62,311 nt of DNA from an uncultured Bacilli bacterium. GTDB taxonomy: Bacteria; Bacillota_I; Bacilli_A; RF39; UBA660. The DNA lies in NCBI GenBank assembly GCA_934149325.1, contig CAKPEJ010000004.1, positions 1 through 62,311 of the forward strand, written 5' to 3'. Numbering within the stretch: the stretch's first letter is position 1; every line of letters starts with the position of its first letter. Below are positions 1 through 62,311 of this stretch, one piece after another. Both the position numbers and the translations under genes were made by a program. The notes below the pieces were generated by a model that saw only the letters and a list, made by a program, of their open reading frames with translations, was not told the DNA's origin and did not search any database.

Positions 1-89
1 ATCCCTTTCTATTAATATAATATAGAAAAAATTAAAAAAATATGACAAAAAAGTGTCAAAAATGTTAAAAAATTAAAAAAGTTTCAAAA

Positions 90-128
90 TTTTAGGGGGT
101 TTTTAAGGAGAAATCGCGAATATAATAA
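90..128 (+). promoter_or_regulatory. Conserved 39-nt upstream element, copy 1 (upstream of dnaG)
   Basis: TTTTAGGGGGTTTTTAAGGAGAAATCGCGAATATAATAA. It shares 33/39 ungapped identity with 23856-23894 and ends 15 nt before the dnaG ATG. Confidence 0.5.
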
Positions 129-143
129 TTGGAGTGGTATTTT

Positions 144-1883
144 ATGAAAAAGATATCTTATGAAGAAATTCTTAGTATTCAAAGAAAAGTAAATATTGTT
201 GATGTCGTTAAAGATTATGTTCCATTAATTCAAAAGGGTAGGAATTATTTCGGAGTATGTCCTTTTCATGATGATCATAATCCTAGTATGAGTGTATCTA
301 ATGAAAAACAGATGTTTAAATGCTTTGTATGTGGCGCATCAGGTAATGTTTTTAATTTTGTATCAGATTACGAAAAAATTCCTTATTATCAGGCAGTGTC
401 TGTAGTAGCAAACAAAATAGGAATTAAACTTGATATATCAAGTGAATATGTAAAAAAGGAAAATTCAACATTATATGAAATATATGATATAAGTAGTAAA
501 TTTTATCAAAATAACTTAAATACAGCATCAGGTAAGATTGCAAAAAACTATCTTAAAAATAGAAGTATTAGTGAAGAAGTTATAAAACATTTTCAAATAG
601 GATTATCTCCTAGTGATAATAGTTTAACTAATTTACTTGAAAATAAAAAAATATCAAAAACAGATATTTTAAAATCAGGAATAGCAATAGAAAGAGAAAA
701 TAATGTAATTGATATTTATAGAAATAGAATAATGTTCCCTTTATGGAATTTAAATGGACAAGTAGTTGGATTTTCAGGAAGAATTTATGATAATTCAGAT
801 ACAAGTAAATATATAAATACAATGGAAACTGAAATATTTAAAAAAGGAAATTTACTTTATAATTTTCATAATGCAAAAGAGAATGCTAGAAATGAAAGAA
901 ATATAATTGTTGTAGAAGGCTTTATGGATGTTATTAGATTATATACAATTGGAATAGAGAATGTAGTTGCTACTATGGGTACTGCGATTACAAAAGAACA
1001 TGCTATGTTATTAAAAAGACTTTCAAGTAATATAATATTAATGTTTGATGGTGATTCTGCTGGTGAAAAAGCTACTAATTCAGCTATTGAAGAATTAAAA
1101 AATGAAGATGTTAATATAAAGGTAGTTAGATTAGAAGAAAATTTAGATCCTGATGAATACATATTAAATAAGGGAAAAGAAAAAATGATTGATCACTTAG
1201 CTCATGCAACACCATTATTTAATTATAAGATGAATGCATATAAAAAAGATTTAGATTTTAATGATCCTAATGATATATCAAAATACATTAATATGTTAAA
1301 AGTTGATTTAGAAAAAATTGATGATGATATTGTAAGAGAAATTGAGGTAAAAAAAATATCAGATTTAACTGGTGTAAGTGAGAAGAATATTTTGTCGAAA
1401 CTTGACATAAATAAGAAAGATGTTAAAATAATTGAGCGTCGTCAAGTTAAATCTAGTGATTTAAAATTAAGTAAATATGATAAAGCATCAAAGTATATTT
1501 TATTTTATATGATAAAAAATCCAAGTTTAATTAATTATTATTATAATAATTTATCATATCTACCAAATGAAGTTGATAGAAAACTTGCAAATGAAATGAT
1601 TCTTTTTTATAAGAAATTTGAAAGTTTTAATTTAAATGATTTTATTATATATCTAAAAGATAAAAAAGAACTTATTAATAAAGTTATAGAGATTGATGAT
1701 TTAGATTATAATAAAGAATATGATATGGATTTAATTGACAGCTATTTTAAAGTTATAAAAGAGTATTTAAATAATATAGAAATAGAAAAGCTAAAAAAAG
1801 AACTAAAAAATGCTGATAATGAAGTGGTAAGAAAAGAAATAGCAAAAAAAATAGTAGAGTTAAAAATAAAGGAGAGTAAGTAA
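144..1883 (+). CDS. dnaG: DNA primase DnaG
   Basis: CHC2 zinc finger [13 protein letters not shown]...[13 protein letters not shown] and Toprim motifs EGFMDV / DGDSAG. The ATG at 144 is preceded by GGAG (131-134); the ORF-track start at 129 is a TTG. Confidence 0.95.
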
Positions 1884-1884
1884 T

Positions 1885-2976
1885 ATGGAAGAAATAAAGA
1901 CATTAGATCAAAGAAAAAAAGATTTATTAAAAATGGGAAAAGAAGAAGGTTTCTTAACTTTTGAACAATTAGCAAATGTTTTAAAGGGTCTTGAAATGGA
2001 TGCTGAGAGTTTAGATGATTTATATAATTTCTTAAATGAAAATAATATAGAAGTTGTTGCTGATAGTGAGGTAGAATCAGATAGTGATGATGGTGATGAT
2101 GGAACAAACCTTTTACTTGAAGAAGATGCACTTCCTAAAAATTTAAGTATTAATGATCCTGTTAGAATGTATTTAAAAGAAATAGGTAAAATAAGTCTTC
2201 TTTCATTAGATGAAGAATTAGAATTATCAAAAAGAATAGAAGAAGGCGATGAAGAAGCAAAAGCTAAACTTGCAGAATCAAATTTACGTTTAGTTGTTTC
2301 TATTGCAAAGAGATATGTTGGAAGAAATTTAGGCTTCCTTGATTTAATTCAAGAAGGTAACATTGGTTTAATGAAGGCAGTTGATAAGTTTGATTCATCT
2401 AAAGGTTATAAATTTTCAACATATGCAACTTGGTGGATAAGACAAGCTATAACAAGAGCTATTGCCGATCAAGCAAAAACGATAAGAGTACCAGTTCATA
2501 TGGTTGAAACTATTAATAAGTTAAAAAGAGTTCAAAGACAATTAACTCTTGAATTAAATCGTGAACCAACAGAAGAAGAATTAAGTAAAAAACTTGGTAT
2601 ACCAGAAGATAAAGTTAGAGAAATAATCAAAATATCTTTAGATCCACTTTCATTAGAAACACCAATAGGTGAAGAAGAAGATTCTCATTTAGGAGATTTT
2701 GTAAAAGATGAAAGTAGCATGAGTCCAGAAGAATATGCTATTAACGAAGTGTTAAAAGATGAAATAGCAGAAGTATTACTTACATTAACTGAAAGAGAAG
2801 AACAAGTATTAAAATTAAGATTTGGTCTTGAAGATGGTACATGTCGTACTCTTGAAGAAGTAGGAACTATTTTTGGAGTTACAAGAGAGAGAATTAGACA
2901 AATAGAAGCAAAAGCACTTCGTAAACTTCGTCATCCATCAAGAAGTAAAAAGTTAAAGGATTATTTGGTTGATTAA
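1885..2976 (+). CDS. rpoD: Primary RNA polymerase sigma factor (sigma-70/SigA)
   Basis: Region 2 ([17 protein letters not shown]), region 3 and region 4 ([28 protein letters not shown]) are present, with an acidic region 1. It lies directly after dnaG, as in the macromolecular synthesis operon. Confidence 0.95.
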
Positions 2977-2977
2977 T

Positions 2978-3655
2978 ATGAGATTATCAAGTAGGTTAAA
3001 AGCAATCGCAGAATTTGTATCTGATGGTGAAAAAATCATTGATATAGGATGTGATCATGCACTTTTAGATATATATTTATATCAAAATAGAAAAAAAGTA
3101 AAAATAATTGCTTCTGATATTCATGAAGGAGCATTAAAACAAGCAGAAAAAAACATTAAAAAATATGAGCTTGAAAAGAAAATAAAACTTCGTCTTGGGG
3201 ATGGACTTGATGTAGTAAAAAATGGTGAAGTAAATACAGTTATTATTTCTGGTATGGGATATTCAACTATTATTGGAATTCTTTCTAATAAAGAAAAATT
3301 AGAAGGAGTTGAAAAAATAATAGTTCAATCAAATACTGATGTTGTAAAATTAAGAAAGAATGTAATTAAATTAGGATTTAAAATTAACAGAGAAAAACTA
3401 GTAAAAGATAAAGATATAATTTATACAGTAATTGAATTTGTAAGAGGTAAAGAAAAATATTCTTATGAAGAAATTTATTTTGGACCATGTATAATGAAAG
3501 AAAAAAATAAATTGTTTTATGAGTATTATAATAAAAAATTACTTAAATATGAAAATTTATTACTTCAATTACCAAATTATGAATTAGCTAGTAAAATACA
3601 TCATTTAAGATTAATAAAAGTAATAAAAAAAGAAGTTATAAAGGAAGATGAATAA
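2978..3655 (+). CDS. trmK: tRNA (adenine22-N1)-methyltransferase TrmK-like, SAM-dependent
   Basis: N-terminus MRLSSRLKAIAEFV and IIDIGCDHALLDIYL resemble the YqfN/TrmK family. Its position after sigA matches Bacillus. The ATG at 2978 follows the rpoD stop. Confidence 0.75.
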   Translation: MRLSSRLKAIAEFVSDGEKIIDIGCDHALLDIYLYQNRKKVKIIASDIHEGALKQAEKNIKKYELEKKIKLRLGDGLDVVKNGEVNTVIISGMGYSTIIGILSNKEKLEGVEKIIVQSNTDVVKLRKNVIKLGFKINREKLVKDKDIIYTVIEFVRGKEKYSYEEIYFGPCIMKEKNKLFYEYYNKKLLKYENLLLQLPNYELASKIHHLRLIKVIKKEVIKEDE

Positions 3656-3720
3656 TTTTCTTTTTTTTTCTTGTAAAAATTGTATTTTAATCATATAATT
3701 ATATTAATCAAGGAGGAGAT

Positions 3721-4146
3721 ATGGAAGTAGTATGGTTAAGTTTAGTAGTAGTTTTTATCATTATTGAAGCAATTACTACTAATTTAGTTACAATCTGGTT
3801 TGCAGCAGCAAGCTTATGTTCATTATTTGTTTCATATTTTACTGATAATTTATTTATTCAGTTATTAGTATTTTCTCTTGTTAGTATATTTACTTTAATA
3901 TTTACTAAACCAATATTAGATAAAATATTTAAAACTGACAAAAAAGAAAAAACTAATGCTGATGCTGTTATAGGTAAAACTGGAATAGTTACAGATGAAA
4001 TAACAGATTTAACTAATGGAAGAGTTAAGGTAAGCTCTAAAAGTTGGATGGCAACATCAGATGAAAATTTAAGCAAAGGTACTAAAGTTGAAGTACTAGA
4101 TATAATAGGTGCTAAACTTGTAGTTAAAAAAAAGGAGGAAAAATAG
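3721..4146 (+). CDS. NfeD-family membrane protein
   Basis: Two or three N-terminal TM helices plus a C-terminal OB-like segment GKTGIVTDEI..GRVKV..SWMATSDENLSKGTKVEVLDIIGAKLVV. It is translationally coupled to the SPFH gene. Confidence 0.8.
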   Translation: MEVVWLSLVVVFIIIEAITTNLVTIWFAAASLCSLFVSYFTDNLFIQLLVFSLVSIFTLIFTKPILDKIFKTDKKEKTNADAVIGKTGIVTDEITDLTNGRVKVSSKSWMATSDENLSKGTKVEVLDIIGAKLVVKKKEEK

Positions 4147-4147
4147 T

Positions 4148-5032
4148 ATGGCTTTAATTTATTTAATAATAATTTTAGTGATTTTAATAATTGCAAATAT
4201 TAAGATTGTTCCACAATCAAAAACTTATGTTATAGAAAGATTAGGTAGTTATCATGCTACTTGGCAAACAGGTCTTCATATAAAAATACCATTTATAGAA
4301 AGAATATCAAATAATGTATCATTAAAAGAAAAGGTACGTGATTTCGCACCACAACCAGTTATTACAAAAGATAACGTTACTATGCATATTGATACAGTAG
4401 TTTATTTTCAAATTACTGATCCAAAATTATTTACATATGGAGTAGAAAATCCAATTAGTGCAATTGAAAATTTAACAGCAACTACACTTCGTAATATAAT
4501 TGGTGAATTAGAACTTGATGAAACATTAACTTCAAGAGATTTAATAAATGGAAAAATGTGTGTAATTCTTGATGAAGCAACTGATCCATGGGGGATTAAA
4601 ATCAATCGTGTTGAGGTTAAAAATATAATACCACCTAAAGATATACAAGAAGCAATGGAAAAACAAATGAGAGCTGAAAGAGAAAGAAGAGAGGCAATAT
4701 TACGTGCTGAAGGTGAAAAAAAATCAAGTATATTAATAGCAGAAGGTGAAAAAGAAAGTGCAATTTTAAGAGCAGAAGCTCAAAAAGAATCACAAATAAG
4801 ACTTGCAGAAGGTGAAGCAGAAGCAATATTAAAAGTACAAGAAGCAACAGCAAAAGGATTAGAATTATTAAAAAATGCAAAAGCAGATAAAGCTGTTTTA
4901 GCTTTAAAATCATTTGAGGCATTTGAAAAAGTAGCTGATGGTCAAGCAACTAAAATAATAATACCTTCAGAAATGCAATCAATAGCTAGTATTTTGGCAA
5001 GTTCAAAAGAAATAGTAACAAAAGATAAGTAA
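4148..5032 (+). CDS. SPFH/band-7 (stomatin/prohibitin-like) membrane protein
   Basis: N-terminal TM, an SPFH core (VPQSKTYVIERLGSYH...TKDNVTMHIDTVVYFQI) and a C-terminal AEGE-repeat coiled coil. Confidence 0.9.
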   Translation: MALIYLIIILVILIIANIKIVPQSKTYVIERLGSYHATWQTGLHIKIPFIERISNNVSLKEKVRDFAPQPVITKDNVTMHIDTVVYFQITDPKLFTYGVENPISAIENLTATTLRNIIGELELDETLTSRDLINGKMCVILDEATDPWGIKINRVEVKNIIPPKDIQEAMEKQMRAERERREAILRAEGEKKSSILIAEGEKESAILRAEAQKESQIRLAEGEAEAILKVQEATAKGLELLKNAKADKAVLALKSFEAFEKVADGQATKIIIPSEMQSIASILASSKEIVTKDK

Positions 5033-5057
5033 ACTAGATTTTTAGTTTACTTTTTTG
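5029..5057 (+). terminator. Rho-independent terminator after the SPFH gene
   Basis: GTAAACTA / TAGTTTAC stem followed by a T-run. Confidence 0.7.
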
Positions 5058-5107
5058 TTTTCAAAAGTTTTATTTGATGGTATAATATATTCAAAGGTAG
5101 GGATATT

Positions 5108-6202
5108 ATGAATTTTATTAGAGAAAATATTTTAAAAATAGTAATTATTTTTGTAGTATTTATATTTGTTATAATTGCTGTATCATCATGTTCAAATAAG
5201 CCAGTAACTATTCAAGAAAAATATGAAACTATGGAAAATAATTTAAAGGAGGCATCTCAAAAGTTAACAAAAAAAAGTAATACTTTTCTTCCAAAAGAAA
5301 TAGAAGAAACAAAAAAAGTACAATTAAGTACACTTATTAAAAACGAATTAATAAGTGAGCTTCATGCCAATGAAGATGCAAATGTATCATGTGATGGGTA
5401 TGTTTCAATAACAAAAAAAAGTGATAATGAGTATGTTTATAAACCATATTTAAAATGTGGAAAATATTATGAAACTAAAACAATTGCTCAATATATTCTT
5501 GATAATGAAAAAGTAGTAACAGAAAATGATGGATTATATCAAAAGGGTGTAACTTATGTATATAGGGGAGAAAATCCTAATAATTATGTATCTTTAGATG
5601 GTAAATTTTATAGAATAATATCAATTACACAAGATAAAGAATTAAAATTAATTTCAACAGAAAAATATTCTGAAGGGCTTGTTTGGGATGATAGATATAA
5701 TTCTGATAAACAAAGAAGTTATGGAATAAATATTTTCGAAAAAAGTAGATTAAAGGATTCTTTACGAGAAATATATAATTCAGAATTTTTTTCAGATACA
5801 ACTAGAAGTTTTATTAAGCCTCATGATATTTGTGTCGGAAAAAGATCTTATAATGATACTGATTTCTCAGGAACAGCAGAATGTTCTGTTATATCAAAAA
5901 ATGAAACAGTAGGATTAATTCAAACAAATGAATATTTATATGCAAGTATTGATACAGGATGTAAATCAGGTAATAGTCCAGAATGTGGAAATTATAATTA
6001 TTTAATGAATATATCAAGTAATATGGATACACAAATTGCATGTACTGAAAATTCATATCAATTCTATTCAATAGATAGTGGAACATTATATGCTAAAAAT
6101 GCATCTTCAAGAGTAATAGTATACCCAGTAATATATTTATCAAATGATGTATTATATAAGAGTGGAAATGGTACTCAAAATAACCCATATGTATTAAGAT
6201 AG
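5108..6202 (+). CDS. Membrane-anchored extracytoplasmic protein, function unknown
   Basis: N-terminal hydrophobic anchor (ILKIVIIFVVFIFVIIAVSSC). The membrane-proximal module resembles that of the 8976 gene product. No recognisable catalytic motif. Confidence 0.6.
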   Translation: MNFIRENILKIVIIFVVFIFVIIAVSSCSNKPVTIQEKYETMENNLKEASQKLTKKSNTFLPKEIEETKKVQLSTLIKNELISELHANEDANVSCDGYVSITKKSDNEYVYKPYLKCGKYYETKTIAQYILDNEKVVTENDGLYQKGVTYVYRGENPNNYVSLDGKFYRIISITQDKELKLISTEKYSEGLVWDDRYNSDKQRSYGINIFEKSRLKDSLREIYNSEFFSDTTRSFIKPHDICVGKRSYNDTDFSGTAECSVISKNETVGLIQTNEYLYASIDTGCKSGNSPECGNYNYLMNISSNMDTQIACTENSYQFYSIDSGTLYAKNASSRVIVYPVIYLSNDVLYKSGNGTQNNPYVLR

Positions 6203-6210
6203 GTGATAAT

Positions 6211-7002
6211 ATGAAGAATTATAGTTTATATTTGGAAAATGAAAATGAAAAAATCTTACTTATGAAAGATACTTTAATAAATATTGATGAAATAACTACT
6301 AGTTTTAAAAATAAAGAAAAAATGGTTGAGATTTTATTTAGAGGTAAAGATTTCGATTATTCTAAATGTTCAATATTAATAGAATCTTCATCAAAATTTC
6401 CTGTAGATTTTATAGGTTCAGATTTTAGAGATGTTATAAGAAGATTTAATGATCAAAAATATATGAATTCAGTTTGTTCTATTGATTCTAAAATTTTGTT
6501 AGAGTATTTTGAAGAAAAATTAAATGATGTTGTAATTAGAAATTCTAGAGATTTAACTGATGTTTCAGAAAAAAAAGAAGAATATTTAAAAAATAATAAT
6601 ATTCCTATTGTTCAATTAATTGGTGGTTTAAAAATAATGAATTTATCAAAAAATGCTCAAACAAGAGGTGAAAAAAATACAAATAATAGTCTAAATGCAA
6701 GAATAAATGTAAATCATAATATTAGAAAATATAATGAAAAATATAAAAATTATAGAGATATGTATTGTTATATGGTTGGTATTTCTATGATAAGTCAAGA
6801 AGAACCTTATTATACTAAGGAAGAAAGAGTTACTTTAAAAAAATTTTTGGATAATGCATCTGAAAAAATAGATAACATGATATACGGAAAAAATCAATTA
6901 ACATTTAATTTAGAGTTAGAAGAGCCAAAAGATACTTTGGATAATGATGAAGATGATGAAGTTGTTTTAGATTATATACAAAAAGGAGCAAGAGTTAAAT
7001 AA
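6211..7002 (+). CDS. Hypothetical protein with acidic C-terminus
   Basis: Clean ORF with GGTGA upstream, tightly spaced after the previous gene. No recognisable motif. Confidence 0.5.
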   Translation: MKNYSLYLENENEKILLMKDTLINIDEITTSFKNKEKMVEILFRGKDFDYSKCSILIESSSKFPVDFIGSDFRDVIRRFNDQKYMNSVCSIDSKILLEYFEEKLNDVVIRNSRDLTDVSEKKEEYLKNNNIPIVQLIGGLKIMNLSKNAQTRGEKNTNNSLNARINVNHNIRKYNEKYKNYRDMYCYMVGISMISQEEPYYTKEERVTLKKFLDNASEKIDNMIYGKNQLTFNLELEEPKDTLDNDEDDEVVLDYIQKGARVK

Positions 7003-7017
7003 CTCTTGTTTTGTAAT

Positions 7018-7908
7018 ATGGAAAAAGAAATAAATAAGTTTATAGATTATTTAAAGTATCAAAAAAATTATTCTATATATACATGTAATAATTATAAGAA
7101 AGATTTAAAGGAGTATAATAATTTTATAGTAAGTCATAAACTTGATTATAAAAATTTATCATATGAAGATGCTACTAAATATTTAAAATTTTTAAATGAA
7201 GAAAAGAATGCTAAGTCATCTATATCAAGAAAATTAAGTTCTATAAGATCTTTTTATAAGTTTTTAGTATTAAATAATATTACTGATAAAAATATATTTT
7301 TAATTGTTTCATCACCAAAAAAAGATAAAAAAATACCTAAATTTATTAATTATTCAGATATTAATGAAATTTTTAATGTTCCAAATATTAATACACCATC
7401 AGGTCAAAGAGAAAGACTTATACTTGAAATATTATATGGATCTGGTGTAAGGGTATCAGAACTTGTTAATATAAAATTAAAAGATATTAATTTAAATAAT
7501 AAAAGTATTTTAATATATGGTAAAGGTAGCAAAGAAAGAATTGTGTCGTTTGGCGATTATGCTTATGAAATGATTTTAAAATATATTAATGAAGGAAGAG
7601 TTAATTTACTTGGAAATATAAAAAGTGATTATTTAATTGTTGGAAAAAATAAAGAAAATTTAACAACAAGAAGAATTGAACAAATTATTGATAAAATAAT
7701 AGAAAAAACAAGTATAAAACTAAATATTACACCACATGTTTTTAGGCATACATTCGCAACACATTTATTAGATAATGGATGTGATTTACTTGCCGTTCAG
7801 GAATTATTAGGTCATGCATCACTTTCGTCAACTGAAATATATACACACGTAAGTAATGAACATTTAAGAGAAGTTTATAGAAAATGTCATCCGAGAAATT
7901 TAAAGTAA
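7018..7908 (+). CDS. Tyrosine recombinase, XerC/XerD type
   Basis: N-terminal SAM-like domain plus catalytic ILYGSGVRVSEL (R) ... HVFRHTFATHLL (H-x-x-R) ... LLGHASLSSTEIYTHV (H, Y). ATG at 7018. Confidence 0.85.
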   Translation: MEKEINKFIDYLKYQKNYSIYTCNNYKKDLKEYNNFIVSHKLDYKNLSYEDATKYLKFLNEEKNAKSSISRKLSSIRSFYKFLVLNNITDKNIFLIVSSPKKDKKIPKFINYSDINEIFNVPNINTPSGQRERLILEILYGSGVRVSELVNIKLKDINLNNKSILIYGKGSKERIVSFGDYAYEMILKYINEGRVNLLGNIKSDYLIVGKNKENLTTRRIEQIIDKIIEKTSIKLNITPHVFRHTFATHLLDNGCDLLAVQELLGHASLSSTEIYTHVSNEHLREVYRKCHPRNLK

Positions 7909-7978
7909 ATTAATGTAAAATTAATGTGTTTTTATTAAGTACATTTTCTATTTTTGATATAATATTTTTGGTGATAGT

Positions 7979-8575
7979 ATGTCAAAATTATATTTTAGAT
8001 ATGGTGCGATGAATTGTGGTAAAAGTTCTGCATTAATGCAAGTCGCACATAATTATGAATCAAATAATAAAAATGTTTTTGTAATAAAATCAGAAATAGA
8101 TACAAAGGCAAATGATTGTTTATCATCTAGAATAGGTTTAAAAAGAAAAGTAGATTTATTGCTTAAAAAGAATGAATCATTAGAAAATTATTATGATAAA
8201 TTAAAAAAGGTAGACTGTATATTAGTAGATGAGGCACAGTTTTTAAGTGAAAATGAAGTTGATGAATTATATTTTGTTACTAAAGAATTTAATGTTCCTG
8301 TAATATGTTATGGATTAAAAACAGATTTTAAAAGTAATTTATTTACTGGAAGTAAAAGGTTGCTTGAACTTTCTGATGAATTAAATGAGTTAATAACAAT
8401 ATGTAGATGTGGTAAAAGGGCAAAGTTTAATGCAAGATTTGTAGATGATAAATTTACTTTAGATGGTGAAACAGTTTCTATTGATGGTTCTTCTTTAAAT
8501 ATAAAATATATTCCATTATGTGGAAAATGTTATTTAGAAGAAAAAATGAATTATGAAAAAAATAAAATAAAGTAA
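7979..8575 (+). CDS. tdk: Thymidine kinase
   Basis: P-loop GAMNCGKSS, VDEAQFL, and the C-terminal zinc ribbon CRCGKRA...CGKC. Confidence 0.93.
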   Translation: MSKLYFRYGAMNCGKSSALMQVAHNYESNNKNVFVIKSEIDTKANDCLSSRIGLKRKVDLLLKKNESLENYYDKLKKVDCILVDEAQFLSENEVDELYFVTKEFNVPVICYGLKTDFKSNLFTGSKRLLELSDELNELITICRCGKRAKFNARFVDDKFTLDGETVSIDGSSLNIKYIPLCGKCYLEEKMNYEKNKIK

Positions 8576-8627
8576 CTTTTTCTTTAATAAGTGATATAAT
8601 ATATATTCTAAAATTAGAGGTGTAAAC

Positions 8628-8891
8628 ATGAAAAAGTATGTAGATCCATTTATAGATTTTTTACCAAGTATAGATTTACATGGTTATGATAGAGTATCTG
8701 CAAGAATAAAAACGGACGAATTTATTACTGACAGTATAAAATTAAAAAGAAAAAAGATAGTCATAATTCATGGAAAAGGTACAGGTGTAGTAAAAGAAGA
8801 AGTATATAAATTTTTAAAGAATAATAAAAATATTTTAAGTTATAGTTTATATTGGAATAATCCAGGTGCAACTATTGTAGAACTTAAATAA
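8628..8891 (+). CDS. Smr-domain protein
   Basis: IDLHGYDRVSA ... IIHGKGTGVVKEEV matches the Smr signature. Confidence 0.75.
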   Translation: MKKYVDPFIDFLPSIDLHGYDRVSARIKTDEFITDSIKLKRKKIVIIHGKGTGVVKEEVYKFLKNNKNILSYSLYWNNPGATIVELK

Positions 8892-8911
8892 TACAATTAG
8901 ATTTTCAAAAT

Positions 8912-8940
8912 TTGACAAATAGTATGAGTTGTGTTATTAT
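8912..8940 (+). promoter_or_regulatory. Sigma-A-type promoter for the 8976 gene
   Basis: TTGACA (8912-8917), 17-nt spacer, TGtTATTAT extended -10 (8932-8940). Confidence 0.55.
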
Positions 8941-8975
8941 ATGCGACGTAATTTCAAAAAGAGGGGGTTTTTTAT

Positions 8976-10883
8976 ATGGAAATAGAAAACAGAAAATCAA
9001 CATTTATAAGGGATTTAATAGTAAAAGTATTATTAATAGTTTTATTTATATTTTTACTTATGTTTTTATTCCCAATGCCAAATTTAACAACATTTTATGA
9101 TGCAATATTTAATAATAATGTTCAAGCAATGAAAAATGCTGCAGAAAAATGGTATACAACAGATAGAATGCCAAAAGAAGATGGAGATATTGAAAAGTTA
9201 ACATTACAAGAAATGTTAGACAAAAAATTAATATTACCTTTTGTAGATAAAGATGGTAATACTTGTGATACGGATTCATCATATGTATCTGTTACAAAAG
9301 ATGGAGAAGAATACATACTAAAAGTATCTTTAACATGTGGTAGTCAAACAGATTATATTATAGAACATATTGGATGTTATAACTTCTGTAAAGACAATTC
9401 TTGTGTTCAACAAGTAGAAGTAGCAACAGATGATAAAGGTGAAGTAAAAATTAAAGTACCACAAACAACAGTACCAACAAATAATAAATACGCTATGGAA
9501 TATGAGTATAGAAGAACACATGGTAGTGAAAAATGGACATTAGGCGATTGGAGAAATTCTAAATTAGAAGAAAATAGTAATACTAAATTAGTAGACACTC
9601 GAACACAATATACTGGTCAAAAGAAAGTAACTTCAGGAACTACTTTATATAAACATGTTAAATATGAATATAAAGATAAATGGTCTTATGATACTAATTG
9701 GACTGAAGAAGTAAAACAAACTAATGAAAATTTAAAATTATATGCTGAAAGAACATTATATACTGGTAAAAAGAAAACTGTAGAAACAGTTAATAAATAT
9801 AAACATATTAAATATGGTATTAAAGATAATTGGACAGTTATTGATTGGTCAAATCAACAAAGAACAACTAATTCTACAACAGTTTTAACAGGAACTCGTT
9901 ATTTAGTTAGAAAAACAGTTAAAACAGATACTACTAAAGGTACATGGAGTGATTGGAAAAAAGATTCAACATGGCGTAGTTCAAGACCATCAAATACTTC
10001 AAATAAACAATGGGGAAATTCTTATAATAGTAAAACAGTAGTTAATTCTACATCTACTAATTGGGTATTAGTTGATAGTTCATATGCATCAAGAAGTCCA
10101 TTAGGTTCTTATTCAAGTGATGGTAATTATAAATATGTATTTAATAATTCAGCTTATGTATCATGTACATCAGCTTGTAATGGTCAATCAGAAGTAAAAG
10201 TTTATTATTATACTCGTTATAAAAAACAAGTTATAGAAAATAAATCAACTTTATACCAATATTTGTATAGAACATATTCTGAATCAACTTCATCATCAAC
10301 AAAAACAGATGAAAAATATGTTGATAATGCTACTCCATATGTAAAAGATGGTTATACAGTTATAAGAACTGAATATAAATATAAAGTAAATCATCCAGAA
10401 CAAATCATAGAAGATGTTACATGGACAGAATCAGTAACACCACCAGCAGGATATACTTATACTGGTCAATCAACAACAGTTACAGTAACAAGATATACTT
10501 CAATTGGTAAATGGGTTACAAATAGAAATAAATTAGGTGAATATACAAATAATATTGTTACAAGAAAACAATATAAATACAGATATAATAGTCCTGAAAG
10601 ATATATATCTGATACTATATGGACTACATCAATAACACCACCAGCAGGATATACTTATACTGGTGAAAGTAAAACAAATACTAAAACTTCATATGCTGAT
10701 TTAGGTAAATGGGTTAATAGTAAATCTGAACTTGGTGAATATACTTATAATATTGAAAAAAGAACTCAATATAGATATAAGACAAGAACTACAAGTTCAT
10801 ATACTGAAACTAAATGGTTTAGTAAAGATCCAGGTGGAGATTGGGTAGCAACAGGAAATAGTAGAAGAATATTAGTAAAATAA
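8976..10883 (+). CDS. Membrane-anchored repeat protein (W/Y/T-rich beta-type repeats), function unknown
   Basis: N-terminal TM. Tandem repeats of about 55 aa (YTGxKK...YKH[VI]KY..KD.W) and about 66 aa (W T.S[VI]TPPAGYTYTG...LGKWV...LGEYT...QY[KR]Y). RBS is AGAGGGGG. Confidence 0.7.
   Translation: MEIENRKSTFIRDLIVKVLLIVLFIFLLMFLFPMPNLTTFYDAIFNNNVQAMKNAAEKWYTTDRMPKEDGDIEKLTLQEMLDKKLILPFVDKDGNTCDTDSSYVSVTKDGEEYILKVSLTCGSQTDYIIEHIGCYNFCKDNSCVQQVEVATDDKGEVKIKVPQTTVPTNNKYAMEYEYRRTHGSEKWTLGDWRNSKLEENSNTKLVDTRTQYTGQKKVTSGTTLYKHVKYEYKDKWSYDTNWTEEVKQTNENLKLYAERTLYTGKKKTVETVNKYKHIKYGIKDNWTVIDWSNQQRTTNSTTVLTGTRYLVRKTVKTDTTKGTWSDWKKDSTWRSSRPSNTSNKQWGNSYNSKTVVNSTSTNWVLVDSSYASRSPLGSYSSDGNYKYVFNNSAYVSCTSACNGQSEVKVYYYTRYKKQVIENKSTLYQYLYRTYSESTSSSTKTDEKYVDNATPYVKDGYTVIRTEYKYKVNHPEQIIEDVTWTESVTPPAGYTYTGQSTTVTVTRYTSIGKWVTNRNKLGEYTNNIVTRKQYKYRYNSPERYISDTIWTTSITPPAGYTYTGESKTNTKTSYADLGKWVNSKSELGEYTYNIEKRTQYRYKTRTTSSYTETKWFSKDPGGDWVATGNSRRILVK
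10435..10664 (+). repeat. In-frame tandem coding repeat inside the 8976 gene (198-nt period)
   Basis: The 32-nt string TAACACCACCAGCAGGATATACTTATACTGGT is identical at 10435-10466 and 10633-10664. Confidence 0.9.
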
Positions 10884-10912
10884 AAGATAAGCGTTAAAGT
10901 TTATCTTTTTTT
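10883..10912 (+). terminator. Rho-independent terminator
   Basis: AAAGATAA / TTATCTTT stem plus a T-run. Confidence 0.6.
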
Positions 10913-10942
10913 ATGTTAAAATTAAATAAAAGGAGGTATTTT

Positions 10943-13102
10943 ATGATAATAAGTGTATTAGTTGAAATTAATATAAATAAAAAAGAAAAGACATTTGATT
11001 ATAATGTGCCTCTTTCAATGCAAAAATTTATAAAAAAAGGGATAAGAGTAACTGTACCCTTTGGTAAACAAGTTTTAGAAGGATTTGTAACAGATATAAA
11101 AAATAAAAGTGATTATGAACTTAAAGATATAATAAATATAGTTGATAAAGAAAGTATTTTAAATGATGAGTTATTATCTCTTGGAAAAATTATATCAAAT
11201 GAAAATGTATGTAACCTTATAAGCGTTTATCAGTCAATGCTTCCAAAAGCATTTAAGGCATCACAAAAAACTAATATTAATGTTAAAAAAAATGCATATA
11301 TTTCTTTAATAAATGAAAAAATTGCTAAAGAATTTATTATAAATTCAAAAGCAAAAAAACAGGTAGAAGTAGTAAATAATTTAATAAAAAACAAAGAAGA
11401 ATTAAAAAATAAATACTCTAACTCTATTATTAAATCATTAATAGAAAAAAATATTATTAAAGTAACGTATAAAGAATATTATAGATTAGATAATTCATGT
11501 GAAATAGAAGCATTTAAAACCTTAAATGATGAACAAAAAAGATGTGTAGATGAAATAAAAAATAGTAAAAAAGATGTTATTTTACTTAATGGTGTTACTG
11601 GATCTGGTAAAACAGAAATATATATTAATTTAATAAATGAACAAATAAAAAAAGGTAAAGAAGTAATTATGCTTGTACCTGAAATAAGTTTAACACCTCA
11701 AATTATAACAAGATTTAAAAGAAATTTTGGAGATAAAATAGCAATATTACATAGTGGACTTTCTAATGGTGAAAAGTATGATGAATATAGAAAGATATTA
11801 AGGAAAGAAGTATCTATAGTAATTGGGGCTAGAAGTGCGATATTTGCGCCATTTACAAATATAGGTTTAATTGTTATTGATGAAGAACACTCTAGTACAT
11901 ATAAACAAGATCATAATCCAAGATATAATGCAATTGATGTAGCAATTATAAGAGGTAAAAATCATAATGCTAAAGTGATTTTAGGAAGTGCAACACCTAA
12001 AATAGAAACATATGCAAGAAGTAAAAAAGGTTATTATGAACTTGTAAAATTAAATAAAAGAGCAAATAATGCGTCAATGCCATTTGTAACTATTGTTGAT
12101 ATGCAAAAAGAAATAAAAAAAGGTAATAGTATATTTTCAAATGATTTGTTACTTGCTATAGAAGATAGATTAAATAAAAAGGAACAAATAATTTTATTTA
12201 TAAATAAAAGAGGCTATTCTAGTTATTTAATGTGTAAATGTTGTGGAGAAGTATTTAAATGTCCAAATTGTGATATTACATTAACTTATCATAAAACAAG
12301 TGATATGAATAGATGTCATTATTGTGGATATGCAGATAAAAGAAAGGATATTTGTCCAAATTGTGGTAGTGATGAGATAAAATCATATGGTCTTGGTACT
12401 GAAAAAGTAGAAGAGGAGATAAAGAGTATATTTAATGGTGTCAGAACTATTAGAATGGATATTGATACAACAACAAAAAAGGGATCTCATGAAAAAATAA
12501 TAAATTCATTTTCAAATCATGAAGCAGATATATTAATAGGAACTCAAATGGTTTCAAAAGGATTAGATTTCCCTTTAGTAACTTTAGTAGGTGTAATAAA
12601 TGCTGATACAACTCTTAATTTACCTGATTTTAGAGCAAATGAAAAAACTTATCAACTTATAAGCCAAGTATCAGGAAGAGCAGGTAGATCAAAGACTCCT
12701 GGAAAAGTAATAATTCAGACATATAATCCTGATAATTATAGTATAGTAAATGCTAAAAATCATGATTATGAAAGTTTTTATAATGAAGAAATAAAAATAA
12801 GAAAAAAACTTAGTTATCCACCATATTTCTTTATATCACTTATAAAAGTTGGTGGTAAAGACTTCAAAGAAACAATAAATGAAAGTAATAAAATAAGTAA
12901 TTATTTAAAAAGTAAGAAAAAAGATTATATGATTATTTTAGGACCATCTGTTGGAAGCGTATCAAAAGTTAATAACATATATTATTTTGAAATTATGATT
13001 AAATATAGAGATAAAGAATATATGAAAAAATTACTTAATAGTGTTTATTATTTAGAAGAAAATAATAACAAAATAAAAGTTGATATAGATGTAAATATGT
13101 AA
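10943..13102 (+). CDS. priA: Primosomal protein N' (replication restart helicase PriA)
   Basis: Walker A GVTGSGKTE, DEEH box VIDEEHSS, a Cys-rich zinc region CKCCGEVFKCPNCDITLTYH...CHYCGY...CPNCGS, and QVSGRAGR. The ATG at 10943 follows AGGAGG. Confidence 0.93.
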   Translation: MIISVLVEININKKEKTFDYNVPLSMQKFIKKGIRVTVPFGKQVLEGFVTDIKNKSDYELKDIINIVDKESILNDELLSLGKIISNENVCNLISVYQSMLPKAFKASQKTNINVKKNAYISLINEKIAKEFIINSKAKKQVEVVNNLIKNKEELKNKYSNSIIKSLIEKNIIKVTYKEYYRLDNSCEIEAFKTLNDEQKRCVDEIKNSKKDVILLNGVTGSGKTEIYINLINEQIKKGKEVIMLVPEISLTPQIITRFKRNFGDKIAILHSGLSNGEKYDEYRKILRKEVSIVIGARSAIFAPFTNIGLIVIDEEHSSTYKQDHNPRYNAIDVAIIRGKNHNAKVILGSATPKIETYARSKKGYYELVKLNKRANNASMPFVTIVDMQKEIKKGNSIFSNDLLLAIEDRLNKKEQIILFINKRGYSSYLMCKCCGEVFKCPNCDITLTYHKTSDMNRCHYCGYADKRKDICPNCGSDEIKSYGLGTEKVEEEIKSIFNGVRTIRMDIDTTTKKGSHEKIINSFSNHEADILIGTQMVSKGLDFPLVTLVGVINADTTLNLPDFRANEKTYQLISQVSGRAGRSKTPGKVIIQTYNPDNYSIVNAKNHDYESFYNEEIKIRKKLSYPPYFFISLIKVGGKDFKETINESNKISNYLKSKKKDYMIILGPSVGSVSKVNNIYYFEIMIKYRDKEYMKKLLNSVYYLEENNNKIKVDIDVNM

Positions 13103-13113
13103 AGAGGTTGAAT

Positions 13114-14244
13114 ATGAATCAAAGAAAATTTAATAAAATTATGAAATTTAATTATTGTAATAATATGGTTAGTCAAAATGATATTGATTATTTGTATGAA
13201 ATTGAAAGAAAAAGTATTTTTAAAAACAATAACATATCTAATTTGTTAGAGAAAAATTTTCATGAATTTATTTCTCATAGAGCAAAGGGATATTTAGATT
13301 TGATTATTAAAAGAATGTTAGAGGATGAAAATTTAAAAAATATTGTTGAAAATAATTTTATTTATATTCTTAGTGAATCAAATGAGTTAGAAATAAAATA
13401 TATATTAAATTTAGAATATGAATTTGATTTTATGAAAAAAATTAATGATAATTTTGATTATTTCTTAAATAATTTTAATATGAAAAAATTATTTATATTG
13501 AATGAAAATAATTTGCTGAATAATGAAAATAAGGAAAAATTAAATAATTTATTTCAAAAAAATGAAGATGAGTTTTTAAAAGTACTATTTTTTAGATTAG
13601 ATGAAGTAGAACTTGATAAAGTTTTGGATATATTAAAAATGTTAATAAATGAATTAGGCTATAAAGAAAACATAAGATTAGTAGACATAAAAAGGTTACA
13701 GCCAGGTAATTTTTCAGAGGTAATTGAGATAGGAAGTAAAGTATTAAAATTAGGTAAGAAAAGACAAACACATAATATACCAAATAGTAAGTATATATTA
13801 AATCCAATTATAAGAAGAGATTTAAGTAATATTTCAAATTCCAATATGGTTTTAGAAGTCTCTGAAAAAGCAGATATAAATGTAAAATTAAATAAGGAAC
13901 AATTATATAATTTTTATAAAAAATTAAGGTCTGAAGGAATAATTTATGCAGATATAAAACCTGAAAATATTGGAATTTTACTTAAGGATAATATAGTACA
14001 TTATAATGGTGTATCGCTTGATTATAAAAATAAAGGATTTGATAAGGATATAGATGATGTATTAAAAAAAGGTGAGTATGTAATAATTGATACAGATTTT
14101 TTATATAATGAAAGTGATAAAAACATTAAATGGGGAAATGTATTATCTAGTGAATTTGAAAGAAGATACAAAGAGGAAATTAATAAAGAACAAGAAAATT
14201 TAGATAGTATTTTAGAAGAAAAAAGTAGTAATTATAAAATTTAA
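13114..14244 (+). CDS. Hypothetical protein with a C-terminal protein-kinase-like domain
   Basis: PGNFSEV, VLKLGKK, IYADIKPENIG and IIDTDF occur in the order and spacing of the kinase Gly-loop, VAIK, HRD and DFG motifs. The N-terminal half (about 190 aa) is unassigned. Confidence 0.5.
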   Translation: MNQRKFNKIMKFNYCNNMVSQNDIDYLYEIERKSIFKNNNISNLLEKNFHEFISHRAKGYLDLIIKRMLEDENLKNIVENNFIYILSESNELEIKYILNLEYEFDFMKKINDNFDYFLNNFNMKKLFILNENNLLNNENKEKLNNLFQKNEDEFLKVLFFRLDEVELDKVLDILKMLINELGYKENIRLVDIKRLQPGNFSEVIEIGSKVLKLGKKRQTHNIPNSKYILNPIIRRDLSNISNSNMVLEVSEKADINVKLNKEQLYNFYKKLRSEGIIYADIKPENIGILLKDNIVHYNGVSLDYKNKGFDKDIDDVLKKGEYVIIDTDFLYNESDKNIKWGNVLSSEFERRYKEEINKEQENLDSILEEKSSNYKI

Positions 14245-14329
14245 TCTAATATATTATAATATTATAGAAAGTGTTGTTTAAATATATTAAATTTATATAT
14301 TTTTTGCTTATTTTATTTAAAAAATAATG

Positions 14330-14358
14330 TTTACACTTTATTTATGGTATGTTATAAT
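14330..14358 (+). promoter_or_regulatory. Sigma-A-type promoter of the rpsB-tsf operon
   Basis: TTTACA (14330-14335), 17-nt spacer, TGtTATAAT (14350-14358). A leader of about 100 nt precedes the rpsB ATG. Confidence 0.6.
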
Positions 14359-14467
14359 AATTTTGGCTTTGAAAAAACACAAATATTGATTTACAAACCA
14401 AGTGCCTATATTAGGGTGGGGAGTAAAAAAGAGATATTTGGAAGAAAAACAAAAGGAGGAGAAGAAA

Positions 14468-15427
14468 ATGGCAGTAGTTTCAATGAGCTATTTATTAGAA
14501 GCTGGTGTTCACTTTGGTCATCAGACTAAAAGATGGAACCCAAAAATGAAGGAATATATTTTTACTTCAAGAGATGATATTTATATCATAGATTTACAAA
14601 AAACAGTTAAAAAAATTGAAGAAGCATATGCAGCTTTAAAAGAAATCGCAGAAAATGGTGGTAAAGTTATTTTTGTTGGTACAAAAAAACAAGCACAAGA
14701 AGCTTCAGTAGAAGAAGCAACAAGATCAGAAAGTTTCTATGTAACTGAAAGATGGTTAGGTGGAACATTAACTAATTTTAGAACAATAAAAAGAAGAATT
14801 AATCGTTTAGAACAAATCGAAAAAATGGAAGCAAATGGTACATTTGATGTATTACCTAAAAAAGAAGTAATTAAAATCAAAAAAGAATATGATAAATTAA
14901 ATGCTAATTTATGTGGTATAAGAAATATGAAAAAATTACCAGATGCTATGATTATTGTTGATCCTAAAAAGGAATATAATGCAATTAGAGAAGCACATAA
15001 ACTTGGTATACCAGTATTTGGTATTATTGATACAAACTGTGATCCAGATTTAGTTGATTATGTAATTCCTGGTAATGATGATGCAGTTAGAGCTGTTAAA
15101 GTTATTTTAGGAGTACTTGCAAATGCAATAAATGAAGCGCAAGGTAGAGAATTAGTAGATTTTGTTACTGAAGAAGATAAAGTAAAAACTGTTAAAAAAG
15201 AATCTAAAAAAGAAGAAGAAAAGAAAGAAACTAAAGAAGTAAAAGAAGAAAAAGTTAAAAAAGAAGAACCTAAAAAGTCTGAAACTGTTTCAAATGTCAA
15301 AGCCGATGATAAAGAAGATTTATCAAAGAAAACAGTTGTTGAACTTAAAGAAATGGCTAAACAAAAGTCAATTGAAGGTTATAGTAAAATGAAAAAAAGT
15401 GAGCTTTTAGAAGCTTTAAATAAATAA
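14468..15427 (+). CDS. rpsB: 30S ribosomal protein S2 with a K/E-rich linker and a Rho_N/HeH-like C-terminal extension
   Basis: [27 protein letters not shown] is the canonical S2 N-terminus, and the ATG at 14468 follows AAAGGAGGAG. The tail ...[35 protein letters not shown] is additional. Confidence 0.95.
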
Positions 15428-15450
15428 GAATCTAAAAGGAGAATATATTT

Positions 15451-16326
15451 ATGGATGCAAAATTAATTAAACAATTAAAAGATATGTCTAATGCTGGTCT
15501 TATGGATTGTAAAAAAGCATTAGAAGCAACAAATGGAGATATTGATGAAGCAATCAAATATCTTCGTGAAAAAGGTATAAGTAAAGCAGCTAAGAAAGCT
15601 GATAGAGTTGCAGTAGAAGGTTTATCAAATATTATTGTTGATGGAAATAATGCTGTAATTTATGAAGTAAATTGTGAAACAGATTTTGTTTCAGCAAATG
15701 AAAAATTTAAAGCTTTAGTAGATGTAATTGGAAAAACTTTAATTAATGGTAATGCAACTACATTAGAAGAAGCATTATCATTACCTACAGAAGATGGTAC
15801 ATTAAACGATACAATCATTAATGTAACAGCAACTATGGGAGAAAAAATTAGTCTTAGAAGATTTACTAAATTAACTAAAACAGATTCACAAAACTTTGGT
15901 GATTATATCCATATGGGTGGAAAAATTGCTGTATTAACAGTTATTGAAGGAGCAAATCAAGAAGTAGCAAAAGATGTAGCAATGCATTCAGCAGCTATGA
16001 GACCTCAATACGTTAAATCAAGTGATGTTCCAACAGAAGCTTTAGAAGAAGAAATGAAAATAATTAAAGAACAATTATTAAATGAAGGAAAACCTGAAAA
16101 AATAATTGAAGAAAGAATTATGCCTGGTAAAGTAGAAGCATATTATAGTGAAGTTTGCTTAGAAAACCAAGTATTCGTTAAAGCAGAAAATGGAGAAACA
16201 GTAGCTAAATTCGTTGAAAATAATGGTGGAGAAATTATCTCTATGATTAGATATGAAGTTGGTGAAGGTATGGAAAAGAAAGAAGAAAACTTCGTTGAAG
16301 AAGTAATGAATCAAATTAAAGGTTAA
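15451..16326 (+). CDS. tsf: Elongation factor Ts
   Basis: UBA-like N-terminus LIKQLKDMSNAGLMDCKKALEATNGDIDEAIKYLREKG, followed by the EF-Ts core. Confidence 0.95.
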   Translation: MDAKLIKQLKDMSNAGLMDCKKALEATNGDIDEAIKYLREKGISKAAKKADRVAVEGLSNIIVDGNNAVIYEVNCETDFVSANEKFKALVDVIGKTLINGNATTLEEALSLPTEDGTLNDTIINVTATMGEKISLRRFTKLTKTDSQNFGDYIHMGGKIAVLTVIEGANQEVAKDVAMHSAAMRPQYVKSSDVPTEALEEEMKIIKEQLLNEGKPEKIIEERIMPGKVEAYYSEVCLENQVFVKAENGETVAKFVENNGGEIISMIRYEVGEGMEKKEENFVEEVMNQIKG

Positions 16327-16333
16327 TTTACAT

Positions 16334-16366
16334 AAAGAGGATTTAATCCTCTTTTATTTTTTTTTA
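16334..16366 (+). terminator. Rho-independent terminator after tsf
   Basis: AAAGAGGA / TCCTCTTT stem plus a long T-run. Confidence 0.75.
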
Positions 16367-16399
16367 TTTTTTGATAAAATATTTATAGGAAGTGTTAGT

Positions 16400-17056
16400 A
16401 TGAAAAAATATTTTAAATTTATAATATTATTTTTTATAATTTTATTTATAGTAATAGGATTAATGATTACAAATAAGTCAAAAGAAAATAAGAATAGTGA
16501 AAAAGTAAATTTTTCAAAGATGTATAAAGTTGATGAAAAAAATGTGTTTGAAAAAATAAATGCAAAAGATGCTATTGATTTAGTAAAAAATAGAACTGGT
16601 ATAATATATCTTGGATACAAAGATTGTCCATGGTGTCAAAATTTAGTTCCAGTATTAAATGAAGCAGCAAAAGAAAATAATGTAAATACAGTATATTATA
16701 TAGATGATTTTTATTATATGAGACCTGATAAGAATGATAATCCAAAGCATAAAAAAGAATATAATGAACTTGTTAAAATTCTTGGTGGAGATATAGTAGA
16801 AATGCATAATGATGAAAATGAGTTTGATATTATTAGAGTACCACTTGTATTATTTGTAAAAAATGGAAAGTTAGTTGATTATCATAAAGGTACATATGAA
16901 GGTCATGTATTAAAAGAAAAGATTGATAAGAATGGTAAAACAGTAAAATATTTAGAAGATTTAACTGAAAAACAAAAGAAAGAATTGAAAAAAGTATTAA
17001 CTAAAAAAATAAAAAAGGTATATGAAGGTCAGTGTACTGATAAAAATGGATGTTAA
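16400..17056 (+). CDS. Membrane-anchored thioredoxin-fold protein
   Basis: N-terminal TM followed by the CPWC active-site motif (GYKDCPWCQNL). Confidence 0.7.
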   Translation: MKKYFKFIILFFIILFIVIGLMITNKSKENKNSEKVNFSKMYKVDEKNVFEKINAKDAIDLVKNRTGIIYLGYKDCPWCQNLVPVLNEAAKENNVNTVYYIDDFYYMRPDKNDNPKHKKEYNELVKILGGDIVEMHNDENEFDIIRVPLVLFVKNGKLVDYHKGTYEGHVLKEKIDKNGKTVKYLEDLTEKQKKELKKVLTKKIKKVYEGQCTDKNGC

Positions 17057-17134
17057 AATAGTGTAAAAGTTTACTTGATAAGTAAACTTTTTTACTCTTT
17101 TTATGTTACTATTAAAATAGAAGAGGGTGTAAAT

Positions 17135-17656
17135 ATGAAAAATAAAAAAATGTATCTAGGAGTTTTAGCATTTATCGCTATTATTTGTGTAGTTTCATAT
17201 GTTATAGTTAATACTAATAATAATTCTAATACATACAGCATATCAACTATAAAAAATCTAAAAGAATCAGATATAAAAGCAAAATATGTTTTTACTAAAA
17301 ATATTACTGCAACTGATATCGAGGGAAATTTTGATACAAACTATGTAATTGAATTAGATTTATATAAAGGAAATATATTTCATGTAAAAACAAAAGCAGG
17401 TGAACAAGCAATTGATGAAAATTGTTATGGAACATATGAAATAAAAGATGATATTTTAACTATTAATAGAAAAACAACAGTTGATTTAGATAATAATTAT
17501 GAAGATATTAATAGTTCATCAAATTATAGTTTAAGTGATAGTTTTAAAATTTCAAATAATAAAAAAACATTAACGACAAAAGTTTATAATGGACTTGATT
17601 CAACATATACATCATCAAAATATTTTAATGATTCTGTAATTTTAGAAAAAAAGTAA
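17135..17656 (+). CDS. Membrane-anchored or secreted hypothetical protein
   Basis: MKNKKMYLGVLAFIAIICVV signal/anchor. The ATG at 17135 follows GAAGAGGG. Confidence 0.5.
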   Translation: MKNKKMYLGVLAFIAIICVVSYVIVNTNNNSNTYSISTIKNLKESDIKAKYVFTKNITATDIEGNFDTNYVIELDLYKGNIFHVKTKAGEQAIDENCYGTYEIKDDILTINRKTTVDLDNNYEDINSSSNYSLSDSFKISNNKKTLTTKVYNGLDSTYTSSKYFNDSVILEKK

Positions 17657-17752
17657 AAGTTATTACTTTTTTCTTTTTAATTAATTATTTAAAAATATAT
17701 TGAATAAAGTTAATTAATATAGTAAAATTACTATAGAAAAGAGGAATTTAAG

Positions 17753-18295
17753 ATGGATGAAATTTTATTAGAAACAGAAGAAAATATGGAAAAAGCAATA
17801 GAAAATTTAGAAAATAGATTTACAAAAGTACGTGCTGGAAGAGCAAATCCTGCTATTTTAGATGGTGTAAAAGTTGAATATTATGGTGCTCCAACACCAC
17901 TTAATCAATTAGCAAATATTTCAGTTCCAGAAGCTAGAAAACTTCAAATAAAAGCATTTGATAAAACTTGTTTACAAGATATTGAAAAAGCAATATATGA
18001 GGTTGACTTAGGTCTTACTCCAAATAATACAGGAGAGTTAATATTTATTACTATTCCTGAATTAACAGAAGATAGAAGAAAAGAATTAGTAAAACAAGTT
18101 AAAAAAATGGCTGAAGAAGGGAAAATTGCACTTAGAAATATTAGACAAGATGCTAATAATTCGTTAAAAAGATTAGAAATGAATGAAGACGAAGAAAAAA
18201 TTGCTATATCTGATGTTCAAGAATTAATTAATAAATATAATAAAATAGTTGATGAAAAATTAAAAGAAAAAGAAGAGGAGTTAATGACAATTTAA
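17753..18295 (+). CDS. frr: Ribosome recycling factor
   Basis: Typical RRF sequence (RAGRANPAILDGVKVEYYG...ISVPEARKL...LTEDRRKELVK). Confidence 0.95.
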   Translation: MDEILLETEENMEKAIENLENRFTKVRAGRANPAILDGVKVEYYGAPTPLNQLANISVPEARKLQIKAFDKTCLQDIEKAIYEVDLGLTPNNTGELIFITIPELTEDRRKELVKQVKKMAEEGKIALRNIRQDANNSLKRLEMNEDEEKIAISDVQELINKYNKIVDEKLKEKEEELMTI

Positions 18296-18307
18296 CTTTC
18301 TTTTTGT

Positions 18308-19048
18308 ATGAAAAATAAAAATATTAAAAATCAAATTTGGCTATCAATAGGAGTTACAACTATATTTATTATATTAATTTTATCAGGTATTTTCTTGATT
18401 AAAGCAGATAGTAAAAAAGTAATATTAACTAGTATATATAATACAAGTGATATTTTAAAAAATAAAAATTATGAAAATAAAGTAGAAATTGAAATAAAAA
18501 CAAAAGAAAATCAAACTAGTAAGATAAGTTATAAATCATTAAAATCTAATGATAAATATAAATTAAATATAAAACAATATTCAAATAATAAATTACTTAA
18601 TAGCAGTATAAATTATATAGAAAAAGATATTGATCATTATAATTTTTATTATAAACTAGATAATAATTGGAATAAAATTAGTATTAATGATTTAAATTCA
18701 AAATTAAAATTTAATATTGATTATACAAAATTAGTTAAAAATATAAAAAGTTATAATTATGTTGGTAAAGTTAAAGTGAATAATAAAAAATTATATAAAT
18801 ATAGTGTTAAATTAAAAGAATATGAAGCATATAACTTTTTATATTCATCATCTATAATGAGTAAAAATAATTCAAATAAAAGTACAAAATTATATTTATA
18901 TATAGATAAGAAAAATGGAATTATTTATGCTTTAGAATATCAATTAAAAAATATAAAAGATAAAAATCAAAAATATCAATATAATGTTTTAATAGAGAAT
19001 AATGATATAGATAATACTTTAAAAATAAATATACCAGATATAAAATAA
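18308..19048 (+). CDS. Membrane-anchored hypothetical protein (N/K-rich)
   Basis: N-terminal TM (IWLSIGVTTIFIILILSGIFLI). No motif recognised. Confidence 0.5.
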   Translation: MKNKNIKNQIWLSIGVTTIFIILILSGIFLIKADSKKVILTSIYNTSDILKNKNYENKVEIEIKTKENQTSKISYKSLKSNDKYKLNIKQYSNNKLLNSSINYIEKDIDHYNFYYKLDNNWNKISINDLNSKLKFNIDYTKLVKNIKSYNYVGKVKVNNKKLYKYSVKLKEYEAYNFLYSSSIMSKNNSNKSTKLYLYIDKKNGIIYALEYQLKNIKDKNQKYQYNVLIENNDIDNTLKINIPDIK

Positions 19049-19094
19049 GAATGTTATAATTATAAAAATATAAAAAATGAATGTGGTGAAATTA

Positions 19095-19526
19095 ATGAAG
19101 TTGAAAAGTTTATTTATATGTATACTAGTTTTGTTTATTGTATCTGGATGTAATTTTAATAAATATAATGATTATAAAACTATATCTAAATATGTAAATG
19201 AAAATTATAATGATCTATATAAAATTGCTAAAGAATCTATTAACGGTAATAAAATAGAATATAAAAAAGAAATTAAAAGAATATCAGTTTATAAAGAAGA
19301 TAATACAATAGTTGAATTTTCAATGGGTGGATCTGGTATGGTTCCTTCATCAACATATATAGGATTTTATTATTCAAAAAATGATATTCCAGCTGCCTTT
19401 CAAAATGAAAAGTTTGATTTGAAAGAAATAGAAAAAAATAAATGGGAATGGAAAGAAGATGGAGACAATCATGGAATAACAATTAAAATAAGAGATAATT
19501 GGTATTATTATGAAGCATCATTTTAA
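19095..19526 (+). CDS. Putative lipoprotein
   Basis: MKLKSLFICILVLFIVSGC is a lipobox-type signal. The upstream in-frame ATG at 19077 is an alternative start. Confidence 0.55.
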   Translation: MKLKSLFICILVLFIVSGCNFNKYNDYKTISKYVNENYNDLYKIAKESINGNKIEYKKEIKRISVYKEDNTIVEFSMGGSGMVPSSTYIGFYYSKNDIPAAFQNEKFDLKEIEKNKWEWKEDGDNHGITIKIRDNWYYYEASF

Positions 19527-19658
19527 TAAAAAGTATTTTAAGTAAATATAAATACTTAAATTAAAAAGTTAAAAAAGTTCAAAATGAAATAAAAAAAATA
19601 AACATTTTGGGCACTTTTTTTATTTTAATGCATACATTAAAGTAGAGGAGTGATGAAA

Positions 19659-20189
19659 ATGTCTATGTATAAAGAGATAGTAACCAAGGCAGTAGTTGGT
19701 AAAGGTAAAAAATATTTTAAAAATAAGTATTCTGTAAATACTGAGGTAACACCTAGTACTATATTAGGATGTTGGATAATTAATCATAAGTTTAATGGTT
19801 ATGAAAGAAATGATAACGTTATTGTTGATGGATCATTTGATATAAATATTTGGTATTCAACTGATAATGATACAAAAACAAATGTAATTAATGAAACAAT
19901 AAAATATAGTGAAGAAATAGCTGTTAAATCTAAATTAGATATTGATTTTAATGATACAGAAATAATTGTAAGAGCACTAAAACAACCTAGTTGTGGTAAT
20001 GCTACTATAGATGGAAATACAATAAATTTTGAAATTGAAAAGGAACTTGGTATTGAAGTTGTTGGAGATACAAAAGTAAAAATAATGGTAGAAGAAGATG
20101 AAGATAAATGGGAAGTTTTTGATGATGTTGTAACTAAAGATGTAGAAAAAGAAATAGATGAAAGTGTAAATGAAGACTTTTTAGAGTAG
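19659..20189 (+). CDS. cotE: Spore coat morphogenetic protein CotE homologue
   Basis: YKEIVTKAVVGKGKKY...STILGCWIINHKF...DINIWYS..NDTKT.V..ETIKY...ALKQPSC...EKELGIEVVGDTKV plus an acidic tail is collinear with B. subtilis CotE. CATACATT lies 20 nt upstream. Confidence 0.8.
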   Translation: MSMYKEIVTKAVVGKGKKYFKNKYSVNTEVTPSTILGCWIINHKFNGYERNDNVIVDGSFDINIWYSTDNDTKTNVINETIKYSEEIAVKSKLDIDFNDTEIIVRALKQPSCGNATIDGNTINFEIEKELGIEVVGDTKVKIMVEEDEDKWEVFDDVVTKDVEKEIDESVNEDFLE

Positions 20190-20226
20190 TGTCAACAAAA
20201 AACAGTTGACACTACTGTTTTTTTAT
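20188..20226 (+). terminator. Rho-independent terminator after cotE
   Basis: Overlapping stems AGTGTCAAC / GTTGACACT and AAAAACAGT / ACTGTTTTT, followed by a T-run. Confidence 0.7.
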
Positions 20227-20261
20227 AGTATTATAGTGTTGTACAAAAAGGAGGAAATAAC

Positions 20262-20528
20262 ATGGCTGTAAAGATTAGATTAAAAAGAATGGGAGCTAAA
20301 AAGAAACCTTTTTATAGAGTTGTAGCTGCTGATTCAAGAAGTCCAAGAGATGGAAGATTTATAGAAAATATTGGAACATATAATCCATTAAATGGAGAAA
20401 TCAATATAAAAGAAGAAATAGCAATGAAATGGTTAAATAATGGAGCTATTCCTACTGATACTGCAAAAAATGTATTATCAAAAGCTGGTATTATGACAAA
20501 ATTTCATAATGAAAAAAGAGGTAACTAA
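20262..20528 (+). CDS. rpsP: 30S ribosomal protein S16
   Basis: [35 protein letters not shown]. Confidence 0.95.
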
Positions 20529-20530
20529 TA

Positions 20531-20773
20531 ATGTCTTTATTAGAATTAACTGAAACAATTGTAAAATCATTAGTAAAAGATCCTGATAGTATATCTGCTA
20601 AAGTTTTTGAAGAGGAAGATTTAGTAACTATTGAAGTTATGGTTCCTGATGATGAAGCTGGAAGTGTAATAGGAAAAGAAGGAAGAATTGCTAATGCTAT
20701 AAGAACTGTTGTTCAAGCAAGTTCTTACTTAAAAGATAATAAAAAAGTAAGAATAAATATAAATGTATTTTAA
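20531..20773 (+). CDS. KH-domain RNA-binding protein (YlqC/KhpA-like)
   Basis: GSVIGKEGRIANAIRTVV GxxG KH motif. Its position after rpsP is conserved. Confidence 0.85.
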   Translation: MSLLELTETIVKSLVKDPDSISAKVFEEEDLVTIEVMVPDDEAGSVIGKEGRIANAIRTVVQASSYLKDNKKVRININVF

Positions 20774-20774
20774 A

Positions 20775-20802
20775 ATAGTCATTAAAAAATGACTATTTTT
20801 TT
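20775..20802 (+). terminator. Rho-independent terminator
   Basis: ATAGTCAT / ATGACTAT stem plus a T-run. Confidence 0.7.
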
Positions 20803-20848
20803 ACAAAAGTGTGATAAATTGTCTTAAAAAAAGCTACAAAAGTGTGAT
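20802..20848 (+). repeat. 14-nt perfect direct repeat TACAAAAGTGTGAT x2, 33-nt period
   Basis: Copies at 20802-20815 and 20835-20848, upstream of the 20962 gene. Confidence 0.8.
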
Positions 20849-20961
20849 TTATATTTATTTAAGTAATAATGTTATAAGTTTTTTAATTTTTCTTTAAAAA
20901 TTTGCAATTTTTAATCTTTTATGTTATTATATAGCACGTTTTATAAAAAAGGGGTGTTTTT

Positions 20962-21807
20962 ATGAAATTTAAGAAAGTATTAAATTATTTTATATGGATA
21001 CCATTTGCAGTATCAACAGGTGCATTTGTATTATATTTTAGATATTTGTTTGAAATTAATTTATTTGCAAATACACCAGTAACATCACAAGTTAATGCAA
21101 TTATGGATAGATATTTAAGAATAGGGTTATTTTCTTTATTTGTAGCGTTATTAATACTTTTAGTAAATAAAATATCTAAATTAATATTTAATGATGAAAA
21201 AATTTATTATGAAGAAAATCATCCATGGACTAAAAAAGAAGAAGATGAAAAGGAAGCAGATACAAAAGAAAGTGTTTCTATAGAAGAAAAGAATGATAAA
21301 GATGATTATATTATAAGAGAAGACATACCTGTTAATGACAAAATAAAAGAAGATATTAATAGTAATAAAATATTAAAAGCTAGATTTATTGATAAAAATG
21401 ATGAAAAAATGATAGAAATCTTAACTGATGAAGATGAAGAAATAGAAGTTTTATCACTTGATAATGTTGTTGTTATGCCAGAAGTAAAAAAACAAACTGT
21501 AATTAAAGTTGATAGTTCTAAAGTAAAGATATCTGGATTTAAAAAATGTCCAAAATGTGGTAATTTTATAGTAGATGAGGCTGTAATTTGTGTACATTGT
21601 GGAATATTATTAGATGAATCATTAAAAGGAAAAGTAGATGGTACTAAAAGAATTAAAAAGAAGAAATTTAACCCAGTAATATTTATTGTTAATTTCTTAA
21701 TTATAATTTTATCATTATTTTTAATATTCTTAGTATCAAATAAAATTATTAATCAAAAGACTGAAAATTATAAAAACATAAATGTAGTTGAGCAAAAAAT
21801 AAAATAG
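20962..21807 (+). CDS. Membrane protein with a cytoplasmic zinc ribbon
   Basis: N-terminal TM helices, CPKCGNFIVDEAVICVHCG, and a C-terminal TM. Confidence 0.6.
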   Translation: MKFKKVLNYFIWIPFAVSTGAFVLYFRYLFEINLFANTPVTSQVNAIMDRYLRIGLFSLFVALLILLVNKISKLIFNDEKIYYEENHPWTKKEEDEKEADTKESVSIEEKNDKDDYIIREDIPVNDKIKEDINSNKILKARFIDKNDEKMIEILTDEDEEIEVLSLDNVVVMPEVKKQTVIKVDSSKVKISGFKKCPKCGNFIVDEAVICVHCGILLDESLKGKVDGTKRIKKKKFNPVIFIVNFLIIILSLFLIFLVSNKIINQKTENYKNINVVEQKIK

Positions 21808-21829
21808 GATTTTTAAAAATCCTATTTTT
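21801..21829. terminator. Bidirectional terminator between convergent genes
   Basis: Perfect palindrome AAAATAGGATTTTT / AAAAATCCTATTTT. Confidence 0.7.
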
Positions 21830-22646
21830 CACTTTTTTTAGTTGTTTTTTTAGTAGTTGTTTTCTTTGATTCAGTTTTTTTCTTTTGAGTACTTTTTTTA
21901 GTAGTAGTTTTTTTTGAACTGTTTTTCTTATTAGTTGCTTTTTTCTTTTCATCAACTTTTCTAATTAATATAAGAGGAGTAAGTTCTTTACCTTGTCCGG
22001 ATGGATTATCTTTTATTAATTCTTTTAATTCTTCAGGTGATAATTTTATATCACTAGAATAACCTAATATTTCTTGTCCTAAGTCATTTGCGTCAATTAT
22101 CATACATGATATTCCAAGTTTTTCTTTTATCTCGTTACAAACACCTTCTGGATTTTCAGGAAGTCTTATTCCAATATCACCATATTCATTCCATACATGA
22201 TCATAAAATCCATCAAGTCCGCTAACATCTTGTCCAACTATTTTATAAAATACACCTTTTTTTCCAAATAATTTTGTAATGGCGCTAGCTATACTTGCCC
22301 ATAATACTTTTAAAAGGCCAACAGTATCAATTGCGTATTGCATTTTTATTGTTTCTCCAACACCAACACCAGTAGATGGATGAGATGCGAATTTTGATAA
22401 AAATTTTGCCCAGAATCCAATCTTTATGTCTTTTCTTTCAACAACTCTGTTTTGACATAATGCAATTATTTTTTCACTACTTGAAACAATGTCTCCTTCT
22501 TCATAAATAGGTGAAACATATTCTTTGAATAAATCAATATATGATTCTCCTCTTTTTACAAATCTAGTTTTAATTGCGTGTCTTTTATAAGTAATTCCAT
22601 TTACCTTTATTTCAACCTTTTTTCCTTCATTCATACTAAACTTCAT
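21822..22646 (-). CDS. CofE-like (F420-0:gamma-glutamyl ligase family) protein with a K/T-rich basic tail
   Basis: EEGDIVSSSEKIIALCQNRVV and the overall pattern resemble the CofE fold family. The last 50 aa or so are KKKATNKKNSSKKTTTKKSTQKKKTESKKTTTKKTTKKSEK. The ATG at 22646 follows GGAGGT. Confidence 0.5.
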   Translation of the reverse strand: MKFSMNEGKKVEIKVNGITYKRHAIKTRFVKRGESYIDLFKEYVSPIYEEGDIVSSSEKIIALCQNRVVERKDIKIGFWAKFLSKFASHPSTGVGVGETIKMQYAIDTVGLLKVLWASIASAITKLFGKKGVFYKIVGQDVSGLDGFYDHVWNEYGDIGIRLPENPEGVCNEIKEKLGISCMIIDANDLGQEILGYSSDIKLSPEELKELIKDNPSGQGKELTPLILIRKVDEKKKATNKKNSSKKTTTKKSTQKKKTESKKTTTKKTTKKSEK

Positions 22647-22791
22647 ATTTACCTCCAAAATAATAATCATATTATTATAATTACCACATAAATACATTAT
22701 ACAACAAAAAATATAAAATTTTAAGATTTTTTTCCCAAATGTGGACATAAATAAAATAAAATGTTATATTTATTTTAGGGTGATGATATAC

Positions 22792-23820
22792 ATGAAATAT
22801 TCAACAAAAAGAATGTTAAAAAAAGTTAAAGGTTTAAATTATAAAAAAATGGATGTAATTGTAGATATTATTCATAAAAATACAGGAAAATCTAAATTTT
22901 ATATAAAATTAGATATGATAATGAATTTCTTATCAAGAGGAATAGGGTATACAGATTATTTTAGAGGTGATTATATAAATCTTACAAAAAAAGAAAAAGA
23001 TACATTTGTAGGTGCAAAGTCATTTTATAAAGTAATTCATTATTTAAATAATTATGATTATGTATCTATATTTCATGATAAATTAATTTTTAATAAATAC
23101 TTTAAAGAATATATAAAAAGAGATTTTATTAATTTAAAAATATGTTCTTATGATGAATTTAAAAAATTTATGGAAAGTCATAAAGTGGTATTTGCCAAAG
23201 ATCCAGTTGGTGAATGTGGGCATGGAATAAGTAAAATTGAAACAAAAAAAATAAAAAATTTTAAAGTTACTTATAATGATTTAATAAAAAATAAACAGTA
23301 TTTAGTAGAAGATGAAATTGTTCAAAGCGATGAATTAAATGAAATAAATCCTAATGTTGTTAATTCATATAGAATAGTTACTCTTGTAAAGGATGGAAAG
23401 TCATATGTTATAAATAATGCATTAAGAGTTAATCAAGATGATGCGAGTGTTATTGGATGTACAAATGACATATATTTTAGTTTTAATGAAGAAGGAATTA
23501 TTGATAGTAATGTAATAGATGATTATGGAAATGTATATGATAAACATCCACTTACAGGTAAAAAGTTTAGTGAAGTAAAAGTTAAAGATGTAAAAGAAGC
23601 TTTTGAAATGTGTAAAAAAGCAGCTTTAGAAGTTCAAGAAGTAAGATATGTTGGATGGGATGTAGCGTTTTCTAAAAATGGTCCTGTAATAGTGGAAGGT
23701 AATGAATATCCAGGATACGGTATATTTCAATTTTATAAATTAAAAAATAAAAGAACAGGTCATTTAAAAGATATAGAAGATGTTATAGGACAAGAAGAAA
23801 TAAAAAATATGAAATTATAG
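22792..23820 (+). CDS. ATP-grasp family protein (sugar-transfer-associated ATP-grasp-like)
   Basis: FAKDPVGECGHGI, SYRIVTLV and YVGWDVAFSKNGPVIVEGNEYPGY resemble ATP-grasp ligase motifs. The likely start is the ATG at 22792. Confidence 0.5.
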   Translation: MKYSTKRMLKKVKGLNYKKMDVIVDIIHKNTGKSKFYIKLDMIMNFLSRGIGYTDYFRGDYINLTKKEKDTFVGAKSFYKVIHYLNNYDYVSIFHDKLIFNKYFKEYIKRDFINLKICSYDEFKKFMESHKVVFAKDPVGECGHGISKIETKKIKNFKVTYNDLIKNKQYLVEDEIVQSDELNEINPNVVNSYRIVTLVKDGKSYVINNALRVNQDDASVIGCTNDIYFSFNEEGIIDSNVIDDYGNVYDKHPLTGKKFSEVKVKDVKEAFEMCKKAALEVQEVRYVGWDVAFSKNGPVIVEGNEYPGYGIFQFYKLKNKRTGHLKDIEDVIGQEEIKNMKL

Positions 23821-23855
23821 AATATTTAAGGAAACTTAAGTATTTTTTTTTAGGT

Positions 23856-23894
23856 TTTTAGGGGGTTTTAGGGTATAAATCGCGTATATAATAA
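23856..23894 (+). promoter_or_regulatory. Conserved 39-nt upstream element, copy 2 (upstream of comEA)
   Basis: TTTTAGGGGGTTTTAGGGTATAAATCGCGTATATAATAA. It ends 16 nt before the comEA ATG. Confidence 0.5.
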
Positions 23895-23910
23895 GTGAAG
23901 GAGGATTTTT

Positions 23911-24615
23911 ATGAAAAATAAAATAAAAGAAAATTATAAAAAAATAATTGTAGTAGTTGTAATGTTATTATTTATATTATCATTATTTTTTATTAATTTT
24001 TATAACAACAAACAAAAAGAAAAAGTTAAGGTAAAATCTAAAACTGTGGTAAAAGAAACTATAGAAAAGAAAAATAAAGAAGTAAAAGAAGAAAAAATTA
24101 ATTACTATTACGTAGATATAAAAGGTGCTGTTAAAAATCCTGGTGTCTATAAGATAGAGGAAGGTAAAAGAATAATTGATGCTATTAATGCTTCAGGTGG
24201 TCTTACAGAAAAATCTGATACGAGTATAATTAATTTAAGTAAAAAGTTGCATGATGAAATGTTAATAATTGTTTATACATTTGATGAAATAAAAGAATAT
24301 AAAAATAAAAATTTAGAGATGGAAGAAATAAACAAAAAGATGAGTGAAAAATTGGTATGTCCTGATAAGAGTAATGATTCATGTATAAATAATAACAGTA
24401 AAAATAATGAAGTTTCTAGTAATTCAAAAGTATCAATAAATACAGCTACACTAGATGAATTAATGTCTATAAGTGGAATTGGAGAAAGTAAGGCTAAAGA
24501 AATAATCAAATATAGAGAAGAAAATGGTAACTTTGAAACTATAGATGAAGTAACAAATGTTTCAGGAATAGGTGATGCTCTATTTGAAAAAATTAAAGAT
24601 AGTATTACAGTATAA
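23911..24615 (+). CDS. comEA: Competence protein ComEA (DNA receptor)
   Basis: N-terminal TM, an SLBB-like segment (YVDIKGAVKNPGVYK) and C-terminal tandem helix-hairpin-helix (INTATLDELMSISGIGESKAKEII...VSGIGDALFEKI). Confidence 0.85.
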   Translation: MKNKIKENYKKIIVVVVMLLFILSLFFINFYNNKQKEKVKVKSKTVVKETIEKKNKEVKEEKINYYYVDIKGAVKNPGVYKIEEGKRIIDAINASGGLTEKSDTSIINLSKKLHDEMLIIVYTFDEIKEYKNKNLEMEEINKKMSEKLVCPDKSNDSCINNNSKNNEVSSNSKVSINTATLDELMSISGIGESKAKEIIKYREENGNFETIDEVTNVSGIGDALFEKIKDSITV

Positions 24616-26635
24616 TTATATCTATTATTTAATACTATTTTTTTCGTTATTGTATGTATTTTTGTATATAAGTTTTATAAAACCAAATTCAATATATTTA
24701 GTTAATACAAATAAAGTTACAGGATATATAATTGATAAGAAAATTAATGATGAAAAAATTTCTTTAGTAATAAAGGCAAAAGAAAAAATATTAGTTAATT
24801 ATTATTTTAAAAAAAATGAGAAAATTAATGATTTAAAATATGGAGATTATGTAACTGTCTATGGGACTTCTATTACATTAAAAAATAATACTAATTTTAA
24901 TATGTTTAATTACAAAAAGTACTTATATAGTAAAAAGATATTTTACATAATGGAATGTAATAAAATAGTAAAGATTAAAAATAATACAAATATTATATAC
25001 ATTATAAAAAATAATATTATTTCTAGAATAAATAAATGTATAAAAACAAAAGATTATATAAATGCTTTTGTATTAGGAAATAAAAATGATATAGATTATA
25101 ACAATATTAAAAATTATCAAAATTTAGGAGTAAGTCATTTATTTGCTATTTCAGGAATGCATGTTTCCATTCTTACAGTTTTTTTTCTTATAATATTAAA
25201 AAAGTCAAAATTGAAGAATTTTATGATAAATATATTTTTAATATTATATTTATTTTTAACAGGTTTCACACCATCTATTATAAGATCTAGTCTTTTATTT
25301 ATACTTTGTTCATTTAATGAAAAAATAAATATAAAAAAAGTAAATATCTTGATTTTAATTTTTTCTATATTGTTATTTATAAATCCATTTTATATATATG
25401 ATTTAGCTTTCAAATTTACTTTTATAATAAGTTTTTTCTTAATATTATTTAGTAATTTAATTAATGATAACAAAAAATATATAAATAAATTAATTATTGT
25501 TTCTATAATATCTTTTTTTGCATCATTACCAATAGTTATAAATAATTTTTATCAAGTGAATATTTTGAGTATTTTATTTAACTTAATATATGTTCCTTAT
25601 ATATCAATTATTGTATTTCCATTAGGATTACTAACATTTTTATTTCCATCACTTGATTCAGTGTATTTTTTGTTTATTAATATTTTAGAGTCTTTAACAG
25701 AAATTCTATCAAATATTAATTTAGTTTTATACTTTTCTAAAATACCAATTATTTTTATTATTATTTACTATTACTTATTATATAATTTATTAAAATTTAA
25801 GACTAAAAAGAAAATTTTTATTTTTATATTGTTACTAATTATATTTTATAATTTTAATAGTTATAAATTAAATCCAGAAGTATATTTTATTGATGTTGGA
25901 CAAGGTGATTCTATTCTTTTAAGAATTCATAATAAGAATGTACTTATAGATACAGGTGGTAAATATAGTTTTAATAATAAAAACAATTATGTTATATCAA
26001 ATAATATTTTATTACCACTTTTTAAATCATTAGGTGTAAAAAAAATAAATTATATTATAACATCACATGGTGATTTTGATCATATGGGAGATACCATCAA
26101 TGTTGTTAATAATATAAAGATAGAAAATGTTATATTTAATTGTGGTTCATATAATGATTTAGAAAATGAACTTATTAAAATATTAGATAAAAAGAAAATA
26201 AAATATTATTCATGTATTAAGGAATTAAATATAGATGAGTATAAACTAGAGTTTTTAAATACAAAAGAATATGATAATGAAAATGATAATTCAAATGTTA
26301 TATATATAAAACTAAACAATTATAAATTTTTATTTATGGGAGATGCTGGAGTAGATAAAGAAAAAGATATTTTAGATAAGTATAATTTAGAAAATATTGA
26401 TGTATTGAAAGTAGGACATCATGGTTCTAAAACAAGTAGTAGTAAAGAATTTATTAACGAAATAAAATCTAAATATTCAGTAATTAGTGTTGGAAAGAAT
26501 AATCGTTATGGTCATCCAAATAAAGAAGTGTTAAATAATTTAGATAATTCTAAGATATATAGAACAGATCAAGATGGGAGTATTATGTTTAAAATTGAGA
26601 ATAATAGATTAAAAATAAAAACATGTAGTCCGTAG
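24575..26635 (+). CDS. comEC: DNA internalisation channel ComEC/Rec2 with a metallo-beta-lactamase domain
   Basis: Competence domain GVSHLFAISGMHVSIL, many TM helices, and an MBL domain VYFIDVGQGDSILL...HGDFDHMG...GHHGS. The exact start is uncertain because the 5' end overlaps comEA. Confidence 0.85.
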   Translation: MLYLKKLKIVLQYNYIYYLILFFSLLYVFLYISFIKPNSIYLVNTNKVTGYIIDKKINDEKISLVIKAKEKILVNYYFKKNEKINDLKYGDYVTVYGTSITLKNNTNFNMFNYKKYLYSKKIFYIMECNKIVKIKNNTNIIYIIKNNIISRINKCIKTKDYINAFVLGNKNDIDYNNIKNYQNLGVSHLFAISGMHVSILTVFFLIILKKSKLKNFMINIFLILYLFLTGFTPSIIRSSLLFILCSFNEKINIKKVNILILIFSILLFINPFYIYDLAFKFTFIISFFLILFSNLINDNKKYINKLIIVSIISFFASLPIVINNFYQVNILSILFNLIYVPYISIIVFPLGLLTFLFPSLDSVYFLFINILESLTEILSNINLVLYFSKIPIIFIIIYYYLLYNLLKFKTKKKIFIFILLLIIFYNFNSYKLNPEVYFIDVGQGDSILLRIHNKNVLIDTGGKYSFNNKNNYVISNNILLPLFKSLGVKKINYIITSHGDFDHMGDTINVVNNIKIENVIFNCGSYNDLENELIKILDKKKIKYYSCIKELNIDEYKLEFLNTKEYDNENDNSNVIYIKLNNYKFLFMGDAGVDKEKDILDKYNLENIDVLKVGHHGSKTSSSKEFINEIKSKYSVISVGKNNRYGHPNKEVLNNLDNSKIYRTDQDGSIMFKIENNRLKIKTCSP

Positions 26636-26647
26636 AGAGGAGTAGAT

Positions 26648-27538
26648 ATGAATTATTATAATGAAATAAAAAATAAAATAATAGATAATGAAGTATATTC
26701 GAAAGTAAGAGATTATTCAAAAGAAAGACATAGGGTTATTACGTATTTTGAAATTGGAAAGTTATTAGATGAAGCAGGTAGTAAATATGGAGATAATATC
26801 TTAAATGATTATTCAAATAGATTGGTTGTTGAGTTTGGAAAAAAATATAATGAAAGAACATTAAGACGTATTAGACAATATTATAGAATGTTTAAAGATG
26901 AAAAATGGTCGCCACTGGCGACCAAATTATCTTGGAGTCATTATTCTGAATTATTATCTATTAAAGATGAAAATGAATTGTTATATTATGTTAACATTAC
27001 TTTTGAAAGAAATTTATCAAAAAGAGAATTAAGGGAAAAAATTAAAAATAAAGAATATGAAAGATTACCCATTGAAACTAAAAATAAGCTAATACTTAAT
27101 AATGAGATTGAAATAAAAGATTTAGTACCTAATCCTATATTAATTAGGAATAAGAACAATATAGAAATAGCTACTGAAAAAGCATTACATAATTTGATTT
27201 TAGAAGATATTGAATCATTTATGAAAGAACTTGGTAATTCATTTAGTTTCATAGGTGGTGAATATAAGCTTAAGATAGGTGATAGAAATCATTATATTGA
27301 TTTGTTGTTATTTAATATAAAATATAACTGTTATGTAGTTGTTGAATTGAAGGTAACTGAATTTAAAGTAGAATATATATCACAAGTTCAAAAATATATG
27401 AATTATATAGACAAGAACGTAAAAGAAATAAGTAACAATAATACCATTGGAATATTAATTTGTAAAAAGGAGAATAAATTTGTTATAGAATATTGTTCAG
27501 ATGAAAGAATTGCTGTTAGAGAATATGTATTAGCGTGA
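26648..27538 (+). CDS. DUF1016/YhcG-family PD-(D/E)xK nuclease-like protein
   Basis: N-terminal YhcG-like helical region and a C-terminal IDLLLFNIKYNCYVVVELK nuclease-type motif. Confidence 0.65.
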   Translation: MNYYNEIKNKIIDNEVYSKVRDYSKERHRVITYFEIGKLLDEAGSKYGDNILNDYSNRLVVEFGKKYNERTLRRIRQYYRMFKDEKWSPLATKLSWSHYSELLSIKDENELLYYVNITFERNLSKRELREKIKNKEYERLPIETKNKLILNNEIEIKDLVPNPILIRNKNNIEIATEKALHNLILEDIESFMKELGNSFSFIGGEYKLKIGDRNHYIDLLLFNIKYNCYVVVELKVTEFKVEYISQVQKYMNYIDKNVKEISNNNTIGILICKKENKFVIEYCSDERIAVREYVLA

Positions 27539-27572
27539 TATAACGGGTATGAATATAGAGGAGAATGATAAA

Positions 27573-28400
27573 ATGAACGAAATAAAAGAATATACGGAAA
27601 AATTATTTGAAGATATAAAACATATAGATGAAAATAAAAATGAATATTGGTTGGCACGTGAACTTATGCCATTGTTAGAATATAGTAAATGGGAAAGATT
27701 TTCTAATGCAATAGATAATGCTAAAATATCTTGTGAAAAAAGTGGATATAAAGTTATTGAACATTTTCCCGAGGTTGGGAAGTTGTCAAAAAGAAATAAT
27801 GGTGCCAACGTTAAAATAAAAGATTATAAATTGTCAAGATATGCTTGTTATTTAATAGTACAAAATTGTGATTCAAGAAAGAAAGCTGTAGCTCTTGGAC
27901 AAACGTATTTTGCAGTTCAAACAAGAAAACAAGAACTAAGTGAAAAGGAATACAGTGAACTTACAGAAGATGAAAAAAGATTTTATCAAAGAAATTTAAC
28001 AAAAAAGGGTAATCATTCTTTGAATGTTGCAGCTAAAAATGCAGGAGTAAAAAATTTTGATAGGTTTCATAATAGTGGGTATAAAGGTTTATATAATGGT
28101 GAAACTGCTAATGATATTGCCAAAAGAAAGAAACTTAGATATAGGGAAGATATTTTAGATAATATGGGAAGTGATGAATTAATTGCCAATTTATTTAGAA
28201 TTTCTCAAACAGAACAAAAACTTAAAAATGAAAATATTAAAATAGAAAGATCAGCAAATGAGACTCATTATGCTGTTGGTAAAGAAATTAGAAAAACAAT
28301 TAAGAAATTAGGTGGAACGATGCCAGAGGATTTGCCCACACCTTCTAAAAGTTTAAAAGAATTAGAAAAAGAAAATATAAAAATACAAATAGAAGAGTAA
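27573..28400 (+). CDS. dinD: DNA damage-inducible protein D (DinD) homologue
   Basis: IKHIDENKNEYWLARELMPLLEYSKWERF...LSRYACYLIVQNCDSRK...YFAVQTRKQEL is collinear with E. coli DinD. Confidence 0.7.
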   Translation: MNEIKEYTEKLFEDIKHIDENKNEYWLARELMPLLEYSKWERFSNAIDNAKISCEKSGYKVIEHFPEVGKLSKRNNGANVKIKDYKLSRYACYLIVQNCDSRKKAVALGQTYFAVQTRKQELSEKEYSELTEDEKRFYQRNLTKKGNHSLNVAAKNAGVKNFDRFHNSGYKGLYNGETANDIAKRKKLRYREDILDNMGSDELIANLFRISQTEQKLKNENIKIERSANETHYAVGKEIRKTIKKLGGTMPEDLPTPSKSLKELEKENIKIQIEE

Positions 28401-28480
28401 TTTTTCATATAACCTTTTAATTTAAAATAATTATGTAATAATATTTTTTGTATGATATAATAAATATAGGAAGTGATGAT

Positions 28481-29278
28481 ATGAAATTTGTATACCATGG
28501 AAGTAAAGAACATGGAATAAAGAGATTGGAACCAAGAAAATCTACGCATGGAGTATACGTATATGCTACACCTGAAAAGGCATTAGCATTAGTTTTTAGT
28601 GGTAGATGTGGTGATGATTTAACATACGATATTGGTCACTTTGATACTGATAAAAATGGTCCTTGGGAATTAGTTGAAAATATACCAGGAGCTTTTGAAA
28701 AAATGTTTTCAAATAGTTCATCTATTTATTTACTTTCTGGTGAAACTTTCAAAGACATTAATACAGGATTTGAAGAAGTAGTTTCAGAAACTAGTGTTGA
28801 TGTAATAGATGAAGAATATTGTGAAAATGTTTATGAAGGATTAAAAATTGCTGAAACAAATGGGTTAGTAAAGATATATAGATATCCTAATAAACCATTT
28901 TCCTTTAAACAAGATGGATCAGATATTTTAGATAAATGGAGATATTGTAAGGACAAATTACATAAGGAATTTACAAAAAATGAATTTGACAGATTAGTTT
29001 GTTTACATCCAAATTTATTAGAAAAAATAAATGAATTAGCGCATGATTTTAATTATGATTATCATTATGAACCACAAGATTTAATAGATATATTTAGTAA
29101 TAGAATACAAAGACAGTTATATGATTTAGATCATGAACAGTATATTGATTGTTCATATATAAGTATTTGTAACACTTTTCCTAATTTAAAATTACAAATA
29201 GACATTTTATATGATTATTATAAAAATTATATTATACAAAATAAAGATGACATGACTGATAGTGTAAAAATTAGATAA
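28481..29278 (+). CDS. Hypothetical protein, possible ADP-ribosyltransferase-like N-terminus (weak)
   Basis: FVYHGS followed 19 aa later by GVYVYAT resembles the H...Y pair of H-Y-E ART/PARP folds. No further support. Confidence 0.4.
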   Translation: MKFVYHGSKEHGIKRLEPRKSTHGVYVYATPEKALALVFSGRCGDDLTYDIGHFDTDKNGPWELVENIPGAFEKMFSNSSSIYLLSGETFKDINTGFEEVVSETSVDVIDEEYCENVYEGLKIAETNGLVKIYRYPNKPFSFKQDGSDILDKWRYCKDKLHKEFTKNEFDRLVCLHPNLLEKINELAHDFNYDYHYEPQDLIDIFSNRIQRQLYDLDHEQYIDCSYISICNTFPNLKLQIDILYDYYKNYIIQNKDDMTDSVKIR

Positions 29279-29368
29279 TTTAAAAACATATGAATTAGTA
29301 TAAATTCAAGTTATATTTATATATAAAAAGGTATTAAAAAAATCTTTTTTTTGTTATAATAAAAATAG

Positions 29369-31666
29369 GTGATTGTAGTGGATAAAGAAAAGTTCAATAA
29401 ATTTATAATAATTTTTTTACTTATTGAACCATTAATAGATGTATTAACATCATTTCAAGTTAGAAATAATATTGGTTTATTTTCTATAGGTACAATAATA
29501 AGGGGATTATTTTTTCTATTTATAATTATTTATTTGTACAAAAATAATTATTCTAGAAAAAGTATATTATTATTTTTATTATATGTATTTCTAGCAATGA
29601 TATATTATTTGTCAGATAGTAAGATTAACATATTTTCAGAAATAATAAATATTATTAAAATATTTTATTTACCATTTATAATTTGTTTCTTTAATAATTA
29701 TGAAAATGAAAAAATTAACGATAAATTTATATTAGGTATTTATTTAATATATTTAAATTTAATATTAATTCCTTACTTATTTAATGTTGGATACAACATA
29801 TCAGATGTTTACGTAAATAAAAAGGGATATTTAGGATTGTTTTATAGCGGTAATGAAATAAGTGCAGTAATATTATCTCTAATGCCAGTAGCAGTAAATT
29901 ATATATATAATTCTAAAAATTATATTTTAAAAGTATTTGTACTATTAGAAACATTATTTTCTATTATGTTAATAGGAACTAAAACTTTATTCTTAGGCTT
30001 TATTGTTATTGTTTTATATTTTATAATAAAGTACATTAAAAATAATTTTATATTGTTAAGTACTAAAATGAAGTTGATATTTGTAAGTATTTTTATATTA
30101 TGCATATCTATTTTAGTTTTAGTTACACCAAGGCTTTCTGTTACTAAAAATTTAAATGTTTCACTAAATTATTATAAAATAGAAAAATTAGATGATTTAT
30201 TTACCTATGAATCAATAGACAATATAATATTTAGTAAAAGATTAACATATTTAAATAAAATTAACTCTGAGTATAAAAAAGGTGATTTAAAATCATATAT
30301 ATATGGAATAGGCAATACCAAAATTATGAATATAAAAGATATTGAAATAGATATTTTTGATATATTTTATAGTATAGGAATATTTGGAACATTTATATAT
30401 TTATTAATTCTTATTGTTTCTATAAATAAAGTTAAATTAAAAGGATATTATAAACTTAGTTTAATTCTTATTTTGATCGCATCATTATTTTCAGGACACA
30501 TATTAACTGAACCTATGGTCACAATTTATATAGGACTTTTATATATTTTAAATAAAAATAAAAAAGAAGATAATAAAAAGAAAATTTTATTAGTATCAAA
30601 TATGTATCCTAGTGAAAAATATAAATTTTATGGTTCATTTGTTAGAAATACAAAAATTTTACTAGAAGAAAATGGTTTTATAGTAGATAAGGTGGTTAAA
30701 TATAAAGAAACAAAATTTTTAAATAAATTATTTAGTTATATAATGTTTTATATCAAAACTACAATAAAAGGTATAGTAAATAATTATGATTATATATATG
30801 TTCATTATATATCACATTCATCTTTTGGAGCAATTATTCCAAAAGTAACTAGTAAAAATACAAAACTTGTTTTAAATGCTCATGGTAATGACGTAGTTGC
30901 AGATTTTGATTTTGAAAAAAAGAATGAAAAAAAATCTAAAAAGTTTTTGAAGTTTGCTGATAATGTTGTAGTGCCATCAAATTATTATAAAAAAGTTATG
31001 ATTGATAAATATGGTGTTTCTGAAAATGTAATTACAGTATATCCATCAGGTGGAGTAGATACTGAAAAGTTTAGAAAAAAAGATAAAAATGAATCAAAGA
31101 AAGTTAGTAATTTAAAAGAAGAATATAGTTATATAGGGTATATAAGTAGAATAGAAAAGAATAAAGGTTATGATGTATTTTTAAAAGCTATAAAAAATCT
31201 TGAAGAAGAAGGAAAAATAGGAAATAAGAAATTCTTAATAATAGGAACTGGTTCTGAAGAAGATAAAATGTATAAATTAATAAAAGAACTAGATATATTA
31301 AAATATCTTGAAATTAGAAATATGGTTTCACAAGATGAACTTGTTGATATATATAATAGCTTAGATTTATTTATATTTCCAACATATAGAGAGAGTGAAA
31401 GTCTAGGACTTGTTGGTCTTGAAGCAATGGCATGTGAAACATTTTTGATAGCAAGTAAAAATTATGGTCCAACAGATTATGTAATAAATAAAAAAAATGG
31501 TTTATTCTTTGAACCGAAAGATGACATAGATTTAAAAAATAAAATATTAGAATATGAAAATTTAAATCAAGAACAATATAAGAAAATAATAAAAAAGGCA
31601 AGACAAACTGCGATTAAATATGATTTTAAAAATACAGCGCACTTAATATTAGATGTATTTAAATAA
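29369..31666 (+). CDS. Fusion protein: polytopic O-antigen polymerase/ligase-like (Wzy_C-type) domain plus a GT4 glycosyltransferase domain
   Basis: About 390 aa carry 10 or more TM helices. The remainder is a GT-B domain with ESESLGLVGLEAMAC (the E-x7-E region). Confidence 0.7.
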   Translation: MIVVDKEKFNKFIIIFLLIEPLIDVLTSFQVRNNIGLFSIGTIIRGLFFLFIIIYLYKNNYSRKSILLFLLYVFLAMIYYLSDSKINIFSEIINIIKIFYLPFIICFFNNYENEKINDKFILGIYLIYLNLILIPYLFNVGYNISDVYVNKKGYLGLFYSGNEISAVILSLMPVAVNYIYNSKNYILKVFVLLETLFSIMLIGTKTLFLGFIVIVLYFIIKYIKNNFILLSTKMKLIFVSIFILCISILVLVTPRLSVTKNLNVSLNYYKIEKLDDLFTYESIDNIIFSKRLTYLNKINSEYKKGDLKSYIYGIGNTKIMNIKDIEIDIFDIFYSIGIFGTFIYLLILIVSINKVKLKGYYKLSLILILIASLFSGHILTEPMVTIYIGLLYILNKNKKEDNKKKILLVSNMYPSEKYKFYGSFVRNTKILLEENGFIVDKVVKYKETKFLNKLFSYIMFYIKTTIKGIVNNYDYIYVHYISHSSFGAIIPKVTSKNTKLVLNAHGNDVVADFDFEKKNEKKSKKFLKFADNVVVPSNYYKKVMIDKYGVSENVITVYPSGGVDTEKFRKKDKNESKKVSNLKEEYSYIGYISRIEKNKGYDVFLKAIKNLEEEGKIGNKKFLIIGTGSEEDKMYKLIKELDILKYLEIRNMVSQDELVDIYNSLDLFIFPTYRESESLGLVGLEAMACETFLIASKNYGPTDYVINKKNGLFFEPKDDIDLKNKILEYENLNQEQYKKIIKKARQTAIKYDFKNTAHLILDVFK

Positions 31667-31676
31667 GAGGTAACGA

Positions 31677-32543
31677 ATGAAGACAGGAATAATAATATTA
31701 AATTATAATGATTATGAAACTACTTATGATATGTTAAATAGAATAAAAAATTTTAAAGAAATTGATATAATTGTAGTAGTAGATAATATGTCATTAGATA
31801 ATTCTTATGAAAGACTAAAAAAAATTGAAAATGAAAAAATTAAGGTAATATCATCAAATGAAAATAAGGGATATGCAAGTGGTAATAACGTAGGTATAAA
31901 ATATTTAGTTGATAACTATAAAGTAGATAATATAATTATTTCTAATCCGGATATTATTTTAAAAGATAGTGATATAAAAATTTTAAAGGACGATTTAAAA
32001 AATAATAAAAATATAGATATTATTTCTCCATATATTGATGAAAGAGGTAAAATTTCAAGGGGATGGAAGCTTCCAAGATATATAGATGAACTTTTATGTA
32101 ATATGAATTTTTTTCATAAAATAGGTGAGAATAATTTGAAGTATAAAGATGATTATTATAAAGATGATTTAACAAAAGTAGATGTTGTATCTGGCTGTTT
32201 CTTTATGATTAGAAAAGAATCTTTTGAAAAAATAGGTTATTTTGATGAAAATACATTTTTATATTATGAAGAAAATATTATTGGAAAAAAATTAAAAGAT
32301 AATAATATGAATACTTATGTAGATAAAAGAGTTAATATTATTCATAATTTATCAATAAGTGTTAATAAAAGTTTCAATTCAATAAAAAAGTATAAAATTT
32401 TAAAACAAAGTCAAAAATATTATCAAAAAGAGTATAATAAATTAAATATTTTTGGTATGATATTATTAAGGTTTGTATATTATATAAGTTTAATAATATC
32501 TTATATAGTATGTTTTTTTAGAAATTTTGGAGGTAAAAGGTGA
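31677..32543 (+). CDS. Family 2 glycosyltransferase
   Basis: IIILNYNDYETT...VVVDNMSLDNS...NKGYASGNN, with a DxD-type region. Confidence 0.8.
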   Translation: MKTGIIILNYNDYETTYDMLNRIKNFKEIDIIVVVDNMSLDNSYERLKKIENEKIKVISSNENKGYASGNNVGIKYLVDNYKVDNIIISNPDIILKDSDIKILKDDLKNNKNIDIISPYIDERGKISRGWKLPRYIDELLCNMNFFHKIGENNLKYKDDYYKDDLTKVDVVSGCFFMIRKESFEKIGYFDENTFLYYEENIIGKKLKDNNMNTYVDKRVNIIHNLSISVNKSFNSIKKYKILKQSQKYYQKEYNKLNIFGMILLRFVYYISLIISYIVCFFRNFGGKR

Positions 32544-33709
32544 AAAAGAACATTATTATAATAGGCGCAAGAGGATATGAAAAAGAGTATGGTGGTTGGG
32601 AAACATTTGTTACTAATTTGATAAATAACTATAACGATAAAAATACTACATTTTATGTACCAGAGTTAAATCATAATAAAAAAAATAGTGGAACTGAAAT
32701 AAGAAATGGTGTAATATGTCCACAAATATATACTCCAAGACAAGGTTTTGTCACAATGTTCACGTTTACATTTAAGGCAGTATTGTATTTTAAAAAGTTT
32801 ATTAAAAAAGAAAAATTAGAAAATGTTGTCATGTATGTAGTTGGTTGTAAGGTTGGACCATTGTTTACTTTAATACATAAAAAATTAACTAAAATGGGTG
32901 TAAAAATAGTTATTAATCCAGATGGATTAGAATGGAAAAGAGATAAATGGGCATGGTGGATTAAACAATGCTTTAAAATATCTGAAAGAACAATGATAAA
33001 AGCATCTGATTATGTTGTATGTGATTCAAAGAACATAGAAAAATATGTTCAAGAAAAATATAAAAAATATGGTACACCTACAACATTTATTGCATATGGT
33101 TCATATATTAATGATGTAAAAGATATAGATAAAAAAACTAAAGTTTATATGGAAAAACATGGTATAAAACTTCATGAATATTATTTAATAGTTGGTAGAT
33201 TTGTTCCTGAAAATAATTATGAACTTATTATAAAAGAATTTATGAAAACTGATACAAAGAAAGATTTAGTTATTGTATGTAATGTTGAAGAAAATAAATT
33301 CTATAAGAAATTGCTTAAAACAACAGAATTTAATAAAGATAAAAGAATTAAGTTTGTAGGATCTGTTTATGATCAAGATGTTTTAAGAAGACTTAGAAAA
33401 AATGCTTCAGCCTACATTCATGGTCATTCAGCTGGTGGAACGAATCCATCATTATTAGAGGCTTTAAGTATAACAGATGTAAATATTTTATATAATGCAT
33501 GTTATAATGAAGAAGTTGGAGAAGATTCTTGTTTGTATTTTAGTAATGAAGAGAATTCTTTGGTAAATGTAATTGATAAAGTTGAAAAATTTAAATCAAA
33601 AGATAGAAATTACTATGGTGAAAAAGCAAGAAAAAGAATTGAAGATGAATATACATGGGATATTGTTGTAAAAAAATATAAAAAATTCTTTGATAAAGTG
33701 TTAAAATAA
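32540..33709 (+). CDS. GT4 glycosyltransferase with a DUF1972-type N-terminus (RgpA/WchF-like rhamnosyltransferase family)
   Basis: IIIGARGYEKEYGGWETFVTNL plus HGHSAGGTNPSLLEAL. GTG start overlaps the previous stop. Confidence 0.7.
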   Translation: MKKNIIIIGARGYEKEYGGWETFVTNLINNYNDKNTTFYVPELNHNKKNSGTEIRNGVICPQIYTPRQGFVTMFTFTFKAVLYFKKFIKKEKLENVVMYVVGCKVGPLFTLIHKKLTKMGVKIVINPDGLEWKRDKWAWWIKQCFKISERTMIKASDYVVCDSKNIEKYVQEKYKKYGTPTTFIAYGSYINDVKDIDKKTKVYMEKHGIKLHEYYLIVGRFVPENNYELIIKEFMKTDTKKDLVIVCNVEENKFYKKLLKTTEFNKDKRIKFVGSVYDQDVLRRLRKNASAYIHGHSAGGTNPSLLEALSITDVNILYNACYNEEVGEDSCLYFSNEENSLVNVIDKVEKFKSKDRNYYGEKARKRIEDEYTWDIVVKKYKKFFDKVLK

Positions 33710-33711
33710 TT

Positions 33712-33742
33712 AACTTATTTTGTAAAAAATAAGTTTTTTTTT
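33712..33742 (+). terminator. Rho-independent terminator after the glycosyltransferase operon
   Basis: AACTTATTTT / AAAATAAGTT stem plus a T-run. Confidence 0.7.
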
Positions 33743-33750
33743 GCTATAAA

Positions 33751-33778
33751 TTGACAAAATGATAAAAAATGCTATAAT
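33751..33778 (+). promoter_or_regulatory. Sigma-A-type promoter for the 33806 gene
   Basis: TTGACA (33751-33756), 16-nt spacer, TGcTATAAT (33770-33778). Confidence 0.6.
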
Positions 33779-33805
33779 AAACAATCAAATCAGGGGGAAA
33801 GAATT

Positions 33806-36052
33806 ATGGAAAATATAAATATGGGGATAGTTTCAACCGTATCAAAAAATATCGATTTTGCAAGTTTTAAAATAGAAGAAATAAATAAAGAAATACTTGC
33901 TGCGACTATTGAACTTAAAAAAATAGGAGAGAATACAGAACTTGGTCAAATAATAAAAAGTAAAATAGAAATATTAAATGATGAAAAAACAAAATTAATT
34001 TCATTAGTTACAAAGTTAAGAGAATATGTTGTTTCAAAGACTTTTAACAATTATTCATATACTGAAAATGAAAATGAATTTGAAATTAGTGAAGATAGTA
34101 CTGAACAAGAAGAAAGTATAGAAGTTCCAGTTTTTCAAAAACAAAAAGAAGATATTTATAATGGTGAAACAGAAGTAAAAACAGAAGTTAATAATGAAGA
34201 AAATAATTATGTTACCTTAGATAATAAAGAAGAATATCAAAGTTATGAGGAAATAGAAGAATCTGATGAATATGAAGAAGATTATTTAGATGATTTAGAT
34301 GAACAAGAAGAAAATATTAAGATAAGTAATTTAGAAATATCTTATATTAAAGATAAATATAAAGTTGAATTTGATTTAACAATGAATGGAAAAACAAGAC
34401 ATATTGTAGATTTTGCAGGTGTTGATAAGAAAATATTAGTTAATAAAAAAAAAAACAACGATTCACTAAATGATAGTGATTTTGAATTATATGAAAAGAT
34501 AGATAATAATTTATGTTTGAGACTAAAATCTTTAGATAGAAAGTATGGTACTAAATTATTTAGTGATTATTTAAATGGAAAATTAAATGCTGTTGTTAAG
34601 TATGATTTAAGTAATATAATGAAGTCAAAAAGGTTATCATTAAAAGAAAAAATACAGCAATATGATGTAGCAATAAAACAAAAAGATTTGATAGGAGCAG
34701 AAATTGTTCATTCAAATTTAGGATATAATTTACTAAAATTTAAAAAGTTTTGCAGTAAAAAAGCAAATGTAAATATAAATAAAAAAATTAATATTAATGA
34801 AACTAAGAAAAAGAAAATTGTAAAAGAAAATAGTACAAAACCATATTTTAATTTAACCTTTAAAAGATTTAAAGTCGCAGCTTTTGTAGGTGTAATGACT
34901 TTAGGGGCAGCATCTTTAGCTATTTCACATAGTAATTCAAAAAAGAATATTAAAGAAGCAAAAAATGTTGTTGTAAATACTGAAGATACAACTACTAAAA
35001 GTATTGTCACAACCCAAAATACTACAGAGGTAACAACAGAAAATACTAAAAACAATGAAAATTTAGGAATAGGTGTAAAAGATAGTTTAGCACTTGTACA
35101 ACGTAATAATGATGGAGAAATAATTAAAAACTTTGAATTAACAAAAGAACCATTTGATAATGATAATACATCTTTAGCGAGTGAAATTGGTGCTAAAACA
35201 TTTCCTATATCATCTATGATTGTCTTTGATAAAACTGATAATAGTGTAATTGAAACAGTAAGAGATAGTAATATTAGAACAAATGAATTATATAAAAAAT
35301 ATGGATCAAATATTGGTATTATATTAGGTTTTGATGCAGAAGATGGAAAAGGTAATATTATTTCAAAAAATATTGGATATCTAGATATAGATAAATTTAT
35401 ACATTTTTCTGATAAAACAAAGAAAAGAATTGCTGGTAATAAGGAATATGTATCAACAAAAGATGAAAATATAAATACTGAAAATAGTAAAGAAATAAGT
35501 ACAGAAAAAGTTGAAAATATTAATAAAGAAAATGAAACAAAAGAAGAAAACATAAAAGAAGAAAAAACAAATTATGTAAATACTAAATATCCTAATTTTG
35601 CTATTAACGACGAAGTGTCATTAGTTTATAAAGAAAATGATTCTGTTATTGCTTGTGAAACATCAGGTGATGCTTGGGGTAATGGTAAAAAAGGAAAAGC
35701 TAATTATGTTGATGGAATTATATATAAAATATCTCGTATAGCAGTTTATAGAGGTACTGAAGTTTTGGAAACTATAAGTTTAGGAGATAATAATGAAAGT
35801 GTTAAAACAAATGATTTATATAGTAAATATGGAAAAGATATTGTAATTTCATTTAATTTTAATGCTTATGATGAAAAAGGAAAAAATATTGCTACTGATA
35901 TAGGTTGGGTAGATATAGATAGTTTAAATAATTTTATTAATAATCAAAAAAAGAATAAAGATAGTGCTTTAAATAATTTATATAAAGATTTTGAAGATGT
36001 ACTTTCAAATAATGATAAATTTAAAGGTTATAAATTAACATTTCATATTTAA
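33806..36052 (+). CDS. Large hypothetical protein: coiled-coil N-terminus, acidic region, one TM, two repeated C-terminal domains
   Basis: TM is FKVAAFVGVMTLGAASLAI. The repeats are NELYKKYGSNIGIILGFDAEDGKGNIISKNIGYLDIDKF and NDLYSKYGKDIVISFNFNAYDEKGKNIATDIGWVDIDSL. RBS is CAGGGGGA. Confidence 0.6.
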   Translation: MENINMGIVSTVSKNIDFASFKIEEINKEILAATIELKKIGENTELGQIIKSKIEILNDEKTKLISLVTKLREYVVSKTFNNYSYTENENEFEISEDSTEQEESIEVPVFQKQKEDIYNGETEVKTEVNNEENNYVTLDNKEEYQSYEEIEESDEYEEDYLDDLDEQEENIKISNLEISYIKDKYKVEFDLTMNGKTRHIVDFAGVDKKILVNKKKNNDSLNDSDFELYEKIDNNLCLRLKSLDRKYGTKLFSDYLNGKLNAVVKYDLSNIMKSKRLSLKEKIQQYDVAIKQKDLIGAEIVHSNLGYNLLKFKKFCSKKANVNINKKININETKKKKIVKENSTKPYFNLTFKRFKVAAFVGVMTLGAASLAISHSNSKKNIKEAKNVVVNTEDTTTKSIVTTQNTTEVTTENTKNNENLGIGVKDSLALVQRNNDGEIIKNFELTKEPFDNDNTSLASEIGAKTFPISSMIVFDKTDNSVIETVRDSNIRTNELYKKYGSNIGIILGFDAEDGKGNIISKNIGYLDIDKFIHFSDKTKKRIAGNKEYVSTKDENINTENSKEISTEKVENINKENETKEENIKEEKTNYVNTKYPNFAINDEVSLVYKENDSVIACETSGDAWGNGKKGKANYVDGIIYKISRIAVYRGTEVLETISLGDNNESVKTNDLYSKYGKDIVISFNFNAYDEKGKNIATDIGWVDIDSLNNFINNQKKNKDSALNNLYKDFEDVLSNNDKFKGYKLTFHI

Positions 36053-36067
36053 AAAGGGGGAAAATAT

Positions 36068-36493
36068 ATGAGTAATATTGAATTACCATTTAATGTAAAA
36101 CAAATTAGTAAAAAAGAATTAGATAATTTAATAAAAAGAGTAAAAAAGGGTGAAGAAGATATTTATTTAGAAGTTAGAGATAATGAAAAAAATTTAATTG
36201 GTTTTCAAAAAGTATTATCTTTAAAAGACAATCTTAAAATAGCAAAAAGAAGATTAATATATTTAATAAAATTAAATAGTAAATATAGTAGAAGAAAATC
36301 TAATAAGGAAGAAGCAGAAAAAATAAAAGAAGAAATAGAAATATGTATAAAAGAAATACAAGCTGTTTTAGGTAGAAGTTTTCTAGTAGATGATAGAAAA
36401 GATTTTGTTGATAAAATAAATTCTATTGAACCTTACATGAAAAAGGAAATATCAAAAAAAATGGATTTTGATAAAAATCCATATGTACGTTAA
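36068..36493 (+). CDS. Hypothetical protein
   Basis: ORF with an AAGGGGGA RBS, 15 nt after the previous stop. Confidence 0.5.
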   Translation: MSNIELPFNVKQISKKELDNLIKRVKKGEEDIYLEVRDNEKNLIGFQKVLSLKDNLKIAKRRLIYLIKLNSKYSRRKSNKEEAEKIKEEIEICIKEIQAVLGRSFLVDDRKDFVDKINSIEPYMKKEISKKMDFDKNPYVR

Positions 36494-36516
36494 AAAAGTT
36501 ACATTAGTAGCTTTTT

Positions 36517-37230
36517 TTATATATTTTTAAATATTTTATTTATATCATCATTTATAACTAAAGTTGCCATATTATCAAAATTAGTTGTTTCTTTATTTAT
36601 AATAACTAAATTTTTTCCTTTAAAATATCTAATCAGTCCAGCAGCTGGAAATACATTTAAAGATGTTCCACCAACTATAAGTGTATCTGCATTTTCAATT
36701 AGATTGATTGCTTTATTTAATATTTCATTATTAAGTTCTTCTTCATATAAAATAACATAAGGCTTTATAATGCCACCACAAGAACAAATAAGGTTATCTT
36801 TATTATTTATCATATAATCTAATGAATAAAATTTATTACATTTCATGCAGTAATTTTTATATATTGTTCCGTGAAGTTCAAGAACATTTTTAGAACCTGC
36901 TTTTTTATGAAGTCCATCAATATTTTGTGTTATTATTCCTTTTAATTTACCTAATTCTTCAAGTTCTTTTAACTTTTTATGGCAGTAATTAGGTTTAGCA
37001 TCTAAATAAATCATTTTATCAAAATAAAAATCATAAAAATCATTTGTTTTGTTAATAAAAAATGTATGACTTAATATAACTTCTGGTTTAAATTTGTATT
37101 TTTGATTATATATACCATTTGAACTTCTAAAATCAGGTATATTACTAGCAGTAGATACACCAGCACCTCCAAAGAATACAATTTTATCTGATTCATTTAT
37201 AATCTTTTTTAATATTTCTAATTTATCCAT
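36517..37230 (-). CDS. cobB: NAD-dependent protein deacylase (Sir2/CobB)
   Basis: GAGVSTASNIPDFRS, QNIDGLH, ELHG, and the zinc ribbon CMKCNK...CSCGG. Confidence 0.9.
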   Translation of the reverse strand: MDKLEILKKIINESDKIVFFGGAGVSTASNIPDFRSSNGIYNQKYKFKPEVILSHTFFINKTNDFYDFYFDKMIYLDAKPNYCHKKLKELEELGKLKGIITQNIDGLHKKAGSKNVLELHGTIYKNYCMKCNKFYSLDYMINNKDNLICSCGGIIKPYVILYEEELNNEILNKAINLIENADTLIVGGTSLNVFPAAGLIRYFKGKNLVIINKETTNFDNMATLVINDDINKIFKNI

Positions 37231-37323
37231 ATAATCACCAAAATAATTATAAATTAATTATATAAATTTGACAAATATTATAAAATATATATAATATTCA
37301 TCTAGAAAAAGGGGGAATTTACA

Positions 37324-38517
37324 ATGCTAGAAATAAAAACAAGAGGAGAATATGATGAAATAATTTCTGATTTAAAAAAATGTATTGAATCTTATAAAAA
37401 AACATATAAAGAAGATAATATATATACACTTTTCTTAGCAAATGGTAAAAGAATACAATTTTCAATAAATGAAAATAATTTACCACATCTACTAGGTGTT
37501 AAGACTGATAATTTAATTTCAAAAAGTATGTTAAGAAGAGATAAAACATATAAAACTTTATTAAATTTTATTGAAAATAGTTATAGTATTTATATAAATA
37601 TTACAAAAGGTGTATTAAATTATTCAGATGTATTTTCTCCTTATATAAAAAATAAATTAGATGTATTTAATGATCAATTAAAAACTCCATATCCTAAAGA
37701 AATTTATTTTGTTTGTGAGTATGATAAGACAAAAAATTATACGAAAAAAGATATAGATGAGTTTACAGCAGACTATTATGTCGCACGAAAAAGAGAAAAT
37801 TGCGGCGATATAATCTTATTAGGATTAAAGAAAAGAGAAAATAATATTTATGCAGTTCAAACGAGCAGAGTTATTAAAAATGATGAAAAATATCTTGAAA
37901 ACTTAAATAATTTATTAGATGGACAAGTTGTAACTTATGTAAATACTCTAAGAGTTGAAAATTATCAAACAGGATATAGAAAAGAGACTCATTTGGGGAT
38001 TGAAGAAAAAAAAGAGGTAATAAATAATCTTATAAATATATCAAATAAAACTAATTCTATTACTAATACTATTCAAAATCATTTATTTGATATAATAAGT
38101 GTTTCAAAATGTAAAAATGAACTATTTAGTACAAAAATTTTATTATCACAATTAATTAGCGCAATGAAAAATAATGAGATATTTGATATAAGTGGAGTAG
38201 ATAGTGAAATTACAAAGATAATAGATGAAGAAATGCAAGATGTTATAAATGGATATAATAATTATATTTGTTCAGGAATTTTAAATAATGATTGCACAAA
38301 TCAAAAATACTCAGATGTAGTAAACGAAAGAGATAATTTATCAAAAGAAAAAGAAGAATTAAATGAAAAATTAAAAAAATTAGAAGAAGAAAAAAAGGAA
38401 TTGTTAGAAGAAAAAGATAATTTAGAAAAATATAAAGATTCATATGAAACTTTTACATCTAAAATATTTTCTTTAACTGATGAAGAAAAAGCTAAAAAAG
38501 AAGGTTTGATATTCTAA
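37324..38517 (+). CDS. Hypothetical protein with a C-terminal coiled coil; the N-terminus faintly resembles a BECR-fold nuclease
   Basis: RIQFSINENNLPHLLGV resembles the F..x..HL.G motif of phage BECR-type nuclease domains (weak). The C-terminus is an E/K-rich heptad region. Confidence 0.45.
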   Translation: MLEIKTRGEYDEIISDLKKCIESYKKTYKEDNIYTLFLANGKRIQFSINENNLPHLLGVKTDNLISKSMLRRDKTYKTLLNFIENSYSIYINITKGVLNYSDVFSPYIKNKLDVFNDQLKTPYPKEIYFVCEYDKTKNYTKKDIDEFTADYYVARKRENCGDIILLGLKKRENNIYAVQTSRVIKNDEKYLENLNNLLDGQVVTYVNTLRVENYQTGYRKETHLGIEEKKEVINNLINISNKTNSITNTIQNHLFDIISVSKCKNELFSTKILLSQLISAMKNNEIFDISGVDSEITKIIDEEMQDVINGYNNYICSGILNNDCTNQKYSDVVNERDNLSKEKEELNEKLKKLEEEKKELLEEKDNLEKYKDSYETFTSKIFSLTDEEKAKKEGLIF

Positions 38518-38563
38518 ATCTTTCTTTTTTTTGGTATAATTAAAATGTTAGGATAGTGATAAA

Positions 38564-41500
38564 ATGAAAAAATATAGAGTAATGGATGGAAATGAAGCAT
38601 GTGCTCATATTTCATATATGTTTACAGAAGTATCAGGTATATATCCAATAACACCGGCATCACCAATGCCAGAATATATTGATAAATGGATATTAGAAGG
38701 AAGAAAAAATATTTTCAATGATGAAGTAAAACAAGTAGAGATGCAAAGTGAAGCTGGTGCGATAGCACTTGTTCATGGTTCTTTACAAACTGGTGTACTT
38801 TCAAGTACATATACAGCAAGCCAAGGTTTATTACTTATGATACCATCAATGTACAAGATAGCAGGTGAAATGCTTCCATGTGTTATAAATGTTGCCTCAA
38901 GAACAGTTGCGACTCATGCACTTAGTATATTTGGTGATCACTCTGATATATATGCTGCTCGTTCAACAGGTTTTTCATTTATGGCATCAAGTAGTGTACA
39001 AGATGTAATGTATTTAACATTAGTTACATATTTATCTAGCATAAAAGGATCACTACCATTTGTAAACTTTTTTGATGGTTTTAGAACAAGTCATGAACTA
39101 TCTAAAATTCATACTTTAGAAATAGATGATATAAAAGATTTAATAGATACAAAAGCAATTAATAATTTTAAAAAAGAAAGTATGTTAATAAATAAAAAAA
39201 TAAAAGGAACAACTCAAAATGATGATATATACTTTCAAAATTTAGAAGCTAGAAATAAATATTATGACTCTATGAGTGATATAGTTAATGAATATATGGA
39301 AAAAATTAATGAAAAATTTGATTTAGATTATAAACCATTTAATTATTATGGTGATGAGAAAGCAGATAAAGTAATAGTTGCGATGGGATCAGTTTGTCAA
39401 AGTATAAGGGAATTAATTGATATTCTAAATGAGAAAAAAGAAAAAGTTGGATTAATAGAAGTACATTTATATAGACCTTTTTCTTCAAAATATTTCTTAA
39501 ATGTATTACCAAAATCTGTTAAAAAAATTGCTGTTTTAGATAGAGCAAAAGAAGCAGGATCAAGTGGTGAACCATTATATTTAGATGTAGTAAATATTAT
39601 AAATAAATTAAATAAAAAAATAACTGTAGTAGGTGGAAGATATGGTATATCTAGTAAAGATACAACTTTATCAGATTTATATGCTGTATATAAAAATTTA
39701 GATATGGAAGATATGATTAATTCATTTACTATAGGAATTAAAGATGATGTAACAAATAAAAGTTTAGAAAGAGTAAAAATAAAAAATAATGCTAAAAATA
39801 TTGAGATGAAAGTATATGGTTTTGGATCTGATGGAATGGTATCAGCAACTAAAGATTTAACAAAATTAGTAGGAGATAATACTAAAGGTTTTGTGCAATT
39901 ATATAATGAATATGATTCTAAAAAAAGTGGAGGACTTACCATAAGTCATTTAAGAATAGGAAAAGATGTAATAAGATCTGAATATTATATAGAAAATGAA
40001 CATATTGTTGTATGTACAAAAGAATCATATTTAGAAAAATATGATGTTCTTAATGGTATAAGGAAAAATGGAATTTTTATATTAGTTACTGATAAAAAAG
40101 GTGATGAATTAGAAAAAATTCTTCCTGATAATATAAAATATATTTTGTCTAAAAAAAATATAAATTTCTTTACAGTAGATGCTTACTCACTTTCTGAGAA
40201 AAATAATATACCTAATAAAATAAGTATGATTATGGAACTTGCTATTATAAAAATAACAAAAGTTTTATCACAAGCACTTGCGCTTACAAAAATGAAAGAA
40301 AGTATTAAAAATCATTTTACTAAAAAAGGTGAAGAAATAGTTAATAATAATATTAATGCTATAGAAAATGTTGATGAATATATTAATAAAGTAGAAGTAA
40401 AATCTGAATGGAGTTCAATAATATTAAAAGATAAAAAATATAAAGGAATAATTGATAATATAGAACATTTTAAAGGAAATGAACTTTCTGTAAAAGAATT
40501 TTTAAGTCATAAAGATGGAAGTTTTCCACTTGATACATCTAAATTAGAAAAAAGAGATGTTTCAGAGTATGTTCCAGTGTGGAAGAGTGAATCATGTATA
40601 CAATGTAATAAGTGCTCTATAGTATGTCCACATGGCGTTATTACACCTAAAATATTAACAGATAAGGAAGCTAATTTAAATAAAGATTTGATTGTTACAG
40701 ATCTTCTTGGTAAAGAAGGATATAAATATGCTTTAGAAATTAATTATGATAATTGTACAGGTTGTGGAGTGTGTGCAAATACTTGTGTTGGTAAAAGAGG
40801 TAGTAAGGCATTAGAAATGATAAAGAAAACACTTGCTAGTAGAGTAAATGAAAAGATAAATGTAGAATATAAAAATCTATTTGATGAATCTACTATAAAA
40901 GGAATAGGTTTTGTAGAACCATTATTTAAATATTCAGGAGCATGTGCTGGATGTGGTCAAACGCCATATATTAAATTATTAACACAAGTTCATAAAGATG
41001 GAATAATAATCGCAAATGCAACAGGATGCTCTTCTATATATGGTGGAAGTATGCCAGTGACACCTTATAATGTTTCTTGGTCAAATTCATTATTTGAAGA
41101 TAATGCAGAATATGGGCTTGGTATGAGAATGACTATAAAATTGATGCAAGAAAAAATAGAAAAAATAATGCTTGAAAATATGGATAGAGTAAGTAATCAA
41201 AATAAGGAACTATTTAAAAAGTGGTTAGATAATAAAGATAATTATAATGTTACAAAGGAAATAAAAGAAAAAATAGATTATACAGAAGTTCCAAAACTTA
41301 AAAATTTGAAAGAATATATAGATTCAAAAAGTGTATGGATAATAGGTGGCGATGGATGGAGTTATGATATTGGTTTCTCTGGTATAGACCATGTAATGTC
41401 ATCAGGAGAAAATGTTAATATATTAGTTCTTGATACAGAAGTATATTCAAATACTGGAGGTCAAGCAAGTAAATCAACAGAAAAAGGTGCTGTAGCTAAA

Positions 41501-41953
41501 TTTAGTTTATCAGGTAAAAAGACATCTAAAAAAGATTTAGCTAAAATGATGATGAATTATGAAAATGTATATGTAGCGCATATTAGTTTAGGTGCTAATA
41601 TACTTCAAGCGTTAAAAACATTAAAAGAGGCAAAAGAACATGATGGTCCATCATTAATAATAGCTTATTCACCTTGCATTAGTCATGGAATAAAGGCAGG
41701 TATGAAAAATATGATAGAAGAAGAAAAACTTGCTGTACAATCTGGATATTTTCCATTATTTAGATATAATGGTAAAGAATTTAATTTAGATTATAAAGAA
41801 CCAGATTTTGATCTATATGATTTATTCTTAGAAGGTGAAAATAGATATTCAATGATTAAGGCTGTTAATAGTGATTTAGCTAAGAAATTATTAGAAGAAA
41901 ATAAAGAAGAAGCTAAGAAAAGATTTGAATACTATAAAAGTTTAAGTAATTAA
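38564..41953 (+). CDS. nifJ: Pyruvate:ferredoxin (flavodoxin) oxidoreductase
   Basis: Two 4Fe-4S motifs CIQCNKCSIVCPHG and CTGCGVCANTC, plus the TPP domain GGDGWSYDIGFSG. Confidence 0.93.
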   Translation: MKKYRVMDGNEACAHISYMFTEVSGIYPITPASPMPEYIDKWILEGRKNIFNDEVKQVEMQSEAGAIALVHGSLQTGVLSSTYTASQGLLLMIPSMYKIAGEMLPCVINVASRTVATHALSIFGDHSDIYAARSTGFSFMASSSVQDVMYLTLVTYLSSIKGSLPFVNFFDGFRTSHELSKIHTLEIDDIKDLIDTKAINNFKKESMLINKKIKGTTQNDDIYFQNLEARNKYYDSMSDIVNEYMEKINEKFDLDYKPFNYYGDEKADKVIVAMGSVCQSIRELIDILNEKKEKVGLIEVHLYRPFSSKYFLNVLPKSVKKIAVLDRAKEAGSSGEPLYLDVVNIINKLNKKITVVGGRYGISSKDTTLSDLYAVYKNLDMEDMINSFTIGIKDDVTNKSLERVKIKNNAKNIEMKVYGFGSDGMVSATKDLTKLVGDNTKGFVQLYNEYDSKKSGGLTISHLRIGKDVIRSEYYIENEHIVVCTKESYLEKYDVLNGIRKNGIFILVTDKKGDELEKILPDNIKYILSKKNINFFTVDAYSLSEKNNIPNKISMIMELAIIKITKVLSQALALTKMKESIKNHFTKKGEEIVNNNINAIENVDEYINKVEVKSEWSSIILKDKKYKGIIDNIEHFKGNELSVKEFLSHKDGSFPLDTSKLEKRDVSEYVPVWKSESCIQCNKCSIVCPHGVITPKILTDKEANLNKDLIVTDLLGKEGYKYALEINYDNCTGCGVCANTCVGKRGSKALEMIKKTLASRVNEKINVEYKNLFDESTIKGIGFVEPLFKYSGACAGCGQTPYIKLLTQVHKDGIIIANATGCSSIYGGSMPVTPYNVSWSNSLFEDNAEYGLGMRMTIKLMQEKIEKIMLENMDRVSNQNKELFKKWLDNKDNYNVTKEIKEKIDYTEVPKLKNLKEYIDSKSVWIIGGDGWSYDIGFSGIDHVMSSGENVNILVLDTEVYSNTGGQASKSTEKGAVAKFSLSGKKTSKKDLAKMMMNYENVYVAHISLGANILQALKTLKEAKEHDGPSLIIAYSPCISHGIKAGMKNMIEEEKLAVQSGYFPLFRYNGKEFNLDYKEPDFDLYDLFLEGENRYSMIKAVNSDLAKKLLEENKEEAKKRFEYYKSLSN

Positions 41954-41980
41954 GTTAATAAAACTTCAATATATAACATA

Positions 41981-42017
41981 AAAGAAGTGGATAAAATAAC
42001 CACTTCTTTATATTTTT
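41981..42017 (+). terminator. Rho-independent terminator after PFOR
   Basis: AAAGAAGTGG / CCACTTCTTT stem plus a T-rich tail. Confidence 0.75.
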
Positions 42018-42021
42018 AGAT

Positions 42022-42123
42022 AAAAAAAGAAACTGCCCCCCTGAAGAACAGTTTCGTAAAAAAGAATAAAAAGGGGTTGGCTAGTGTGATACTAGCAGCC
42101 AATTCGCCATTTGGGAATTGGTG
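42022..42123 (-). ncRNA. Candidate small RNA (minus strand) with its own promoter and terminator(s)
   Basis: On the minus strand: TTGACA (42158-42153), 17-nt spacer, TAATAT (42135-42130). Hairpins follow: CCAATTC/GAATTGG and GCTAGT/ACTAGC, then CCCCTTTTT. The terminal hairpin GAAACTG/CAGTTTC (42055-42029) is followed by U7. Confidence 0.3.
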
Positions 42124-42218
42124 ACATATATATTACTGATAAAAGGGTGTTTTGTCAAGTACTTTTTAAAAAATATGTTATAATATTTTTAAATTAATAA
42201 AAAAAGAGGTGATTTAAT

Positions 42219-44177
42219 ATGCAAATAGATAAAATAAAAGGTGTTGGACCAAAATCTGTAATTCTACTTAATAAATTAAATATATATACTAAAGAAGATT
42301 TAGTAACATTTTATCCGTTTAGATATGAGATAATTAAAAGAACCTCTTTATATAATGATAAAGCTATAGTACCTGTAAAAATTGTTTCAACACCCGTACT
42401 AAATTACTTTAAAAAAATGAATAGATTAAGTTTTAAGGCTGAATCGGATAATAAATTAATAAATGTTGTTATATTTAATAGAGGATTTTTAAAAAATAGT
42501 TTATATGTTGGAAATGTAGTAACAATTATTGGAAAGTACGAAGAAGAAAAAAATACTTTTTTAGCATCAGATATAAAATTAGAAGATATAAATAATAAAG
42601 TAAAAATAGAGCCAATATATCATTTAGTAAAAGGTCTTACAAATAAAAGTATAAATAAATTTATTATGAATGCTTTAGATGAAGAAATAATAGATTATAT
42701 ACCAAATGAATTAATTGATAAATATAACTTTATGAGTAAAAAGGATGCTTTAAAACATATTCATTTTCCTTTTAATAATATTAAATTAAAAGAAGCTATA
42801 ATTAGATGTAAATATGAAGAATTATTTTTATTCATGCTTAAAATAGAAGCATTAAAGAGAAAAAATAATGAATATAATATTGGATATTCAAAAAATATAG
42901 ATAAAGATAAGATAAATGAATTTATAAATAGTTTAAGTTTTAGTCTTACTAATGATCAATTAAAAGTATTAGATGAAATATATAGTGATTTAGAAAGCGA
43001 AAAAAGAATGAATAGATTAATAGAAGGTGATGTTGGTTCAGGTAAAACAATAATATCAATGATTAGTATGTATATATTATATTTGAATAATTATCAAAGT
43101 GCTTTAATGGCACCTACTGAAATACTTGCAAAACAACATTATGAAAATGCTGTTAAATTATTTGAAAATTATGATATTAATATTTGCTTACTTATTGGTA
43201 GTATGACTAAAAAAGAAAAAGAAAGTATAAAAAAGAAAATAGAAGATGGGTATTATAATATAATTATAGGTACACATACTTTAGTGCAAGATGATATTAA
43301 TTATAATAATTTAGGTCTTGTAATAACAGATGAGCAACATAGATTTGGTGTTAATCAAAGAAATAATTTAAGAACAAAAGGAAATATGCCAGATGTACTT
43401 TATATGAGCGCAACACCAATACCTAGGACATATGCTTTAACTATATATGGTGATATGGATATATCTATAATTAAAGAAGTTCCAAAAGGTAGAAAAAAGG
43501 TTATTACCAAAGTAAAAAATAATAGTGAAATAAAAGATGTTTTAAAAAGTATTAATAATGAGTTAAAACTTGGTCATCAAATATATGTAGTATCTCCTTT
43601 AATAGAAAATGCAGTAGATGATAAAGAAGATATAGATAAGTTATATAAAAAATTTATTCTTGCTTTTAAAAATTATAATATAGGTATATTACATGGAAAA
43701 ATGTCTTCAAAAGAAAAAGATGAAGTAATGAATGATTTTACAAATAAAAAAATAGATATATTAATAAGTACAACTGTAATAGAAGTTGGTGTTGATGTAT
43801 ATAACGCTACCATGATAGTTATATTTGATTCATATAATTTTGGACTTGCAACACTTCATCAGTTAAGAGGTAGAGTAGGAAGAAATGATTTTCAGTCATA
43901 TTGTATTTTAGTAACAGATAGACAAACCGAAAGATTAAAAATAATGGAAAATACTACAGATGGGTTTGTTCTTGCAGAAGAAGATTTTAAATTAAGAGGC
44001 TATGGTGATTTATTTGGTACTAAACAAAGTGGTGATATGACATTTAAACTAGCTAATTTAACTAAAGATTATAAAATGCTTTTAGAAGTAAAAAAAGATG
44101 TTAGTTATATTTTAGATAATATTAATGATTATGATATGTTAAAAGGTATATTAAAAAATTCTATAAATATGGATTAA
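42219..44177 (+). CDS. recG: ATP-dependent DNA helicase RecG
   Basis: Wedge/OB N-terminus, GDVGSGKT, TDEQHRFG, and QLRGRVGR. Confidence 0.93.
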   Translation: MQIDKIKGVGPKSVILLNKLNIYTKEDLVTFYPFRYEIIKRTSLYNDKAIVPVKIVSTPVLNYFKKMNRLSFKAESDNKLINVVIFNRGFLKNSLYVGNVVTIIGKYEEEKNTFLASDIKLEDINNKVKIEPIYHLVKGLTNKSINKFIMNALDEEIIDYIPNELIDKYNFMSKKDALKHIHFPFNNIKLKEAIIRCKYEELFLFMLKIEALKRKNNEYNIGYSKNIDKDKINEFINSLSFSLTNDQLKVLDEIYSDLESEKRMNRLIEGDVGSGKTIISMISMYILYLNNYQSALMAPTEILAKQHYENAVKLFENYDINICLLIGSMTKKEKESIKKKIEDGYYNIIIGTHTLVQDDINYNNLGLVITDEQHRFGVNQRNNLRTKGNMPDVLYMSATPIPRTYALTIYGDMDISIIKEVPKGRKKVITKVKNNSEIKDVLKSINNELKLGHQIYVVSPLIENAVDDKEDIDKLYKKFILAFKNYNIGILHGKMSSKEKDEVMNDFTNKKIDILISTTVIEVGVDVYNATMIVIFDSYNFGLATLHQLRGRVGRNDFQSYCILVTDRQTERLKIMENTTDGFVLAEEDFKLRGYGDLFGTKQSGDMTFKLANLTKDYKMLLEVKKDVSYILDNINDYDMLKGILKNSINMD

Positions 44178-44183
44178 AAGTAA

Positions 44184-44212
44184 TTGACTTTTTAATTAAA
44201 ATACTTTATTAT
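44184..44212 (+). promoter_or_regulatory. Sigma-A-type promoter of the candidate sRNA
   Basis: TTGACT (44184-44189), 17-nt spacer, TATTAT (44207-44212). Confidence 0.5.
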
Positions 44213-44218
44213 TAATAT

Positions 44219-44310
44219 AGCGTGACAATCTGTCACGTAACACTTTTACGGATTATAGTGAAAGTGTAACCAAAACCCCCTGAAGAGGAATCGAAAGATT
44301 CCTCATTTTT
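44219..44310 (+). ncRNA. Candidate C-rich small RNA; its 3' end is the integration site of the islands
   Basis: Hairpins CGTGACA/TGTCACG (44221-44237) and ACACTTT/AAAGTGT (44240-44267). Unpaired AACCAAAACCCCCUGAA. Terminator GAGGAATC-GAAA-GATTCCTC plus a T-run (44285-44310). No ORF. Confidence 0.4.
44276..44310 (+). repeat. att-like repeat, copy 1 (attL of the IME and 3' end of the sRNA candidate)
   Basis: CCCCCTGAAGAGGAATCGAAAGATTCCTCATTTTT. Confidence 0.7.
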
Positions 44311-44378
44311 GTTTTTTGCTTGAAATTACAAGGGTTTGTTAATTTTAAATTTTATAAATTAATGCTTTCAACTACCAA

Positions 44379-45530
44379 TTAACTACCAAAATCTACCATT
44401 GTAGCATCAGTACAAGTTAGTTTATTTATGGTATTTACAGCATCATAAAGTTTATCTTTGAACATATGAGTATAAGTATCTAAAGTTTCTTCGATTGAAG
44501 CATGACCTAAGAAATCAGATACAACTGCTATATTAGTATTATTATTAATTAATAGTGATGCACAACTATGCCTAAAGTCGTGTAATCTTATTCTTTTAAT
44601 ATTAGCTTTTTTAGCAATTTCAATATTCTTATGCCTCATTTGATAGAATGTTATAGGAAGATAATTTCCAAATATAAACCATTCATCGTTAAATTCAGCA
44701 AATTGCTTTTGCTCATCATATAGCTTTTTTAAATCATTAAATAATACATTAGCAATAGGTAATATCCTATTACTTTTTTTAGTTCTTGGCTGTGTTAATT
44801 CATAATTTGTACAAGTTTCAGATCCATGTGTAACAGCTTGTTTTGTAATAGATACTGATTTATTATTCCAATTAATATCTTTCCATTGTAAGCCTCTAGC
44901 TTCACCTCTACGAAGTCCTAGATAATATAAAGTTTCATACATACATTTAATTTGTAAGTTAGGGGATTCTGATATAAATTGATTAAATTCTTCTAAAGTA
45001 TAGAAATCCATTTCTTTCTTTAAATCAGATGCTGTAGTAAAACTTTCCATTCTGCTATAAAATTTACTCATATTGAAACCATAAGTCTTAGTTGCCCAAT
45101 TAATTACAATCTTTAAGAATTTTTGAATTTCATTTTTATAACTATTTGAACAATCTACTTTCATCATTTCAGCTCTCCATCTTTGATAATGAGTAGCATC
45201 CATATCTTTTAATTTAACTTTATCAAACATTCCAATATATTTAATTCTATCTCGATAAGTCTTTAAAGTTGACCATCTTACTATATTTTTTTGAACTTCG
45301 TAATATTTTGTGTACAAATCTTTGAAGGTCATATTCATATCTCCTTCAAATACTTCAGCCATTTTTAAATATTCTTTTTCAGCACGTTTTGCTTCTGCCT
45401 CAGTTTTATATGCTTTGGAAAACTTTTTGTGTTTTTTACTATCTAAACCTGTTTCCCAAATATACCATATATATTTACGACCATCTTTAGTCCATTTGCT
45501 TTCTTCTAATAGTCTAACTGCAATTTTCAT
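44379..45530 (-). CDS. int: Site-specific tyrosine integrase
   Basis: LGLRRGEARGL (R), RLHDFRHSCASLL (H-x-x-R), FLGHASIEETLDTYTHMF (H, Y). Confidence 0.92.
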   Translation of the reverse strand: MKIAVRLLEESKWTKDGRKYIWYIWETGLDSKKHKKFSKAYKTEAEAKRAEKEYLKMAEVFEGDMNMTFKDLYTKYYEVQKNIVRWSTLKTYRDRIKYIGMFDKVKLKDMDATHYQRWRAEMMKVDCSNSYKNEIQKFLKIVINWATKTYGFNMSKFYSRMESFTTASDLKKEMDFYTLEEFNQFISESPNLQIKCMYETLYYLGLRRGEARGLQWKDINWNNKSVSITKQAVTHGSETCTNYELTQPRTKKSNRILPIANVLFNDLKKLYDEQKQFAEFNDEWFIFGNYLPITFYQMRHKNIEIAKKANIKRIRLHDFRHSCASLLINNNTNIAVVSDFLGHASIEETLDTYTHMFKDKLYDAVNTINKLTCTDATMVDFGS

Positions 45531-45618
45531 TCCTCCTTTGCTTAGATTAGACTATTCACGCACTTCAGTTGGTAGTTTACCATATTTAATTATTTTTTCC
45601 AACTGAAGTGCGATAGTT

Positions 45619-47031
45619 TTATCTTTCTATTTCAAAATCATCTTTATTTTTATGGTTTTTACTATAATAACCATAATTAATAGCATTAGCTATATTTTCA
45701 TATTCTTCTAATTTATCTTTAGATTTATCTCTACCTAAAACTTTATCTAGTGCTTTACATATCTTTTTAAGTAGAGATTTCCATTTATCAACTTCAGTTT
45801 CTAATTTAGTTTTTAAACTCTCGATATTATTACTTAGTATATTAACTAAATCATTTAATCTACCAATTTCTTGTTTTTGTTCCTTAATTATTTTATTTTT
45901 CTTTAATAATTCATTGTTATTTTTAAAAGTTTTGTTTTCTTCAGTAAGTTTAGCAATTTCCATATCTTTATTAGCGTTATCAGTACTTAAGATGATTATT
46001 TTGTGTTGTAATCCTTTTGTGTATTTAATTATCTTAAAAACATCATCATCTTTATAACCACCAAGTTTTCTTTTAGTAGAATTTAATACATTACTATAAT
46101 CACTATTATATTCGAGATTTTTAAGCCCATTTTTAGAGTTTTCAATAATCTTTAAGGTATTCTCCTTTTCTTTATTTAATTCTTCTAATTCGGCTTTTTT
46201 CTCGGCAATATCATAATCTAGTTTTGATTGATTTTCTTTATTAGAACCAACATCTCCACGATAGAGATTAAATCCTTTTTCAGTAATAAACTTATTAAAG
46301 TCATTTTGCATTTGATGAAAAGATAATTTACCACCTTTATCTTTCCAAAATTGATCACAGTTTAAAAATTTACCATTTACTTCTTCATAAACAATTTTAC
46401 CTTTATCATCACGAAGTAATTTAGGTACAATAGAGGTAGTTCCATCTTTCTTTTTTATTTCTTCTTTAACAACATTACCATTTTCATCTTTTACAAAACA
46501 TTTTCTTTTAACTTTAGTAACTACGGGAACAAAATAAGCTTGTAGGTGAGGAGTATCTTCATCATAGTGAATTTGTGATAATAAGATATTTTCTTCACCA
46601 ACATATTCTTTTAAAAACTCCATACAAGAGTCAAAAAAGTAACTTACAGCTTTTGTTATATCTCCTTTAGATTTAATATCAGGAATCATTACTGCTTGTC
46701 CTTTTTTATCTCCTGTATGATAAGTTCTACCACTATCTTTAAATTTCATTCCAAGTGATTGAAAGAATTCAGGACCACTTGTGAATGTTACACCATTTAA
46801 AAGGTTAGTGTTAGGTCTATTTTGATATTCAATATTTCTTACTTTTAAATTATTCTTAACTTCTTGATATAAATTATTTTGAGTAAGAGATACATATTCA
46901 ACATTAAATATAGTTCTATCTTTATCATAATTACCTGTACCTTTTCTATCAGTCATTTCTACACCAATATTATAAAGGTCATCTTTTTTATATTGAGTTT
47001 CAACTCGTACTACTTGTTTTCCATCATACAA
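45619..47031 (-). CDS. MobV-family (Mob/Pre) relaxase
   Basis: IHYDEDTPHLQAYFVPV matches the HxDExxPH motif of Mob_Pre relaxases. The C-terminus is a long coiled coil. Confidence 0.7.
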   Translation of the reverse strand: MYDGKQVVRVETQYKKDDLYNIGVEMTDRKGTGNYDKDRTIFNVEYVSLTQNNLYQEVKNNLKVRNIEYQNRPNTNLLNGVTFTSGPEFFQSLGMKFKDSGRTYHTGDKKGQAVMIPDIKSKGDITKAVSYFFDSCMEFLKEYVGEENILLSQIHYDEDTPHLQAYFVPVVTKVKRKCFVKDENGNVVKEEIKKKDGTTSIVPKLLRDDKGKIVYEEVNGKFLNCDQFWKDKGGKLSFHQMQNDFNKFITEKGFNLYRGDVGSNKENQSKLDYDIAEKKAELEELNKEKENTLKIIENSKNGLKNLEYNSDYSNVLNSTKRKLGGYKDDDVFKIIKYTKGLQHKIIILSTDNANKDMEIAKLTEENKTFKNNNELLKKNKIIKEQKQEIGRLNDLVNILSNNIESLKTKLETEVDKWKSLLKKICKALDKVLGRDKSKDKLEEYENIANAINYGYYSKNHKNKDDFEIER

Positions 47032-47059
47032 TATTTAATTCTCCTTTCTTTGTTTTTAG

Positions 47060-47140
47060 TATTAGAGGTCATTTATGACCTATCTCACTAGGGCATAGCC
47101 CAATCGTGAGTTTAAGGATTTCACCCTTAAAAATCCCAAA
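47060..47140. other. Candidate oriT (cluster of inverted repeats upstream of mob)
   Basis: AGGTCAT-TT-ATGACCT (47066-47081); CTCAC..GGGC-ATA-GCCC..GTGAG (47084-47110), followed by TTTAAGG; GGATTT/AAATCC (47115-47136). Confidence 0.3.
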
Positions 47141-47177
47141 TAATCACTATCGCCAAGTTCTTATTTATAGAAGATGA

Positions 47178-48134
47178 TTATTCATCATCTTCAAGTATAG
47201 GTTCTTCATATACACAATGATATTTTCTTTCATTACTAGTTCTAGACTTTGTTATATGAAGACCTTCTTTTTCTAATAAATCAATATTTAAATTTAATGA
47301 TCTTCCAAAACGTAGAGCAGTTGTTTTTAACTTAGCATCATGAATAATACTTGTAGAAGTAAATTCAAAATCTTTTTTATATGATGCATACTTAATAAAA
47401 AGAATTAAGTTTTCATCAATTTCATCATCTTCAATTGGATTACTTATTTTAAAAGTTTGATTTTTATTTCTTTTTAAATCTATATCAAAACCTTCAAAAT
47501 CTCTATTAATTACTTTCATAGTTAAATGATTATGGTCATTTCTATTCTCAAACAAAGTAATTTTACCATCTATACAAGCATCAAAAGCTGTACTACCTAA
47601 TGTTTCATTCCTTTTATTTAAGTGATGAGTAAATAGAATAGTGATATTGTATTTCTCACATAATTCTCTTAACTTAGGCATTAACTTTTGAGCTACATCT
47701 TGAAAATCATTAATATCATAAGAGATACCTAAATCCATATCTTTAAGCATATCTATTATTACAAATTTATTAGTAGTTTTATCACCAGCAAAATCAGCAA
47801 TTTCATATTCATGGTCAAATATACTTATAGTAGATTTTCCATCTCTATCCATGATAAATAATGAGCTTTCCTTTGGAGTTAATTGTAATGTTTTGTATCT
47901 GTCTTGTAATTGACCAAAATCAGACTCTGTGCTAATATATAATACAGGTGAAAGAGTTACTTTGTGTCCTAGAAATGGTAATCCATTTGTAAGGCAGTAG
48001 GAAAGTTGCAGTGCCAACATAGACTTTCCTACTTTAGGTTTTGATACAAGTAAATATACACCTTTAGACCTTATTAGTCCTTCGACAATGATGTCTTTTT
48101 TTTCACTTGTATCTATCTCTTCAATTAGTTTCAT
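47178..48134 (-). CDS. RecA-fold AAA ATPase (RepA/AAA_25-like replication or helicase-loader protein of mobile elements)
   Basis: Walker A SKPKVGKS and Walker B FVIIDMLKD. Confidence 0.65.
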   Translation of the reverse strand: MKLIEEIDTSEKKDIIVEGLIRSKGVYLLVSKPKVGKSMLALQLSYCLTNGLPFLGHKVTLSPVLYISTESDFGQLQDRYKTLQLTPKESSLFIMDRDGKSTISIFDHEYEIADFAGDKTTNKFVIIDMLKDMDLGISYDINDFQDVAQKLMPKLRELCEKYNITILFTHHLNKRNETLGSTAFDACIDGKITLFENRNDHNHLTMKVINRDFEGFDIDLKRNKNQTFKISNPIEDDEIDENLILFIKYASYKKDFEFTSTSIIHDAKLKTTALRFGRSLNLNIDLLEKEGLHITKSRTSNERKYHCVYEEPILEDDE

Positions 48135-48137
48135 ATT

Positions 48138-48374
48138 TTACGCTCCTTTCTTTACTCGAGATTCTAAATAACCTATATTAATATCTAAATAATCTACTAC
48201 TTCTTTCATAGGTACTACATGCTTTGGAACCATATAACCTTGTTTAGTAAGTTTATCTTTAATAGTTCGTTTAATTTTAAGAGCAGAATTTCTACCAACT
48301 TGGCTAATTTTCATTAAATCTTCTAAATTGCACCATTGTTTTGATACGATTTCTAAAGTTTCCTCAGCAGTCAT
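48138..48374 (-). CDS. Small DNA-binding protein, possible excisionase/regulator
   Basis: 78 aa with an HTH-like segment LEDLMKISQVGRNSALKIKRTI. It is the first gene of the leftward operon. Confidence 0.4.
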   Translation of the reverse strand: MTAEETLEIVSKQWCNLEDLMKISQVGRNSALKIKRTIKDKLTKQGYMVPKHVVPMKEVVDYLDINIGYLESRVKKGA

Positions 48375-48392
48375 TTTCTCCCTCCTTTTTAC

Positions 48393-48459
48393 ATTGTAAA
48401 GTTATCCTTACAATTCTATTATCTAACAAATAAATTTTATTGTCAAGAAAAGCTGACAA
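48393..48459. promoter_or_regulatory. Divergent control region with two inverted repeats (putative operators)
   Basis: ATTGTAA-N8-TTACAAT (48393-48414) and TTGTCA-N8-TGACAA (48440-48459). The rightward promoter is TTGTGA-18-TGaTATAAT (48465-48494). Confidence 0.4.
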
Positions 48460-48539
48460 AAATGTTGTGAAAAACTTACAAAGTGTGATATAATGAATTT
48501 GGGATTAATTTATATCCTAATAAATGAAGGAGTATTTAT

Positions 48540-49064
48540 ATGGATAAAGAGATTACTTTAAAAACTTTAATTGAAGGTGGAAGAGATATAAAGAATTTTT
48601 CTCAAAGAGAACTTGCCAGAAGAATAGGATTAAGTAATACATCATTAAATGATCTTGAAAATGGAAAAGTTCAAAAACCTGATATAGAAGTATTAAGAAA
48701 AATTGCTGAAGAACTCGATTTGTCTTTAGAACAATTATTAAAAGCAGCAGGATATAATGCCATAACAACAATGCTAACTAGTGATGAGTTTCAAAATAAA
48801 TCAACTAGAGATTTAAAAAATATTATTAAAGAGTGCAGAAACTTTAAGTATGACATTTTAGATTGGGATAGTAATAAACGAAATATAACAAGAAATGTAA
48901 TGGCTGATTTAGAAAGAATTACACATAAATTAGAGCTTATAAGAGATAATCGAGGAATAAACTACACATTAGATAATGCGATAGAAGATATTAATAAATC
49001 TTTAGAAGAGTTAAAAGATGTAGTTAAGAAATATGATTATAGTAAATTACCTAATGACTTATAG
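48540..49064 (+). CDS. XRE-family HTH transcriptional regulator (element repressor)
   Basis: FSQRELARRIGLSNTSLNDLENGKVQKP is a classic Cro/C1 HTH. Confidence 0.85.
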   Translation: MDKEITLKTLIEGGRDIKNFSQRELARRIGLSNTSLNDLENGKVQKPDIEVLRKIAEELDLSLEQLLKAAGYNAITTMLTSDEFQNKSTRDLKNIIKECRNFKYDILDWDSNKRNITRNVMADLERITHKLELIRDNRGINYTLDNAIEDINKSLEELKDVVKKYDYSKLPNDL

Positions 49065-49082
49065 AAAGAGAGATGATTAATA

Positions 49083-49880
49083 ATGATTTTAGTGAATAAT
49101 GAAAAGTTAAATAATTTAAACTCTATTTCTGTAAATGATTTATATATTTTGACTGATTTTGATGGAACAATTACTAAGGATAATAGTGATAGTTCTTGGG
49201 CAAGTATTTTTAAAAATCCTAAAGTTACAAAAGAATTTATTGATGAATGTATAAGAATATTTAGTCATTATCATAAATTTGAAATTGATGAGTCATTATC
49301 AATTGAAGAAAAAATGCCAATCATGAGTGAATGGTATAGAAAAAATATAGAAACATTAATTAATTTTGGTATTACAGAAGAAATTATAAACTATGCTGCT
49401 AATAACGAAAGTATTATGGCTTTTCGAGATGGAGCAATTGATTTTTTGAAGACAATGTATGAAAAAAATATTCCTATTATAGTAATATCAGCAGGTGTTG
49501 GTAATATTATTGAACAATTTTTAATTAGAAATAATTGCAATTATTCAAATATTTATATTTGTTCTAATTTCTTGGAATATGAAAAAGGCATAGTTAAAGG
49601 AGTTAGAGATAATAATTTAACTCATCCATTAAATAAAAATGAAGTATTTTTACCATCAAATATTAAAAGTAAAATTATAGGCAGAAATAATATTTTACTT
49701 CTTGGCAATAGTGTTTTAGATATAAATATGGCAGGTACTAATAGAAATGTTTATAAATTGGGTTTTTTAGATGAAAAAATAGAAGAAAGATTAGAATATT
49801 TTAAAGAAAACTACGATATAGTTTGTACAGATAATACTTCTTATGATGAAATACGAAGTAAAATAAAAATTCTAAATTAG
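49083..49880 (+). CDS. HAD-superfamily pyrimidine 5'-nucleotidase, UMPH-1/NT5C3-like
   Basis: LTDFDGTIT, EEKMPIMSEWYRKN, VISAGVGNIIE, SNF, NILLLGNSVLDINMA, KLGFL and YDIV are collinear with eukaryotic cytosolic 5'-nucleotidase III motifs. Confidence 0.6.
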   Translation: MILVNNEKLNNLNSISVNDLYILTDFDGTITKDNSDSSWASIFKNPKVTKEFIDECIRIFSHYHKFEIDESLSIEEKMPIMSEWYRKNIETLINFGITEEIINYAANNESIMAFRDGAIDFLKTMYEKNIPIIVISAGVGNIIEQFLIRNNCNYSNIYICSNFLEYEKGIVKGVRDNNLTHPLNKNEVFLPSNIKSKIIGRNNILLLGNSVLDINMAGTNRNVYKLGFLDEKIEERLEYFKENYDIVCTDNTSYDEIRSKIKILN

Positions 49881-49894
49881 GTCGTGGTGATATA

Positions 49895-50581
49895 ATGAAA
49901 AAAGAGTCCTTTGATAAATTATTAAAGACTATGTCTAAATGTGATAAATGCACTAATTTTAAATGTAAAGAGAAGTCATTGATAAATATTTATAATGATT
50001 ATAACTTTAGTTCAAATATACCATCTATATGGACTGATTGGTTTAATAGACTAGATTCCAAGATTATGATTATAGGTCAAGACTGGGGGCCTTATAATGA
50101 TATGAAAAAACTAAATAATTTGTTAAAAGAAGATAAAAGTAATTGGAATGAATTAATTGAGTCAGAAAAAAGTAATACCAAAAAAATATTAGAAAAATAT
50201 ATAAAAGAATCTTCTAACAGTAGGTATTCGTTAAATGATATATTTATAACAAATGCAATAATGTGTGCAAGACAGGGAGATAATTATAGAGGAAATAATA
50301 TTGATTTAAAAAAATCTACTCTAAAATGTAGTGATTTCTTATTAAAACAAATCGAGATAGTAAAGCCAAAAGTAATATTAACTTTAGGATATTATCCATT
50401 ATTATCTTTATCTAACTTATTAAATTTTGATATAGAAAGAACACTAAAGGAAACTATTAGAAAATATCCTGAAATAAATAAAGATGATTATGTTATTATT
50501 CCTTTATATCACCCAGTAGCACAAATTAAAAAGGCTGAACAGTTAGTGCAATATAAAAAAATATGGAATTATATTGATTAA
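49895..50581 (+). CDS. Uracil-DNA glycosylase superfamily protein (divergent)
   Basis: N-terminal Cys cluster CDKCTNFKC, motif A-like IMIIGQDWGP, FITNAIMCAR, and motif B-like PLYHPVAQ. Confidence 0.6.
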   Translation: MKKESFDKLLKTMSKCDKCTNFKCKEKSLINIYNDYNFSSNIPSIWTDWFNRLDSKIMIIGQDWGPYNDMKKLNNLLKEDKSNWNELIESEKSNTKKILEKYIKESSNSRYSLNDIFITNAIMCARQGDNYRGNNIDLKKSTLKCSDFLLKQIEIVKPKVILTLGYYPLLSLSNLLNFDIERTLKETIRKYPEINKDDYVIIPLYHPVAQIKKAEQLVQYKKIWNYID

Positions 50582-50602
50582 AAATAAGGAGAACGTTATT
50601 AT

Positions 50603-50995
50603 ATGAAAGTATTAAGTTTAACTGAACCATACGCAACTTTAATTAAAAATGGTATTAAAACAATAGAAACTAGAAGTTGGAAAACTAATTATAGAGGTAA
50701 ATTATACATTCATGCAAGTTCAACAAAAATTCCAAAAGAATATAAAAATAATAAAGAGTTGATAGATTTAGTTGATATTAATTGTTTAAATTATGGAAAC
50801 ATAATTTGCTCTTGTGAATTAATTGATTGTATTGAAATGACAGAAGAATTTATAGAAAAAATGAAGAAAAATAAAAATGAATATATAACAGGTATTTATG
50901 CTGTTGGAAGATATGCATGGATATTAAAAGATATAAAAGTATTAGACAAACCTATTAAAGCCAAAGGATATTTAGGTATTTGGAATTTTGATTAA
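50603..50995 (+). CDS. ASCH-domain protein
   Basis: VLSLTEPYATLIKNGIKTIETRSW and the size (130 aa) fit the ASCH/PUA-like fold. Confidence 0.65.
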   Translation: MKVLSLTEPYATLIKNGIKTIETRSWKTNYRGKLYIHASSTKIPKEYKNNKELIDLVDINCLNYGNIICSCELIDCIEMTEEFIEKMKKNKNEYITGIYAVGRYAWILKDIKVLDKPIKAKGYLGIWNFD

Positions 50996-51057
50996 ATAAT
51001 AATTACGGCTTGATGATAACCATATACAATTGATTTTAAAAAGGAGATGTGAAATAA

Positions 51058-51366
51058 ATGAAGATAATAACAGTGTGTGGTAGTTTGAAATTTGTTAATG
51101 AAATGATGGAAATAACAGAAAAAATGGAACTAGAAGGTAATTGTATGTTAGTACCTATATATAATCCATCAAAAACTAGCAAAGATGACTTTACTGAAGA
51201 AGAAGCATTAATGCTTGATAAAATGCATAAAGAAAGAATAAAACTATCTGATGCTATTTTAGTTGTAAATGTTAATGATTATATAGGTAGTAGCACTAAA
51301 AGTGAAATCGAGTTTGCTAAATCATTAAATAAAGAAATAATGTATTATACTGATTTAATAAAATAA
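51058..51366 (+). CDS. Small Rossmann-like protein, possibly of the nucleoside 2-deoxyribosyltransferase/Rcl (DNPH1) family
   Basis: IITVCGSLKF...DAILVVN...GSSTKSEIEFA resembles the NDT/Rcl pattern. This is a weak, motif-only call. Confidence 0.35.
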   Translation: MKIITVCGSLKFVNEMMEITEKMELEGNCMLVPIYNPSKTSKDDFTEEEALMLDKMHKERIKLSDAILVVNVNDYIGSSTKSEIEFAKSLNKEIMYYTDLIK

Positions 51367-51388
51367 TTTTTAACAACAAAGGTGAAGT

Positions 51389-52273
51389 ATGACTAATTTT
51401 TTAAAATGGTTAAGTATTTTATCTACTCGAGAGTGGGCTACAATAATTTGGATTTTGATTTTATCAGTATATGTATTAATTAATAAGAAAACAAGATATT
51501 CTGCCCTAGACGTTATTAAAATATTATTTGGAAAGAATTTAATAAAAATATGGATAATAACTTCTTTATATGTGATTTTAATAACATTATTATTTTCTAA
51601 AACGTCAATATGGGATAATTGTTACATAAAGGATATTATTATATGGTATATAACATCAGGAGTAATATTTTGTTTTAATGCAGCATCTAGGGAATCTGAT
51701 GAACAATATATTTGGAAAGTATTAAAAGATAATTTAAAGTTTACAATTGTTATAGAGTTTTTTTATAGTACATTTACATTTAAACTTTGGGTTGAGTTAC
51801 TAATTATTCCTATTATTACATTCTTAGCAATGGTAGATGCTGTTGCTGAAAGAAAAGAAGAATACAAAATTGTACATAAGTTTATGCAAACAATATTTGT
51901 AATTATTAGTATTTGGTTCTTTTATGAAACTTTTAAACTTGGATTAAGAGAGTATAAAGAATTAAATGTTTTGAATACTTTTATAAGTTTCATGATTCCA
52001 ATTGTATATTTAATATTAATTATACCATTAGAATATTTAATAGAGTTGTATTCAAAATATGAAGTACTATTTATTAGAATATTTTTTAAAAATAATAAGG
52101 ATAAAAAAGCAACTAGAAAAAGGAAAATATTAATAATTAAAAATTGTGGTTTATCAGTGCATAATGTGATGTTATTCCAAAAAAAATACTGTAGTAGAAT
52201 ATATGTAAAAATGTCTGATGATGAATTTATAGCATTAATAAATGAGTTTAAAGAAGAAAAAATGACAAAATGA
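51389..52273 (+). CDS. Polytopic membrane protein, function unknown
   Basis: Six or seven hydrophobic helices followed by a soluble C-terminal region of about 70 aa. It is the last cargo gene. Confidence 0.6.
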   Translation: MTNFLKWLSILSTREWATIIWILILSVYVLINKKTRYSALDVIKILFGKNLIKIWIITSLYVILITLLFSKTSIWDNCYIKDIIIWYITSGVIFCFNAASRESDEQYIWKVLKDNLKFTIVIEFFYSTFTFKLWVELLIIPIITFLAMVDAVAERKEEYKIVHKFMQTIFVIISIWFFYETFKLGLREYKELNVLNTFISFMIPIVYLILIIPLEYLIELYSKYEVLFIRIFFKNNKDKKATRKRKILIIKNCGLSVHNVMLFQKKYCSRIYVKMSDDEFIALINEFKEEKMTK

Positions 52274-52315
52274 CACTTGTTTGAGGCACCATCAGTAATA
52301 TTGTCATCTTGTCAT
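52261..52315. repeat. Palindromic element, copy 1: AATGACA-N3-TGACA ... TGTCA-N3-TGTCAT
   Basis: Arms at 52262-52275 and 52302-52315 (13/14 complementary). It shares GAAAAAATGACA-N3-TGACAC with the copy at 53976-53996. Confidence 0.6.
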
Positions 52316-52475
52316 AAAAAAGGTAGTTAAGAAATATCTCAACTACCTTTTCAACTACCAAGAATTTAAAATTCTTATAATATTTAGTTATTTTATTTAC
52401 TTTTAAATCCTTTTAAATAAACGCAAAAGTATTTATATAAACTTTGAAGTACGTGAATTCTAACCGCCCCCTGAA

Positions 52476-52507
52476 GAGAGCGAAAGCTCTCATTTTTATT
52501 TTAAAAA
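52476..52507 (+). repeat. att-like repeat, copy 2 (attR of the IME / left junction of the decayed island)
   Basis: GCCCCCTGAAGAGAGCGAAAGCTCTCATTTTT is identical over 32 nt to 61008-61039. Confidence 0.75.
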
Positions 52508-52577
52508 GGAAAATAAATTAACATTATAAACATAGAAAAATATCTTTATTTCATGTATAATAAATTATGGTGATATT

Positions 52578-53160
52578 ATGAGAATCGGAATAGATATTGA
52601 TGACACCATGACTGATATAAAAGAAAAGTTAACAAAAGCTACAATAAAATATGCTAAAAGTTTAAATAAAGATATACAAAATATTGATAATAATGATATT
52701 GTTGATATATATAACAATGGGAATATTTATCAATAACTATTTAATTTTAATCGTGAAGAATTAAAGTATTTTTAGGGCCAATACAAGAAGAAATAACTAA
52801 TAATGCTGTTCTAAGAGAAAATTGTGCTAAAGTAATAAATGACTTACATAAAGATGGACAGGAAATTTATATAGTTACTGCGAGAGATAATGAATTTCAT
52901 AATGATCCGTATTTATATAGTAAAGTATGGCTTGAAAAAATAAAATTTACTATGATAAATTAATTGTTAATGCCAGAGATAAAAGGATAACCTGTTTAGA
53001 AAATGATATTTCTTTATTAATTGATGACAATATAAGTAATTGTTTGAACGTGATTAATGTAGGAATTGATACAATAATTATTGGAAATAAAAATAATAAT
53101 ACAATAAAAATTGTTGATAATTGACAATAAATATATGATTATATTAAAAATGATTTATAG
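52578..53160 (+). pseudogene. Disrupted HAD-family 5'(3')-deoxyribonucleotidase (NT5C-like) gene
   Basis: MRIGIDIDDTMTD..., then ...EIYIVTARDNEF..., ...KLIVNARDK...LLIDDNISN... lie in three different frames with premature stops and a TGA where the conserved W is expected. Confidence 0.7.
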
Positions 53161-53438
53161 CAATATTTTGGTCAATTTTTATATCTACAACATATGAAAA
53201 TATTTGTGATGCAGTATATATAAATATACTTGAAAATAGATATCAATTAAGTTTTTCAAATATGTGTCATATTATAAGATTTTTAGGAGAATCAATAGGG
53301 GTGTTTCTTTGTGGAACGATGTATGAGATCGGATTAAAATATATGTTTGGATTGTCAGCATTGTTTATGGTGTTTCAAATTAGTATAGCTTATTATTTAA
53401 TAATTTTAAGGAAGAAAGAGGCGATTATCAATGAGTAG
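53154..53438 (+). pseudogene. 3' fragment of a transporter (MFS-like) gene
   Basis: A 94-codon open frame without a start: FIAIFWSIFIS...GESIGVFLCGTMYEIGLKYMFGLSALFMVFQISIAYYLIIL. Only two or three C-terminal TM helices remain. Confidence 0.5.
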
Positions 53439-53967
53439 AATTACCTTAATAACAAAATTCAAAGAAAAAGAACTAAATAAAATAAATAATCAACTAAAGA
53501 ATATTCATTATCATATGTGTAAAGTACCTTATGGGATTGATGATGAATTGAGAAATGAAATTGATAATTTACCATATCATTTTACAATATTTGCTACTGA
53601 TAAACAAAATGAAAGTAAGTTATTGAATATTGCTAGTGATATAAAAATGAATAAAATAAAATTAAAAATTAACGATATAAGAATAATGAATGGGCGAAAT
53701 AATAGTTTTGTATTATACTTTTCCATAGAAGAAAATAAAGATATAAAAGAATTACAAAAAAAATTCTTTTTACAAATTCCTGGAGAGAATTATGATCCAG
53801 ATAAATTTACTTTTCATATGACATTACATATTGATAAAGATGAAGAATTAGTTAATAAAATAAAGGAAGAGATAGAATTTAATTTTAAACCATTTAGGCT
53901 CGTATTTGATGAATTAGTTTTATATGACTATCCTGGAGATATGATTAAAGAAATTAGTATAAAATAG
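53431..53967 (+). CDS. 2H phosphoesterase superfamily protein (LigT / 2'-5' RNA ligase / cyclic phosphodiesterase-like)
   Basis: Two H-x-T-x motifs at the expected spacing: PYHFTIFA and FTFHMTLHI. Confidence 0.6.
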   Translation: MSRITLITKFKEKELNKINNQLKNIHYHMCKVPYGIDDELRNEIDNLPYHFTIFATDKQNESKLLNIASDIKMNKIKLKINDIRIMNGRNNSFVLYFSIEENKDIKELQKKFFLQIPGENYDPDKFTFHMTLHIDKDEELVNKIKEEIEFNFKPFRLVFDELVLYDYPGDMIKEISIK

Positions 53968-53981
53968 TATAATAAGAAAAA

Positions 53982-54042
53982 ATGACACAGTGACACTATA
54001 GATGAGAGTGGGGTATGCATAATCAATGTGTCACAGTGTCAT
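53982..54042. repeat. Palindromic element, copy 2
   Basis: ATGACACAGTGACAC (53982-53996) pairs with GTGTCACAGTGTCAT (54028-54042), 14/15 complementary. Confidence 0.6.
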
Positions 54043-54078
54043 ATAATGTATTATTATAAATATTATTTAAAGTAGTGC

Positions 54079-54333
54079 TTGTTAATAAAGAAAAAATATT
54101 ATACAAGACTTAATAATACAATTGATTTGATAGATAAAGTAATTTATATTTTAAAATCAAAAAATATAAAAGTTGATTATGACATGAAATATTTTATAAA
54201 AAATGAAGAATTTATTAATTTAGTTTATAATGAATTAAACAACAAAAATTATACAATTAAAAAACCGATGACATGGTCATTAGAATTAAATGAAAAAGCA
54301 GATATAAACGAATTATACAAAAATGATGGTTAA
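54079..54333 (+). CDS. Hypothetical small protein (TTG start, weak)
   Basis: ORF only. There is no clear RBS. Confidence 0.3.
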   Translation: MLIKKKYYTRLNNTIDLIDKVIYILKSKNIKVDYDMKYFIKNEEFINLVYNELNNKNYTIKKPMTWSLELNEKADINELYKNDG

Positions 54334-54601
54334 AATCAACCCTTGATAATATATCGCTATTTGGTGTGGATATTACACTAAAAACTAACGAAATGGTAAT
54401 GTATAATTGTTCTATAAAGGAGATTATTGGTAAAGATAAAAATAAAAAAGTAAAATTTGAATCTAGTCATATTGAATTTATATTAACAAATAATGAATGA
54501 TTATTAATTTTAGGTGGTATTTTTTTAAATAAATATTCAATTTATTGTTAAATACATATTTTTTTATGATACAATATATAACTACAAAGAGAGGATTTGT
54601 T

Positions 54602-54865
54602 ATGTATAATGCTGTAATAGATAATGGAAGCACATATTTATTTTTAGATAATGGTAATGATGATGTTTATAGTGGTGATATGTCTGGATTCTTAGTTAAT
54701 AACAGCAATATAATTAATTTAATGGATGCTTTACCAATTAAACAATACTATTTAAGAACAAAAGAAAATATTAGAACTAAAATATCTAAAGAACAAGCAT
54801 ATTATTTATATCAACAACTTATAGATTATAACAATAAGAAAGAAAATATAAATAAATCATTATAA
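54602..54865 (+). CDS. Hypothetical small protein
   Basis: The ATG at 54602 follows AGAGAGGA. No motif recognised. Confidence 0.45.
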   Translation: MYNAVIDNGSTYLFLDNGNDDVYSGDMSGFLVNNSNIINLMDALPIKQYYLRTKENIRTKISKEQAYYLYQQLIDYNNKKENINKSL

Positions 54866-55012
54866 AATTGAAATTATTTATTCATTAGATTGATAATTAT
54901 AATATAAAACAAAATTATTATATACTGATAAATGTGATAATAAAATAATTTCAATATCTTTGATCAGTTAAATATTTGAATTTACTATAACAAATTTGAA
55001 ATAATTGATTTA

Positions 55013-55090
55013 ATGAAAGATATTGAATATGGGTGGATTGACAAAAAAATAATAAACATAAAGTTGTAGATGAAACATATCATCTCTTAA
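55013..55090 (+). pseudogene. Truncated 5' gene fragment (MKDIEYGWIDKK...)
   Basis: A short ORF is broken in an A-run and then runs into the degenerate att copy. Confidence 0.3.
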
Positions 55091-55115
55091 AGAGAGAGAA
55101 AGCTCTCGTTTTTTG
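55083..55115 (+). repeat. Degenerate att-like repeat, copy 3
   Basis: TCTCTTAAAGAGAGAGAAAGCTCTCGTTTTTT retains the GAAAGCTCTC core, the hairpin and the T-run. Confidence 0.5.
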
Positions 55116-55120
55116 TATTT

Positions 55121-55350
55121 AAAGTTTTTTAGTTATTTTATATATGTATTAAATACCTATTTTAATTTAGAAATTTCATATAATGCTTCCATATCTTTGA
55201 TTAATACCTTTGATATAGGAATATTTATTATACTAAATTTTGTTTTAAGTATAGTTACCACATAAGGTTTATTTTTATCGTAAATACTGTCATTTTATTT
55301 AAAAAATTAAAAAATAGTATTATAATAAATAATTAATAAATGAATTTAGG
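55121..55350 (+). repeat. Cassette upstream region, copy 1 (two blocks shared with 58788-58890)
   Basis: 55121-55159 vs 58788-58826 match at 38/39. 55288-55350 vs 58828-58890 match at about 54/63. About 128 nt are present only in copy 1. Confidence 0.75.
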
Positions 55351-55361
55351 AGGGCGTAGTA

Positions 55362-55963
55362 TGTATAGTGAAGATGCTTATTGCTTAGGATTATTATATG
55401 CACATATATATGCAGATAAAAAAATGGTATTAAAAGATGATTTGGATAAATTCCATGAAATTATTGAATTTAATTTAAGAAGTATGAATAATGATATTAA
55501 TGATACTTATACTACTGTTTGTCATGATAATGATCCTAGTATATATTTTGAAAGTGAAGGAAAAAATGGTGAAATATATTATGTTTTATATCCTGATTTT
55601 GATTTAGCTAAAGCTAAGTCAAAATATATAGGATGTTTATCTACTGATGTATTAGTTGCTTCTCAAAAAGAAAATGCGTTAAATTCAATAGATTTAAAAG
55701 AAGAAAACGGAAGAATCGTTAAGAAAAAACCAAATGAATTGCGAATATCTAATTATGACTTTTTAAAAAATGCAGAAGTTTGTGAGATTACACGTAGTGA
55801 AGATCATAAGCAACTTCAAAAAACTGCTAATAGAAGAATTGAGGAAGGTAGACGTAGAGAAGCAAAGGCTTGGCATGATGCTAAAAATTTTTGCGTTGGA
55901 ACAAGCACAGTTGATATTGAAATAGAACAAGGATTATCTTTAAAGAAAGTGAAAAATGATTAG
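55362..55963 (+). CDS. Hypothetical protein P1 (paralogue of P2; EQG-tail)
   Basis: The ATG at 55362 follows AGGAGGG. It is collinear with P2 and ends ...IEIEQGLSLKKVKND. Confidence 0.55.
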
Positions 55964-55974
55964 GAGGATTAGTT

Positions 55975-56568
55975 ATGGCAGTATGTTATGAAGAGGCAGC
56001 TATTATGGCTTTAATAAAAAGCTATATAAGTACAAGTAATAAAATCTTGACTTATGAAAGTGTTAAAAATTTTGAAAAGGAATTAAACAAAAAACTAGAT
56101 GAATTTGGTCATAGAGGAACAGGTTATTTTAAAGAAAGTGATAGAGAAAAATTTTTTTACTCACGTGATGAATATGGAAATGGATATTTAGTATTAAATT
56201 CTAATTTGGAATTAGATGATTTGTCAATGACTGAAATTATGACATATCCACTAGAATATTTAAAGGCATTAGATTCATATGAAGTATTAAAGACAATTAA
56301 TCTTATTAAAGTTGATGGAAAAATAGTTTCTAGAAGTAAATATTATAAGAATTTGGCAGAAAAATATGATTTAAAACAAGTGTTATCAGTAGAAAGACCA
56401 AAGTTTAATATTTTTGAAGATTGGGAAAAAGTTGGAGAAGATGGTTTTATAGAAAATTATTGCTTATCTGATGCTGAAAAAATGATATTACAAGAATTAA
56501 GAAAAACAAAAACATCAGAAACAGAACAAGGACCTATATTAAAAAAAACAATAAAGTATGAATATTAA
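55975..56568 (+). CDS. Hypothetical protein P2 (paralogue of P1; EQGP-tail)
   Basis: The RBS AGGAGG lies 6 nt upstream. It ends ...TSETEQGPILKKTIKYEY. Confidence 0.55.
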   Translation: MAVCYEEAAIMALIKSYISTSNKILTYESVKNFEKELNKKLDEFGHRGTGYFKESDREKFFYSRDEYGNGYLVLNSNLELDDLSMTEIMTYPLEYLKALDSYEVLKTINLIKVDGKIVSRSKYYKNLAEKYDLKQVLSVERPKFNIFEDWEKVGEDGFIENYCLSDAEKMILQELRKTKTSETEQGPILKKTIKYEY

Positions 56569-56646
56569 CTTTTGAGAAATTTATAACTTATAAATACGAT
56601 GGGATTTAATAGAAATAAAAAATATAATAATGAAAGGTAAAATAAT

Positions 56647-57441
56647 ATGAATAATAGAGAGAGTGCTGTTGTAGTTAGTAATGGTAATAAAAATGTAAGT
56701 GTGATAGAAACAATAAATGCAATAAAAAATGCAGGATTTAAAAATGTTTTTATACAGTGGTACAATAATAAAGAATGGAGTCCTACACAAGAGGAGCAAC
56801 TAAAACTAATTAGAGAAAAAGGTTTAAATGTTATATTTGCACATTTGGGATATCAAGATATAAATAATTTATGGGTAGAAGATGCTATTGGTGATAAACT
56901 GGTTGATAGATATAAAAATGATATAAGAGTTTGCAAGGATAACGATATTCCAATGGTTATTATGCATTTAACAAGTAAGAGTAAGGCCCCACAATATAAT
57001 GAAAGAGGTTTGAAAAGGTTGCAAGAAATAGTAGATTATGCTGAATCACTAAATATAAAAGTCGCTTTTGAAAATACAAAGATAAAAGGTTATTTAGATT
57101 ATGTTATAAAAAATATTAATAATAAAAATGTTGGTATATGTTTTGACTCCGGGCATTATCACGTTCATTTTAATGATGAATTAGATTTTTCTAGTTTTAA
57201 AAATAGAATATTTGCAGTACATTTTCATGATAATGATAAGAGTGATGATTTACATCTTCTACCATTTGATGGAACTTTAGATTGGGAAAATGTTATAAAA
57301 AAATTGAAAGAATGTAATTATAATGGACCAATAACAATGGAACTTTGTTATCGATATGAATATTTAAAAATGGGAATAGATGAATTTTATAAAAAGGGTT
57401 ATGAAATTGGGATTCAATTAAAAGAAATGTTTGAGAGGTAA
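56647..57441 (+). CDS. Xylose-isomerase-like TIM-barrel protein (sugar phosphate isomerase/epimerase or AP-endonuclease-2 family)
   Basis: VAFENTK, GICFDSGHYHV, HFHDNDKSDDLHLLPFDGTLDW and ITMEL. Confidence 0.75.
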   Translation: MNNRESAVVVSNGNKNVSVIETINAIKNAGFKNVFIQWYNNKEWSPTQEEQLKLIREKGLNVIFAHLGYQDINNLWVEDAIGDKLVDRYKNDIRVCKDNDIPMVIMHLTSKSKAPQYNERGLKRLQEIVDYAESLNIKVAFENTKIKGYLDYVIKNINNKNVGICFDSGHYHVHFNDELDFSSFKNRIFAVHFHDNDKSDDLHLLPFDGTLDWENVIKKLKECNYNGPITMELCYRYEYLKMGIDEFYKKGYEIGIQLKEMFER

Positions 57442-57447
57442 AAGTTT

Positions 57448-57963
57448 ATGGAATTAATACAAATAGTAGATAAAGATGGTAATTTTATTGGTGAAGTAAT
57501 GGATAAGGAAGAAGCACATGATAAAAATTTATTACATAATGAAGTTGCAGCCTTTGTTATAAATGATAATAGGCAAGTTTTACTTCAAAAAAGAAGTAAA
57601 AATAAAAGATTCAACCCTAATAAATGGGCATTATGTGCTGGACATGTTGATGCTTATGAAAGTTTGGAAACTGCAATTTTAAGAGAAATTAAAGAAGAAA
57701 TTGGTATTGATGTAAATCCTAATGAATTAATATCTTTTGGTGAAAGGGAATTTGTAATTAAAGACATAAATTCACATATTACTTATTTTTATTGTATTAA
57801 GTCAAACTTAAATGAAGAGGATTTTATTATTCAAGAGGAAGAATTATCAGAAGTAAAATGGTTTGATATAGAAAATGTTATAGAAATGATAAAATCAGGG
57901 GATGAGTCTCTTGTGTTTAGCAAAGAAAGATTAAAACTTTTTGAACAATTAAAAAATATATAA
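57448..57963 (+). CDS. NUDIX hydrolase
   Basis: Nudix box GHVDAYESLETAILREIKEEIGI. Confidence 0.85.
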   Translation: MELIQIVDKDGNFIGEVMDKEEAHDKNLLHNEVAAFVINDNRQVLLQKRSKNKRFNPNKWALCAGHVDAYESLETAILREIKEEIGIDVNPNELISFGEREFVIKDINSHITYFYCIKSNLNEEDFIIQEEELSEVKWFDIENVIEMIKSGDESLVFSKERLKLFEQLKNI

Positions 57964-57992
57964 AAATTGTAGTAATAGAAAGGTAAAATCTA

Positions 57993-58769
57993 ATGAAAAA
58001 ATTAAGTGAACTTAAATTAAAAGATAAAAAGTATATTATTTTTGATATTGATGGAACATTAATTGATTCTATTGGAGTTTGGAATAGAACTGATCAAAAA
58101 TTGATTGAAGAGTTTGGAAAAGTATCCAAAAACTTAGATGATATACAATCTGAAAGAGATGACTTTCTTCATAATAATCAAGATGGTGATATTTACTTAG
58201 CATATTGCGAATATCTAATTAAAAAATATAACTTTAGTATTAGAGACGCACAGACTTTACTTAAAATAAGATGGGATAAATCGAGCGAAATCTTAAAAAA
58301 TGAGATGGATTTTAAATCATATGTTGTTGAACTTATATTAATGTTGAAAGATTTAGGGTTTACTTTAGTATTAGCAACAATGACAACACAAGTTCAATTA
58401 GATATTTATTCTAAAAAGAATAAAAGAATGCTAGAACAAATGAACATAGTAGAGGTTTTTGATTTGATTACTAGAAAAGAAGATGTAAAAAATAAAAAAC
58501 CAAATCCTGAAATATATAATAAAATAATGCAATATTATAATGCATCACCAAATGAATGTCTAATATTTGAAGATTCTTATACAGGTGTATTGGCAGGCAA
58601 GAATGCAGGTATTGAAGTAATAAATATTTACGATAAATATGCTGATTTAGATAGAAAAAAAATTAATGAAGTAACTGATTATAGTATTGAAGGATATCAA
58701 GAATTTATTGAATTAGTAAATTCGTTATATCCAATTGAATCTAAAATGGTACTAAAGCTAAAAAAATAA
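57993..58769 (+). CDS. HAD-IA family hydrolase (phosphatase / beta-phosphoglucomutase-like)
   Basis: IIFDIDGTLIDS, KKPNPEIY, and FEDSYTGVLAGKNAG. Confidence 0.85.
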   Translation: MKKLSELKLKDKKYIIFDIDGTLIDSIGVWNRTDQKLIEEFGKVSKNLDDIQSERDDFLHNNQDGDIYLAYCEYLIKKYNFSIRDAQTLLKIRWDKSSEILKNEMDFKSYVVELILMLKDLGFTLVLATMTTQVQLDIYSKKNKRMLEQMNIVEVFDLITRKEDVKNKKPNPEIYNKIMQYYNASPNECLIFEDSYTGVLAGKNAGIEVINIYDKYADLDRKKINEVTDYSIEGYQEFIELVNSLYPIESKMVLKLKK

Positions 58770-58787
58770 AAAGTATATTTTAGAGAT

Positions 58788-58890
58788 TAAAGTTTTTTAG
58801 TTATTTTATATATGTATTAGATACCCAACTGTCATTTTATGTAAAAAAAGAAAAAAAAGTGTTATAATAGATAACAAATATATGAATTTA
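58788..58890 (+). repeat. Cassette upstream region, copy 2
   Basis: See 55121-55350. Confidence 0.75.
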
Positions 58891-58899
58891 TTTAATGGT

Positions 58900-59085
58900 A
58901 AATAAGAAAATGACTATCAAACATTTTCTTGTGGTAATACAAAAGTTACATTTGATAATAATTGATATATTGTAAAGGCTAAGGTATTCACATCTATTAT
59001 GTGGTGGTAAACCAAATCATGATGAAAAACAAGAACAACCTAAAAGTATGAGTTTAACTAGAAAAAGAAAGCAGGTATCAAAATG
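58900..59085 (+). pseudogene. Possible frameshifted small zinc-ribbon gene with a basic tail
   Basis: ...FSCGNTKVTFDNN* in one frame and ...LLCGGKPNHDEKQEQPKSMSLTRKRKQVSK* in another. The tail resembles the EQGP tails. Confidence 0.3.
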
Positions 59086-60039
59086 AAAATAACTAATAAT
59101 ACAAATACAGAAGAAGTAAAAGTTACAATGAAAAATGCATTAAATGATATGTGTAGTACAGAAAGTAGTTTTGAAAAAAGTACAACTGGTGAAGAGATAA
59201 GAAAAATAATGCGAATTAAAACATCTAGTGTTGCATTTAATGAACAAGATTTTATAAAATTACTTCTATCTAAATTATTAAAAAATGGGATATCAAAAAT
59301 AGATCCGATGAAATTAAAATATTTGTTAGCTGATTATTATTCAAAGGAAGAATATGCATTTTTATTTGAAGATTTAGCATTAAAAGAACAAATTGAAGGA
59401 AATTATGTAGAATTCGATGATGCTTTAGTGTTTGCACATTTTGCTGGATTGTTAAGTAATCCTATACAAGGTACAAATATGCGCATGATATTGTCATCTC
59501 TTGAAGATGTTTCATCTAATTATTCAACAGAATATAACTTAAAAATGGATGAATTAGCTCATAATCTATCAAGTAGACTTAATATAAAGAATAATTTAAT
59601 AAATCAAAGTCAAGATAGTCGAGAAGCAGTATCTAAACAAGATGAAATAGAAAAAGAACTATATGAAGTTAGAGTATTTAATGAAGATGATAGAAAAAAT
59701 AATGAATCTTGTAAATTAGAACAACATAAAGCTTTACTATATATAGATGATGTATCTGAAAAATATTCAAATGATATGGAAAATAATGTTTATTATGAAT
59801 GCATATGTTTAGAATGTGGTAAACATAAAGATTATAAAATGTCTTTGAATGATAGAAGACATATAATAAAAACTAATTTATCGCCTATGGAAACTTTCAT
59901 GTCATTTTATGAAGTAAGAAAAAGATATTTAGAATTAATAAAACAAAATTGTACAGTAGAAGAAATAATTGATAATTTGAATTCTTTTTATAAAAAGAAT
60001 CAGGAACAAGGACCGGTATTAACAAAAAAGAAAAACTAA
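59083..60039 (+). CDS. Hypothetical protein P3 (internal CxxC; EQGP-tail)
   Basis: It ends ...KKNQEQGPVLTKKKN and contains CICLECGKHK. No other motif was recognised. Confidence 0.55.
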   Translation: MKITNNTNTEEVKVTMKNALNDMCSTESSFEKSTTGEEIRKIMRIKTSSVAFNEQDFIKLLLSKLLKNGISKIDPMKLKYLLADYYSKEEYAFLFEDLALKEQIEGNYVEFDDALVFAHFAGLLSNPIQGTNMRMILSSLEDVSSNYSTEYNLKMDELAHNLSSRLNIKNNLINQSQDSREAVSKQDEIEKELYEVRVFNEDDRKNNESCKLEQHKALLYIDDVSEKYSNDMENNVYYECICLECGKHKDYKMSLNDRRHIIKTNLSPMETFMSFYEVRKRYLELIKQNCTVEEIIDNLNSFYKKNQEQGPVLTKKKN

Positions 60040-60150
60040 TTCTAGTTTAAGATTTTCATTAATTTTAAATTTTAGAGGGTTTGGGTTTTTCCCATATTGA
60101 ATTTGTCGGGAGGACAAATTCAGGGCTGGCTAAAACAATAATTTTAATAA

Positions 60151-60183
60151 AATAAGCATTAGTTTTTTTCACTAATGCTTATT
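60151..60183. terminator. Bidirectional terminator between convergent genes
   Basis: 13-bp stem AATAAGCATTAGT / ACTAATGCTTATT, flanked by A/T runs. Confidence 0.65.
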
Positions 60184-60492
60184 ATTTTTTTCAAAAATTA
60201 ATGGGTTATCATTCTTAATTTTTAAATTATATTTTATTAAAAGTATTTCTTTGATTTTTGGTATCATATCATCTATTGATTCTTGATAACAACACAGCAT
60301 ATCAAATGTAGAATTAATATGATTATATAGAGGAGAATCACATAAACAATCTTTATAGAAACAATCTTTCAAATAAAATGCAACTGCTTCTGGAATGATA
60401 AAATTTACCATATATTTTTTAAAATTATTATCTATTGGAACAATTCTATTAAAGAATTCTTCATCTAATACATCTTTACCGTTTAGAATCAT
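60172..60492 (-). CDS. Hypothetical protein (Cys-rich), co-transcribed with tnpV
   Basis: Its start overlaps the tnpV stop by 4 nt. Confidence 0.5.
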   Translation of the reverse strand: MILNGKDVLDEEFFNRIVPIDNNFKKYMVNFIIPEAVAFYLKDCFYKDCLCDSPLYNHINSTFDMLCCYQESIDDMIPKIKEILLIKYNLKIKNDNPLIFEKNNKH

Positions 60493-60842
60493 ATATAAAT
60501 ATCTTCTTTCAAAATAACTTCATCAACAACATTTTTATAATTATTCATAAGTTTGATCCATTCCATTTGATTATTCATTTTATTTTTTTCAGATAGTTTT
60601 TTATCTTTTTTCTTGTAGTTATTCATCATAGTTTCAAATTTTATATTACATTCATTACTTACCGAAGAAAGATAGTCAGTAAGTTGATTATTCATTAGTA
60701 GGTTTCTATATAATTGTTTTTTATGTTTTTTTATATAATTTAGTTTTAATAATCCATATCTATTGATACTATTTGTGGTAGATGTAGTAATACCTAATTT
60801 AGGTATTAAATAATCGCCTTTTTTAATATAATTAATTTTCAT
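60489..60842 (-). CDS. tnpV: TnpV-like transposon-associated protein
   Basis: MKINYIKKGDYLIPKL...RYGLLKLNYIKKHKK..Y..L..N.L..YL...QMEWIKLMNNYKNVVDEVILKEDIYI is collinear with TnpV of Tn4451-type elements. Confidence 0.6.
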   Translation of the reverse strand: MKINYIKKGDYLIPKLGITTSTTNSINRYGLLKLNYIKKHKKQLYRNLLMNNQLTDYLSSVSNECNIKFETMMNNYKKKDKKLSEKNKMNNQMEWIKLMNNYKNVVDEVILKEDIYI

Positions 60843-61007
60843 ACTTTTTTCCTTTCTTTGAAATAGTAATTTTAGGTACCCATTTAGGTACTAAATTATT
60901 AAAATAGACTAATTATTATTAAATTTATTTAATTATTAATAAATGATTCTTGCTTTAAAATAAAGGATTTAATCAAATGTGATTTAAAAATATACTAATT
61001 AAATTTT

Positions 61008-61039
61008 GCCCCCTGAAGAGAGCGAAAGCTCTCATTTTT
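61008..61039 (+). repeat. att-like repeat, copy 4 (rightmost junction)
   Basis: GCCCCCTGAAGAGAGCGAAAGCTCTCATTTTT. The following TTTTGCTTGAA also matches the flank of copy 1 (44311-44325). Confidence 0.75.
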
Positions 61040-61202
61040 TTGCTTGAATTTAAAAAAATTAGAGTATAAACATAAATAAATTTGTATAAGTTTGATAAAA
61101 ATTATTAATTTTGGTATCTAAGTGTTACTTTTTAATTAAAATACCACAATTAATTGACTTTTGTGGCAAATTACTTTAAAATTATATCAAGAGGTGATTA
61201 AA

Positions 61203-61745
61203 ATGGTATTACTATATAAAGAACTTATTCAGAAATATGAAAGTGATTATAAAATAAAAAAGTTAATCCAAGAAGGGAAAATATTTAAAATTGAAAAAGG
61301 AATTTACAGTGATAAAAAGAATGTGAATTATTTAGAAATAATATCAAAAAAATATCCTAATGCAATATTTACTATGGATAGTGCATTTTATTACCATAAT
61401 TTAACAGATGTTATTCCTGAAAAAGAATATCTTGCATTAAAAAGGGATAGTACTAAAATTAGTGATAGTAGAATTAAAGTTGTATATTATCAAGAAAAGT
61501 TTTTTGATATTGGGAAATCGACTTTAAATATAAATGGTGTGGAAGTTAAAATTTATGACAAAGAAAGAATGCTAATAGAATTAATAAGAAATAGAAATTC
61601 GATAGGTTTTGATTATTATAAAGAGATAATTGAAAATTATAGAGAAATTAAAGATACCCTTAATACAAAAAAAATAGCTGAATACATAAGTAATTTTTCA
61701 ATAGAAAATTACTTGTATGATGTTATTATGAAAGAGGTGTTTTAA
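61203..61745 (+). CDS. abiEi: AbiEi-family type IV antitoxin / transcriptional regulator
   Basis: LIQEGKIFKIEKGIYSD is the AbiEi_4-like N-terminal motif. The ATG at 61203 follows AAGAGGTGA. Its stop overlaps the start of the next gene (TAATG). Confidence 0.65.
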   Translation: MVLLYKELIQKYESDYKIKKLIQEGKIFKIEKGIYSDKKNVNYLEIISKKYPNAIFTMDSAFYYHNLTDVIPEKEYLALKRDSTKISDSRIKVVYYQEKFFDIGKSTLNINGVEVKIYDKERMLIELIRNRNSIGFDYYKEIIENYREIKDTLNTKKIAEYISNFSIENYLYDVIMKEVF

Positions 61746-62311
61746 TGAATATAAATACAATATTTAATAATTATTTAGCGAGTGGATATTCAAATTTAAA
61801 TGCTATTTCGAAAACTTGCCAAGATATTATTTTATCTCAAATAAGCAATTCTAGCTTAAATAAAAATGTAACAATTAAGGGTGGAGTTGTAATGATGGCT
61901 ATTTCTAAAGATATAAGAAGAGCAACACAAGATTTAGATATAGATTTTATAAGATATTCTTTAGATGATTCTGCAATAGAAGCATTTATAGAAAAATTAA
62001 ATGATAAAGATATTAAAATAAAAATTACTTCACCAATAAAAAGACTTCATCATCAAGATTATGATGGTAAGAGAGTTTTTATAGAAATATCTGATAATTT
62101 TGGTAATATATTTTCTACCAAATTAGATATAGGTGTACATAAAGATATTGATATAGACCAAGATGAATTATGTTTTGATTTAGGGACTCATTCTAATAAT
62201 GTTATTTTACTTGCTAATTCAAAAGAACAAATATGTGTTGAAAAAATAAAGTCATTATTAAAATTTGGCATTACATCAACTAGATATAAAGACATTTTTG
62301 ATATTTATTAT
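61745..62311 (+). CDS. abiEii: AbiEii/AbiGii-family nucleotidyltransferase toxin (3' end beyond the window)
   Basis: VTIKGGVVMMAISKDIRRATQDLDIDF is the typical NTase GG...D.D motif. The frame is open to the window end. Confidence 0.7.
   Translation, partial: MNINTIFNNYLASGYSNLNAISKTCQDIILSQISNSSLNKNVTIKGGVVMMAISKDIRRATQDLDIDFIRYSLDDSAIEAFIEKLNDKDIKIKITSPIKRLHHQDYDGKRVFIEISDNFGNIFSTKLDIGVHKDIDIDQDELCFDLGTHSNNVILLANSKEQICVEKIKSLLKFGITSTRYKDIFDIYY

Follow-up and report, generated by a model that had tools for sequence, protein, structure and literature searches.

The dnaG-rpoD and comEA-comEC operons of an uncultured human-gut Bacilli bacterium are preceded by two copies of a two-part box, which most probably act as a pair of equivalent promoters for an alternative sigma factor of the SigH type. 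Both copies lie within a 62,311-nt stretch of DNA (hereafter, the window) with a G+C content of approximately 23%. In the proposed mechanism, for which we infer the sigma protein that reads the box, the start site and the inducing conditions, both copies would be recognized by RNA polymerase carrying a sigma factor of the SigH family, the transition-state and competence sigma of Bacillota. The G run and the T's that follow it (AGGGGGTTT) would serve as the -35 element and CGCG(A/T)AT, 12 bp downstream, as the -10 element. Transcription would begin approximately 8–10 nt past the -10 element, at the Shine-Dalgarno sequence, leaving a leader of only about 13–16 nt. Once active, the sigma factor would co-induce the DNA-uptake operon (comEA-comEC together with genes for a YhcG nuclease and a DinD-like protein) and the dnaG-rpoD macromolecular-synthesis operon. 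In related gut Bacilli, the same box also stands ahead of genes for several nucleases and cell-wall hydrolases, as well as for a C39 exporter and double-glycine leader peptides.

The two copies were first noticed as a shared 39-nt element. Positions 90–128 (TTTTAGGGGGTTTTTAAGGAGAAATCGCGAATATAATAA) and 23856–23894 (TTTTAGGGGGTTTTAGGGTATAAATCGCGTATATAATAA) match without gaps at 33 of 39 positions, and re-examination of coordinates and sequence bore out this claim of the initial annotation, as well as its statement that both copies end 15–16 nt ahead of the start codon of a first gene (15 nt before the dnaG ATG at 144 for copy 1; 16 nt before the comEA ATG at 23911 for copy 2). Within each copy, the functional unit is TAGGGGGTTTT, a non-conserved spacer and CGCG(A/T)AT, all on the plus strand. 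In the dnaG-rpoD promoter, the -35 half-site TAGGGGGTTTT occupies positions 93–103 (core AGGGGGTTT, 94–102) and is followed by a spacer at 104–114 that is free in sequence and fixed in length. The -10 half-site CGCGAAT (115–121; compare RRMGAAW of SigH) runs into an A/T-rich extension, ATAAT, so that this part of the box spans 115–126. Transcription is predicted to start at about 128–131, because the usual distance from a -10 element to the start site is 7–10 nt; with the Shine-Dalgarno sequence GGAGTGG (131–137), this region covers 128–137. In the comEA-comEC promoter, the -35 half-site TAGGGGGTTTT lies at 23859–23869 (core 23860–23868). Its -10 half-site CGCGTAT (23881–23887), in which GTAT replaces GAAT, again carries the extension ATAAT (23881–23892 in all), and the Shine-Dalgarno sequence of comEA, AAGGAGG, follows at 23898–23904. 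The predicted transcript 5' end for this copy is at about 23895–23898.

The geometry of the box is tightly constrained. The 9-nt and 7-nt consensus blocks are separated by 12 nt in each window copy and by 11 or 12 nt in every one of the 17 compiled sites; the sequence of this spacer differs between the two copies, in the allele of locus L003 and in relatives. G(A/T)AT (118–121 and 23884–23887 in the window) follows the first base of the G run at a distance of 23 nt, or 22 nt in some relatives. The end of GAAT lies 22 nt from the dnaG start codon, and for 14 of the 17 compiled sites the corresponding distance from G(A/T)AT is 19–23 nt.

These half-sites and their spacing fit the SigH consensus used for Listeria, (A/G)(A/C)AGG(A/G)WWW-N11-12-(A/G)(A/G)(A/C)GAA(A/T), i.e., RMAGGRWWW-N11-12-RRMGAAW (PMC4754846). 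The dnaG copy, AGGGGGTTT-N12-CGCGAAT, matches at 7/9 and 6/7 positions of the two blocks, and the comEA copy, AGGGGGTTT-N12-CGCGTAT, at 7/9 and 5/7. In AGGGGGTTT, the GG, R and WWW positions agree with RMAGGRWWW, and positions 2–3 have G instead of M and A; in CGCGTAT, T stands in place of the first A of GAA. The 12-nt spacer falls within the 11–12 nt SigH range. Moreover, the targets in the window, dnaG-rpoD and comEA-comEC, together with murein hydrolases (M23, GH25) in relatives, overlap with experimentally defined SigH regulons. The initial annotation had entertained a promoter for an alternative sigma factor or an activator; the sigma part of that reading is upheld and can be narrowed to the SigH type.

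The departure from the consensus, GGGG for (A/C)AGG, is consistent across the clade. On account of this -35 core and of the GTAT in the -10 element of comEA, the cognate protein may be a sigma factor with slightly shifted specificity, or a ComX-like relative rather than the orthologue of B. subtilis SigH. When the window and a further 2.2 Mb of fetched loci were searched with a B. subtilis SigH probe, no SigH-like gene was found, and only RpoD region 2 matched. SigH is conserved in endospore formers, and genes of the SigH/ComX family usually lie near rpmG-secE-nusG. A sigH gene is likely to be present in the lineage, because sporulation genes are found there, namely CotE in the window and a SigG-like gene in locus L115.

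The features that first drew attention to the element are not those that define it. The initial annotation had described CGCG and runs of five G's as rare in this AT-rich DNA. CGCG does occur only at 115 and 23881 when both strands of the 62 kb are considered, as stated; the G5 run, on the other hand, is not unique, with GGGGG at 8 positions and CCCCC at 5. By itself, the CGCG count is not significant, as shuffled windows contain 1.44 occurrences on average, and two or more are present in 41 of 100 of them. Further copies of AGGGGGTTTT correspond to a ribosome-binding site (8962) and to the tail of a hairpin (44272, minus strand). Given these observations and the lack of conservation of CGCG in relatives, CGCG and G5 were rejected as defining features. 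A near match, AAATCTCGAATATAAT (46105–46120, minus strand), was also discarded, as it lies within a coding region and is without a -35 half. When 100-nt upstream regions of the window were compared in 1035 pairs, the dnaG/comEA pair had the best 39-mer identity (33); AT-rich upstream DNA of the window alone attains 30/39, so that a raw identity of 33/39 stands out only modestly. Therefore, the significance of the match must rest on comparative evidence.

For this purpose, relatives gathered through protein homology, and not through the motif, are informative. Four dnaG loci (L012–L015), from MAGs labelled 'Bacilli bacterium', encode DnaG proteins 61–78% identical to that of the window, and four comEA loci (L165–L168), including one from a 'Clostridium sp. 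CAG:433'-type genome, encode ComEC proteins 55–59% identical. The two-block box is found at the same place in all eight (four dnaG, four comEA), confirming that the element is conserved in relatives ahead of both operons. The -35 half takes the form GGGG(G/A)(T/A)TT in these relatives, with GTGGATTT in L165. At dnaG, their sites read GGGGGTTTT..GACGAATA, GGGGATTTA..GCGTATA and, in two cases, GGGGAATTT..GGAGAATA; at comEA, they read GTGGATTTT..GGTGAATA, GGGGAATTT..ATCGAATA, GGGGAATTT..AGCGAATA and GGGGAATTT..AGAGAATA. Across the four dnaG and four comEA relatives, GAAT is kept, save for GTAT in L013, a variant that also occurs at loci L098 and L115. The preceding CGC is replaced by GAC, GGA, GGC, AGC, ATC and other triplets, so that the -10 element appears as GGTGAAT, ATCGAAT, AGCGAAT and AGAGAAT at comEA, and GGAGAAT, GACGAAT and GGCGAAT are also seen among relatives. 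What is conserved is thus GAAT and the G run together with the T's after it, and CGCG is a species-specific filling of the degenerate RRM positions of the SigH consensus.

A second line of comparison comes from gut metagenomes, in which the comEA protein of the window is present on many contigs. In four of these loci (L003, L004, L006 and L010), a gene for a giant dockerin protein of approximately 6000 residues lies upstream of comEA instead of the ATP-grasp gene. The left flank and the spacer are unrelated to those of the window, and TAGGGGGTTTT is nevertheless retained, followed by ATCGCGTATATAATAA. This retention with replaced flank and spacer indicates that the element consists of two blocks, separated by a spacer that is fixed in length and free in sequence. 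A weight matrix trained solely on the sites of the eight relatives (L012–L015 for dnaG, L165–L168 for comEA) gave scores of 30.7 and 28.3 bits for the dnaG and comEA sites of the window, with the next independent site at 15.6 bits. Applied to 40 Markov-1 simulated windows, the same matrix gave maxima that averaged 13.7 bits (sd 2.7), the largest being 24.0. In the 62-kb window, the box occurs ahead of the dnaG and comEA operons only. The proposal of the initial annotation that the primase/sigma-A operon and the DNA-uptake operon have a common control element is supported, and such sharing is an established property of SigH, as in the Listeria SigH regulon (PMC4754846).

The genes downstream of the two copies are compactly arranged. 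The operon of copy 1 (144–3655, plus strand) comprises dnaG (144–1883), rpoD (1885–2976) and a gene for a TrmK-like methyltransferase (2969–3655), which abut or overlap. That of copy 2 (23911–28400, plus strand) comprises comEA (23911–24615), comEC (24575–26635), a gene for a YhcG/DUF1016 PDDEXK nuclease (26648–27538) and a DinD/Bro-N gene (27549–28400), with gaps of 10–12 nt; as the nuclease gene starts 12 nt after comEC, it is a member of the comEA operon in the window. The identities of dnaG, rpoD, comEA and comEC were confirmed with NCBIfam. Just ahead of the comEA box, a weak hairpin with a T run, terminator-like for the previous gene, was seen by eye; a terminator scan found none.

Upstream of dnaG, a sigma-70-like promoter, TTGTCA-18-TATATT, lies on the minus strand at 19–48, points away from dnaG and is not part of the box. 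Read from 48 to 19, it probably serves a divergent DUF6512 gene, and such a gene is found on the minus strand just upstream of dnaG in loci L289, L012, L013 and L015. This divergent promoter accounts for the remainder of the 149-nt dnaG intergenic region. TGACAAA/TGTCAAA repeats at 41–60 were considered as regulator sites and rejected, since the -35 region of the divergent promoter accounts for them better. Inside dnaG, a second, strong sigma-70-like promoter (1402–1429, plus strand; TTGACA-16-TGtTAAAAT, 11/12) is a candidate housekeeping promoter for rpoD. Both of its hexamers are kept in L289, L012 and L013, and not in L014 or L015; it plausibly supplies housekeeping expression of rpoD. The ordinary promoters of the window are canonical, with leaders of approximately 30 nt.

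Against this background, four other explanations of the box were weighed. The first is a housekeeping sigma-A promoter that uses the embedded TATAAT and in which an activator on the G-rich block would stand in for the -35 element. TATAAT is indeed perfect in both copies (121–126 and 23887–23892), growing cells must express rpoD and dnaG, and a promoter scan detected no other plus-strand promoter of the sigma-70 type in the 143 nt upstream of dnaG, nor one upstream of the comEA operon. However, no TTGACA-like hexamer lies 16–18 nt upstream of TATAAT, the hexamer 17 nt before it being GGTTTT, and there is no TGn. The canonical form and longer leaders of the ordinary promoters in the window also speak against a sigma-A promoter of this kind, and the internal promoter at 1402–1429 could supply rpoD. 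Furthermore, TATAAT is not preserved at comEA in relatives (GAATATATAT, GAATATTATA, GAATATATCT), whereas GAAT is kept. The initial annotation had remarked that TATAAT, only 17–18 nt from the ATG, would place a sigma-A start on the ribosome-binding site. The objection holds for sigma-A, whose start site would land within the Shine-Dalgarno sequence; the choice of hexamer does not, as the conserved and, by this comparison, apparently relevant -10 element is G(A/T)AT, which begins 3 nt upstream of TATAAT. Taken together, a sigma-A promoter is unlikely. The SigH-type reading faces a related difficulty, in that the predicted mRNA would begin almost directly with its Shine-Dalgarno sequence, which counts against it. 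The short distance between box and gene may be explained by the use of G(A/T)AT as the -10 element, as in the comEA and comG promoters of Listeria.

A second possibility, to which we assign little probability, is that the box is the binding site of a DNA-binding regulator, either ComK-like or Spo0A-like, rather than a sigma-recognition element. The Spo0A 0A-box has the consensus TGNCGAA, and by eye, TGACGAA in L012 and TCGCGAA in the window resemble it. The CGAA core, however, is missing in many relatives (e.g., GGAGAAT and AGAGAAT), and a Spo0A box was rejected on the grounds that CGAA is not conserved. Moreover, an asymmetric two-part element with promoter-like spacing and a fixed distance of approximately 20–23 nt to the start codon has the geometry of a promoter and not that of an operator.

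The other reading offered by the initial annotation, a 5'-UTR RNA element that would be transcribed from a more distant upstream promoter and would affect translation or stability, is highly improbable and did not withstand analysis. In its favor, the box stands directly before the ribosome-binding site in nearly all instances. Nonetheless, the window gave no Rfam match at the gathering threshold, and the predicted folds (MFE -5.5 and -5.6 kcal/mol) are no more stable than those of shuffled sequences (z of -0.10 and -0.57). The conserved blocks are not complementary to each other, and the spacer varies without compensating changes. No upstream plus-strand promoter from which such an element could be transcribed was detected in the promoter scan, and at comEA the box follows the terminator-like hairpin and T run described above (seen by eye, none in the terminator scan). 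Finally, the possibility that two AT-rich upstream regions resemble each other by chance, for which one might cite the 30/39 reached by such regions and the insignificant CGCG count, can be dismissed for practical purposes, given the 30.7 and 28.3 bits scored with the relatives-only matrix against a simulated maximum of 24.0, the conservation of the box at both loci across relatives with 55–78% protein identity and more than 100 further instances directly ahead of genes.

These further instances come from related gut Bacilli and were recovered by two pattern scans. Sites recovered in this way fit the pattern by construction, and the independent evidence they provide lies only in their positions and downstream genes. 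A degenerate pattern run over genomes, one per species, gave at least 113 loci. Among the matches listed, most are due to chance, falling in unrelated taxa and in many cases within coding sequence; matches in Bacillus, Priestia and Psychrobacillus, for example, lie in coding sequence, were taken as chance and were not accepted as sites. At least eight of the at least 113 matches stand ahead of dnaG operons. Among those listed, six are in low-GC related MAGs, mostly labelled 'Bacilli bacterium' (L084, L095, L096, L124, L146 and L151), and two are in Clostridia of approximately 40% G+C, where the box precedes dgt-dnaG-rpoD (L105 and L109). In other low-GC MAGs, the box precedes genes for a C39-peptidase ABC exporter (L064), a MacB-like ABC transporter (L115) and an MvaI/BcnI-like endonuclease (L149); in the same MAG as L064, a further box (L098) precedes a gene for a GH25 lysin with choline-binding-type repeats.

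A narrower pattern, applied to metagenomes, gave at least 122 matches in 120 loci. Approximately 116 of the 122 matches listed front genes, on gut contigs of about 21–37% GC, and 111 of the 122 are on contigs below 30% G+C. Among these listed matches, almost all sites are directly 5' of a ribosome-binding site and start codon, and approximately six look like chance. The downstream genes, again among the matches listed, include dnaG (43), genes for a secreted M23 peptidase with Listeria-Bacteroides repeats (32) and genes for YhcG/DUF1016 PDDEXK nucleases (about 26), the last often in tandem arrays. Smaller numbers were found for ORF6N (5), MvaI/BcnI-like (2) and PDDEXK_2 (2) genes, comEA (1), a MacB-like ABC transporter gene (1) and short double-glycine leader peptides (2; MTELSKNDMLNTYGG... 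and MIKLTNEEALKTYGG...). With the narrow patterns used, none of spo0A, spoIIA, comG, comF and dprA is among the matches listed, and the window's own species is absent among the matches listed for the genome and metagenome scans. A scan of viral contigs with the pattern returned 36 matches and was used as background. This gene content, with its DNA uptake, lysins, secreted peptides and exporter, and nucleases, resembles the competence/fratricide regulons of ComX and SigH organisms. ComX regulons include fratricins and bacteriocin-type functions.

It is possible, if somewhat doubtful, that the SigH-type box heads a whole streptococcus-like programme of competence and fratricide in this AT-rich gut lineage, comprising DNA uptake, M23/GH25 hydrolases, double-glycine peptides with a C39 exporter, a MacB-like ABC transporter and arrays of YhcG or other PDDEXK or restriction-type nucleases. 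If this is true, the lineage would be naturally transformable, and its housekeeping primase/sigma operon would be boosted in the competent state. The content of the regulon, above all its nucleases, would then exceed descriptions of SigH in Listeria or Bacillus.

More immediately, the box offers regulatory logic for an uncultured human-gut bacterium, in which a SigH-family sigma factor appears to switch on both DNA uptake and the primase/sigma-A operon; in close relatives, the same sigma factor appears to control lysins, secreted peptides and nucleases as well. The resulting prediction of competence for transformation in these organisms is relevant to gene flow in the gut. The box also supplies a signature by which the regulon can be sought in MAGs: GGGGRWTT, then 22–23 nt to GAAT, approximately 20 nt before a start codon. 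Promoter biology itself gains little that is new, as the SigH pairing of primase/sigma-A and DNA-uptake operons is already documented in Listeria (PMC4754846) and partly in B. subtilis and S. aureus, and a new example is added here. The main value lies in the predicted competence and the lysin- and nuclease-rich regulon of an uncultured gut Bacilli lineage.

Several known systems invite comparison. Streptococcal ComX (SigX), a sigma factor related to SigH, reads the cin-box TACGAATA / TTNCGAATAA, a single element at -10 (PMC9300618). Like the cin-box, the element described here has a -10-region box with CGAATA, would be read by a SigH-related sigma factor and stands ahead of late competence genes, including comEA-comEC. 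Of the two copies, that of dnaG (TCGCGAATAT) comes near to the cin-box; the comEA copy has CGTATA, and relatives have GGAGAATA, AGAGAATA and GGTGAATA. In contrast to the single -10 box of streptococci, a conserved -35 half, GGGGRWTT, is present at a fixed distance in every compiled site, and relatives do not preserve the CG of CGAATA (e.g., GGAGAATA and AGAGAATA). The cin-box likeness drawn in the initial annotation is real at the level of the sigma family, because ComX and SigH are related (PMC9300618); membership of the strict cin-box class was rejected.

In S. aureus, the comE and comG operons are under the control of SigH (PMC3486894; PMC9300618). The resemblance lies in a SigH-family sigma factor that acts on DNA-uptake operons; S. 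aureus additionally uses ComK1 and ComK2. In B. subtilis, two SigH promoters are among the seven of the yqxD-dnaG-sigA operon (PMC2824700, citing Qi and Doi, 1990; Liao et al., 1999). There, as is proposed here, a SigH promoter feeds the primase/primary-sigma operon of a spore former. B. subtilis, however, has sigma-A promoters upstream, whereas in the window the SigH-type box is the only recognizable plus-strand promoter in the 149-nt intergenic region and the sigma-A-like one lies inside dnaG.

In Listeria monocytogenes, the SigH regulon, as defined by RNA-seq, includes LMRG_00908-dnaG-rpoD, comEA-comEB-comEC, comG, coiA and the peptidoglycan hydrolase gene lytG, as well as the LMRG_01010-LMRG_01005 operon, which holds msrA and msrB (PMC4754846). 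There, the SigH promoter is 22 nt away from comEA, and that of comG is 19 nt away. The comEA promoter combines GGCGAAT with AAAGGATTT, or with AAAGGGTTT in strains of lineage III, and L. seeligeri has CGCGAAT (PMC4754846). The two systems differ in several respects. The -35 core is AAGGA in Listeria and GGGG(G/A) here. A yqxD-like gene comes first in the Listeria operon, with the promoter 151 nt from this first gene, whereas dnaG comes first in the window and the box is 22 nt away. Listeria has comEB, while the window has no comEB and carries genes for the YhcG nuclease and a DinD-like protein after comEC. Unlike Listeria, the window organism is an uncultured gut bacterium of approximately 23% GC with sporulation genes. 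Nevertheless, the box is like the SigH promoters of Listeria in its half-site consensus, its 11–12 nt spacer, its presence at both operons, its hydrolase targets and its closeness to the gene.

The SigH-type box, a predicted two-block promoter found before dnaG-rpoD and comEA-comEC, also precedes genes in other genomes. In two Clostridia MAGs of about 40% G+C (loci L105 and L109), a box of the same type stands upstream of dgt-dnaG-rpoD, reading AGGGGAATTT...TGCGTATAAAAT and AGGGGGATTT...TACGTATATAAT, respectively; with boxes at this position, SigH-type control of the dnaG-rpoD operon may reach across Bacillota classes. In two metagenome-scan loci (L221, about 4-100, and L273), short ORFs immediately following the boxes encode double-glycine leaders (MTELSKNDMLNTYGG and MIKLTNEEALKTYGG) and a further 21-25 residues, and within one MAG a GH25 lysin (L098) has almost the same box as a C39-peptidase ABC exporter (L064). 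Together, these features suggest that the predicted regulon includes bacteriocin- or pheromone-like peptides. In CAG:433-like relatives, YhcG/DUF1016 PDDEXK nuclease paralogues stand in tandem, as many as five to an array (L203, 1176-4765; L206; L183; L188; L271; L286). Several of these paralogues are preceded by a SigH-type box of their own; L271 and L286 each hold two boxes in a single locus.

The very AT-rich gut lineage of the window has sporulation genes, as seen from the CotE spore-coat morphogenetic protein encoded in the window (19650-20189, plus strand) and a SigG-like sigma factor in a relative (L115, 7087-7872).

Upstream of comEA, gene content varies by strain, as a comparison of the window (20962-23820) with four gut metagenome contigs shows (L003, L004, L006, and L010; positions 1-2883). 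Some strains encode a giant protein of ~6100-6200 residues with cadherin-like, Big_2, glycine-rich ALK_LTK_GRD, and dockerin domains, whereas in the window this place is taken by a zinc-ribbon protein together with F420-ligase-like and ATP-grasp genes. Elsewhere in the window, a minus-strand block directly after recG (44379-48134), over which both GC skew and AT skew are reversed, encodes a tyrosine integrase, a Mob_Pre relaxase-like protein, and an AAA_25 ATPase, and has the appearance of a small mobilisable element that has integrated. The window's ribosomal protein S2 (14402-15427, plus strand; 341 aa) carries an unusual extension, a C-terminal Rho_N domain (residues 306-341).

A divergent DUF6512 gene shares its intergenic region with dnaG (1812-2351 in the further locus L289). 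By sequence match, a TTGTCA-18-TATATT promoter lies on the minus strand at 19-48, overlapped by TGACAAA/TGTCAAA repeat motifs (41-60). In contig L011, a scaffold gap (N run) directly precedes window position 1. Within the dnaG coding region, a near-consensus sigma-70-like promoter (1402-1429, plus strand; TTGACA-16-TGtTAAAAT, 11/12) lies ~455 nt upstream of rpoD; its two hexamers are both conserved in L289 and the dnaG relatives L012 and L013, which does not hold for L014 and L015. This site may serve rpoD as an internal housekeeping promoter, resembling the internal promoters known from macromolecular-synthesis operons elsewhere.

Follow-up and report, generated by a model that had tools for sequence, protein, structure and literature searches.

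A candidate small RNA gene beside recG as a putative integration site for mobilizable elements in small-genome gut Bacilli

Introduction

Immediately downstream of recG, the window analyzed here (the whole 62,311-nucleotide stretch of DNA) holds a promoter-like sequence, a short unit that lacks an open reading frame (ORF), and a tandem array of genomic islands. This arrangement raises the question of whether the short unit is a small RNA gene in its own right, what such an RNA would pair with, and how the gene could persist at a site where islands integrate. The genome that contains the window measures 1.09 Mb in 39 contigs, with 24% G+C. A literature search on small RNAs and integrases in the order RF39, to which the organism probably belongs, found nothing relevant, and no description of a small RNA from this clade was found. 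The unit downstream of recG is referred to below as sRNA-1, and a second C-rich unit on the other side of recG as sRNA-2.

Results

The sequence-only reading had described a TTGACT-17-TATTAT promoter followed by an ORF-free unit with two hairpins and an intrinsic terminator, and all of these elements were found in place. The sigma-70-type promoter of sRNA-1 (44184 to 44212, plus strand) consists of TTGACT at 44184 to 44189, a 17-nt spacer, and TATTAT at 44207 to 44212. The predicted gene (44218 to 44310, plus strand) begins with hairpin P1 (44220 to 44238; 44220 to 44227 pairs with 44231 to 44238) and hairpin P2 (44240 to 44267; 44240 to 44249 pairs with 44258 to 44267), continues with the unpaired stretch AACCAAAACCCCCUGAA (44268 to 44284), and ends with the terminator GAGGAAUC-GAAA-GAUUCCUC (44285 to 44304) and U5 (U-tract, 44306 to 44310). 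Its C-rich run is a single unpaired C5 directly 5' of the terminator, with no second CCCC motif. The stretch contains no ORF of 40 amino acids or more. The minimum free energy of the 100 nt from 44213 to 44312 was -35.5 kcal/mol, compared with -14.4 ± 3.0 kcal/mol for dinucleotide shuffles (z = -6.98), and none of 200 shuffles was as stable.

When the 133-nt unit was compared with relatives by BLAST, about 20 further genera of its family proved to have homologues. Their layout was uniform. Downstream of TTGAC(A/T)-17-TAnnAT came a hairpin that varied in sequence, then another with CACUCUUACG...GUGAGAGUG, and finally the block (U)CAACCAAAACCCCCUGAAG and a terminator, which again varied. When one genome per species was scanned, exact matches to the 18-mer AACCAAAACCCCCTGAAG were present in at least 120 contigs. 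Those listed were nearly all gut metagenome-assembled genomes (MAGs) labelled Bacilli, Tenericutes, Mycoplasma, or Erysipelotrichaceae. Because the matches include Clostridium sp. CAG:302, and CAG-302 belongs to order RF39 (PMC7676259), the clade that bears sRNA-1 is probably RF39.

The claim that the unit is a conserved small RNA gene was borne out by an Infernal-type covariance model, R1, which was built from nine sequences and revealed strong covariation. The model matched the window at 44218 to 44308. Within the order it detected sRNA-1 in 249 of 301 genomes, mostly once per genome, and in 114 of 127 genera. No sRNA-1 was detected by R1 in about 180 genomes of other families in a class-wide sample, the matches falling only in its own family. 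As judged by these comparisons, sRNA-1 is restricted to one family and its sister family, both of them gut Bacilli with small, AT-rich genomes.

Folded individually, 111 of 112 distinct sequences formed P1, P2, and the terminator, and the terminator began at the same base, right after ...CUGAA, in 110 of 111. When 100 sequences were aligned to the model, a procedure that itself favours the structure, 96.1% of cells were paired, compared with 31 to 51% in controls in which the partner was slid by 1 to 3 columns. In the same model-fitted alignment, changes on both sides were observed in 21 of 22 pairs, with 473 compensatory cells, and none of 500 shuffles reached the observed score. The unpaired block (U)CAACCAAAACCCCCUGAA was nearly invariant, amounting to about 19 nt of single strand in more than 100 genera.

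Of 133 homologous loci, 99 have a promoter of the form TTGAC[AT]-N16-18-TAnn[AT]T at the corresponding position, and in 90 its spacer measures 17 nt. In most loci recG lies immediately 5' of sRNA-1. This conserved synteny would also be expected if the element were a structured 3' untranslated region and terminator of recG, with unused promoter-like hexamers, a short RNA arising through read-through or processing only, and conservation reflecting the stability of recG mRNA. The recG stop codon (44177) is indeed just 6 nt from the -35 hexamer, and recG has no terminator of its own. Such a reading is nevertheless very improbable, given that a near-consensus promoter stands at the right distance in those 99 loci despite diverged surroundings, and that sRNA-1 and its promoter are still there in several loci where recG ends 750 to 950 nt upstream with an intervening gene or is not adjacent at all. 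What was found at sRNA-1 is what characterizes a small RNA gene: its own promoter, its own intrinsic terminator, no ORF, and compensatory changes in the structure.

Whether the threshold was gathering or permissive, no Rfam 15 family matched the window, the locus, or any of 20 homologous loci, and ARAGORN found 0 tRNA or tmRNA genes in the window. The signal recognition particle RNA, 6S RNA, and RNase P RNA were excluded by size, by motifs, and by the lack of a match to their Rfam models. sRNA-1 appears to be the founding example of an undescribed RNA family outside Rfam.

RsaE/RoxS RNAs (RF01820) are C-rich small RNAs of the Bacillales that act independently of Hfq and have been proposed to pair with G-rich ribosome-binding regions. 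Like them, sRNA-1 belongs to the size range of about 90 to 115 nt and combines hairpins with an unpaired, C-rich segment that leads straight into an intrinsic terminator. It differs in its C-rich motif, a single C5 run where those RNAs repeat CCCC, in its genomic context, and in its taxon. The RF01820 model (gathering score, 79 bits) gave no match on 44100 to 44420 at E ≤ 10, in the window at the gathering threshold, or in the 20 homologous loci. Membership of sRNA-1 in RsaE/RoxS is therefore not supported, although by analogy it may work in a similar way. sRNA-2, which carries ACCCCUUUUUAUUC before its terminator, scored 20.8 bits against the same model, a weak resemblance relative to the cut-off of 79.

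The sequence-only reading had also proposed that the small RNA gene is the attachment site of the islands, and both the repeats in the window and the comparison with other loci upheld this proposal. The attachment (att) core CCCCCTGAAGAG lies within the 3' part of sRNA-1 (44276 to 44287, plus strand), where it forms the left junction, attL, and this 12-mer is repeated at 52467 to 52478 and 61009 to 61020. The second att copy (52467 to 52497, plus strand) is the right junction of the first element, IME-1, and the left junction of island 2; it contains CCCCCTGAAG, the terminator GAGAGC-GAAA-GCTCTC, and T5, and is covered by a weak R1 match (52425 to 52497). The third (61009 to 61041, plus strand) carries the same GAGAGC-GAAA-GCTCTC terminator, again with a weak R1 match (60948 to 61039). 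The repeat CCCCCTGAAGAGAGCGAAAGCTCTC is located at 52467 and 61009, and a degraded copy is found at 55082 to 55115. The core shared by the copies is CCCCCTGAAG(AG), and it bounds an element that encodes an integrase and a MobV relaxase, as well as decayed islands that lack an integrase.

The tyrosine integrase gene of IME-1 (44379 to 45530, minus strand; Pfam Phage_integrase, 1.4e-25, and Phage_int_SAM_3) had been thought to start 69 nt downstream of the small RNA gene. It is instead the integrase stop codon that lies 68 nt past the U-tract, and the gene is convergent with sRNA-1. A maintenance and transfer module follows (45619 to 49064), composed of a MobV-type relaxase gene (45619 to 47031, minus strand; Pfam Mob_Pre), an AAA_25 ATPase gene (47178 to 48134, minus strand; Pfam AAA_25), a small ORF with no Pfam match (48138 to 48374, minus strand), and an XRE repressor gene (48540 to 49064, plus strand; Pfam HTH_3). 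Cargo genes were assigned to 49083 to 52273 (plus strand) from the ORF list, and the gene calls of an identical contig, L191, include UMPH-1/HAD and UDG. Arm-type repeats CAACTACC lie inside both ends of IME-1, at 44369 to 44389 and 52340 to 52359. Those of the right arm (52322 to 52359, plus strand) occupy 52340 to 52347 and 52352 to 52359, with an inverted GGTAGTTA at 52322 to 52329. IME-1 has the integrase and relaxase of an integrative mobilizable element (IME), a type of element that lacks a complete type IV secretion module for conjugation, and the rest of its 8.2 kb is cargo; secretion genes are absent as judged by its size and ORF list only.

Beyond IME-1, the region from 52498 to 61008 contains no integrase ORF and consists of one or more decayed islands, with the degraded att copy, a TnpV gene (60489 to 60842), and TAGGTAC arm repeats (60873 to 60891) of another type than those of IME-1. 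By its genes and repeats, the array is one intact putative mobilizable element (44276 to 52478) plus integrase-less remnants up to 61009. Serial integration at sRNA-1 would have built it.

Contigs of the same species, recognized in other samples by an identical RecG, included one with this element, two with a different island (a 371-amino-acid integrase and TAGGTACCC repeats), and one, L193, that ends at the core, breaking exactly at CCCCCTGAA. They were identical through ...AACCAAAACCCCCTGAAG (up to ...CCCCCTGAAG), and the occupied ones differed from the next base onward: the first bases past the junction were GAGGAATC... in one case and GGAGTCCTTGTGGCTCC... in the other. A different island in the same species therefore uses an identical junction. 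The first 55 nt of another contig, C21, are identical to 60964 to 61018 and are followed by another terminator and a CAACTACC arm; at the core, therefore, the assembly graph branches, and the array or the population is more complex than the contig displays. These assembly breaks at the core are compatible with a recombination site but only suggestive. By the divergence of the occupied contigs, the host/element junction falls at the end of the unpaired block, with the crossover somewhere in the 10- to 12-bp core.

Since the same-species sequences are identical and then diverge exactly after ...CCCCCUGAAG, each element supplies its own terminator, as had been suggested in the claim of a replacement 3' end. 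In the window, the element-supplied 3' end (44285 to 44378, plus strand) comprises the terminator GAGGAATC-GAAA-GATTCCTC and then an integrase-proximal arm that contains TTGAAATTACAAGGGTTTG as well as CAACTACCAA, the first arm-type repeat (44369 to 44378, plus strand); the second repeat, TAACTACCAA, is at 44380 to 44389 (plus strand). A similar arm, with terminator GAGTCAGC... and CAACTACC repeats, is found 3' of sRNA-1 in other genera (loci L018, L042, and L147). Across genera the terminator type follows the arm type of the island and not the host: the terminator GAGAGCATTTAACCGTGCTCTC always precedes ATGCCCATTTTATAAGGGTTTG...TAGGTACAATTTAGGTACA, even in genera that differ in P1 and P2. The idea that the terminator stem of this copy differs from the GAGAGC type by compensatory changes was not sustained, as the 8-bp GAGGAAUC stem and the 6-bp GAGAGC stem are separate modules from different DNA. 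In the proposed model, the element would contribute everything 3' of GAAG, namely, the terminator stem-loop, the U-tract, and the integrase-proximal arm with its tandem 8- to 10-nt repeats, and the displaced native-type terminator GAGAGC-GAAA-GCUCUC would be moved to the far junction. sRNA-1 would in this way always be rebuilt with a working terminator.

No island-free contig of the same species was found in an exact 38-mer scan of metagenome contigs, and a look-up of identical RecG proteins gave only occupied or truncated sites; the native terminator of the species was therefore inferred from the far junction. The expectation that island-free relatives would keep the RNA gene intact with a GAGAGC-type terminator held in part. 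At about 25 apparently island-free loci, where sRNA-1 runs into ordinary genes, the RNA, its promoter, and both hairpins were intact, but each locus had an individual terminator of its own, and a same-species empty site was not among them.

Convergent integrase homologues were present downstream of sRNA-1 in at least 26 other loci, and those in the same position shared 41 to 74% identity. A tandem arm-type repeat of 7 to 10 nt was found within 170 nt past the terminator in 68 of 109 loci, compared with 39 of 420 control windows. More than 100 species from over 100 genera were compared; in roughly 60% of them the site was occupied, and several integrase and arm-repeat lineages used it. This comparison shows the 3' part of sRNA-1 to be the apparent chromosomal attachment site of diverse tyrosine-integrase integrative mobilizable elements.

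The coincidence of the conserved block with the att core could mean that the block is conserved merely as DNA, as an integrase target or another DNA site, with fortuitous hairpins and no functional RNA. Across recG, at 42036 to 42046, the same 10-mer is found again in direct orientation. Hosts do not keep sites for the benefit of islands, however, and apparently island-free genomes retain the promoter, both hairpins, and the terminator. Selection on a folded RNA is further implied by the compensatory changes, which affect both hairpins and the terminator, and we consider a DNA-only function scarcely credible.

The complement of the C-rich stretch, the 10-mer AGGGGGTTTT, occurs on the plus strand at 94, 8962, and 23860, and on the minus strand at 44272 to 44281, giving 4 matches where 0.06 were expected. 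The earlier report of 10-nt complements at the three plus-strand sites was correct as to position, but the sites at 94 and 23860 lie at about -35 and are not Shine-Dalgarno sites. Genome-wide, 11 of 14 AGGGGGTTTT copies, these two included, sit 17 nt upstream of a perfect TATAAT. They belong to a stereotyped promoter-like element, TTTTAGGGGGTTTT-N-ATCGCGWATATAAT, of the form TTTTAGGGGGTTTT-N7-8-(A/T)ATCGCG(A/T)ATATAAT, in which the G-run falls just past the T-run of the upstream gene. Since the perfect -10 box places these AGGGGGUUUU copies near position -35, they are probably not transcribed, and the sites at 94 and 23860 were rejected as targets of sRNA-1. Only the site at 8962 is a Shine-Dalgarno sequence (AGAGGGGG-N8-ATG). 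Coevolution of the promoter-like element with the sRNA-1 seed was likewise rejected: CGCGWATATAAT was not found in four of five other genera examined, and a lineage-specific element cannot account for conservation of the seed throughout the family. Across the family, 14-nt complements with up to 2 mismatches were not more frequent than with a reversed-pattern control, once the gene itself and the extra att copies were set aside.

Targets were also ranked by a genome-wide duplex scan and a scan of translation-start regions. Among called start regions, the top predicted target was dnaA, where UUCAGGCGGGGAGGUGGUUAC precedes the ATG, at -24.7 kcal/mol compared with a background of -7.0 ± 2.9 kcal/mol; part of this pairing uses bases that lie in P2. 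The dnaA start regions of 29 other genera averaged -11.9 kcal/mol, compared with -7.0 kcal/mol for 576 background start regions (Mann-Whitney p = 7e-8). A GGGG-type Shine-Dalgarno site was present in 16 of 30 dnaA genes and in 9.5% of the background. The dnaA signal mostly reflects such sites, which could have another cause. In an ortholog scan of three genomes (G000, G305, and G278), no target survived multiple testing (best p = 1e-3, 259 triples). The best-ranked was the membrane-protein gene at 8976, which has a G5 Shine-Dalgarno sequence in all three genomes, followed by mraZ. No rRNA-like site was present among the matches listed from the genome-wide duplex scan, and one tRNA match extended over only about 8 bp.

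The duplex scan also gave a match at 42059, in sRNA-2. This unit (42022 to 42158, minus strand) lies between the PFOR gene and recG, upstream of and divergent from recG, and consists of a promoter (TTGACA at 42158 to 42153; TAATAT at 42135 to 42130), two hairpins, the invariant GCUAGUAUCACACUAGCCAACCCCUUUUUAUUCUU, and a terminator, all on the minus strand. The central 35-mer GCUAGUAUCACACUAGCCAACCCCUUUUUAUUCUU (42096 to 42062), with the consensus GCUAGUAUCACACUAGYCAACCCCUUUUUAUUCUU, is essentially invariant; of the 301 genomes of the order, 262 contain this 35-mer. sRNA-2 is even more conserved than sRNA-1. In its terminator, the stem (42055 to 42049 with 42035 to 42029) covaries, while the loop (42048 to 42036), which here contains CUUCAGGGGGG, keeps YCAGGGGG.

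In 26 of 29 sRNA-2 terminators, 7 to 11 contiguous bases were complementary to CCCCCUGA(AG) of sRNA-1; the G-rich loop was missing in the other 3. The mean predicted energy of the duplex between sRNA-1 and the sRNA-2 terminator was -17.2 kcal/mol, compared with -6.9 kcal/mol for shuffled terminators, and CAGGGGG occurs in the genome at a frequency of 4e-6 per position. In the predicted fold the G-run of the loop is partly paired with the opposite pyrimidines. The conserved CA before the G-run fits the UG of sRNA-1 and not CCCCUUUU of sRNA-2 itself. Intermolecular covariation cannot be scored for this pairing, because neither the sRNA-1 seed nor the sRNA-2 loop varies. Since its loop was the only family-wide conserved complement of sRNA-1 found, sRNA-2 is ranked first and is predicted to be the most likely partner. 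The G4-5-type Shine-Dalgarno regions of dnaA and the gene at 8976 are weaker candidates.

The roughly 19 nt of invariant single strand exceeds a typical seed of 7 to 10 nt, and long complements were not enriched in the family, nor was a significant conserved mRNA target found in three genomes. All of this would suit a real RNA that does not act by base-pairing, with a single-stranded block that binds a protein or has a housekeeping role, for instance by serving an RNA-binding protein or a nuclease as decoy or scaffold, and with incidental complementarity to G-rich sites. We consider this unlikely. In 26 of 29 loci the seed is matched by the YCAGGGGG loop of sRNA-2, whose stems covary; the CA of the loop motif is explained by the UG of sRNA-1 and not by the C-rich stretch of sRNA-2; and no candidate protein partner was found. 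Base-pairing is the preferred mode of action. The exposed C5 stretch would pair with G-rich partners, and since Hfq is absent from the genome, any such pairing would be Hfq independent.

Discussion

We conclude, with a probability of roughly 0.78, that sRNA-1 is a real small RNA gene, predicted to be independently transcribed, that it doubles as the attachment site of the islands, and that its RNA may act by base-pairing. We have high confidence in the gene and in the attachment site, but low to moderate confidence in the mechanism. Action through the C5 stretch seems most likely, and we infer that this could include an anti-Shine-Dalgarno mode. Our tentative proposal, more likely wrong than right, is that the two C-rich RNAs flanking recG form a regulatory pair in which the sRNA-2 loop (42048 to 42036) kisses CCCCCUGA of sRNA-1, so that one titrates or gates the other, with joint control of G-rich ribosome-binding sites, possibly including that of dnaA. 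If so, replication initiation would be tied to a signal in genomes of about 1 Mb that lack Hfq, and mobile elements would have come to integrate in one partner while leaving the circuit functional.

As a trans-acting-type small RNA gene that appears to serve as an integration site, sRNA-1 resembles the tRNA and tmRNA (ssrA) genes used by many islands in its adjoining tyrosine integrase, in the position of the core in the 3' part of an RNA gene, in the substitute 3' end that keeps the gene intact, and in the tandem arrays at the hotspot. It differs in being a family-restricted, regulatory-type small RNA, in which ARAGORN finds neither kind of gene, and in that replacement affects only the terminator hairpin, a part that tolerates sequence change. 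In Enterobacteria, regulatory small RNA loci such as Salmonella ryeA/ryeB (SdsR) are also integration hotspots. There, too, horizontally acquired DNA enters where a conserved gene for a small RNA ends, but the phylum is another one and the RNAs are unrelated, and the sRNA-1 site is about 60% occupied, by several integrase and arm lineages. IMEs of Firmicutes that combine a tyrosine integrase with a MobV relaxase accrete with integrase-less relics (CIMEs), as in streptococci. IME-1, with its integrase, Mob_Pre relaxase, AAA_25 protein, and XRE switch, and with att-bounded remnants that lack an integrase in tandem, follows the same pattern, whereas its host belongs to an uncultured clade, probably RF39, and its target is a small RNA gene and not a protein-coding or tRNA gene.

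The locus offers a clear case of 3'-end replacement, in which only a sequence-free terminator hairpin needs replacing. Because the replaced part is free in sequence, each island lineage has its own recognizable terminator, which is a possible tag for tracing the exchange of islands between species. As a marker of the clade's main hotspot for integration, the sRNA-1 gene pinpoints mobile elements and explains the recurrent assembly breaks adjoining recG. Both RNAs could enter RNA family databases and be annotated in hundreds of MAGs. For these small-genome Bacilli, a clade (probably RF39) that is common in human and animal guts, sRNA-1 is the first well-supported candidate riboregulator, and sRNA-2 is a second candidate.

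A second small RNA gene, sRNA-2, was found on the minus strand at 42022-42158, between the PFOR gene and recG. It contains an invariant 35-mer that 262 of 301 genomes in the order share, and sequence conservation of sRNA-2 was even higher than that of sRNA-1, the small RNA gene downstream of recG; a search of Rfam did not recover sRNA-2. The terminator loop of sRNA-2, YCAGGGGG, was complementary to the seed of sRNA-1, its unpaired C-rich stretch, at 26 of 29 loci. Because of this complementarity, CCCCCCTGAAG, which lies at 42036-42046 on the plus DNA strand, forms a direct repeat with the att core in the 3' part of sRNA-1 at 44276, with recG between the two.

In another contig of the same genome, C21 (region 1-330), the first 55 nt are identical to window 60964-61018, which comprises the core and the right arm of island 2, the integrase-less remnant. 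After these 55 nt, C21 carries a different terminator, GGACCC-TTTTT-GGGTCC, followed by CAACTACC arm repeats. The assembly graph thus branches at the att core, and the array or the population has at least one additional element. In a contig of the same species from another sample, a different island occupied the same att site (L192:8153-10463); it encodes an integrase of 371 aa and a protein resembling AAA_25/DnaB_C, and its arm repeats are TAGGTACCC. Repeats of the TAGGTACCC type were also found at the right end of island 2 (60873-60891).

Past the third att copy, window 61161-62311 contains an ORF with no Pfam match and an AbiEii toxin gene, detected by Pfam search, that is interrupted by the contig end. 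Since the 17 nt 3' of the terminator at this copy, TTTTTTGCTTGAATTTA, are similar to the int-proximal arm of IME-1, the integrase/MobV element that comes first in the array, this stretch may be another remnant rather than chromosomal flank.

The gene that topped the three-genome ortholog scan for sRNA-1 targets, although not significantly, encodes a protein of 636 aa that is membrane-anchored and contains internal repeats (8976-10886). Its G5 Shine-Dalgarno site is AGAGGGGGUUUU, and a site of the G5 type was retained in orthologues from two other genera.

The genome carries 11 copies of a stereotyped promoter-like element, TTTTAGGGGGTTTT-N7-8-(A/T)ATCGCG(A/T)ATATAAT, with a Shine-Dalgarno site and then a start codon downstream: two in the window (90-125 and 23856-23892) and nine on other contigs. 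By the look of their N-termini, the genes behind it include dnaG, a comEA-like and a topA-like gene, and genes for ABC exporters and for surface or lipoproteins. Of the five other genera checked, four lacked the CGCGWATATAAT part. The TTTTAGGGGGTTTT element may mark a lineage-specific regulon, or may be an unusual -35 or activator site.
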